DNA from: Planctomycetaceae bacterium | GTDB taxonomy: Bacteria > Planctomycetota > Planctomycetia > Pirellulales > Thermoguttaceae | Assembly: GCA_031257725.1 (NCBI GenBank) | Contig: JAIROD010000815.1 | Coordinates: 1-27,834 of the forward strand | DNA: 27,834 nt | Direction: 5' to 3' | In this document: positions 1-27,834 of the stretch, in pieces | Position numbering within the stretch: the stretch's first letter is position 1 | How the letters are laid out: each line of letters opens with the position of its first letter | Translations under genes and position numbers: made by a program | The notes under the pieces: model-generated | What the model was told of the DNA's origin: nothing | Database searches by the model: none | What the model saw: only the letters and a program-made list of their open reading frames with translations

Positions 1-509
1 TATCTGTTTTTCTACAACATTGCATCTTCTGCTGAACTGACAATGTCAAGCATTTGTAGATTTTGCCTTCAAAAATTTACCTAAATTAACAACCACCCTG
101 TGAACGCTAGGAAAAAAATAATTACAAAATGAAAACCCGCAAACTCCAAAAAACAAAAATACCCCAAAATGCAAACATTAAACATATCGGATTACTATGC
201 AATAAGTATATTCACAGGCAATTTCATGTCAAGAAGGGTCTTTATCAAAAAAATACGCCAATATTCTGTCAATTATTCGGCAATAAAAATAGATGTTGAC
301 TGTCTCGTGTCCTATTCCGCCGATTGCAAAATAAAACATTCCTCTTTGCATTGAGGAGTTTTGTCAACAGATTGTACAGATTATGCCAGATTGTTTTGTA
401 CAGATTTAACAGATTGTTTTGGGTTTCCTAATCTGTTAAATCTGTTGATGATTCTCTTTTTGATGAAAAGACAGAAAACATGATTCCTCGACGGAATAGA
501 TACGAAATT

Positions 510-608
510 TCGTAATCTATTAGTGGAATTTTGGAAAGGTAGGCAATCCGCACGCTGTACGGTTGCGTCGGCGTACTCGCCGACTTGCCCCAGTGAACGG
601 CAAGAAAT
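510..608. repeat. Partial copy of a dispersed MITE/REP-like family (GTAATNTATNAGTGGAATTTT end, AGGTAGGC, GCGTCGGCGTACTCGCCGACTTG core)
   Basis: GCGTCGGCGTACTCGCCGACTTG recurs at about 26017-26039. CCGACTTGCCCCAGTGAACGGCAAGAAAT nearly matches the reverse complement of about 26085-26113. The left end resembles 21813-21835. Confidence 0.7.
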
Positions 609-615
609 CGGATCG

Positions 616-657
616 AACAACGGTAAGCGACTTCGGGAAATGTCGCTTACCGTTGTT
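616..657. terminator. Perfect 16-bp-stem hairpin downstream of beta-barrel 1; likely terminator or REP
   Basis: AACAACGGTAAGCGAC-10 nt loop-GTCGCTTACCGTTGTT, about 55 nt beyond the stop of the minus-strand gene ending at 714. Confidence 0.6.
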
Positions 658-713
658 TGTTTAGATTAACAACACATTGATGAACACGAGGAAAAAGTCA
701 TGAGATATTCAGA

Positions 714-2057
714 TTAGAAGGAAACGACACCGGTAATACCGCCGGAAAATTGGTCACGGTCTTTGCCGTTGTTAAACGGTTTTGTGCCGGTTTTGTCTGC
801 GCTGTAGTCGTAACGTATTTCCGGTCGGATACTGATATTTGAATACGGTTTCCAATTCACACCAAGCGTGTATTCACTAATATCCGTTCCGTAACCGTAA
901 AATTCAACAAGATTCGCCAGATTCGCCCATTCCGCACGAAAACCAATGCCCCAACGTCCATTAAACTGATAGGTCAGATAATTCGCAATACCGTACGAAT
1001 TTGTATGACTTTTATCCGCTCTAACTTTGATATCGTTGTAATTCCATTGGAGCGAATAATTCAATTTATCCGAAATATTGTAACTTATCGCAACCGTATG
1101 CAAATAAACATTCCTACCGCTGAGATTATACCGATTCGTATCAAAAGAATCATGATAAGTCCCATAACCGTTGCGATTATACATAACCGCATACGACAGA
1201 TTCAATTTATCGGTGAGTTGATAGGAAATCGTTCCGATAAAGCCGTGATCGTCGTAAATATTTTCGATACTGGTATCGGTGCCGGTTGTGTAAGCGGCTC
1301 CTAAGGACAACTTACTGCCGTCAGGTGCGTATTGGAAAAACACTCCCGAATGCGAATACGGTTCCAGCAAGAAAATATAGGAATGGCTAAAGAAGAAAAA
1401 ATCAGGAGCACGAAGTGCTTCAAAACCGAGAATTGTTTCAAATTTACCGAATTTAACGGAAAGATCACCATAAGCGAGTTGAGCGTACAGTTGTGGAATG
1501 GCAGTATAATAATCGCCACTCTGCCAACCGTAATCAAAGTTCGCATCTCCCCAACTTTGGGCAATCCACGCTTCGGGACCGAAATATCCTTCGGCGGCAA
1601 AACCCCAGTCAAGACCGTGTGTGCCATCGGCATCTTTTTTAACGCCAAGCCAAAGCTGATTCACCTGAAAATCGGTCGAATGAACTGTTGAAAATAAATT
1701 TCCGTTTCCAGAAGTTGGTTCTATTTGTGTAACAGTTCGACCTTTGTAATTGGCGCCTTTTGTTCTCGTAACGGTATTGCCGCGGCTGTTTACATAAACG
1801 CCAGCCTGAAGCCAACCGTACACTTCGATACTGTCGAAGAGTGATTGGCGGTTACGTTTATGCTTAAACGGACGAAAAGTGTCCGAGGAATCGCAGACAA
1901 CCGCCTCACAAGTGTCGGAAATCTGTTCATCAACGGGTTCGCAGGGAGCACAGGCTTCCTGACCAAGATACGTGGAATTATTTTCCGTGTGAGCAAAAAC
2001 TCCCCCACAATAGGAAAATAAAACCAACGATAATGAAAAGACAAAAAGTTTTTTCAT
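714..2057 (-). CDS. Outer membrane beta-barrel protein, putative porin (BBP2/OmpL-like family), copy 1
   Basis: N-terminal signal peptide (MKKLFVFSLSLVLFSYCGGVFA), alternating beta-strand pattern, GWLQAGVYVN / NQLWL / RPEIRYD motifs and C-terminal Phe. An AAGGAG RBS lies 6 nt before the ATG at 2057; the ORF track starts at 2075. Confidence 0.85.
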   Translation of the reverse strand: MKKLFVFSLSLVLFSYCGGVFAHTENNSTYLGQEACAPCEPVDEQISDTCEAVVCDSSDTFRPFKHKRNRQSLFDSIEVYGWLQAGVYVNSRGNTVTRTKGANYKGRTVTQIEPTSGNGNLFSTVHSTDFQVNQLWLGVKKDADGTHGLDWGFAAEGYFGPEAWIAQSWGDANFDYGWQSGDYYTAIPQLYAQLAYGDLSVKFGKFETILGFEALRAPDFFFFSHSYIFLLEPYSHSGVFFQYAPDGSKLSLGAAYTTGTDTSIENIYDDHGFIGTISYQLTDKLNLSYAVMYNRNGYGTYHDSFDTNRYNLSGRNVYLHTVAISYNISDKLNYSLQWNYNDIKVRADKSHTNSYGIANYLTYQFNGRWGIGFRAEWANLANLVEFYGYGTDISEYTLGVNWKPYSNISIRPEIRYDYSADKTGTKPFNNGKDRDQFSGGITGVVSF

Positions 2058-2268
2058 CATGGACTCCTTTTTCATAAGGGTTTCATTGGATCAAACAACA
2101 ATGAGGGAGATAAAGAATTTATCGGTATTTTTTCTACGAAAACTTAAATATCTCAACCAATAAATGAATTGAATAAAATTTTTCGTAAAATCCTGATAAT
2201 AAACGAGTTATGGTTTGAACAAAGCGAGTTTTTGCACCTTCTTTATTGATAATTATTTCAAGGGATTT

Positions 2269-2344
2269 TCGTTATATTTAACGGCTAACCGTGATATTTG
2301 ACGGCTCCGTGAAATATCACGTGGACAACCAGCAAATATCACGG
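2269..2344. promoter_or_regulatory. Array of four 16-bp palindromic sites (CCGTGA-N4-T(C/G)ACGG type)
   Basis: Sites at 2269-2284, 2289-2304, 2307-2322 and 2329-2344. The same motif occurs at 4445, 19779-19846 and 27425-27503. Confidence 0.7.
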
Positions 2345-2406
2345 GCGAATCGGTTGTTTCACGATTTTTGTTCAAAATAGTTGTTTTTTATCATGTTTTT
2401 TTGGTA

Positions 2407-2422
2407 TGGCACGAATTTTGTA
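2407..2422 (+). promoter_or_regulatory. Putative sigma54 (-24/-12) promoter for the amidase
   Basis: TGGCAC-GAATT-TTGTA versus consensus TGGCAC-N5-TTGCW. It has the same TTGTA variant as the metN promoter. Confidence 0.6.
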
Positions 2423-2724
2423 TGAAGGTTTATGCTGTAACATGTTGCATTTTTACGCGCAATGGCGATTGATTGGATAGGATGCCCCGTGTATTCCGGC
2501 AAAACGTCCTGAACTAATCGAAACCTGAAAAAAGCGTAATAAAAACTGAAAACTTTCCAAAGTAACCACTGTAAACCAAAACTCCTAAAAGGAGAACAAC
2601 ATTTACCGGTGATTTTAATAAACCTTTTTAACCCTTAACAAAAAGTATTCATTTTTTATTGTAATGAAATTTGTCTCCATTACAATAGCAATAACACCAG
2701 TTAAAAAAATAGAGGAAAATTACT

Positions 2725-3642
2725 ATGAACACAGGAAACTGTTTCCCGATTAACGGGAAAATTGAAACGGAAGCGTTGAGTGCCGTTCTCTTGCAGATTA
2801 GTCCGGCTCTTAGTGCGGAAAGTGCGGAAGATGTTGATAAGAACATCGACAAGGTATTTTCGTACATTGATCGGGCAACTTATGGGCTTCCGGGTTTTGA
2901 TTTGGTTATTACCCCCGAAATTGTGTTGAATGGTTTTGCGGAAAAATATTTTCTGAGTGCCGTGAAACTCAATTCGCCGCAAATTCAGCGGCTCAAAGAT
3001 AAATGTAAACTGTTGCAAATATGGGGTGTCTTCGGTCTCGTCATTGATCTCGACGACGGGAAATTTCCCCGCAACAGTGCGTTAACAATCAACGCCGATG
3101 GAGAAATCGCAAATCTGTACGTTAAAACCGCTAACTGGATTCCGGTCGAACCGTTTACTCCGGGCGATGAAATTCAAGTTTTTGACGGTCCGAAGGGTTC
3201 CCGAATTGCTACAATAATTTGTTCAGACGGGGACTACATTGACTCGTGGCTTGAAGCGGGACACAAAGGAGCCAATGTTATCGTACGGATTTCCGATTAT
3301 ATGACACCTTATCAGGAAGCATACGAAATTACGAATCGTGCCGGTGCGTATTTTACCCGTAGTTACGTTCTTGCCTCGAACACGTCGGAAATTGATGAAA
3401 GTTTCTGTCTTTTCGGACGCAGTATGGCGGTCGATCCTGATGGTAACATTATTGCCGAAGCACCGGTCGGAATTCCGTACATTTTTAAGGCGGATATTTA
3501 TCCGGGACTCCGCGACCATATTCACAAACAAGCGTTCATGGGAAATCTCCAGTGGCAAAGCAATCATCGAGGTGCATCGTCACCGGAAAGCGGCGGTATT
3601 GGAAAAGATAAATCCATTTATACGCACAGAAAAGAAAAATAA
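2725..3642 (+). CDS. amiF: Formamidase/aliphatic amidase-like protein (nitrilase superfamily, AmiF-like)
   Basis: Glu-Lys-Cys triad motifs (ITPE, YVK, IICSDG). GPKGSRIA, PVEPFTPGD, KGANVIVRISDY and NHRG closely parallel H. pylori AmiF. RBS AGAGG. Exact substrate not proven. Confidence 0.8.
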   Translation: MNTGNCFPINGKIETEALSAVLLQISPALSAESAEDVDKNIDKVFSYIDRATYGLPGFDLVITPEIVLNGFAEKYFLSAVKLNSPQIQRLKDKCKLLQIWGVFGLVIDLDDGKFPRNSALTINADGEIANLYVKTANWIPVEPFTPGDEIQVFDGPKGSRIATIICSDGDYIDSWLEAGHKGANVIVRISDYMTPYQEAYEITNRAGAYFTRSYVLASNTSEIDESFCLFGRSMAVDPDGNIIAEAPVGIPYIFKADIYPGLRDHIHKQAFMGNLQWQSNHRGASSPESGGIGKDKSIYTHRKEK

Positions 3643-3808
3643 TAAAAATATCCGCATGTTGATCGAACATGTTGGATACGGTAATCATGATTATTTGATG
3701 TAGCAAAAAAAAAAAACAGGCTTATGGGCTCCGCTAGGTTGAACAACATGTTACTATTAATTATTAACGATTAACTATTAACTACTAACTAACATAAGGA
3801 GTGATTAT

Positions 3809-4216
3809 ATGTCACAACAATTTAATCGACGGGATTTTGTAAAAAAATCGGTTTTTGGTGCTTCGTTGGCAACGGTTACCGGAGTGCCGATTGTAACAAC
3901 AATTGCTGCCGCCGATGAACAGAAACCCATTAACGTCCCGGCAAGCAGTCACGCCGAAAGCGCGGCTCCGGTTCCTCATCTGTTCTTGAAACTATTGAAT
4001 GCGAAAGGTATTCAGTTCCCAACAACGAAAAGAGAAATTCTTACACGTTTGGGAGAAAGCGAACTCCGTTTGTCAAAAACCAATCGGGTCAAAGCAGCCG
4101 ATTTTGTTCGCGGAATTGTCCCGGAACATTTTGAAAACGGTTCCGCATTTTGGAGCGCGTTTCATTCCGCGTTGTACGGCGCGAACCGTGACGCTTTTTT
4201 GAAGGCGCGAAAATAA
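3809..4216 (+). CDS. Tat-signal (twin-arginine) exported protein of unknown function
   Basis: NRRDFVK motif, a hydrophobic stretch and an AAA cleavage region. RBS AAGGAG. Small C-terminal domain FPTTKREIL...HFENGSAF. Confidence 0.8.
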   Translation: MSQQFNRRDFVKKSVFGASLATVTGVPIVTTIAAADEQKPINVPASSHAESAAPVPHLFLKLLNAKGIQFPTTKREILTRLGESELRLSKTNRVKAADFVRGIVPEHFENGSAFWSAFHSALYGANRDAFLKARK

Positions 4217-4444
4217 AGCACCGCAGACGAATTCTTGCGAAACAATCGTCACACTAATTCCGGTCATTTTATACTTTTCACACTTTAAAATTTTGTTTTG
4301 AAACGAAAATGGAATTTTAAAGTGTGAAGAGTGTACTAAAACCGAAATTACACTGGAACAAATATTTTCACCTAAATGATTCATGCCAATTTTTTGACAT
4401 GATTTCCCGATAAAATAAGTTTTTTGACCAACTTTTGACTGGCA

Positions 4445-4478
4445 CCGTGATATATCACGGCACCGTGTTATAACATAG
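4445..4478. promoter_or_regulatory. Perfect palindrome CCGTGATATATCACGG plus an adjacent degenerate site upstream of beta-barrel 2
   Basis: Perfect 16-bp palindrome at 4445-4460. A second site, CCGTGTTATAACATAG, at 4463-4478 repeats the 18-bp spacing seen at 2289/2307. Confidence 0.7.
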
Positions 4479-4618
4479 TTCATGAAGGGTTACAAATTTA
4501 TGAATCCGGTAAATTTTTAATAAAGTTTTTATAAGAAAAAGACTGATAAAAAAAGTATCTCCCCCATATCGTTTGATTTTTTTACATGAACATTTCCTAA
4601 CACATTACGAGGGAGATT

Positions 4619-5971
4619 ATGAGAGTATTTTTTGGATGTTTATTATCGTTAATTTTATTTTCCTATGGAGGTGAAAATTTTGTTCACGCGGAAAATGAAA
4701 TTGTTTATTTGGGACAGGAAGCCTGTACCCCCTGTGACGCAATTGGCGAGCAACCGCCCAACGACCCTTGCGATGCGGTCTCCTGTGACACGGACACGTT
4801 TAATTTGTTTTCGCACAATTATCCGTATCGCCGTAATCACCGCAAATCGCTCTTTGACAGCCTTGACTTTTTTGGTTGGATTCAGGGTGGGGTGTATGCC
4901 AATAGTCGCGGTAATACTGTTACTCGGTCAAAGGGAACGAATTACAACGGACGGACTGTTACACAATTAGACAGCGGTTCCGGTAACGGAGATTTGCATT
5001 TAGGTGTCAAATCAACGGATTTTCAGGTGAATCAACTTTGGTTTGGCGTGAAGCGTAACGCTGACGGCAAGCATGGTTTGGATTGGGGGGGTGCCGCTGA
5101 AGTCATTTTTGGTACGGAAGCATGGATTGCTCAGAGTTGGGGCGATGCCGAACTTGATTACGGTTGGCAGGACGGCGATTATTCAACCGCCTTCCCGCAA
5201 TTGTACTTCCAACTCGCTTACGGCAATTTGTCCGTAAAAGCCGGTAAGTTTGAAACAATAATTGGTTATGAAGCATTTCGTGCCGCTAATTTTTTCTTTT
5301 ACAGTCATTCTTATATTTTCCATCTGGAGCCGTATTCTCATTCGGGGGTATTTGGGGAATACAATCCCGGCGGGAAGTGGTCGTTTGGTGCTGCTTACAC
5401 AACCGGTGCTAATTCCAGTATCGAAAATGCGTTTGATGATCACGGTTTGCTGGGACTGATTAGTTATCAACTCACCGACGACCTCAGTATTTCCTACGCC
5501 GTAACATATAATCATAACGGTTACGGTGCCTACCGTGATCCCGGAGACACGAACAAAAACCGGTATGGTTTGAGCGGGACGAATGTTTATCTGCATACGG
5601 TTGCGGCAAGTTATAATATTTCCGATAAATGGAATTACGTCCTTCAATGGAATTACAATAACGCTAAACTCCGGGAAGACGGTAGTCATGCGTTATCGTA
5701 CGGTATTGCCAATACGCTGACGTATCAGTTTAATGATAAGTGGGGAATTGGTTTTCGTGCGGAATGGGCAAATCTGGACGGCATTTATGGTTTCGGAAAC
5801 GATATCAGTGAATACACACTCGGTGTGAATTGGAAACCCTATTCCAATATCAGTATTCGTCCTGAAATACGTTATGATTATAGCGCAGGTTCAAACGCCG
5901 CCAAACTATTCAACAATGGAAAAAACCGCGACCAATTTTCCGGAGGTATTGCCAGCGTGATTTCGTTTTAA
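4619..5971 (+). CDS. Outer membrane beta-barrel protein, putative porin (BBP2/OmpL-like family), copy 2
   Basis: Signal peptide, beta-barrel pattern and C-terminal Phe. Shares long identical runs with copy 1 (e.g. DISEYTLGVNWKPYSNISIRPEIRYDYSA). RBS GAGGGAG. Confidence 0.85.
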   Translation: MRVFFGCLLSLILFSYGGENFVHAENEIVYLGQEACTPCDAIGEQPPNDPCDAVSCDTDTFNLFSHNYPYRRNHRKSLFDSLDFFGWIQGGVYANSRGNTVTRSKGTNYNGRTVTQLDSGSGNGDLHLGVKSTDFQVNQLWFGVKRNADGKHGLDWGGAAEVIFGTEAWIAQSWGDAELDYGWQDGDYSTAFPQLYFQLAYGNLSVKAGKFETIIGYEAFRAANFFFYSHSYIFHLEPYSHSGVFGEYNPGGKWSFGAAYTTGANSSIENAFDDHGLLGLISYQLTDDLSISYAVTYNHNGYGAYRDPGDTNKNRYGLSGTNVYLHTVAASYNISDKWNYVLQWNYNNAKLREDGSHALSYGIANTLTYQFNDKWGIGFRAEWANLDGIYGFGNDISEYTLGVNWKPYSNISIRPEIRYDYSAGSNAAKLFNNGKNRDQFSGGIASVISF

Positions 5972-6006
5972 ATATTTTTGTTAAAGTTTGTCCAATAAGG
6001 CGAGAG

Positions 6007-6043
6007 GTGAATAATCCCCGGTTGTTACTGCGGGGTTATTCAC
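6007..6043. terminator. Hairpin between convergent transcription units
   Basis: GTGAATAATCCCCG-loop-CGGGGTTATTCAC lies between the beta-barrel 2 stop (5971) and the end of the minus-strand operon (6265). Confidence 0.5.
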
Positions 6044-6264
6044 AAATTCCTCGTCCGCAAACGATCTTGTTCGTCGATAATCTGTTCGATATCGTCTGTC
6101 GTTATAAATAATGATATCTAAATCTTTCTTCAAAAACATTAGTTGACTCTCTATAGAAGACTCCAAGCAATTTGTATGACCATAAAGAGTTGAAAACTAA
6201 AATTTCAAGTACAAAAATTATATCATTATAAAAATTCCTCAAAAAAATAATCTGCGGATCATCT

Positions 6265-6684
6265 TTATTTTGGGAAATAGTGTGATTGGTTGCGGCAGAT
6301 TTCATTCAAAATATCATCGGTGTATCCGATAGTTTCAAATATTTTCATTCCTCCGGCGGTAAGATACTCTAATGCGCCGCAACCGATTTTTCCAGTAATA
6401 ATCGCATCGCAGTCACTCAATATATCCAATATTTTGTCAAAGGACTGTTCATGATGTTCAAATTGATTACAACAAGGCTCAACGGTTCTTGTTTCAACAA
6501 AATTATATCCGTTTTCGTTAATTGAAACGATATGAAATTCCTTTGTTCTGCCGAAATGTTGATGAATTGTTTTACCGTCAGAACTGGCAACAGCAATCAG
6601 ATTAGAAATTGTTGCGGATTTTCTATTATCGTCGCCATTATTATTTTTTTCATAAATAGTGATTGGTTTGAATTCCATGATCAT
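6265..6684 (-). CDS. NifB/NifX-family Fe-Mo cofactor-binding domain protein
   Basis: IAVASSDGKTIHQHFG, a C/H-rich loop (PCCNQFEHHE) and DCDAIITGKIGCGA are typical of the Nitro_FeMo-Co domain. ATGA overlap with the upstream gene. Confidence 0.85.
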   Translation of the reverse strand: MIMEFKPITIYEKNNNGDDNRKSATISNLIAVASSDGKTIHQHFGRTKEFHIVSINENGYNFVETRTVEPCCNQFEHHEQSFDKILDILSDCDAIITGKIGCGALEYLTAGGMKIFETIGYTDDILNEICRNQSHYFPK

Positions 6685-7349
6685 CGCTCATTTCTCCTTA
6701 ATTTTGAAATAGTATCATCTAAAAGTTTAACCGCCTGCACCGCATTATTCGCGTAACCGTCGGCTTTTATTTTTGTTGCGAAATCGTGTGAAATCGGTTT
6801 ACCGCCGACCATCACACGAAACCGATTACGTTTATTTTCTGCAACTAATAAATCGATCACCTCTTTGATATTTTTCATTGTTGTTGTCATCAAGGTTGAT
6901 ACGGCGATAATATCAGCGTTCCACTTAACCGCTTCGTCCACAAAAAGGTGTGCCGAAACATCTTTTCCCAAGTCGAGTACTTCATATCCCGCCGAATTCA
7001 AAAATAACGCAACTATATTTTTCCCAATATCATGAGTATCCCCGAAAATCGTACCAAGAACAACTCGTCCTTTGGACAATGGATTTTGTAACAACCCTGT
7101 CCTTAAAATTGCGGCGGCATTTTGTACAGTATCTGCGCAAACGAGAAGATCGGGGATGAAATATTCGCCTGTTTCATAAAGTTGACCGACTTTTGCCATT
7201 CCGCCGCCCAATCCTGTTTCAATTGCTTTCGCGCAATCCAAACCGTTGCGGACAATTATTGTTGCAATCTTTTCCGCCAGCGTTTCGTCCTGATCAACAA
7301 CCGCTTGAGATAATTGTTCAAAAAATTGTTGCTGTGTTAATTCCGTCAT
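6681..7349 (-). CDS. Corrinoid (B12-binding) methyl-carrier protein, MtaC/MttC-like
   Basis: Four-helix cap followed by the DxHxxG motif (GDTHDIGKNIV), STLMTTT and VMVGG. Confidence 0.9.
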   Translation of the reverse strand: MTELTQQQFFEQLSQAVVDQDETLAEKIATIIVRNGLDCAKAIETGLGGGMAKVGQLYETGEYFIPDLLVCADTVQNAAAILRTGLLQNPLSKGRVVLGTIFGDTHDIGKNIVALFLNSAGYEVLDLGKDVSAHLFVDEAVKWNADIIAVSTLMTTTMKNIKEVIDLLVAENKRNRFRVMVGGKPISHDFATKIKADGYANNAVQAVKLLDDTISKLRRNER

Positions 7350-7882
7350 AAAACGCCGTTTGAAATATGTAATAAAAAAATTTTATTTACGGTCGGAGTG
7401 TGGATACATTGATGTCCGATAAAAACAAGTTGTTTCATTTGTGCGTATTCCGATAACACCGACATGTACGGTTTGTCGGGAAACGGAACAAGTTCAACAT
7501 GTACAAAACCGTATTTTTCCAAAGAGAAGGAACTGTAAGGGCAAAGATGTATTACTCCGCCGGAAGTTGTTTTGAGTCCGCTCAAAAGTTGAAATAAATA
7601 CGGCAACGAAAATTCACGAATATGCGTTTCGGATAGTGTAACAGGATTGGCATACGGATCCGCAATGGAAATAATTTGCGGCAAGGCTGTGTTTATTTCG
7701 ATGATTAAATTTGTTGCGATATATTCCAGTTCTTTCTGAACTACAGACTTTTCTTGTTGTAACCGTTTATAAAATGCGAGTCCGTTTTCCGCCTGAGCCG
7801 CAGCCGAAAACGGCGCGGATATTTCCAAAACAAAATCATACTTCTCATGCGTTTCCGCAACACAATATTTCATCGGGTTCAT
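7346..7882 (-). CDS. Short URO-D/MtaA-fold-like protein (partial barrel)
   Basis: ISIADPYANP resembles the IADPTA motif of the MtaA paralogues. Contains IHLCP (HxC) and a distal GHQC. Coupled to both neighbours; only 178 aa. Confidence 0.55.
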   Translation of the reverse strand: MNPMKYCVAETHEKYDFVLEISAPFSAAAQAENGLAFYKRLQQEKSVVQKELEYIATNLIIEINTALPQIISIADPYANPVTLSETHIREFSLPYLFQLLSGLKTTSGGVIHLCPYSSFSLEKYGFVHVELVPFPDKPYMSVLSEYAQMKQLVFIGHQCIHTPTVNKIFLLHISNGVL

Positions 7883-7883
7883 A

Positions 7884-9464
7884 TTAAAACCCCAGTGACG
7901 CTACAAATATTTTTTCAAAATTTTCGTTATTTGCCAGTTCAATTTTTTGTATTTCAGACGCAACATTCAGCATTTTCGTTCTAAAATCGACATTTAACAA
8001 AAAAGCGGTTCCGCCGGATTGAGCGGTGTTACCGACAAACGTTACTTTTCCTTCAAATTCAGGCGGGAGCAAACCAATACTTAAAAGGCTTTTTTCGTTC
8101 AAATGATAACCAAAGGAACCGGCAATTTCGATACGGTTTACTTCTTCTTTCTTGAGATTCATTTTCATTAAAAGAGATTCAATTCCTGAACGAACCGCGC
8201 CTTTTGCCAGTTGAATTTGCCGAACGTCATTTTGTGTCAAATAAACATCGTCGGTAACAAAAAACACTTTTTTCCCGTCTTTTTCCCGTAATCCGTCAAT
8301 TGTTTTTTGTGACGTGAATCTGCCGCTTTTCCCGATAATTCCTTGCCTGACCAATTCGCCGGTTATATCCAAAAGTCCGCTTCCGCAAATTCCTGTTGCG
8401 CGTGTACCGCCGATTACCTGATAATCGATACTTCCGTCATTGTTGATACAAAAACGTTCAACGGCACCGTTTCCGGCGCGCATTCCGCAGGTGATATTCA
8501 TTCCTTCAAAAGCCGGACCCGCCGCCGTTGATGTTGCCGCCAGAGCACCGTTTTTTGCCAAAACCATTTCGCCGTTTGTACCAATATCAATAAATAATAT
8601 TGTTTCTTTTTGTTCATATAATTGTGACGCTAAAATACCGGAGGTGATATCGGCACCGACAAACGCGGAAATTATCGGCGGTAAATAAATCACGCCAAAA
8701 GGCGAAATATTGAGTTTCAATGCGGTAAAATATTCACCGCCGTGAATTTGTGACAGATAAGGATATTGTCCGAGCGGTTTGGGGTCAATTCCGCACGCTA
8801 AATGAAGCATTGCCGTATTGCCGCTGTACACAATTTCATAAATATTTTTCGTACTGATTTTTGCTTTTTCCGAAAGAGTACCGATCATTTCGTTTAATGC
8901 GTCAATCAAAACGTTTTGTAACACGTTCAAACCTTCGTGATTACTTGCGAAATGGATTCTTGAAAGAACATCTTGAGCGTAAGTACTTTGCGGATTCAAT
9001 CTGCTTTCTGAAACAATTTCTTTTCCAGAGGACAAGTTAATTATTGCAACGACTAAAGTTGTTGTTCCGATATCAACAGTAATTCCATAACACGATTTTG
9101 ACGTATCGCCTGATTCCGTACCTAAAGCGGAGTTCCCGCCGTAAACAACTGTTTTTTCACCGTCAAATTGTTTTGAAATGAACGGTTTTAATTGGCAGGA
9201 ACAACTTTGTCCGCCGGACAATATTTGCAACGTTTTATTTTCGTTTTCTTTATTTTCGGTAAAGACAGTGATATTTTCTGTAATATTTTTTTGACAAGCA
9301 AGAAAATAATCGGAACCGATTTTTATTTTACACTTACCGCAAGTTCCCATACCGTTACACGGCGTTTCCAGCACGATTCCCAATTGCCGTGCCGCTTCCA
9401 GGACGGTTGTTCCGTTTGTTACGGAGAGTGTTTTCTGTTCGTTGGCGAAAATAATTTCAGGCAC
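7884..9464 (-). CDS. Reductive activator of corrinoid proteins (RACo/RamA-like; 2Fe-2S plus ASKHA ATPase, DUF4445)
   Basis: N-terminal PCNGMGTCGKC...ACQ [2Fe-2S] motif, plus DIGTTT, DIGTNGE, GPAFEG, GICGSG, AGSFG and GNTA. GTG start with a GGAGG RBS. Confidence 0.92.
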   Translation of the reverse strand: MPEIIFANEQKTLSVTNGTTVLEAARQLGIVLETPCNGMGTCGKCKIKIGSDYFLACQKNITENITVFTENKENENKTLQILSGGQSCSCQLKPFISKQFDGEKTVVYGGNSALGTESGDTSKSCYGITVDIGTTTLVVAIINLSSGKEIVSESRLNPQSTYAQDVLSRIHFASNHEGLNVLQNVLIDALNEMIGTLSEKAKISTKNIYEIVYSGNTAMLHLACGIDPKPLGQYPYLSQIHGGEYFTALKLNISPFGVIYLPPIISAFVGADITSGILASQLYEQKETILFIDIGTNGEMVLAKNGALAATSTAAGPAFEGMNITCGMRAGNGAVERFCINNDGSIDYQVIGGTRATGICGSGLLDITGELVRQGIIGKSGRFTSQKTIDGLREKDGKKVFFVTDDVYLTQNDVRQIQLAKGAVRSGIESLLMKMNLKKEEVNRIEIAGSFGYHLNEKSLLSIGLLPPEFEGKVTFVGNTAQSGGTAFLLNVDFRTKMLNVASEIQKIELANNENFEKIFVASLGF

Positions 9465-9467
9465 GTT

Positions 9468-10490
9468 TCACCCCTCCTTTATTGCGGAAGTGAACGCGGT
9501 AATATTGTTCAACGGCGTGGACGTACTGAGTCCGCAGGCAGGAGCCAAAATATCAATATTTTTTGACAAAAGATGTTTCGCCTGTTTAAACACCGTGTCG
9601 GCGTTACCAAATTCCAATAAATACGTACTGATATTGCCCATCGCCGGCATATTGTCAAGTTCTTTTTTCAACATTGCCAAATCAACAATCGCGTCAACAC
9701 TCAAAACTTTACTGTGCAATTTTTGCAGTTGCGGTTTCACCATTCGGACATCGCCGCAAATATGGACAATAACAGGAACCCCCAATTCATGTACAGAATC
9801 TGTAATTTTGTTCAGATAATAAACCGCGTATTCGTCAAAAATTTTGGGACCAAGAATTTCACCGGTTGCGGTTGGATCAGCGATTGAAATTGCGGCGGCT
9901 CCGTTGTCTGCCATGAGTTTTGCGTAACTAATCAATTGTTCCGTTACATAATCGATCACTTTATGCGCCGCTTCCCGTTCACGGCGCAGTTGTTTCAAAA
10001 AAATCATCGGATCGACAATAGAAGCCGCAGTGCTGATTGGTCCGGTCAGACTTCCAACTGCCGGAATTTCAGGATATTTTTCCGAAAGTAAATAAATCGC
10101 CTGAATTACTGTTTCGGCACGGCTGCTGTTCGCGATTGTTCCGTCAGGTAAAAAAGTTACATCTTTAACCGACGGAAACACTTCTTTTTGTATTTTCGGT
10201 TCACATTCAAGTGAACCGAAATTGATTGAACTGCCAAGTGCTTCGGCTTCCACCGTCATACAAAATGGAATACCAAAATTTTCGAAACCGGTATTTTCAT
10301 AAACATCATAAGCCAAATCACTCATTTTATCGCTTGTATGATGTGCGTCCGGCAATAAATGTCCGGTTTTTGTCATCACATCCACAATCGCGGCATTCAT
10401 CATACCGCCCGGACAAATAACCGGCGGACGATCAACCGTTTCACCGGATAAAGTTTTTTGTAACCTTTCTTTCGGAGAAAAAACATCCAT
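9468..10490 (-). CDS. MtaA/CmuA-family methylcobamide methyltransferase (URO-D fold)
   Basis: SPKERL start, PFCMTVEAEALG, GPISTA, IADPTA, and Zn-ligand motifs HICG and APACG. Confidence 0.9.
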   Translation of the reverse strand: MDVFSPKERLQKTLSGETVDRPPVICPGGMMNAAIVDVMTKTGHLLPDAHHTSDKMSDLAYDVYENTGFENFGIPFCMTVEAEALGSSINFGSLECEPKIQKEVFPSVKDVTFLPDGTIANSSRAETVIQAIYLLSEKYPEIPAVGSLTGPISTAASIVDPMIFLKQLRREREAAHKVIDYVTEQLISYAKLMADNGAAAISIADPTATGEILGPKIFDEYAVYYLNKITDSVHELGVPVIVHICGDVRMVKPQLQKLHSKVLSVDAIVDLAMLKKELDNMPAMGNISTYLLEFGNADTVFKQAKHLLSKNIDILAPACGLSTSTPLNNITAFTSAIKEG

Positions 10491-10495
10491 AATCG

Positions 10496-11146
10496 TTACC
10501 TCCCAACCAATTCGTTTGCCATTTTAATTGCCTGATTCGCGTTGGACGAATAACCGTCGGCACCAATTTGGTCCGCAAATCGCCGCGACACCGGACCGCC
10601 GCCAATCGCCACCTTAAATTCGTTACGGATTCCTTTCTCGTTCAATATATTGATCACATCCGCCATGCCATCCATTGTTGTTGTCATCAGCGATGAAATC
10701 ATAATAATTTTTGCATTTTCCTGAACTGCACGCTCAACAAATACGGAAGGAGGAACATCTCGTCCTAAATCGATCACGTCAAATCCGGCGGAGGAGAGCA
10801 TAAGTTTAACGAGATTTTTTCCAATATCATGCGTATCACCCGCGATAACACCGATAACAATTTTATGCTTTTTTTCTTGACGTTCTGTTTTAATGTACGG
10901 TTTCAATATTTCAACACCGGCATTCAATGCGTCCGCGCACATGAGTAATTCCGGTACGAAATATTCTCCATCGTCAAAAAGCCGTCCCGCTTGTTCCATC
11001 CCTTTGGCAAGTCCCAGATCAATCGCTTCGAATGCGTCGTAACCGGATTCAACCGCTTCATTCGATAATTGTGCGGATAACTCCTCTTCCATATTAACAA
11101 CAGCATCGGACATCTCCGAATATAATTCATCTTTAGTTTTGCCCAT
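10496..11146 (-). CDS. Corrinoid (B12-binding) methyl-carrier protein, MtaC/MttC-like
   Basis: EYFVPELL, GDTHDIGKNLV (DxHxxG), SSLMTTTM and IGGGP. Confidence 0.92.
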   Translation of the reverse strand: MGKTKDELYSEMSDAVVNMEEELSAQLSNEAVESGYDAFEAIDLGLAKGMEQAGRLFDDGEYFVPELLMCADALNAGVEILKPYIKTERQEKKHKIVIGVIAGDTHDIGKNLVKLMLSSAGFDVIDLGRDVPPSVFVERAVQENAKIIMISSLMTTTMDGMADVINILNEKGIRNEFKVAIGGGPVSRRFADQIGADGYSSNANQAIKMANELVGR

Positions 11147-11261
11147 AATAAAAAAACTCCATCAAAAATAAATTATTGTAATAGTTTATTTTTTATAACC
11201 ATTCACGTCATATTGGTGTCAGGCAGGTGTTCTTGCAGTACAACAGGTATTGAATCCTGCT

Positions 11262-11459
11262 AACGCCGTTAGGCGTTCTCTGTGAATAACCGCCGGTTTC
11301 AACCGGCGGAAAGTACCGTGTTACACTCCCCCCCTTTAGGTGTTGTCCTAAAAAATATCGCGCCTTTTGTGGACAACCCCTAAAGGGGTTGTTGGTCAAT
11401 GGGGCTTTTACCGCCGGTTAACACCGGCGGTTATTCATAGTAAACGCCTAAAGGCGTTT
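11262..11459. repeat. About 200-bp nested-palindrome element (REPIN/MITE-like)
   Basis: Imperfect ~50-bp terminal inverted repeats (AACGCC.TTAGGCGTT...GAATAACCGCCGGT..AACCGGCGG), each itself palindromic. Inner inverted repeat CCCCTTTAGG(T/G)GTTGTCC at 11331-11348 and 11371-11388. Confidence 0.8.
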
Positions 11460-11491
11460 GTCCAATTTAACCATTATCAAATAAAAAAAAA

Positions 11492-12856
11492 TTAACGTTG
11501 TGCTGCGATAACGGAAAGTAAATCTTCGATGAGTGACAAACTGCCGTCATAACCGGCGTATCCGCGATTCAACACAATACGGTTTCCCACCGGATAACTT
11601 ACCGTAAGATGTCCTGCACCGATATCTGTTGCAAATTCACGTTCCAGATGACTGCCGATCACAAAACCCGGTGAAAAATCATCTTGATACAAACGGTCGG
11701 ATTTTCTTGGTACGATTTTCCAAAAATGCGTTTTGATTTCCGTCGGATCGGATTCATAAGCAATCGCGGTCGGATATTGGGAAGTCAATGTTTCAATAAC
11801 ACTGCTGATTTTCGGTTTTTGTTCTTCATCGACATTATTGGTAACAACCATTAATTCCGGCAGCCAGCCGAAATCGTCTGCAAGAAATTTCGTAATAGCA
11901 GGCGCATAATTAACATCGCCCACAACAACCGCGTAACGCTGCCAGTCAAGATCATTGTAAGCGTCCGCGACTCGTTCCAAATAACGGAAATAATGTTTTG
12001 TTTCCGTCTCGATGAGTTGTTGTACAATATCTTGCGGAATTTCAAGAATTTCCGCAACATTTTTCAAAAAGGCTTCTGTTGACGTGGGTCCGATAGGAAA
12101 GGGATTGGTAATATAAGGAATTTGATGTATTTTCTTAAAGGCGTTTGCAGCGTCTTGAGCGTAAAATTCCGAAACGACAATCGTCAACGCCGCATCGCCT
12201 GCGTTGCGGATACTATTTAATGTATCATATTCGGTAAAGAACGAATTAACTTCCAATCCTAATTTTTCCAATAAGGTACGAATTTTTAACAGATTACCGC
12301 GCCAAAAAGCGTCTTGCCCCGGCACCACACCTAACAAGTTGACTTTATTTTTCTTTTTAACTTTTTGTTTTTCGATAAATTCCCGTATGAGAACAGTCAA
12401 TACAAGATCGTAACCTTTATAACCGTCTCCATGAAAACCGCCTGTTTCCGTACCGATAATTTCGGTTCCTTCTTCACGATATTGCCGGACAATAGATTGT
12501 ATATCGTCACCGATAATATCAGCGGTACAGCCTGTGAGAATAATGTACAATTTCCCTTCGACTAATTCGATTGTATTTTTTACTTGTTCTTCCAACCGTT
12601 CTAAACCGCCGAAAATGATGTCTTTTTCTTGAATATTGGAACTCGGCACCGCCAAGCCGCCGCAATATCCCGCGCCCAAATAACCGGTACTTCCATATTG
12701 GTTCCAATAAATACTTCCGCCGCATCCCATCGCGGTATGTAATATCGGTACGGTTTCCGGTAATGCCGTAACCGTAATCAACGCGCCGCCCAAAGAACAA
12801 AATGATCTTGGTCTTTCGATAAAACGTTTATTTGTATTAGTTATATACGTATTCAT
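11492..12856 (-). CDS. Nitrogenase-like component 1 beta subunit (NifK-like; group IV/MarK-like)
   Basis: Three P-cluster-type cysteines (FCSLGG C20, HTAMGC C45, TGCTADIIGDD C110), short N-terminus, and C-terminal VSYPVGNR...GYAGYDG. Confidence 0.9.
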   Translation of the reverse strand: MNTYITNTNKRFIERPRSFCSLGGALITVTALPETVPILHTAMGCGGSIYWNQYGSTGYLGAGYCGGLAVPSSNIQEKDIIFGGLERLEEQVKNTIELVEGKLYIILTGCTADIIGDDIQSIVRQYREEGTEIIGTETGGFHGDGYKGYDLVLTVLIREFIEKQKVKKKNKVNLLGVVPGQDAFWRGNLLKIRTLLEKLGLEVNSFFTEYDTLNSIRNAGDAALTIVVSEFYAQDAANAFKKIHQIPYITNPFPIGPTSTEAFLKNVAEILEIPQDIVQQLIETETKHYFRYLERVADAYNDLDWQRYAVVVGDVNYAPAITKFLADDFGWLPELMVVTNNVDEEQKPKISSVIETLTSQYPTAIAYESDPTEIKTHFWKIVPRKSDRLYQDDFSPGFVIGSHLEREFATDIGAGHLTVSYPVGNRIVLNRGYAGYDGSLSLIEDLLSVIAAQR

Positions 12857-14370
12857 TGATCATCGCCTCCTTGAATATATTTGAACGGATTTTCCGAATA
12901 CCAAAATTCCTTGTACGGCTGGCGGGCATGTTTCGATAAATGTTCGTTGAACGACGAATTTTTCAAATGCCGTTTCAAACGCCGCGCAATATCATAAGCA
13001 CCGGCGTAACCGCTGTAAATACTATTTGTTCCATAAATTGGTAAAACGGCAACGCCGCATTTTGCCGCCCAGATGTTGTCGGAATTATGACCGATATAAA
13101 TGTCCGGTTTTGTACGGTAAATAAGATTGACGGCTTCAAAAGGCTGTGCGGTGGCGACATTGATACGAATTTTAGGATTGATCTTTTCAAGTTTTTCAAT
13201 TTCGACTCCGCCGAATTGATCATAGTGATAAGGACGCACCGCTAAAATTTCCATGCCTAATTCTTGCAACAACACGGCAGTTGCAAGTGTACGAATTTCA
13301 CCGGCACTCAGCATTGCTGTTTTCCCTTTCAGATAAGGAAGCAACGGTTTCAACGACTGATTTAATTCATCGGTTTCCGATTTAATGATACGTTCCGCCG
13401 CATCGGTCAATCCAAGTTTTTTGGCAACTTGACGAAGCCAAAGTGAAGTATTTTCGATACCGATAGGCATTTGACCGCCTACAAAAGGAACTCCAAATTT
13501 TTGTTCCAGATAAGTCATAAAGTAATCGTCATGAGTTGGACAAACGCCGATTGATAACGCCGCAAACGGAGCAAGGCGAAAAGCGTCGGGATGAGCGTCG
13601 CAAGGTAACATATTCACCTCAAGTCCCAACTTATTCAAGAGCCGCGTCAATTCCTTCTGATCCGGTCCCGTCATCGACGATACATTCAGAAGATTAACCA
13701 ACCGGCTCCGCCGTAACTTTTCCGATGTTACCGAAATTTCATTATCATACACATTAAATTCCGTTTCATCTTTTCCGTCAGTCATGTTCCGCAAAAAAGA
13801 ATGAAAAATCGCGTCATAAGCGGTTGCCATAATTTTTGTTTTAAAACCTTCGCAATGAATCGGTAAAATTGTTGCGGAAACCTGATCTTTCAAATTATCG
13901 GCAACTCCGTCAATATCATCGCCGATAATTGCGGGCACACAAGTTGACAGAACAATAATTGCGTCCGGTCGGTAACGTTTATCGGCTTCGACAATACTAT
14001 GTTTCAATTTTTCTTCTCCGCCGGACACGACATCACTTTCACTCAAATTTGTCGAGAGCCAAAGTGCGCCTTTCGGATTTTTGATACCGCTGTTAAACTG
14101 ACCGACGCGCACACTTGCACCTTGTGAATGTACTGCGCCGCCGCAGCCGACCGCACCATGCACAATAACAACACAATCTTGTAACGACGTTAAAATTGCT
14201 GTTGCAGGAAGAAGTTGACAAATCGTTCCTTGACTAAACGCACGGCGTTTGTTTTTCAGACAACCGCCGCAAAACTGTTTATGAATTTCGCCCACCGTAC
14301 CGCCAAATTCGATACAACTTCCCAATCGTTCTTCGCGCCGCGGCGCAACTTTTTGTTTTAAATAATTCAT
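12853..14370 (-). CDS. Nitrogenase-like component 1 alpha subunit (NifD-like; group IV/MarD-like)
   Basis: P-cluster-type cysteines (TICQ, HGAVGCG, STCVPAIIGDD), HCEGF, and cofactor-type Cys in GVCPTHDDY. Start placed at 14370 (GGAGG RBS, ATGA overlap with the upstream stop); the ORF track gives 14385. Confidence 0.9.
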   Translation of the reverse strand: MNYLKQKVAPRREERLGSCIEFGGTVGEIHKQFCGGCLKNKRRAFSQGTICQLLPATAILTSLQDCVVIVHGAVGCGGAVHSQGASVRVGQFNSGIKNPKGALWLSTNLSESDVVSGGEEKLKHSIVEADKRYRPDAIIVLSTCVPAIIGDDIDGVADNLKDQVSATILPIHCEGFKTKIMATAYDAIFHSFLRNMTDGKDETEFNVYDNEISVTSEKLRRSRLVNLLNVSSMTGPDQKELTRLLNKLGLEVNMLPCDAHPDAFRLAPFAALSIGVCPTHDDYFMTYLEQKFGVPFVGGQMPIGIENTSLWLRQVAKKLGLTDAAERIIKSETDELNQSLKPLLPYLKGKTAMLSAGEIRTLATAVLLQELGMEILAVRPYHYDQFGGVEIEKLEKINPKIRINVATAQPFEAVNLIYRTKPDIYIGHNSDNIWAAKCGVAVLPIYGTNSIYSGYAGAYDIARRLKRHLKNSSFNEHLSKHARQPYKEFWYSENPFKYIQGGDDQ

Positions 14371-15422
14371 AATGAACTCCTCCATTTACGCGATGCTGTA
14401 ACAAACGCTCGTACATTTTCTTCGGATACCTTTGCGGAAAGATCGCAACCCGGTAATAACATAAATCCGCCGTCTCCGGCAGCATCATCCAAACATTTTT
14501 GTGTTTCAATATAAATTTCATCGGCGGTTTTTTCTTCAAGAACAAACACCGGATTCACGTTTCCCGCTAAACCGATTTTTCCGTATAATATCTGTTTTGC
14601 GTTTCGTAAATCAACCTTGCTGTCCACTGAAACCATTTGGATTCCTGTTTGCGGTAACAAATGTAAACGGTCGGAAATATTGCCGCAAATATGAATCAAA
14701 GAATGTTTCTGATACGACTTTAAACGTTGTATCACCGCCATAAGATAAGGAATAACAGCATATTCAAAATGACGTACAGAAACAACATCGCCCGACGCAC
14801 TAGGATCCGCAATAAAAATACCGTCAATTCCATCAACCTGCAACATAAATTCAAAATAAGCAACAGAAATATCTGTTGTAAAAGCGAGCAGTTTTTCCGC
14901 AAACAGTTTATTTTTGTACAACGATTTCGACAATGTTTCCAAACCTAATAATTGTCCCGCTAATGTGAACGGGGCACGTCCGCTGACAAATAAACTTCTC
15001 GGATTGTTGTTCTCTGGATTTTCGTTCAGTTTTACCGTTTCCTCCGCAACCGCTTTTAACCACTTTATTTTTTCAGATTGAAACACACTTTGTAAATCAA
15101 GCTGATCAATGTCTTCCGGCGAACTAATAAGTAATGAATCAATTTCCGGCGCACCTTTTTTTGTAAATTGAATTTTTCCTCCCAACGCTTCAACTAAAAA
15201 GGCGGTTGCGCCGGTTCCAACCGTAACAAAATCCGCGCCGACTCTTTCATTGACACGATAAAAAATTTCAGCAGCGCGAGACGGCGGAGAGGATAATAAT
15301 TCCTGTAACGAAACGCCTTCCACGAAAAAAGGCCAACTCCCGCCAAGACAAACTCCCACCGGAACCCGTTCCGGTTTTTTAAGAGCAAATACCTCTGTTA
15401 TAATTTTTCTTGATGTGGACAT
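14367..15422 (-). CDS. URO-D-fold MtaA/CmuA-like methyltransferase
   Basis: PERVPV, RAPFTLAGQL, IADPSASGDVVS, HICG, GNVNP and LPGCD. Probable start MSTSRK at 15422, because the ORF-track extension to 15488 is made of 9-bp repeats. Confidence 0.85.
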   Translation of the reverse strand: MSTSRKIITEVFALKKPERVPVGVCLGGSWPFFVEGVSLQELLSSPPSRAAEIFYRVNERVGADFVTVGTGATAFLVEALGGKIQFTKKGAPEIDSLLISSPEDIDQLDLQSVFQSEKIKWLKAVAEETVKLNENPENNNPRSLFVSGRAPFTLAGQLLGLETLSKSLYKNKLFAEKLLAFTTDISVAYFEFMLQVDGIDGIFIADPSASGDVVSVRHFEYAVIPYLMAVIQRLKSYQKHSLIHICGNISDRLHLLPQTGIQMVSVDSKVDLRNAKQILYGKIGLAGNVNPVFVLEEKTADEIYIETQKCLDDAAGDGGFMLLPGCDLSAKVSEENVRAFVTASRKWRSSL

Positions 15423-15452
15423 TTTTTTATTTCGTAAAGTTAAGTTAGGGTT

Positions 15453-15530
15453 AATGGACATAATGGACATGATAGACACAATGAACATGATGGGACAATG
15501 ATACGAAAATAGTATTTTTAAAGGGTTCCC
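15453..15530. repeat. 9-bp-period GGACA repeat array with a GGGAAC...TAAAAAT-type terminus
   Basis: AATGGACAT AATGGACAT GATAGACAC AATGAACAT GATGGGAC, followed by ATTTTTAAAGGGTTCCC. Related arrays occur at 17026, 19711 and 27281. Confidence 0.6.
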
Positions 15531-15603
15531 TAATGTTTAAAGTCGCCGGATAAACCGCCTACCGGATAGAAATCAGCCAACTGTTCCACAAAAGGTGAAA
15601 CAA

Positions 15604-16926
15604 TCAGGAATTTTCCAAATACCGTTCCCGTTCCCAATCTGTAACATTTATATCGTGAACGGAAATATCGAAATGAATTAATTCACTGAAAATTTCAACA
15701 AATTCCTTGCCGAAATATTCAACCGCTTTTTCACTTTTGTCAAACAAAATTGCCGCGTCTTTTAATGTCCGCGGAATAGCGGGAAGCGTTTCATTAAAAT
15801 AACCGTTGCCTTCGATAATTTCCGGAGCCGGTAATTTTTGTTCCAAACCGTATAATCCCGAAGCAATAGAAGCCGCAATCAGGAAATAAGCGTTTGCATC
15901 CGCAGCACCGGTGCGCTGTTCAATTCTCGTACTATTTCCATAACCAACCAATCTCGTTGAAACCGTTCTGTTATCGTAACCAATTCCAACTCGCGTCGGA
16001 GCAAACGACATGTCCGTGAGACGTTTGTAAGAATTAACCGTAGGACAACACAACGCCATCAATTCACGTGTTCCGTCAAGAAGTCCCGCCGAATATTGTT
16101 CCAGTATCGTTTTGTCCTCCGCAAAAGCATTTTTTGAAACTCCATTGTTTTCCTTCGTCCATAAACTTTGATGTAAATGGTAACCGCTGCCCGATTCCGT
16201 ATTCCAAACCCGCGCCATAAATGTTGCGTACATCCCATTTTTTCGTGCAATTTCTTTAATTGCGTTACGAGCAATCACCGTGTTGTCCGCATTCGTCAGC
16301 GCATCGGAAAATTCCAGAATCACTTCCATCTGACCAGGACCATATTCCGTATGAACCGCCTCAATCGGAATTTGAAACGCCTCCAAATTATTTTGAATCT
16401 GTTCAATAATATCACTGTACTGACTCGCTTTTCCAATAGAATAAGTTTCCTTGCCGCCGAAAAGCGGTTTTTTGTTACTGTCCAGAAGATAAAACTCAAC
16501 TTCCGATCCCACTTTCGCCGTATAACCTGTTTTTTCAAGCCGTTCCAGTACATTTTTCAGAATTTGCCGAGGCGCAACCTGAATACGTTGTCCTTTATCC
16601 GTATCAAGATCGGCAAGAACAAAAGCAGTTCCTTTACGCCAAGGAATTTCCCGTAACGTGGAATAATCCGGTTTCAAAATCATATCCGACGCACCATACT
16701 CAAAACCCGCAAAAGAAGAGGTCGAAAAATATTCCGACTGAACATCCCACGTCAACGGCGCACGGCATAACCCGGTGCCGGATGTTAAATGTTCCAGTAA
16801 AAACCGAGACGGTAAACGTTTGCCAATAATGGAACCGTTAATGTCCGCAAATCCAACTTCCACCGAATGGATTTTATGTTCCAAAATATATTCTTTCGCT
16901 TGTTCCAATTCTTGTAATGAATACAT
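15604..16926 (-). CDS. Glutamine synthetase-like protein (probable gamma-glutamyl-amine ligase, PuuA/GmaS-like rather than GlnA)
   Basis: GSEVEFY, HTEYGPGQME, GSGYHLHQSLW, NSYKRL, DNRT and RIEQR motifs. It lacks the GlnA FDGSS ammonium-site motif and the adenylylation loop. Confidence 0.85.
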   Translation of the reverse strand: MYSLQELEQAKEYILEHKIHSVEVGFADINGSIIGKRLPSRFLLEHLTSGTGLCRAPLTWDVQSEYFSTSSFAGFEYGASDMILKPDYSTLREIPWRKGTAFVLADLDTDKGQRIQVAPRQILKNVLERLEKTGYTAKVGSEVEFYLLDSNKKPLFGGKETYSIGKASQYSDIIEQIQNNLEAFQIPIEAVHTEYGPGQMEVILEFSDALTNADNTVIARNAIKEIARKNGMYATFMARVWNTESGSGYHLHQSLWTKENNGVSKNAFAEDKTILEQYSAGLLDGTRELMALCCPTVNSYKRLTDMSFAPTRVGIGYDNRTVSTRLVGYGNSTRIEQRTGAADANAYFLIAASIASGLYGLEQKLPAPEIIEGNGYFNETLPAIPRTLKDAAILFDKSEKAVEYFGKEFVEIFSELIHFDISVHDINVTDWERERYLENS

Positions 16927-17025
16927 TGTATTTCTTAAAATTTGTTTTTATTGGTAATCGTTTTGTTAAAAAACACGGTTGGAAATAATGTTGCGTTTTT
17001 TGGGGGATTCAATTGACTTAAAAGT

Positions 17026-17056
17026 GACATTAGGGACAGTGGAGACACTAGGGACT
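17026..17056. repeat. 9-bp-period GGACA repeat array
   Basis: GACATTAGG GACAGTGGA GACACTAGG GACT, between cysK and the GS-like gene. Confidence 0.5.
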
Positions 17057-17116
17057 ATTTTTTTTTTTGAACGATTATTGTTTTTATCATTATCATTATC
17101 ATTATTTTTATTATTA

Positions 17117-18064
17117 CTATTTTTTAAATGGGTTATCAAAAAGCGGTGTGGATAAATAACGTTCTCCGGTGTCGGGAAGAAGAACCACGATTGTTTTGTC
17201 CTTATTTTCGTTGCGTTTTGCAATTTGTAACGCGGCGAACGCTGCTGCGCCGGAGGAGATGCCGACGAGTAATCCTTCTTGAGTTGCCAACTCGCGCGAA
17301 GTTTCAAACGCTTCGTCATTTTTGACACGAAAAATTTCGTCAACTACCGACAAGTTCATAATTTCCGGAACAAATCCTGCTCCGATTCCCTGAATTTTAT
17401 GCGGTGCCGCCGCTCCGCCGGATAAAACCGGTGAATCGTCCGGCTCCACCGCAACAATTTTTACGGACGTTTTTTTCTCTTTGAGCACTTCGCCAACACC
17501 GGTAATTGTTCCGCCGGTTCCAACTCCACCGACAAAAATATCAACTTCGCCTTCGGTATCGTTCCAAATTTCCAACGCGGTTGTTTCACGATGTATTTTC
17601 GGATTCGCCGGATTACGAAATTGTTGCGGACAATAACTGTTCGGAATTTGTGCGGCGATTTCTTCCGCTTTACGGATTGCACCTTTCATTCCTTCACTGC
17701 CGGAAGTCAACACCAGTTCCGCTCCGAGTGCTTTCAACAAATTACGCCGTTCAATACTCATTGTTTCCGGCATCGTGATAACAATTTTGTAACCTTTCGC
17801 CGCAGCCACAAATGCAAGTCCAACACCGGTGTTACCGCTGGTTGGTTCGATGATGACGGAATCTTTTTTCAAAAGTCCTTGTGCTTCGGCGGCTTCAATC
17901 ATTGCCAACGCAATACGGTCTTTCACACTGCCGGCAGGATTGAAAAATTCCAATTTCGCTACCAATTTCGACTTCACGCCTTGATCCGTTCCGAATTTTT
18001 TCAGTTCCAGCAAAGGCGTATTACCAATAAGTTCCGTTAAACTCTGTTTATAAATGACTGTCAT
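17117..18064 (-). CDS. cysK: Cysteine synthase A (O-acetylserine sulfhydrylase)
   Basis: PLP lysine in NPAGSVKDR, plus [23 protein letters not shown] and PDTGERYLS. Confidence 0.95.
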
Positions 18065-18282
18065 TTTTGAAATAAAAATAGAAAATGGCGTAACAATTCA
18101 GCCGTTTGATTTTTTGTTTTTTATTTCAACGCGAAATACAAAAAAATTGATACAAAATAAAACGAAATTCCTTTTCACGTATTTTTTACCTTTTTTAACG
18201 TATTTCGCGGTAAAAAAATAAGTTACCGTAAACGGTTTCAATTACAAAATTTTAATTTGTAACAAACAATTATTTCCGTTGA

Positions 18283-19143
18283 TCACCACGACGGTAATAA
18301 CACTTCTTTTCCGTCAAAGGTATCTTTGAGGGCTTGTTTAACGGCATCGGTTTTGTACGCTTTTTCCAAAATCCGTACTTTTTCCGATCCTAAATTTTCT
18401 TTACGTACAGCAATGATATCCGGTGCTTGTAACTCCTTGCGTTCACCAGCCAAAGCATCTTTGCCAAATTCCAAACCGATTTCCGACGCAACCGTCGCGT
18501 AAAGAAAACCGGCGTCCGCTTCCTCCAACGCTTTAGCCAACATCGTGTAATCAACCTCGATAAACTTCAATTTTTTCGGATTATCGACGATGTCTTTTTT
18601 TGTAATGCTAATTGGATTGACTCCTTCTTTTAACTTAATCAAACCGGCATCCGCCAGAATCACAAACGCACGAAAATTGTTTCCGGGATCATTGGCAATT
18701 GTGATCGTTGCCCCTTCCGGCAGGTCTTGCAAGTTTTTATGTTTCTTTGAAAACAAACCCGCTCGATCCGTAAACACTTCAAACGCAACAGCAAGATTAC
18801 CTTTATGTGTTGCGTTAAATTCGTTCATGTACGGTGCATGCTGGTGATAATTTGCCAAATATTCACCACGCTCAACCGCTTCATTAAGCTGCGTGTTGTC
18901 CGCAAGGAACGTGTATTGCAATTTGTAACCAAGCTTCTCAACCTCCTGAGACAAAACTTTCGTCGTGTCTTCATAGGCTTTCAAGTTACACGATGCAAAT
19001 TTGATAACCTTATCGCTCTGCTCGGTTTGACTCTGCTTTCCGCCGCATCCTGTCAATATCGGTAACGTTAAAAATATTACCGAAGAAAGAATCGTTACAA
19101 CAAACGTTGTTGTAAAAAGTGTTGTGAAATGTTGTCTTTTCAT
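18283..19143 (-). CDS. metQ: MetQ/NlpA-family ABC substrate-binding lipoprotein
   Basis: Lipobox LTGC, YHQHAPYMNEFN, TIANDPGNNFRA, DIVDNPKKLKF. Family assignment is firm; the ligand is not. Confidence 0.85.
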   Translation of the reverse strand: MKRQHFTTLFTTTFVVTILSSVIFLTLPILTGCGGKQSQTEQSDKVIKFASCNLKAYEDTTKVLSQEVEKLGYKLQYTFLADNTQLNEAVERGEYLANYHQHAPYMNEFNATHKGNLAVAFEVFTDRAGLFSKKHKNLQDLPEGATITIANDPGNNFRAFVILADAGLIKLKEGVNPISITKKDIVDNPKKLKFIEVDYTMLAKALEEADAGFLYATVASEIGLEFGKDALAGERKELQAPDIIAVRKENLGSEKVRILEKAYKTDAVKQALKDTFDGKEVLLPSW

Positions 19144-19387
19144 TTTCTTTACCTCATTGGGTTAAAAATTGTTAACGGAACAGGAAACAATTCCCCGATC
19201 CTTTTCGTATGCTTCTCTTTCAGGGGCGAAGGAGTTTTCGTTAAATTTAGGTGAATATACTCGTTATACTTGAGTTTTCTGTTTCTATAACGGCAACATC
19301 CCGTTGCCGTGAATTTCTTTCGGCAGCGAGGACGTGACCGTTACTGATGAGGACACTACCGTTACGATTTGTCAAAATATTATTAAA

Positions 19388-19403
19388 CGCAAAAAACGTG
19401 CCA
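19388..19403 (-). promoter_or_regulatory. sigma54 (-24/-12) promoter for the metQ-cysK-...-nifX-like operon
   Basis: Minus strand reads TGGCAC-GTTTT-TTGCG, a near-perfect match to TGGCAC-N5-TTGCW. Confidence 0.8.
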
Positions 19404-19504
19404 GTTTTGTGATTAAATTGTTAAAGTTTTAAATTGAGCAGTAAAAAACGGAGTAATTCGTTGATAACTTGCTAAATTTAAAAGACTTAAAGCAAAACAT
19501 ACTA

Positions 19505-19520
19505 TGTAACTATGTTTACA
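19505..19520. promoter_or_regulatory. TGT-N10-ACA site (NifA-type upstream activator sequence candidate)
   Basis: TGTAACTATGTTTACA lies about 100 bp upstream of the sigma54 box, inside the perfectly conserved core. Identical copy at 27104-27119. Confidence 0.5.
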
Positions 19521-19649
19521 GTAATTAGTTTTATCAATTGTCAATATTCTGTCAATAGCCGGTTTGCTAAAAATTTTCGCCAATAATATGCCAATTTTGG
19601 GGAATTAAAAAAGACATTGTCGAAACAATGCCCTGATTCAAATACTATT

Positions 19650-19773
19650 GGGAACCTCTAAAAATTCAATTTTGATCTTGAATATTTGCCGCAACTGTCC
19701 CTAAAATTATGGGCTATGGGACATGAGGGACGATAAGGACAAAAAGGACAAATGAGTATTTTTAGAAATTCTC
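19650..19773. repeat. Small element bounded by GGGAACCTCTAAAAAT and ATTTTTAGAAATTCTC, containing 9-bp GGACA repeats
   Basis: Inverted termini around GGGCTATGG GACATGAGG GACGATAAG GACAAAAAG GACAAATGA. Counterpart at 27247-27381; lone termini at 19890 and 25906. Confidence 0.55.
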
Positions 19774-19778
19774 TAATT

Positions 19779-19846
19779 CCGTCATATTTCACGGCTCAAC
19801 CGTAAAACAACCGTGAAATATGACGGCTACCCGTGAAATATGATAG
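19779..19846. promoter_or_regulatory. Array of CCGTGAAATATGACGG palindromic sites
   Basis: Sites at 19779-19794 (reverse orientation), 19811-19826 and 19831-19846. Confidence 0.7.
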
Positions 19847-20117
19847 TTTAGCAACAAAATAATTTCCGGTTCCTGATTTTTTTACATTTGGGAATCTCTA
19901 AAAAATTCAAATCTGTTTCCCACAAAAATAAATGATTTATCATTTTTTTGTTATATTATCCTCAGATTACGCAGATTTTTGCCCCTACTTGTAATTCCTT
20001 TCCCTTTTACTAGAATCACACCAATTGTAATTTTTTATCCCTTTTTCACCCCTTCGGAGAATAAACCGTTTGATCATTAAAAATTAAACGATAAAAATTA
20101 GACGAAAAGTCATTAGT

Positions 20118-20345
20118 CCGACTCCAAAATCCTTGCAAGATTGTTTTTTGGACTGCATCTTTCCCGTTGTTCAACCACTTTTTTAAAAAGTGTTAATAGC
20201 GGGTTACTGTGCCTTGTTTGACTGTTACCAAAACGAATGAACTTACGTCCGCTGTAAGCGGGCGTTGGCTCATATTGTTTTGGTAACGGTTCTTGCAAGG
20301 ATACCGGGAGTCGGGCAATGGGAGACCAATGCCCTTTCTTTTTGC
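20118..20345. other. Multi-stem structured segment upstream of the DNA methyltransferase
   Basis: Outer inverted repeat 20118-20140/20291-20314, a long inner hairpin at 20224-20287, then a GAGA-loop hairpin (about 20313-20334) followed by a T-rich tract. Confidence 0.45.
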
Positions 20346-20423
20346 GCAACTTTCCGGTTGCGGCTCTGATGATGGTGTGTTGCTCCGATTCTCGTCCGGT
20401 TCTCCGCAACGCAACGCAACACG

Positions 20424-21398
20424 ATGGCAAAAGCGTCCAATTCCAATCTGCATACCGCCAAGAACAAAAAGAATGATGAGTTCTACACCCAACTGACTGA
20501 CATTGAAAATGAATTGAAACATTATAAACAACATTTTACCGGCAAGACCGTTTTATGTAACTGTGACGATCCGCGTGAAAGTAATTTCGTCAAATATTTT
20601 TTCGATCATTTTTATACTCTTCGTCTGAAACGGCTGATTGCAACTTGCTACAAAAATTCGTCTGTCGATTTGTTTAGTACGCATACCGCAAAGCAATCGG
20701 TTTGGTTAGATTACACCGGCGAAGGGCGAACCGACGATGTCAATCCTGACCGCCGGAAAATGAAACCGAAAACATTCAAAGGCGACGGCGATTTTCGCAG
20801 TCTTGAATGTATCGAATTATTAAAACAAGCCGACATCGTTTGCACCAATCCACCGTTCTCGCTGTTCAGAGAATATGTTGCGCAACTCGTGGATTATGAT
20901 AAAAGATTTTTGATCATAGGACATCAAAACGCAATTACGTACAAGGAAATTTTTAAATTGATTAAAGAGAATAAAATTTGGTTAGGATATGGATTTACAG
21001 GCGGAGCAGCACATTTCATAAATTTACATTACGAGGATTATGCAACTGCAAGTAATCACAAGGAAGGGATGATAAGGGTTTCAGGTGTTCATTGGTTTAC
21101 AAATCTTGAAACATCGAAGCGGCACGAAAAATTAGAATTGTACAAAAAATACAATCCGGCAGAATATCCAAAGTATGACAATTACGATGCAATAGAAGTA
21201 TCAAAAACAACAAACATACCAATGGATTACGACGGCGTTATGGGTGTGCCGATCACGTTTCTCGATAAATATAATCCTGAACAATTTGAGATTATCGGAT
21301 TAGATCGATATGTTGTAGGAAATAGAACGCCGAACAAACGAATGCAACTTGACGGAAGAGAACTTTACGCTCGTATTTTGATACGTTATCAGCGTTAA
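20424..21398 (+). CDS. Adenine-specific DNA methyltransferase, EcoRI family
   Basis: AKNKKNDEFYT, VLCNCDDP, GDFRS, catalytic TNPPFS, and GVMGVPITFLDKY. Confidence 0.9.
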   Translation: MAKASNSNLHTAKNKKNDEFYTQLTDIENELKHYKQHFTGKTVLCNCDDPRESNFVKYFFDHFYTLRLKRLIATCYKNSSVDLFSTHTAKQSVWLDYTGEGRTDDVNPDRRKMKPKTFKGDGDFRSLECIELLKQADIVCTNPPFSLFREYVAQLVDYDKRFLIIGHQNAITYKEIFKLIKENKIWLGYGFTGGAAHFINLHYEDYATASNHKEGMIRVSGVHWFTNLETSKRHEKLELYKKYNPAEYPKYDNYDAIEVSKTTNIPMDYDGVMGVPITFLDKYNPEQFEIIGLDRYVVGNRTPNKRMQLDGRELYARILIRYQR

Positions 21399-21617
21399 TT
21401 GATGTGAAGTTCGTCGGCACTGGGCTTGCCAAGAAAATAAATATAAGCGATAATGGTTGAGTGTATTTTTCACACGTTAAAATTGGTTTTTTGGTTTTTT
21501 GTTTTGTCCAAAAAATTTGTAATATATCAGTGGAGTTTTTATTTTTAATGTGAAAAGCAGAACAGGCAAACCTCATTTTTTTCTTAACTAAACGATTCAC
21601 CAAAAAAACCTCAGTAG

Positions 21618-21791
21618 CAGACGAATGCCTACGAGAAACAAAACGGTGTTTGCCCGCATTGCAAGCAGCCGTTTGACATTACAAAAATGGAAGGCGATCA
21701 TATCACACCTTGGAGTCAAGGCGGCAAGACAACAGCGGAAAATTGCCAAATGCTTTGCAAAGACTGCAATCGGAGAAAAGCAGGATGGTAA
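21618..21791 (+). pseudogene. HNH endonuclease C-terminal remnant
   Basis: A frame absent from the ORF track reads QTNAYEKQNGVCPHCKQPFDITKMEGDHITPWSQGGKTTAENCQMLCKDCNRRKAGW*, with CxxC...DH...N...CxxCN. It is preceded by an in-frame TAG (21615-21617) and has no start codon. Confidence 0.8.
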
Positions 21792-21812
21792 CATTAACAG
21801 TCTATTTTAATT

Positions 21813-21922
21813 GTAATATATCAGTGGAATTTTCGAAAATTTGTTTACGAATGGAAATTGAAAGGTAGGCGACCTTTTGCCAAAACATTGCCTACCTCGC
21901 GAAAATTCCACTGATATATTAC
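21813..21922. mobile_element. 110-bp MITE/REPIN-like element with perfect 23-bp terminal inverted repeats
   Basis: GTAATATATCAGTGGAATTTTCG ... CGAAAATTCCACTGATATATTAC, with an inner AGGTAGGC/GCCTACCT stem. A lone end of the same family lies at 21519-21534. Confidence 0.75.
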
Positions 21923-21929
21923 CTTTTTT

Positions 21930-22592
21930 TCAAATCCTTTTATCTAATTTTTGGGCAATAATTCTTCCTACTGTCTGAATTGCCTGCACGAGCAAAATGA
22001 TTAGGATAACGGTAAAAATCATTACTTCGGGCTGGTAGCGGTAATATCCGTAACGTATCGCGAAATCGCCGATTCCGCCTCCGCCGACAAGACCGGCAAC
22101 TGTTGAGTAGGAAATAAAGTTGATGCTGATTAATGTTGCAGAGCTAACCATGCCGGAACGGGCTTCACGGTACAACACTTTCCAAATAATCTGATAAATG
22201 TTCGCACCGGCTGCTTCCGCCATCTCAATCACTCCACGATTTACTTCAAGCAACACCTGTTCAATAAGCCGTGCAAAATCCGGTGTTGCACTAATCGTTA
22301 ACGGTACAATAACCGCCGTTGTTCCAAGCGATGTACCAACAATTAACCGCGTCAACGGAATAATTGCAACAAGAAGTACAAGAAACGGAAATGACCGGAT
22401 AATATTGACCATTGCGTCCAACACTAGGTAAATTCGCTGCTTCTGCATCATCGACCCCGGACGGATCAAATAAAGATACGTGCCAAGAGGAATACCAAGT
22501 ATCGCCGCAATACTCAACGTAAAAAACATCATATAAAATGTTTGCCCGAATGCTGTCGTAATTTGGGGCATGAGTTCCCATATTTTGTTCAT
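21930..22592 (-). CDS. metI: MetI-family ABC transporter permease
   Basis: NIIRSFPFLVLL, an EAA-like loop (EMAEAAGA) and GGGGIGDFAIRYGYYRYQ. Start at 22592 with a GGAGGAG RBS; the ORF track starts at 22616. Confidence 0.92.
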   Translation of the reverse strand: MNKIWELMPQITTAFGQTFYMMFFTLSIAAILGIPLGTYLYLIRPGSMMQKQRIYLVLDAMVNIIRSFPFLVLLVAIIPLTRLIVGTSLGTTAVIVPLTISATPDFARLIEQVLLEVNRGVIEMAEAAGANIYQIIWKVLYREARSGMVSSATLISINFISYSTVAGLVGGGGIGDFAIRYGYYRYQPEVMIFTVILIILLVQAIQTVGRIIAQKLDKRI

Positions 22593-22662
22593 TAAATTTC
22601 TCCTCCATATAATCAAATGATCCGGCGGTTACACACCTCTCACGCCTGATAGGTTAATATTG

Positions 22663-23697
22663 TTATAAAAGGCAGCTGTATTTTCTTGTTGCAGCAACCA
22701 TTGCCTTTAGATTTTCGATACGAATGTTCGGGGAAAGTCCGCATCCGGGCTGAATAATAACGCCTGTCTTGTACTTTAATTTTCCAATTGTTTCCTTCAA
22801 ACGAGCATCAACCGTATTAACGTCACCCAAATACAACGTGTCCGCCGGATCAACTCCGCCCGCAACCGCAAAACGTTTCACAAATATCTTTTGCGCAACA
22901 TCCAAATCCACCAATTCACTAAAATATAAAATGTCGGCACCCGTCTTTCCCACCAAATCAATAATAGGATATTCCCCGCCGCAAGGATGATATAACGTCA
23001 TTGCTCCGGTTTGCTTAAAACCTTGTATGGTTTTCGTCAAATAAGGAAGTGCTAACTCGGCATATATCGCAGGGGAAATACAGGAAGGCGAGGATGTCCC
23101 ATCGCCAATACTGAGCAAATCCGCTCCGGCATCCACAAAATGTTGCGCAAGTTGTATCTGTAAGTCGGCAATACGATCACATATCCGATGAACCAAAGGT
23201 TTATTTTTTCGGGTAGAACCCAAAAGAACTTCCAACCCCAAAAGACGTGCCGCTAAATTGAATACTCCATAAGAATTTACCTCCAACGTAACACGCTCGC
23301 CAATTGCTTTTTTTATCTGCCGCACCGTCGTCAACAACGCTTGCACAAACTCGTTTTTCAACGCATCGGAAAAATCCAACTTATCCACCTCTTCAATACT
23401 AAAAACCGTCGGCACTCCAAATTGCGGATGATCGTTCTCTGGCCAGTTCAACCGTGCGCCCAAAACATCCTGAGTCGCCGGCGCAAGATTCAAACAAATA
23501 ACATCATCATCAACCGCTTCATACATCGCAAGCTCCGATTGAGTCATCGCCTCCGCATCGAGAAAATAATCCCGATTCAATTTTCTACCAATTAACGCCG
23601 GTCCCAACGGCGACTTGTTCCCAAACACCGGAATATAATCCACCGGCTTCCAATGCACCGCCGCCCAAACCCGTTCTTTTGAAGTCATCGTCATCAA
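22663..23697 (-). CDS. URO-D-fold MtaA/CmuA-like protein
   Basis: TSKERV start, GVFNLAARLLG, SIGDGTSS, YHPCGG (HxC), GGVDP and QPGCG. Confidence 0.85.
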   Translation of the reverse strand: MMTMTSKERVWAAVHWKPVDYIPVFGNKSPLGPALIGRKLNRDYFLDAEAMTQSELAMYEAVDDDVICLNLAPATQDVLGARLNWPENDHPQFGVPTVFSIEEVDKLDFSDALKNEFVQALLTTVRQIKKAIGERVTLEVNSYGVFNLAARLLGLEVLLGSTRKNKPLVHRICDRIADLQIQLAQHFVDAGADLLSIGDGTSSPSCISPAIYAELALPYLTKTIQGFKQTGAMTLYHPCGGEYPIIDLVGKTGADILYFSELVDLDVAQKIFVKRFAVAGGVDPADTLYLGDVNTVDARLKETIGKLKYKTGVIIQPGCGLSPNIRIENLKAMVAATRKYSCLL

Positions 23698-23700
23698 TCT

Positions 23701-25083
23701 TTAATCCTCTCTTTTTATTGTTTCACAACTTGAATCTTTCCCGCGATTCAAACTTTTATGGGGATTACTCCCGTAACTCCTAATATGTTCCCAACCTCGA
23801 TAGGGTGTCGATTGAGGATTTTGTTCCAACATTTTGGCTTCGTCAAAATATTTTTGAATATCATGGTTACGGTAAATATTACGATCTTCTCCAATCGGAC
23901 AAACCTTCATGCACGCATAACACGGATTTTTGTAATCAGCCGCCAACTTCACATTATAAGCACAACATTGACAATCATTGACCACTCTTGCTCCGCTAGG
24001 ACAAATCAATAAACAATTAAAACACTCGTTGCATAAATTTGACCGCTTGGAGAAATCGGACAAATTAACGTTAGTAAAATCAGTGTCTGTAGAATCAACA
24101 TGAGCAAAATAAACGTTGCTAAAATTGGTGTTATCAAAATTATTGTTCGCAAAATCAACGTCGGCAGAAAATGAAGTAACAATTGCCGTCAACTTTATCC
24201 GCATACCAAATTCCGGTGTAATCAAATGTCCGTTTCTTCCGATAAAACCCAAACCTGAACGAACTCCCCATTCCGTAACCTGCCGCTCCTCCCAACTTGT
24301 AATTTCCGCAAATTCACCGATATCGTTCAAATAATTGGCAAGACGTATTGCCGCTTTATCTAAAACCATTTTTACCGTTTTGTCATGTTCCAATCCCCAA
24401 ATAGACGGAGCAGTTTCAATAATCGGTAAAAGAAACGGAACTCCCAAAATAATGACAGTTTTACCCAGTGGATAAGAAAAGTAAGTATCGCTTTCCCGCT
24501 CTGATTCCCATTTGGCCAATCCGCATAACGGTGTTTTTGCAACAATTTTAATGTTTTCCGCTGTTAATGGTTGATCCTTTAACAGTTGTCGATATTGTGT
24601 AATTTCTTGAAACGTAAATCGATAGGTTGTCAAAACCGATGTTGTAATCAGTTCGCCCATACCTGCAAGATTTCCGGCAATCTCATGGTTATAAACCAAA
24701 ATGATTGCGTTCTTTTTTGCGAGTGAACCATCGCTGTCGCGGGGAATGTACACCGAAGGACAACCGTTTTCGTTCAATAATTTTGCAAGTTGATAAGCGG
24801 TTTCATCCAATATCTCATTTATCGTACATTCATTTACCGTACATTCCTCACGCCGTCTCATACCGATAACAATTACTGTTTCTGTACCAGACCATATTGC
24901 GCCGGGACATAAATGTTTCGGAATATCCGCCGCATCACACCATCTGGAAACCGGAACAAAAGCAATTGCCGAAATTCCAAAATTCCGCGCCCGACCGCAT
25001 ATCTGTTTCGTTATTTCGTCTTGATTTATTTGATTCATTATGATTTGGTAATATTTCAGTTGTATCAAAAATATCGTTGTCAT
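23701..25083 (-). CDS. QueG/reductive-dehalogenase-like Fe-S protein with a partially duplicated N-terminal domain
   Basis: The AIAFVPVSRW...TVIVIG domain recurs in degenerate form mid-protein. Also GLGFIGRNGHLITPEFG, CxxCxxCxxxCP...C...CxxCxxxCP and C-terminal WEHIRSYGS. Confidence 0.75.
   Translation of the reverse strand: MTTIFLIQLKYYQIIMNQINQDEITKQICGRARNFGISAIAFVPVSRWCDAADIPKHLCPGAIWSGTETVIVIGMRRREECTVNECTINEILDETAYQLAKLLNENGCPSVYIPRDSDGSLAKKNAIILVYNHEIAGNLAGMGELITTSVLTTYRFTFQEITQYRQLLKDQPLTAENIKIVAKTPLCGLAKWESERESDTYFSYPLGKTVIILGVPFLLPIIETAPSIWGLEHDKTVKMVLDKAAIRLANYLNDIGEFAEITSWEERQVTEWGVRSGLGFIGRNGHLITPEFGMRIKLTAIVTSFSADVDFANNNFDNTNFSNVYFAHVDSTDTDFTNVNLSDFSKRSNLCNECFNCLLICPSGARVVNDCQCCAYNVKLAADYKNPCYACMKVCPIGEDRNIYRNHDIQKYFDEAKMLEQNPQSTPYRGWEHIRSYGSNPHKSLNRGKDSSCETIKRED
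24052..24156 (-). repeat. In-frame 15-bp/pentapeptide repeat insertion (7 units)
   Basis: DFANN NFDNT NFSNV YFAHV DSTDT DFTNV NLSDF, immediately before the first Fe-S motif. Confidence 0.7.
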
Positions 25084-25874
25084 CCGCTCAAGCGATCACC
25101 GGTTAAATTTCCGCCAATTCCCATTGTCCATTTGGTGTAATCATGATGTGCTGCCAGATATTCTTGTGTTTTCGCCGCGTGATAAAGTTTTCGATCCTCA
25201 CCTACCGGACAGGTCTTGATACAAAAACCACAATGATTATAAGGATTTCCGTCAAAGGCTTGATTCGCGCATTTAATTTTGTTCATATTATTACGTCCGT
25301 TTTTTTCATTTTGTGAGAACACCTTTTCAGGACACATTCGTACACATATTCCGCAACGGTTACACAAATTTTTAACGATCATCGGCGAGCCTTGCATTTC
25401 TGCTGTTGTAAAAACCGAAACCAATCGGTGACGGGGACCGTATTCTTTTGTGATAAGCGTTTGATTGATACCGATTGTGCCAAGTCCCGCATAGTACGCT
25501 GCCCATACATGCGAAAAAGCCGTGCAAGGATTTTTCCGTAACATTCTCTGATGTCCGTAACCGTCTCGGCTGACATGAAGGGATGCATAACCTTTTCCAA
25601 TTAAAAATAAAGCAATCAAATAAGCAATCTCGTCCAGCCGTCTGTTGAGAATATCATATTGGGAACGGTACAGATGGGATATTTTGGTTTCGACAATCGG
25701 CAGCAAGGACGGAACACTAATTGAAATCACCGTTTTACAGTCTGACCATAAAGCGTCAGGATAAAAATCCGGCGGAACATCTGCCTCGTACCAACGGGAA
25801 ACCGGCGCAAATCCAATCAATCCGGCTCCAATCTCCTTGGAATATTCTATTACTTTTTCTTGTAACATTATCAT
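25080..25874 (-). CDS. QueG (epoxyqueuosine reductase)/reductive-dehalogenase-like Fe-S protein
   Basis: GLIGFAPVSRW, SHVWAAYYAGLGTIG, GPRHRLVSVFT, CNRCGICVRMCP...C...CGFCIKTCP. ATGA overlap with the next gene. Confidence 0.8.
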   Translation of the reverse strand: MIMLQEKVIEYSKEIGAGLIGFAPVSRWYEADVPPDFYPDALWSDCKTVISISVPSLLPIVETKISHLYRSQYDILNRRLDEIAYLIALFLIGKGYASLHVSRDGYGHQRMLRKNPCTAFSHVWAAYYAGLGTIGINQTLITKEYGPRHRLVSVFTTAEMQGSPMIVKNLCNRCGICVRMCPEKVFSQNEKNGRNNMNKIKCANQAFDGNPYNHCGFCIKTCPVGEDRKLYHAAKTQEYLAAHHDYTKWTMGIGGNLTGDRLSG

Positions 25875-25925
25875 TGTCCGATTCTCCGAATGGTATCCGT
25901 CTATTGGGAATCTCTAAAAATATTT

Positions 25926-26179
25926 TTGTAACTATTCAGTAGAATTTTTGTCAATTTGTTTTCGTCGGGAAATCAAGAGGTAGGCGATGTTTCGCTATTG
26001 GCTAAAAACATCGCGTCGGCGTACTCGCCGACTTGACCCTGTGTTCGGATGGCAATTGGTGTTGCCTACCGTTTTGCGTTCCAATTTCCTGCCGTTCACA
26101 GGGGCAAGTCGGCTATCGCCGGCGCAATGTTTCGGCGAAACATTGCCTACCTTTCGGAAATTACACTGATATATTACAA
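25926..26179. mobile_element. About 255-bp MITE/REPIN-like element, same family as 21813-21922 and 510-608
   Basis: Imperfect terminal inverted repeats TTGTAACTATTCAGTAGAATTTT / AAATTACACTGATATATTACAA, with inner AGGTAGGC...GCCTACCT and GCCGACTTG...CAAGTCGGC stems. Confidence 0.7.
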
Positions 26180-26191
26180 ATATTTTTTACA

Positions 26192-26944
26192 TTAAATTCC
26201 TGCACCGCTTGAGAACAAAAATCGTGCCAATTCGGTTTGGAATATTTGTGATTCTTTTGACATATCCAAAGTTTCAATAAGTCGTCCTGTTTCCATGACC
26301 GCAACACGGTTACAAATTGATCGGACGGCGTCCATTTCATGAGTAACAAGGACAATTGTTATTCCAAGTTCATCGTTAATTCGTTTCAGGTATTGCAAAA
26401 TGCTTCGCGTGGTTTGCGGGTCTAATGCTGATGTCGGTTCATCGCAAAGGAGGATTTTTGGTTTTGTAACAATTGCTCGTGCGATGGCGACACGTTGTTT
26501 TTGACCGCCGCTTAACTTCGACGGATAATCACCGGCTTTGTCGGACAAATCAACCGTTTTCAAACTTTGGAACACCCGCTCATATCGTTCGGTTTTCGGA
26601 ACATTGGCAATCTCCAACGGAAAGGCAACATTCTCAAAAGCGGTGGCATTTTGTAACAGGTTGTAATGTTGAAAGACCATTCCGATTTTTTGCCTTCGCG
26701 TCAATAATTCTTTTTTGACCAGCACGGTCAAATTTTCTCCATCAACAAAAACTGTTCCGCTGTCGGGTCGTTCGAGTAAGTTAATGCAACGCAAAAGAGT
26801 GGACTTGCCGGCACCGGAAAGCCCGATAAAACTAAAAATTTCTCCCGCCTTAATATGAACAGACACCGAGTCAAGTACCTGCAAAGTACCGCCTGATGTT
26901 TGATAATTTTTTTTGAGTTCTATCAGCCGAATCATTTTGATCAC
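26192..26944 (-). CDS. metN: MetN-family ABC transporter ATP-binding protein lacking the C-terminal NIL domain
   Basis: Walker A GLSGAGKST, LERPDSG, LSGGQKQRVAIARA, DEPTSALDP and THEM. 250 aa; alternative start ATG at 26935. Confidence 0.9.
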   Translation of the reverse strand: MIKMIRLIELKKNYQTSGGTLQVLDSVSVHIKAGEIFSFIGLSGAGKSTLLRCINLLERPDSGTVFVDGENLTVLVKKELLTRRQKIGMVFQHYNLLQNATAFENVAFPLEIANVPKTERYERVFQSLKTVDLSDKAGDYPSKLSGGQKQRVAIARAIVTKPKILLCDEPTSALDPQTTRSILQYLKRINDELGITIVLVTHEMDAVRSICNRVAVMETGRLIETLDMSKESQIFQTELARFLFSSGAGI

Positions 26945-26986
26945 CGCAAAATTAGGATAATACCTGATTTTTTTACAAAATGTAAA

Positions 26987-27002
26987 TACAAAAACCGTGC
27001 CA
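26987..27002 (-). promoter_or_regulatory. Putative sigma54 promoter for the metN operon
   Basis: Minus strand reads TGGCAC-GGTTT-TTGTA; positionally equivalent to 19388-19403. Confidence 0.65.
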
Positions 27003-27506
27003 GTTTTGTGATTAAACTGTTAAAGTTTTAAGTTGAATAGTAAAAAACGGAACAATTCGTTGATAACCTGTTAATATGAAAAGACTTAAAGCAAAACATA
27101 CTATGTAACTATGTTTACAGTAATTAATCTTACCAAACGTCAATATTCTGTCAATAGCCAATTTATCAAATTTTTCGCCAATAATATGCCAATCAATTTT
27201 GAAAAAATTAAACAAGGCATTGCCGAAACAATGCCTTGTTTCAAATGGGAACCTCTAAAAATTCGTTTTTGATCATGGAATTATTTGTCCTTTTTGTCCA
27301 TGAAGTCCATTATGTCTCTAAAATTCAAGTATATGAACATAATGGACAGGCTGATGCGAAAATAATATTTTTAGCGGTGCCTAAATACTGTTAAGAATTT
27401 TTTAAAAGTTCCCCAAAATTATTCCCCTCATATTTAACGGGTTCATTCGGGTTCATCCATGAAATAGCCGTGAAATATGACGGCTGCCCGTGAAATATGG
27501 TAGTTT
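26989..27506 (-). repeat. Duplicated regulatory region, copy B
   Basis: See copy A. Includes TGT-N10-ACA at 27104-27119 and palindromes at 27425-27440, 27468-27483 and 27488-27503. Confidence 0.9.
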
Positions 27507-27509
27507 GAT

Positions 27510-27832
27510 GCGACTCCCGCTTGACGTGACAAGGTTTCTTGGGATTTCCGATAGGACAAGCTCTGAACAACTTCACCAACGGATTCTTTTAACTCCGACG
27601 TATAATGATGACGTTTGGAGATCTGCCAATGAATCGCAGAAGGAATAAATGTCTTTTTCGTTTGATAATCAAGAAGGCGTTGGCGGCGGATTTCGATGTC
27701 GCCAAAACTGCTCACAATCCGATAAGGACATTGACCGTGACGGTGAAGTTGCGGATTGGACTGTTGGTGACTGGCGGCGATACGCTGATCTGCAACATCA
27801 AGAGTCTGACTGGCAACCTCGCGAGATAGATA
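27510..27832 (-). pseudogene. Truncated transposase N-terminal fragment, UPF0236/ISLre2-like (runs off the window edge)
   Basis: The frame is open from the edge: ...HRHGQCPYRIVSSFGDIEIRRQRLLD...LSYRKSQETL. This matches the T/S-x-FG-x-I-x-x-x-R and SYR pattern I recall for this family. Similarity stops where promoter copy B begins. Confidence 0.55.
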
Positions 27833-27834
27833 CT

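Follow-up and report, generated by a model that had tools for sequence, protein, structure and literature searches.

The window, by which we mean the whole analysed stretch of 27,834 nucleotides, carries eleven co-oriented genes running from cysK to a NifX-like gene, together with the genes of a methionine-type importer (Table 1). Window genes were assigned from open reading frames by Pfam and NCBIfam profile matches. The host of the operon is a termite-gut planctomycete. Open reading frame coordinates and profile matches bear out all eleven genes of the sequence-only reading and their tight coupling. Overlaps of 4 nt join D to K, the short URO-D gene to corrinoid B, and corrinoid B to the NifX-like gene, and Mlp373 overlaps D by 19 nt. 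Gaps of 1–5 nt separate corrinoid A from Mlp340, Mlp340 from RACo, and RACo from the short URO-D gene; K and corrinoid A, by exception, lie 345 bp apart. The true start of Mlp373 is probably an internal Met at about position 15422. The GS-like ligase was rejected as a bona fide GlnA on its score. The insertion between metN and metI encodes two QueG/RdhA-like Fe-S proteins (264 and 460 aa) and Mlp344 (344 aa), which carries His-x-Cys...Cys. This insertion is lineage-specific, as it is not found between metN and metI in four related loci (L011, L012, L015, and L016); metN, metI, and metQ adjoin one another in the loci of relatives.

Table 1. Genes, repeat, and promoter elements of the operon and its importer genes, in window coordinates.
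Feature	Positions	Strand	Basis or remark
Promoter block, copy A	26988-27119	minus	upstream of metN
Copy A TGT-N10-ACA palindrome	27119-27104	minus	
Copy A sigma54-like -24/-12 element	27002-26988	minus	TGGCACGGTTTTTGT
metN, ABC ATPase, methionine-type importer	26192-26944	minus	TIGR02314, 309 bits
Insertion: two Fe-S proteins and fourth URO-D/MtaA-like protein	22663-25874	minus	between metN and metI
metI, permease	21930-22616	minus	NF008049, 187 bits
Promoter block, copy B	19389-19520	minus	upstream of metQ
Copy B TGT-N10-ACA palindrome	19520-19505	minus	
Copy B sigma54 promoter	19403-19389	minus	TGGCAC-N5-TTGC
metQ, NlpA-family substrate-binding lipoprotein	18283-19143	minus	
cysK, O-acetylserine sulfhydrylase	17117-18064	minus	TIGR01139, 472 bits, above cut-off
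GS-like ATP-dependent ligase	15604-16926	minus	Gln-synt_C; 239 bits versus the 429-bit cut-off for GlnA
Mlp373, URO-D/MtaA-like Zn methyltransferase	14367-15488	minus	profile match and Zn motif
NflD, nitrogenase-like alpha subunit	12853-14385	minus	Oxidored_nitro
NflK, nitrogenase-like beta subunit	11492-12856	minus	Oxidored_nitro
Palindromic MITE-like repeat, K-corrinoid spacer	11262-11458	none	
Corrinoid protein A	10496-11146	minus	B12-binding_2 and B12-binding domains, DTHDIG motif
Mlp340, MtaA/MtbA-like methylcobamide:thiol methyltransferase	9468-10490	minus	PRK06252, 387 bits, above cut-off; His-Cys-Cys Zn ligands
RACo/RamA-type ATP-dependent corrinoid reductive activase	7884-9464	minus	N-terminal 2Fe-2S domain
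Truncated URO-D-like protein, 178 aa	7346-7882	minus	
Corrinoid protein B	6681-7349	minus	DTHDIG motif
NifX-like cofactor-binding domain protein	6265-6684	minus	

The sigma54 promoter expected at metQ is the sole perfect match to its motif in the window and lies 245 nt upstream of the gene. It belongs to one copy of a duplicated block, the two copies being 87% identical over 193 nt. In the related locus L011, a TGT-N10-ACA palindrome and a -24/-12 element also stand upstream of metN. Expression of the operon would probably depend on sigma54 and an enhancer-binding protein recognising TGT-N10-ACA; none of the available RNA runs contains the operon. The spacer between K and the corrinoid gene measures about 20 bp in relatives, in contrast to the repeat-filled spacer of the window; this repeat has a read depth about 65 times that of its flanks and matches on 108 contigs of the same genome, making it a high-copy element.

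The D/K pair is related to Mar and lies outside Nif and NifEN. The closest solved relative of both subunits is R. rubrum MarBHDK (Group IV-C; PDB 9FMG and 9D9U), with 206 bits to MarD and 258 bits to MarK; Nif and NifEN chains score at most 113 bits. The pair keeps six P-cluster cysteines, Cys56, Cys81, and Cys149 in NflD and three more in NflK, as well as the Cys/His pair of the [Fe8S9C] cluster (Cys282/His433 of NflD), with the His on a Mar-type loop. A P-cluster and an L-cluster-type cofactor are predicted for NflDK, and such predicted ligands are shared with Group IV-A Nfa (Endomicrobium proavitum) and other Group IV systems. However, the window proteins are about 33–35% identical to Mar, their D belongs to a different clade from the one in which R. 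rubrum MarD lies, and the pocket, more hydrophobic than that of Mar, differs at five residues (MarD Cys73/Gln74/His194/Trp195/Phe199 to Ala/Ile/Ile/Met/Tyr). Contig C510 of the same genome encodes another D, of true Mar type and with a pocket identical to that of Mar. In R. rubrum, nitrogenase-like systems that do not belong to Group IV-C lacked Mar activity towards DMS, EMS, and methylthioethanol (PMC13753814). The sequence-only reading had the DK enzyme releasing methanethiol or another thiol, the B12 module stripping the methyl group, and CysK fixing the sulfide. The linkage of a Mar-related DK to Zn MtaA-like, corrinoid, RACo, and CysK proteins stands, whereas release of methanethiol from volatile thioethers is an analogy rather than a matter of membership, because the clade and pocket differ and non-IV-C systems lacked Mar activity on the thioethers tried. 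A metagenome Mar-type cluster (L035) carries MetNIQ genes like the window operon, but the part of it that was read contains no corrinoid or URO-D gene, whereas the window DK is embedded in a corrinoid module.

That module resembles the Methanosarcina MtsA/MtsB and MtaA/MtbA systems (PDB 4AY7) in its URO-D fold, His-x-Cys...Cys Zn site, and partner corrinoid protein with DxHxxG. Mlp340 (170 bits against MtaA), Mlp373, and Mlp344 all have the His-Cys-Cys Zn ligands, the truncated URO-D protein keeps His-x-Cys without the C-terminal Cys, and both corrinoid proteins carry DxHxxG. Unlike the methanogen systems, the window shows neither a methanogenesis nor a coenzyme M setting and encodes three to four divergent paralogues, of which one is coupled to the nitrogenase-like enzyme. 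It encodes no final methyl acceptor. For most type I mlp gene clusters the proposed role is salvage of methylated selenium, with the Mlps taking methyl groups from methylselenol or dimethylselenide (10.1101/2023.07.31.551370). Selenide is methylated by ClMlp2, and dimethylselenide use in M. voltae needs sdm genes. Such a role is nevertheless very improbable for the window, since no SelD scored above the cut-off in the genome (75% complete), the cluster has cysK and metNIQ rather than sel genes, and the related Geomesophilobacter and Moorella clusters are assigned to the non-selenium clade (10.1101/2023.07.31.551370).

The linkage of the two modules is not due to chance. A gene-neighbourhood survey recovered the window gene order in six of seven related loci from other genomes, while the seventh, a short contig, covers its central part. 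The six come from four other lineages, and the conserved order spans Planctomycetaceae, Lachnospiraceae, Bacillota, Clostridia, and Deltaproteobacteria at D identities of 67–90%; the operon is conserved and horizontally spread. Corrinoid and URO-D genes occur within 10 kb of D in 11 of the 13 sampled loci of the window NflD clade. With RACo present or not, they lie at this range from the more distant D relatives (50–59% identity) of Geomesophilobacter, Moorella, and two metagenome scaffolds. Nearly every related locus has a PALP gene (cysK-type), Mlp373 orthologues stand beside D in L011, L034, L038, and L039, and the short 178-aa-type URO-D form is conserved in close relatives. The GS-like gene is confined to one subclade of NflD loci, adjoins cysK and Mlp in relatives with D at least 59% identical to the window D, and is often accompanied by candidate gamma-glutamyl hydrolases. 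Relatives differ in importer type (MetNIQ, NMT1-type, or amino-acid permease), so that the importer does not fix the substrate.

A GS-like ligase within the operon and a sigma54 promoter with a TGT-N10-ACA site would also fit a nitrogen role, with NflDK acting to reduce a nitrogen compound or to break a C-N bond and the ligase capturing ammonia or an amine under NifA-type control. A NifA-like activator is encoded on contig C777 (462 bits, below cut-off), and Group IV-A Nfa has been implicated in N2 fixation. Against it stand the thiol-type Zn sites, the constancy of CysK and sulfur transporters as neighbours of the clade whereas the GS-like gene occurs in only one subclade, and the canonical nif genes already present in the genome. 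The window context differs from that of Nfa in consisting of sulfur rather than nitrogen genes. We regard a nitrogen role as a slim prospect.

In relatives, the NifX-like gene comes after nflH and before a radical-SAM NifB core, and both nflH and nflB are present in L011, L012, and L015. The window itself has neither NifH nor NifB, in agreement with the sequence-only reading, and no nflH or nflB orthologue was found in the window or the assembled genome, although absences from the genome carry little weight because it is only about 75% complete. Independent runs X2 and X3 also show the nflH-less junction. With nflH and nflB lost from the operon, the enzyme would depend on NifH-like and NifB proteins encoded elsewhere. 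The same genome has a NifH-like gene on contig C26 and a NifB gene on contig C625; the C26 product shares only 45% identity with the operon-type NflH of relatives. Cross-reactivity of the C26 protein with NflDK is assumed; in Heliophilum a single NflH serves several NflDK pairs (PMC9147875), and MarB is replaceable by NifB (PMC13753814). The gene losses and the repeat inserted between K and the corrinoid gene could instead mark a stranded remnant, in which maturation and reduction of D/K have ceased and the B12/CysK part alone still works. This is unlikely, as D and K are intact with all ligands kept and look to be under purifying selection (dN/dS against a sister MAG of 0.09 for D and 0.11 for K), the window branch is short rather than lengthened, the arrangement persists in diverged strains of other samples, NifH-like and NifB genes exist elsewhere, and 25% of the genome is missing.

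The coupling of DK and B12 modules had been taken as undescribed, but it appears, with essentially the same mechanism, in a 2023 preprint by Kountz and Balskus. They found that non-selenium type I mlp gene clusters contain or adjoin MarHDK-like genes, along with CysK and methionine transporters, and under their proposal the corrinoid system receives methanethiol from the Mar-like enzyme (10.1101/2023.07.31.551370). This class, defined by bioinformatics only, includes Geomesophilobacter sediminis Red875 on its published list, and the cluster-linked nitrogenase-like enzymes are labelled Group IV-A (10.1101/2023.07.31.551370). The window operon is like these clusters in having no folate methyltransferase and in having MarHDK-like, CysK, and methionine transporter genes in or beside the cluster, and the Red875 D is 52% identical to the window D and in the same clade. 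Our tree contains no named Nfa sequence, and the Group IV-A letter for the window D is therefore provisional. Compared with the published clusters, the window subclade keeps about 16 genes in a fixed order and adds among them the GS-like ligase, a second corrinoid protein, and the truncated URO-D protein, while the window copy lost nflH and nflB and gained the Fe-S/Fe-S/Mlp insertion, the repeat element, and the duplicated sigma54 block.

The Mar-related DK and its conserved linkage to MtaA-like, corrinoid, RACo, CysK, and MetNIQ genes make organic-sulfur salvage the best reading. We put a probability of roughly 0.6 on an operon of the non-selenium type I mlp kind with a built-in Mar-related nitrogenase-like enzyme, working by the following route, all steps of which we infer. 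A MetNIQ-type ABC importer would take up an amino-acid-like methylthio compound, and NflDK, reduced by a NifH-type ATPase, would reductively cleave its C-S bond. Mlp373, Mlp340, and the two corrinoid proteins, held in the Co(I) state by RACo, would then demethylate methanethiol, or the thioether itself, at sulfur and pass the methyl group to a second thiol, and CysK would convert the freed sulfide to cysteine. The GS-like ligase would probably glutamylate a substrate or intermediate that bears an amine. The same gene content fits the reverse order of steps equally well: the Mlp and corrinoid proteins might first demethylate an imported amino compound bearing an S-methyl group (methionine, S-methylcysteine, or a gamma-glutamyl derivative), after which NflDK would cleave the C-S bond of the thiol so formed and free sulfide directly for CysK. 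Translational coupling of an Mlp to D and its conservation beside DK, the position of cysK close upstream of DK, and the more hydrophobic D pocket are consistent with this order, and an R. palustris Mar homologue is reported to be needed for growth on the dithiol ethanedithiol (10.64898/2026.08.20.746119). We nevertheless hold demethylation first to be a minority possibility, as no nitrogenase-like enzyme is known to desulfurise homocysteine-like thiols. By either order, the operon probably scavenges sulfur from methylated organic sulfur compounds. Details added here are the loss of nflH and nflB, the high-copy palindromic repeat, the duplicated sigma54 block, and the frequent association of the GS-like ligase with candidate gamma-glutamyl hydrolases.

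The window operon is best read as an organic-sulfur salvage system, in which a nitrogenase-like reductase (the D/K pair, NflD and NflK) that appears related to but distinct from the methylthio-alkane reductase (Mar) of Rhodospirillum rubrum would act together with CysK and B12 methyltransferases of the thiol type. Its substrate, step order and methyl acceptor, like the part played by the ligase, are inferred. All genes named in the sequence-only reading were recovered on the minus strand by the ORF list and the Pfam and NCBIfam scans that underlie our gene calls, and most of them adjoin closely, either overlapping by 4 or 19 nt or lying 1–5 nt apart, with the exception of a 345-bp gap between K and corrinoid protein A. 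Upstream of cysK lie metQ, metI, a fourth URO-D protein, two QueG/RdhA-like Fe-S proteins and metN.

Genes of the window operon, Mar-type and nif-like genes on other contigs (C) of the same genome, and candidate gamma-glutamyl hydrolase genes at related loci (L)
Feature	Location	Strand	Match or remark
cysK	17117-18064	-	472 bits, above equivalog cut-off
GS-family ligase	15604-16926	-	far under GlnA cut-offs
URO-D/MtaA-like Mlp373	14367-15488	-	
D (Oxidored_nitro)	12853-14385	-	
K (Oxidored_nitro)	11492-12856	-	
Corrinoid protein A	10496-11146	-	
MtaA-like Mlp340	9468-10490	-	387 bits, above PRK06252 cut-off
RACo activase	7884-9464	-	
URO-D fragment	7346-7882	-	178 aa
Corrinoid protein B	6681-7349	-	
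NifX-like	6265-6684	-	
MarD-type protein	C510:533-2080		exact Mar pocket C-Q-H-W-F; in MarD clade
Possible K partner	C836:2789-4171		
NifH-like protein	C26:4082-5056		64% identical to NifH-like protein of a Mar-type cluster
Fused NifB	C625:2053-3327		
Class II amidotransferase-only protein	L012:3473-4315		
Class II amidotransferase-only protein	L013:5716-6558		
Class II amidotransferase-only protein	L015:2902-3753		
Peptidase_C26 protein	L014:6814-7524		
Peptidase_C26 protein	L038:12901-13617		

The coupling of D/K with a B12 module had been put forward as undescribed from the sequence alone; the idea is already in the literature, since Kountz and Balskus proposed in 2023 a coupling of Mar-like and corrinoid proteins. 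Non-selenium mlp clusters were reported to carry MarHDK-like genes "in or near" them, along with CysK, methionine transporters and methionine-salvage genes, and it was suggested that the Mar-like enzyme may make methyl-sulfide as a methyl donor and that dismantling of a thioether yields a free thiol and a methyl group bound to the corrinoid (10.1101/2023.07.31.551370). Geomesophilobacter sediminis Red875, listed as a non-selenium cluster in their supplementary table (10.1101/2023.07.31.551370), is the assembly that encodes the relative with 52% D identity, in which D adjoins corrinoid-Mlp-Mlp-RACo genes. The window operon belongs to a kind already described bioinformatically. Corrinoids go unmentioned in the 2026 Chem Rev review. 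Mar activity on DMS, EMS and methylthioethanol is reported for Group IV-C systems only, and the other Group IV clades have no known reaction, nearly all of them adjoining sulfur genes (PMC13753814).

D and K are not canonical NifDK, VnfDK, AnfDK or NifEN proteins, an identity that we reject on sub-cut-off scores and on a tree position of D outside the Nif/NifE-like rows. The best NCBIfam match is to NifE (196 bits, cut-off 505); NifD reaches 146 bits against 654, with the Bch and Cfb families scoring far lower; both D and K fall far under every Nif, NifE, Bch and Cfb cut-off. The closest PDB chains are those of 9D9U/9FMG, which score 206 bits with D and 258 bits with K (next matches at most 113 bits); the paper describing the structure of the R. 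rubrum enzyme cites 9FMG. All six P-cluster cysteines are kept, three in D (Cys56/81/149) and three invariant ones in K, where the alignment gives the spacing of MarK Cys32/56/121. Cys282 and His433 of D align with MarD Cys270 and loop-I His429, the ligands of the [Fe8S9C] cluster. The pocket is different from that of MarD, with Cys73 replaced by Ala63, Gln74 by Ile64, His194 by Ile185, Trp195 by Met186 and Phe199 by Tyr190, and the Ala/Ile/Ile/Met/Tyr signature is common to clade members down to 48% identity; according to the literature, the residues that fix specificity are not yet defined (PMC13753814). The phylogeny called for by the sequence-only reading, built from 50%-identity representatives with Mar as the sole named Group IV anchor (checked through the PDB), bears out a non-Nif position and places the window D in a clade of its own (SH-aLRT 99). 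A different clade (SH-aLRT 100) unites the C510 protein of this genome with the MarD anchor P0158, a verified MarD relative that scores 616 bits to 9FMG_A, so that the window D lies outside the R. rubrum MarD clade as marked by this anchor. The sister clade of the window's D clade lacks most cluster ligands. The C510 protein and the window D are, judging by their separate clades and different pockets, functionally distinct paralogues. Canonical nif-like genes also occur on contigs C786, C219 and C434 of the same genome.

The methyl-transfer module was compared with the non-selenium type I mlp gene cluster class of Kountz and Balskus. Mlp340, the URO-D/MtaA-like protein beside RACo, can be aligned to Methanosarcina MtaA along its whole length and retains the zinc ligands (His-x-Cys and a C-terminal Cys), as do Mlp373 (beside D) and Mlp344 (in the metN-metI insertion); the His-Cys-Cys zinc coordination sphere of type I clusters is present. 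The corrinoid protein and Ram/RACE activase of the class are represented by two corrinoid proteins, both with the DxHxxG motif, and one RACo. In keeping with the type I definition, no folate methyltransferase was seen, as neither a pterin-binding nor a MetH-type methyltransferase domain occurs among the scanned window ORFs. The class is further defined by at least two distinct SCMT-like URO-D proteins, of the Mlp2 and Mlp3 types. The window has three full-length URO-D paralogues and a truncated one, and a tree of the related loci resolves two conserved types, RACo-adjacent (Mlp340) and DK-adjacent (Mlp373). In this tree, confined to URO-D proteins of the related loci, Mlp340, a possible Mlp2-type protein, groups with its RACo-adjacent counterparts from Geomesophilobacter and Moorella (SH-aLRT 100), whose clusters are listed as non-selenium (Kountz and Balskus, 10.1101/2023.07.31.551370). 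Another mark of the class is a genome free of selenium-utilisation genes; no SelD above cut-off was found in the present genome, which is only 75% complete.

The linkage of D/K with the methyl-transfer genes recurs well beyond this genome. Scanning species-representative genomes with the window D returned seven loci with D identities of 67–90%, three from Planctomycetaceae MAGs with termite-gut-style names and four from Lachnospiraceae bacterium ZAX-1, a Bacillota MAG, a Clostridia bacterium and a Deltaproteobacteria MAG. The order metN-metI-metQ-cysK-GS-Mlp-D-K-corrinoid-Mlp-RACo-short URO-D-corrinoid is kept at these seven loci (tblastn with all window proteins), one of which is incomplete on a short contig. 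Six further, more distant loci of the D clade were surveyed for neighbours within 10 kb. Corrinoid, URO-D and RACo genes lie near D in Geomesophilobacter (D identity 52%), Moorella (50%) and the metagenome scaffold L039 (52%), and corrinoid and URO-D genes in the scaffold L038 (59%); Pelotomaculum (61%) has only URO-D and GS-like genes, with a transposase after D, and Gottschalkia (48%) neither corrinoid nor URO-D. Corrinoid and URO-D genes thus accompany D in 11 of the 13 loci, and a PALP/CysK gene in almost all of them. Chance juxtaposition of D/K and the corrinoid module, one of the outcomes that would have undone the original proposal, is ruled out by the conserved gene order. Comparative genomics strongly supports a functional linkage of D/K, the methyl-transfer genes and CysK, and identities this high in different phyla point to the whole cluster having been transferred together.

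The window copy differs from its relatives in the loss of nflH and nflB. At related loci, nflH, the NifX-like gene and a radical-SAM NifB core come after the second corrinoid gene, and both nfl genes are present in the sister MAG (L011) and at loci L012 and L015; in the window, the gene for corrinoid protein B runs straight into the NifX-like gene with an overlap, and the next gene, on the opposite strand, encodes a porin. Neither nflH nor nflB was found in the window, no orthologue of either occurs in the assembled genome (75% complete), and tblastn detected no nflB remnant downstream of the NifX-like gene. An assembly artefact could in principle account for the missing nflH; it is ruled out because contigs from other samples cross the same junction. 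The window is without counterparts of the dedicated MarH reductase and MarB maturase genes of the minimal marBHDK set, and the genome has only the NifH-like protein on C26 (45% identical) and the fused NifB on C625 (38% identical). The dN/dS of D and K against the sister MAG is about 0.1 and their branch is not lengthened, which fits D/K still being in use with partners encoded elsewhere in the genome. Precedents for nitrogenase-like partners shared in this way have been published (PMC9147875; PMC13753814).

Several rearrangements surround the conserved genes. The sigma54 promoter noticed at metQ in the sequence-only reading holds up, the sole perfect TGGCAC-N5-TTGC match in the window being at 19403-19389, upstream of metQ, with a TGT-N10-ACA palindrome about 100 nt further upstream. 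The promoter region occurs twice (19384-19850 and 26983-27506, in blocks of 193, 41, 32 and 57 nt with 86–91% identity), each copy having a sigma54 -24/-12 element and an identical TGTAAACATAGTTACA (TGT-N10-ACA) palindrome; in the sister MAG the region occurs once, upstream of metN. The window has a further, weaker sigma54-like site at 26229-26215. The 345-bp gap between K and corrinoid protein A might be taken for a terminator. The scan found no hairpin followed by a T-run there, and no RNA run was found to contain the locus. Relatives have about 20 bp at this place, whereas the window gap is occupied by a palindromic repeat of high copy number: a MITE/REP-like element of about 200 nt (11262-11458) with two 51-nt arms, 86% complementary and each with short hairpins, matching 108 contigs of the genome at about 65-fold excess depth in metagenome runs. 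The importer is likewise split, metN from metI by the Fe-S/Fe-S/Mlp insertion and metI from metQ by a methylase region. The former (22663-25874) encodes two adjacent QueG/reductive-dehalogenase-like Fe-S proteins of 264 and 460 aa, together with a long-branch URO-D protein; relatives do not have them at that place. The latter (19993-21398) carries, on the plus strand, a gene for an EcoRI-type adenine methyltransferase. The first part of this region (19993-20430) recurs on contig C138 at 81% identity, has a short many-contig repeat inside and shows about 10-fold excess depth. A repeat of about 48 nt occurs just downstream of metI (21875-21922) and metN (26130-26177) and inverted at 509-547, 21505-21538 and 21808-21838. 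Two inverted paralogous genes at 714-2075 (-) and 4619-5971 (+), the latter a BBP2 beta-barrel porin, are 70–82% complementary over most of their length and enclose a CN-hydrolase (formamidase/amidase-like, 2725-3642) and a small ORF. In an independent sequencing run (X3), the sequence after the NifX-like gene (6243) joins position 5018 in opposite orientation, so the porin region is inverted or rearranged at the level of strains. An ISH6/ISKra4-family transposase fragment lies at the window edge (27443-27832).

The GS-like ligase is not GlnA, as its scores against the type I and type III equivalogs are 239 bits against 429 and 221 against 470, which leaves a GS-family ligase; ESM Atlas likewise returns only 'glutamine synthetase family'. 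The gene is kept beside cysK or the DK-adjacent Mlp in relatives with D at least 59% identical, and five GS-containing loci carry a candidate gamma-glutamyl hydrolase of one of two unrelated kinds, class II amidotransferase-only or Peptidase_C26. Both kinds are missing from the window and its 75%-complete genome. The co-occurrence of hydrolase and ligase genes hints at a gamma-glutamylated intermediate. Because two unrelated hydrolase types recur in cluster copies, we raise the idea, which we regard as improbable, that the GS-ligase subclade may process an amine-bearing organosulfur compound through a gamma-glutamyl cycle. In such a cycle, the ligase would add glutamate to the substrate or to an intermediate, one possibility being S-methylcysteine formed from methanethiol via CysK; NflDK and the Mlp/corrinoid proteins would act on the conjugate, and the hydrolase would then free glutamate. 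If true, a nitrogenase-like enzyme would have gained a new class of substrate, and methyl-sulfur would reach cysteine by a new route without free volatile intermediates.

The operon offers a compact, widely transferred and strongly conserved case for one nitrogenase-like clade outside Mar, and names thiol-type B12 methyltransferases, CysK and the GS-like ligase as likely partners of its D clade. Natural comparisons are available between complete copies that keep nflH and nflB, the window copy that lacks both, and a true Mar paralogue that this genome also encodes. They open the 2023 hypothesis, in which methyl-sulfur compounds are dismantled in a corrinoid-dependent way, to direct testing. If confirmed, the system would represent an additional anaerobic route of sulfur acquisition in gut and sediment communities, possibly with release of methane or hydrocarbons.

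Follow-up and report, generated by a model that had tools for sequence, protein, structure and literature searches.

In the window, the whole 27,834-nucleotide stretch analyzed here (Planctomycetaceae bacterium, contig JAIROD010000815.1), the product of the gene nflD is probably the catalytic subunit of a nitrogenase-like reductase of Group IV, with reductive C-S cleavage of an organosulfur compound as its likeliest reaction; we put the probability of this reading at roughly two in three. Judged from its sequence, NflD is a typical member of a known Group IV clade and belongs with neither MarD nor the Nfa-type D subunits. The locus is a good exemplar of that clade rather than a new kind.

The nflD gene, its fold and its clade

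The open reading frame of nflD occupies 12853-14385 on the minus strand and encodes 510 residues. The ATG at 14370, Met6 of this frame, is the likelier start, because GGAGG lies 7 nt 5' of it, because it overlaps the stop codon of the upstream gene UroD_a as ATGA, and because the alignments of most homologs begin at residue 6. Residue numbers given here follow the 510-residue frame; those of the likely protein are lower by 5. The nflD stop codon and the nflK start likewise overlap as ATGA, and the junction sequences indicate that UroD_a, nflD and nflK are joined by translational coupling. Features of the region are collected in Table 1.

Table 1. Genes of the nflDK region and assigned residues and motifs of NflD
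Feature	Coordinates	Strand	Assignment
nflD	12853..14370	-	Putative alpha-type catalytic subunit, Group IV nitrogenase-like reductase; PF00148, 5e-77
Cys56	14218..14220	-	Predicted P-cluster ligand; NifD Cys62, MarD Cys66; invariant, 114/114 homologs
Cys81	14143..14145	-	Predicted P-cluster ligand; NifD Cys88, MarD Cys91; invariant, 114 homologs
Cys149	13939..13941	-	Predicted P-cluster ligand; NifD Cys154, MarD Cys158; invariant, 114 homologs
Helix CEGFKTKIMATAYD, residues 178-191	13813..13854	-	Cofactor helix; predicted to lie above cofactor
CPTHDDY, residues 282-288	13522..13542	-	Cys282, predicted cofactor ligand; NifD Cys275, MarD Cys270
Arg365 (AGEIR)	13291..13293	-	NifD Arg359; present in the CPTHDDY clade, not in the Mar/Nfa clade
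His387	13225..13227	-	MarD His375
Gly432-His433, Loop I	13087..13092	-	His433, predicted second cofactor ligand; MarD His429
LPIYGTNS	13021..13044	-	Remnant of nitrogenase Loop II; no His442 equivalent; Tyr451 in the His442 column
nflK	11492..12856	-	Beta-type partner; PF00148; best PDB match MarK, 1e-75
UroD_a	14367..15488	-	MtaA/URO-D-family methyltransferase homolog; Zn-type His266-x-Cys268...Cys348 site
Corrinoid protein	10496-11146	-	Downstream operon
UroD_b	9468-10490	-	MtaA-like; downstream operon
RACo activase	7884-9464	-	Downstream operon
URO-D fragment	7346-7882	-	Downstream operon
Second corrinoid protein	6681-7349	-	Downstream operon
NifX/NifB-C-terminal-like cofactor carrier	6265-6684	-	Downstream operon
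Glutamine-synthetase-like ligase	15604-16926	-	Upstream operon
CysK-type PLP enzyme	17117-18064	-	Upstream operon
MetQ lipoprotein	18283-19143	-	Upstream operon

The best PDB sequence match of NflD is MarD, the catalytic subunit of Rhodospirillum rubrum methylthio-alkane reductase (MAR, Group IV-C; 9fmg_A/9d9u_A, E 1e-59). The AF2 model of NflD (pLDDT 91.6) has 9fmg_A as its top fold match, with TM 0.83/0.90 and rmsd 2.9 Å, against TM of about 0.73/0.78 and rmsd of about 8 Å for NifD structures. A PF00148 domain, a position outside Groups I-III, a paired K gene and MarD-type Cys/His ligands together place NflD among the D subunits of Group IV.

NflD and its close homologs form a monophyletic clade (99-100% support), apart from a clade that unites Mar and Nfa and has 100% support of its own. 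The sister of the NflD clade differs between the FastTree and IQ-TREE trees, and deep branching in Group IV is unstable. The clade, named here by its motif CPTHDDY, is recognized by that motif together with Tyr190, Arg365 and a Gly-His pair, which is Arg-His in Mar and Nfa. Species genomes yielded at least 581 relatives when searched for the motif, and the clade spans Bacillota, Desulfobacterota, Spirochaetota, Synergistota and Planctomycetota. A preliminary description of this DNA had spoken of a nitrogenase active site that was rebuilt; the residues are instead a signature conserved throughout a Group IV clade that is both large and old. For the ortholog in Heliobacterium mobile, the label NflDK4 is a deduction from the accession count in PMC9147875 set against the ORF order at locus L054.

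Cluster ligands and substrate pocket

Residue assignments were checked against the NifD (contig C786) and MarD (contig C510) of the same genome and against R. rubrum MarD from the PDB. The alignments bear out the equivalents first proposed for Cys62, Cys88, Cys154, Cys275 and Arg359, which are C56, C81, C149, C282 and R365. Alignment to PDB MarK pairs NflK Cys20, Cys45 and Cys110 with MarK Cys32, Cys56 and Cys121; with C56, C81 and C149 of NflD, the set of six P-cluster cysteines is complete. The histidine of PDIYIGHN, mentioned initially as lying upstream of LPIYGTNS, is His433, and it falls opposite MarD His429 in four independent alignments made with HMMER and MAFFT. In MarD, Cys270 and His429 hold the [Fe8S9C] cluster, His429 having been established as a ligand by cryo-EM and mutagenesis, and activity is lost when either residue is mutated (PMC12552129; PMC13474568). 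Because His433 is homologous to this proven ligand, there are good grounds to infer that NflD carries a complex cofactor, and the D and K cysteines, Cys282 and His433 support the original proposal of a P-type cluster plus such a cofactor. The cluster content assigned to NflDK is an extrapolation from a homolog 29-35% identical.

Among 114 full-length homologs of at least 48% identity, C56, C81, C149, Y190, C282, H285, D286, D287, R365, H387 and H433 are all invariant, so the key residues of NflD are not products of chance. An alignment of 63 sequences has 53 invariant columns of 510. Gly432, at the position of MarD Arg428, is glycine in 114 of 114 homologs, and His433 is kept in the same 114. 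The extra N-terminal cysteines noted at the outset survive in part: C42, common to MarD, is kept in 105 of 114 homologs and C24 in 87 of 114, but C39, the first cysteine of CGGC, is kept in just 22 of 114, so CGGC is no conserved pair.

Two other roles can be considered for the protein. NflDK could serve other D/K enzymes of the cell as a NifEN-like maturase or scaffold, building or storing their cofactor, with no reductase activity itself. The top NCBIfam model is indeed NifE, a second D/K pair occurs at several related loci, and NifB and NifX are nearby. We nevertheless find this very unlikely, as the NifE score of 196 bits compares with a TIGR01283 cut-off of 505, NflD sits within Group IV and away from NifE in the tree, and a second D gene is missing within 10 kb at 59 of 79 loci. 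In addition, the conserved polar pocket of Tyr190, His285, Asp286, Asp287 and Arg365 suggests catalysis, and NflK keeps all three P-cluster cysteines, a full set that NifN is not known to have. A tetrapyrrole or corrinoid reductase like CfbD or BchN, altering the cobamide of the neighboring corrinoid proteins, has a slimmer chance still. Corrinoid-protein genes do surround nflD, and DPOR and CfbD models match weakly, but the P-cluster and complex-cofactor ligands are fully kept, whereas tetrapyrrole-reducing relatives are not known to have them and use a single interface [4Fe-4S] cluster. Moreover, the linkage is to NifB and NifX, and the window holds no cobamide biosynthesis genes.

In the cofactor helix, a gapless count from the CEGF cysteine places Met186 at NifD Gln191 and Tyr190 at His195, as first reported; the corresponding MarD residues are Trp195 and Phe199, and Ile185 corresponds to MarD His194. 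All 114 homologs have Tyr190; at position 186, 83 of them have Met and 31 have Trp. The reported loss of Arg96 is likewise upheld, with G89 in that column and arginine there in no member of the clade; MAR also lacks Arg96, as well as Arg359 (PMC13474568). LPIYGTNS does take the place of the His442 motif. His285, Asp286 and Asp287 are invariants specific to the clade. Of the pocket residues highlighted in the MarD papers, only His375, which lies close to belt sulfide S2B (PMC12552129), is retained, and the rest are replaced. NflD lacks the residues that serve N2 reduction and bind homocitrate, which, together with a canonical NifD elsewhere in the genome, supports the non-N2 substrate proposed in the preliminary description. 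Its suggestion of a pocket unlike that of characterized Mar enzymes also holds, through exchanges to Ile, Met, Tyr, Ala/Ile and Gly and the presence of His285-Asp286-Asp287 and Arg365. Thus Gln191, His195 and His442 are not conserved, and the residue set does not match that of MarD.

Gene neighborhood and proposed reaction

The predicted Zn ligands His266, Cys268 and Cys348 of UroD_a are invariant in 38 of 38 orthologs, and the His-x-Cys...Cys ligands are invariant in orthologs of UroD_b too. Kountz and Balskus read the His-Cys-Cys set as the mark of an S/Se-methyltransferase (PMC10418091). Gene order in the downstream operon (6265..11146) is repeated in the closest relatives, L014-L018, and that in the upstream operon (15604..19143) in L014-L019. 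MetNIQ genes are also found among the neighbors of nflDK. The layout recurs across phyla: within 10 kb at 79 species loci, all of them from this clade, we count URO-D-family genes at 50, CysK at 45, RACo at 35, corrinoid protein at 34, NifH at 34 and NifB at 31. A UroD_a-type gene directly adjoins DK at 28 of the 79 loci, and corrinoid genes are missing within 10 kb at about one third of related loci.

No cognate NflH or NflB is encoded in the window; the nearest relatives (L014, L015 and L018) have H, X and B within the operon. The only NifH-like gene found in the metagenome-assembled genome, which is 75% complete, is 46% identical to the operon NflH of the nearest relative and looks like a nitrogenase NifH. 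One NifB was found in the same assembly. The genome also has canonical NifDK, and contig C434 probably encodes another alpha subunit of NifD type, in which Gln191, His195 and His442 are present.

In the mechanism we propose, NflD and NflK would form an alpha2-beta2 protein, with a P-cluster at the D/K interface held by Cys56, Cys81 and Cys149 of D and Cys20, Cys45 and Cys110 of K. Within D, a homocitrate-free, L-cluster-like [Fe8S9C] would be held as in MarD, by Cys282 at one end and Loop-I His433 at the other. A NifB-type enzyme would make this cofactor and a NifX-like protein would pass it on. Electrons would presumably reach NflDK from an ATP-hydrolyzing NifH-like Fe protein. Reduction would take place at the cluster belt, in a pocket of Ala63/Ile64, Ile185, Met186, Tyr190, His285-Asp286-Asp287, Arg365 and His387, where Arg365 probably takes over the role of MarD Arg428. 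There, an organosulfur compound methylated or demethylated by the corrinoid system would undergo reductive C-S cleavage, and the sulfide or thiol released would enter cysteine and methionine synthesis. C-S cleavage is preferred because the D gene is coupled to a Zn(His-Cys-Cys) methyltransferase gene amid genes for corrinoid proteins, RACo, CysK and MetNIQ; we infer the substrate class, organosulfur, entirely from this neighborhood. The substrate probably lies outside the set of DMS and methylthioethanol used by MAR. When expressed in R. rubrum, only Group IV-C gave MAR activity and other Group IV clades gave none (PMC13753814), a result as compatible with failed maturation or a role other than reduction as with a different substrate.

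A more specific proposal, which we consider an outside chance, places NflDK at the reductive end of a bacterial pathway for corrinoid-dependent demethylation. The coupled MtaA-like enzymes would move the methyl group of a thioether (methionine, S-methylcysteine or some related compound taken up by the cell) onto the corrinoid protein. NflDK would then either reduce the methyl-thioether carrier so formed to methane and a free thiol, or cleave the demethylated thiol to yield sulfide for CysK. If so, a nitrogenase-type cluster in anaerobic bacteria, termite-gut Planctomycetes included, would serve as an analog of methyl-coenzyme M reductase or of transsulfuration, and hydrocarbon or sulfide would be gained from a new source.

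Selenium offers another possible substrate, with C-Se cleavage in a recycling of methyl selenide, as proposed for most type 1 mlp clusters. According to PMC10418091, most type 1 clusters are tied to selenium traits, and clostridial Mlp2 demethylates methylcobalamin using selenide. The same paper links nitrogenase-like genes to the non-selenium clade of these clusters, however, and the neighbors here are CysK and MetNIQ. Neither selD nor selA was found in the 75% complete genome, which favors sulfur, and we hold the selenium variant to be highly improbable.

Among enzymes with a P-cluster and [Fe8S9C] beyond nitrogenase, one reaction type has been assigned, the C-S cleavage by MAR, and the function of other Group IV clades is an acknowledged question in the field (PMC13474568). 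Here a large clade combines the ligand pair of MarD with a pocket that is peculiar to it and sharply conserved, and with a linked Zn/corrinoid S-methyltransferase system. This opens hypotheses on the substrate class, on the residues that tune [Fe8S9C] (the swap of Arg365 for Arg428, Tyr190, and His285-Asp-Asp) and on anaerobic sulfur acquisition by gut and sediment bacteria.

Comparison with known systems

NflD resembles MarD in its P-cluster cysteines, in Cys282 (Cys270), His433 (His429) and His387 (His375), and in N-terminal Cys42. The His442 loop and the residues that bind homocitrate are absent from both, and both occur in a sulfur-assimilation context. NflD could on these grounds be a Mar isozyme, converting DMS, ethyl methyl sulfide or methylthioethanol to methanethiol and a hydrocarbon, with the corrinoid system then taking the methanethiol. 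MarD is its top PDB match by sequence and by fold, with identical cofactor ligands, Mar paralogs in R. palustris can have distinct substrates, and Kountz and Balskus proposed a MarHDK-like supply of methyl sulfide to methyltransferases. NflD is, however, 29-35% identical to MarD proteins, 29% to the one in its own genome, and belongs to a separate clade. The hallmarks of MarD are all exchanged: His194-Trp195 to Ile-Met, Phe199 to Tyr, and Arg428, proposed as a MAR hallmark (PMC12552129), to Gly432, which is invariant in the NflD clade. In addition, Cys73/Gln74 are replaced by Ala63/Ile64. The helix reads IMATAYD where MarD has HWSTGFD, and the MarD on contig C510 has the canonical residues. 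NflD also gains His285-Asp286-Asp287 beside the Cys ligand, has Arg365, carries an insert of about 20 residues past the cofactor helix and is encoded in a gene coupled to corrinoid methyltransferase genes. With a canonical MarD already in the genome and MAR activity restricted to Group IV-C among the Group IV clades tested (PMC13753814), a Mar isozyme seems unlikely.

The NfaD-type proteins of Group IV-A (Endomicrobium proavitum type) share with NflD their membership in Group IV, the P-cluster cysteines and the Cys/His ligand pair, and often lie, as the NflD clade does, near sulfur genes and mlp clusters. Unlike NflD, the Nfa-like proteins (P0136 and a 495-residue NflD of Heliobacterium mobile) join MarD in a group with 100% support and have in common with it Arg-His, Trp, Phe and CPTLGSY, which NflD lacks. 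P0136 is called Nfa-like by a cysteine-position fingerprint taken from a review, and the Nfa reference stays a deduced one because no named Endomicrobium sequence was returned among its relatives or in the other searches. Group IV membership raises the idea of an alternative N2-fixing enzyme of Nfa type, as Group IV-A of Endomicrobium and Heliophilum is implicated in N2 fixation (PMC13474568). That NflD fixes N2 is scarcely credible, given its place outside the Nfa-like clade, its lack of Gln191, His195, Arg96 and His442, the canonical NifDK and the probable second NifD-like subunit in the genome, and a context of sulfur rather than nitrogen metabolism.

With NifD (A. vinelandii numbering), NflD shares the PF00148 fold, the P-cluster cysteines, Cys275, Arg359 and a Gly, in place of Arg, at the Loop-I position. 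It is 24% identical to the NifD of its own genome, which has the Gln191, His195, Arg96 and His442 that NflD lacks; Arg277/Ser278 are absent from NflD as well. NflD scores 146 bits against TIGR01282 (nifD; cut-off 653.6) and 164 bits against TIGR01862 (cut-off 486).

The nflDK locus has the context of a type 1 mlp gene cluster. Genes for nitrogenase-like proteins linked to such clusters have been named group IV-A in PMC10418091, and the Acetivibrio thermocellus protein of this mlp-linked type shows its 79% identity to the Nfa-like P0136, not to the NflD clade. The sections of PMC10418091 consulted contain no description of UroD_a-D-K as a tight, coupled unit in the CPTHDDY clade. As described in that paper, type 1 clusters encode multiple MtaA-like URO-D proteins whose Zn sites are His-Cys-Cys, along with corrinoid proteins and a Ram/RACE activase, have no H4folate methyltransferase, and have CysK and methionine-transport genes nearby and nitrogenase-like genes in or beside the cluster, all points of likeness to the locus of nflDK.

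The nflD gene and its predicted metal ligands

Initiation of nflD at 14370, the upper bound in the preliminary description, is likelier than initiation at 14385, judging from the local sequence, because this codon is Met6 of the open reading frame (ORF), with GGAGG 7 nt upstream and an ATGA overlap with the upstream stop, and because homologs mostly align from residue 6. Residue numbers throughout are those of the 510-residue ORF rather than of the shorter protein. Coordinates are collected in the table.

Features of the window and PF00148 genes on other contigs of the same genome
Feature	Location	Strand	Remarks
nflD	12853-14385	-	510 aa; single Pfam domain PF00148, nitrogenase component 1 (5e-77)
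nflK	11492-12856	-	second PF00148 gene; start overlaps nflD stop as ATGA
Glutamine-synthetase-fold ligase	15604-16926	-	below every curated GlnA, GlnIII and gamma-glutamylputrescine cut-off
URO-D fragment	7346-7882	-	178 aa; matches middle of URO-D/MtaA only
Second corrinoid protein	6681-7349	-	follows URO-D fragment
Region between metQ and metI	19200-21900		contains small ORFs
EcoRI-type adenine methyltransferase	20424-21398	+	within the preceding region
Two Fe-S protein genes and third full-length MtaA-like gene	22663-25874	-	all between metN and metI; MtaA-like gene has His237-x-Cys239...Cys319
BBP2/OmpL-like beta-barrel porin	714-2075	-
BBP2/OmpL-like beta-barrel porin	4619-5971	+
NifD/NifK, canonical, and third, partial PF00148 gene	C786 (L005:1414-3057)	-
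MarD, canonical	C510 (L008:530-2071)	-	HWSTGFD, IRHN
Second NifD-like alpha subunit	C434		Gln191, His195, His442

NflD was aligned with the canonical NifD and canonical MarD of its own genome, and also with R. rubrum MarD (PDB 9fmg_A), a methylthio-alkane reductase (MAR) subunit. The preliminary description held that the cluster ligands are kept while residues of N2 reduction are replaced, and the alignments agree. C56, C81 and C149 correspond to NifD Cys62, Cys88 and Cys154, C282 to Cys275, and R365 to Arg359. Gln191 and His195 of NifD are not conserved, their columns holding Met186 and Tyr190; Gly89 stands in the Arg96 column, and LPIYGTNS takes the place of the His442 loop. All canonical residues at these columns are present in the own-genome NifD. 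Eleven residues, C56, C81, C149, Y190, C282, H285, D286, D287, R365, H387 and H433, are invariant in all 114 full-length homologs at 48% identity or more. In an alignment of 63 sequences, only about a tenth of all columns show no variation. The pocket is a fixed signature of a large Group IV clade, and not the one-off that the term "rebuilt" had implied. Extra N-terminal cysteines had also been pointed out; C42 (105/114, and common to this clade and MarD) and C24 (87/114) are mostly kept, while C39 occurs in only 22/114.

In MarD, Cys270 and His429 bind the [Fe8S9C] cluster; His429 lies on an extended Loop I and not on the loop of nitrogenase His442 (PMC12552129). Mutation of either ligand abolishes activity (PMC13474568). 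The upstream histidine of the IGHN motif, noted in the preliminary description, is His433; it aligns with MarD His429 (IRHN) by HMMER and in three MAFFT alignments, so NflD has a MarD-type ligand pair. The best fold match to an AlphaFold2 model of NflD (pLDDT 91.6) is MarD 9fmg_A (TM 0.83/0.90, rmsd 2.9 Å), compared to TM of about 0.73/0.78 and rmsd of about 8 Å for NifD structures. The partner subunit NflK matches MarK at 1e-75, its Cys20, Cys45 and Cys110 falling on MarK Cys32, Cys56 and Cys121. The kept ligands, the MarD-type pair and the replaced N2-reduction residues support, at the level of sequence, the prediction of a P-type cluster and a complex cofactor acting on a non-N2 substrate. 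Beside this prediction of a catalytic subunit, a NifEN-like scaffold has only a slim probability.

The Planctomycetaceae-like genome itself has at least ten PF00148 matches, on contigs C786, C510, C434, C836, C219 and C614. Such a nitrogenase-family set is unusually rich for a planctomycete.

Clade placement and distribution

Relatives were collected by a search of 1.8 billion representatives and placed in trees. The window clade is monophyletic with 99-100% support. A separate clade, supported at 100%, holds the own-genome MarD, the tree representative P0136 and a 495-aa NflD from H. mobile. Because all three references fall there, the window clade is neither IV-C (Mar) nor Nfa-type IV-A, and both assignments were rejected; an Nfa-type N2-fixing enzyme is the least probable reading considered. 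IV-D and IV-E are its candidate subgroups within Group IV. The Nfa-like identity of P0136 comes from a fingerprint rather than a named sequence, its seven cysteines fitting published E. proavitum NfaD positions at constant offset. P0136 is 59% identical to the H. mobile protein and 79% identical to one from Acetivibrio thermocellus.

Scanning species-representative genomes for the motif yielded at least 581 relatives. The nearest, at 86-90% identity, come from termite-gut Planctomycetaceae MAGs; further relatives occur in Synergistaceae, Clostridia, Desulfobacterota, Spirochaetes, Moorella thermoacetica, Geomonas, Heliobacterium, Pelosinus and Sporomusa. Within this large Group IV clade, known but uncharacterized, the window gene is typical.

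Deeper Group IV branching differs between tree methods. About 50 representatives (P0141, P0143, P0137, P0156, P0232 and some 45 more) form a large related clade of D-like proteins of about 470 aa, sister to the window clade in IQ-TREE and to Mar/Nfa in FastTree. In its members neither the first nor the third P-cluster cysteine survives (Asp/Ser and TPVV), and the CEGF and cofactor cysteines have been lost as well. An archaeal-looking Group IV clade (P0138, P0142, P0148; the P0142 cluster contains a Methanobacterium sp. MAG protein) has an additional insertion in Loop I, TxCPF..G, which contains a Cys and immediately precedes the His position.

Operon and gene neighborhood

The operon, all on the minus strand, encodes MetQ, a CysK-type PLP enzyme, a glutamine-synthetase-like ligase, the MtaA-like methyltransferase homolog UroD_a, D, K, a corrinoid protein, a second such homolog UroD_b, RACo, a URO-D fragment, a second corrinoid protein and a NifX-like protein. 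Among 79 loci related to the window locus, genes found within 10 kb include URO-D family members (50 loci), CysK (45), RACo (35), corrinoid protein (34), NifH (34) and NifB (31); a UroD_a-type gene directly adjoins DK in 28. A tetrapyrrole or corrinoid reductase, a reading on which these corrinoid neighbors bear, is very improbable. The ligase gene lies immediately upstream of UroD_a or D in the near subclade (16/79 loci), and the enzyme may add a gamma-glutamyl group to a pathway substrate or product that bears an amine.

Every ortholog of UroD_a (38/38) and of UroD_b (34/34) has the Zn ligands His-x-Cys...Cys. The preprint PMC10418091 reads this set as a mark of S/Se-methyltransferases, and describes "type 1 mlp gene clusters" with nitrogenase-like genes, labeled IV-A, in or near a non-selenium subset, for which methionine salvage or methyl-sulfur use is proposed; the general association is therefore already published there. 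Neither selD nor selA was found in the 75% complete genome, and C-Se chemistry is about as improbable as the scaffold role.

No NifH-like or NifB gene was found within the window. The genome has one NifB and one NifH-like gene, the latter sharing 46% identity with NflH of the relatives and probably being the nitrogenase NifH. H, X and B come after RACo in the closest relatives (loci L014, L015 and L018), and NflH-NifX-NifB occupy the place of the URO-D fragment and second corrinoid gene, which look like what is left of a partly duplicated methyltransferase-corrinoid module. Since metN, metI and metQ are contiguous in the nearest relatives, the stretch between metQ and metI seems to have been inserted into the transporter region. 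Two Fe-S proteins, one of which combines pentapeptide repeats with 4Fe-4S motifs, precede the third MtaA-like gene. Near the operon end, a gene for a carbon-nitrogen hydrolase lies between the two porin genes.

Comparison with MarD and proposed function

For all the likeness in fold and ligands, identification of NflD as MarD was rejected: it is 29% identical to the own-genome MarD, and nearly all the pocket residues that MarD papers name differ. A plain MAR isozyme is accordingly unlikely. When clades other than IV-C were tested heterologously, no MAR activity was seen (PMC13753814), a result consistent with another substrate though not proof of one. The reading we favor, at a probability of about 0.68, is that NflD serves as catalytic subunit in an ATP-driven reductase, which would carry a P-cluster and an L-cluster-like cofactor and act on an organosulfur compound other than the MAR substrates. 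Together with the corrinoid S-methyltransferases, the enzyme would feed sulfide or thiol into cysteine and methionine synthesis.

The pocket had been suspected to differ from those of characterized Mar enzymes, and the residue set is indeed not identical. MarD His194 is replaced by Ile185, Trp195 by Met186 (83 clade members have Met and 31 have Trp), Phe199 by Tyr190, Cys73/Gln74 by Ala63/Ile64 and Arg428 by Gly432. Among the pocket residues named in MarD papers, only His375 is kept, as His387. The window clade has an invariant His285-Asp286-Asp287 directly after the cysteine ligand (CPTHDDY). It also keeps Arg365, at the NifD Arg359 position, where MAR lacks arginine (PMC13474568); Arg428, preceding MarD His429, is a proposed MAR hallmark (PMC12552129). 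The two arginines are mutually exclusive across clades, Mar and Nfa-type proteins having Arg before the His ligand with Phe, Tyr or His at 365, and the window clade the reverse. This exchange may mean that contact with a belt sulfide has passed from one residue to another. The value of the window gene lies in this residue-level contrast with MarD and in its tightly coupled methyltransferase partner, which together make the question of the clade's reaction testable.
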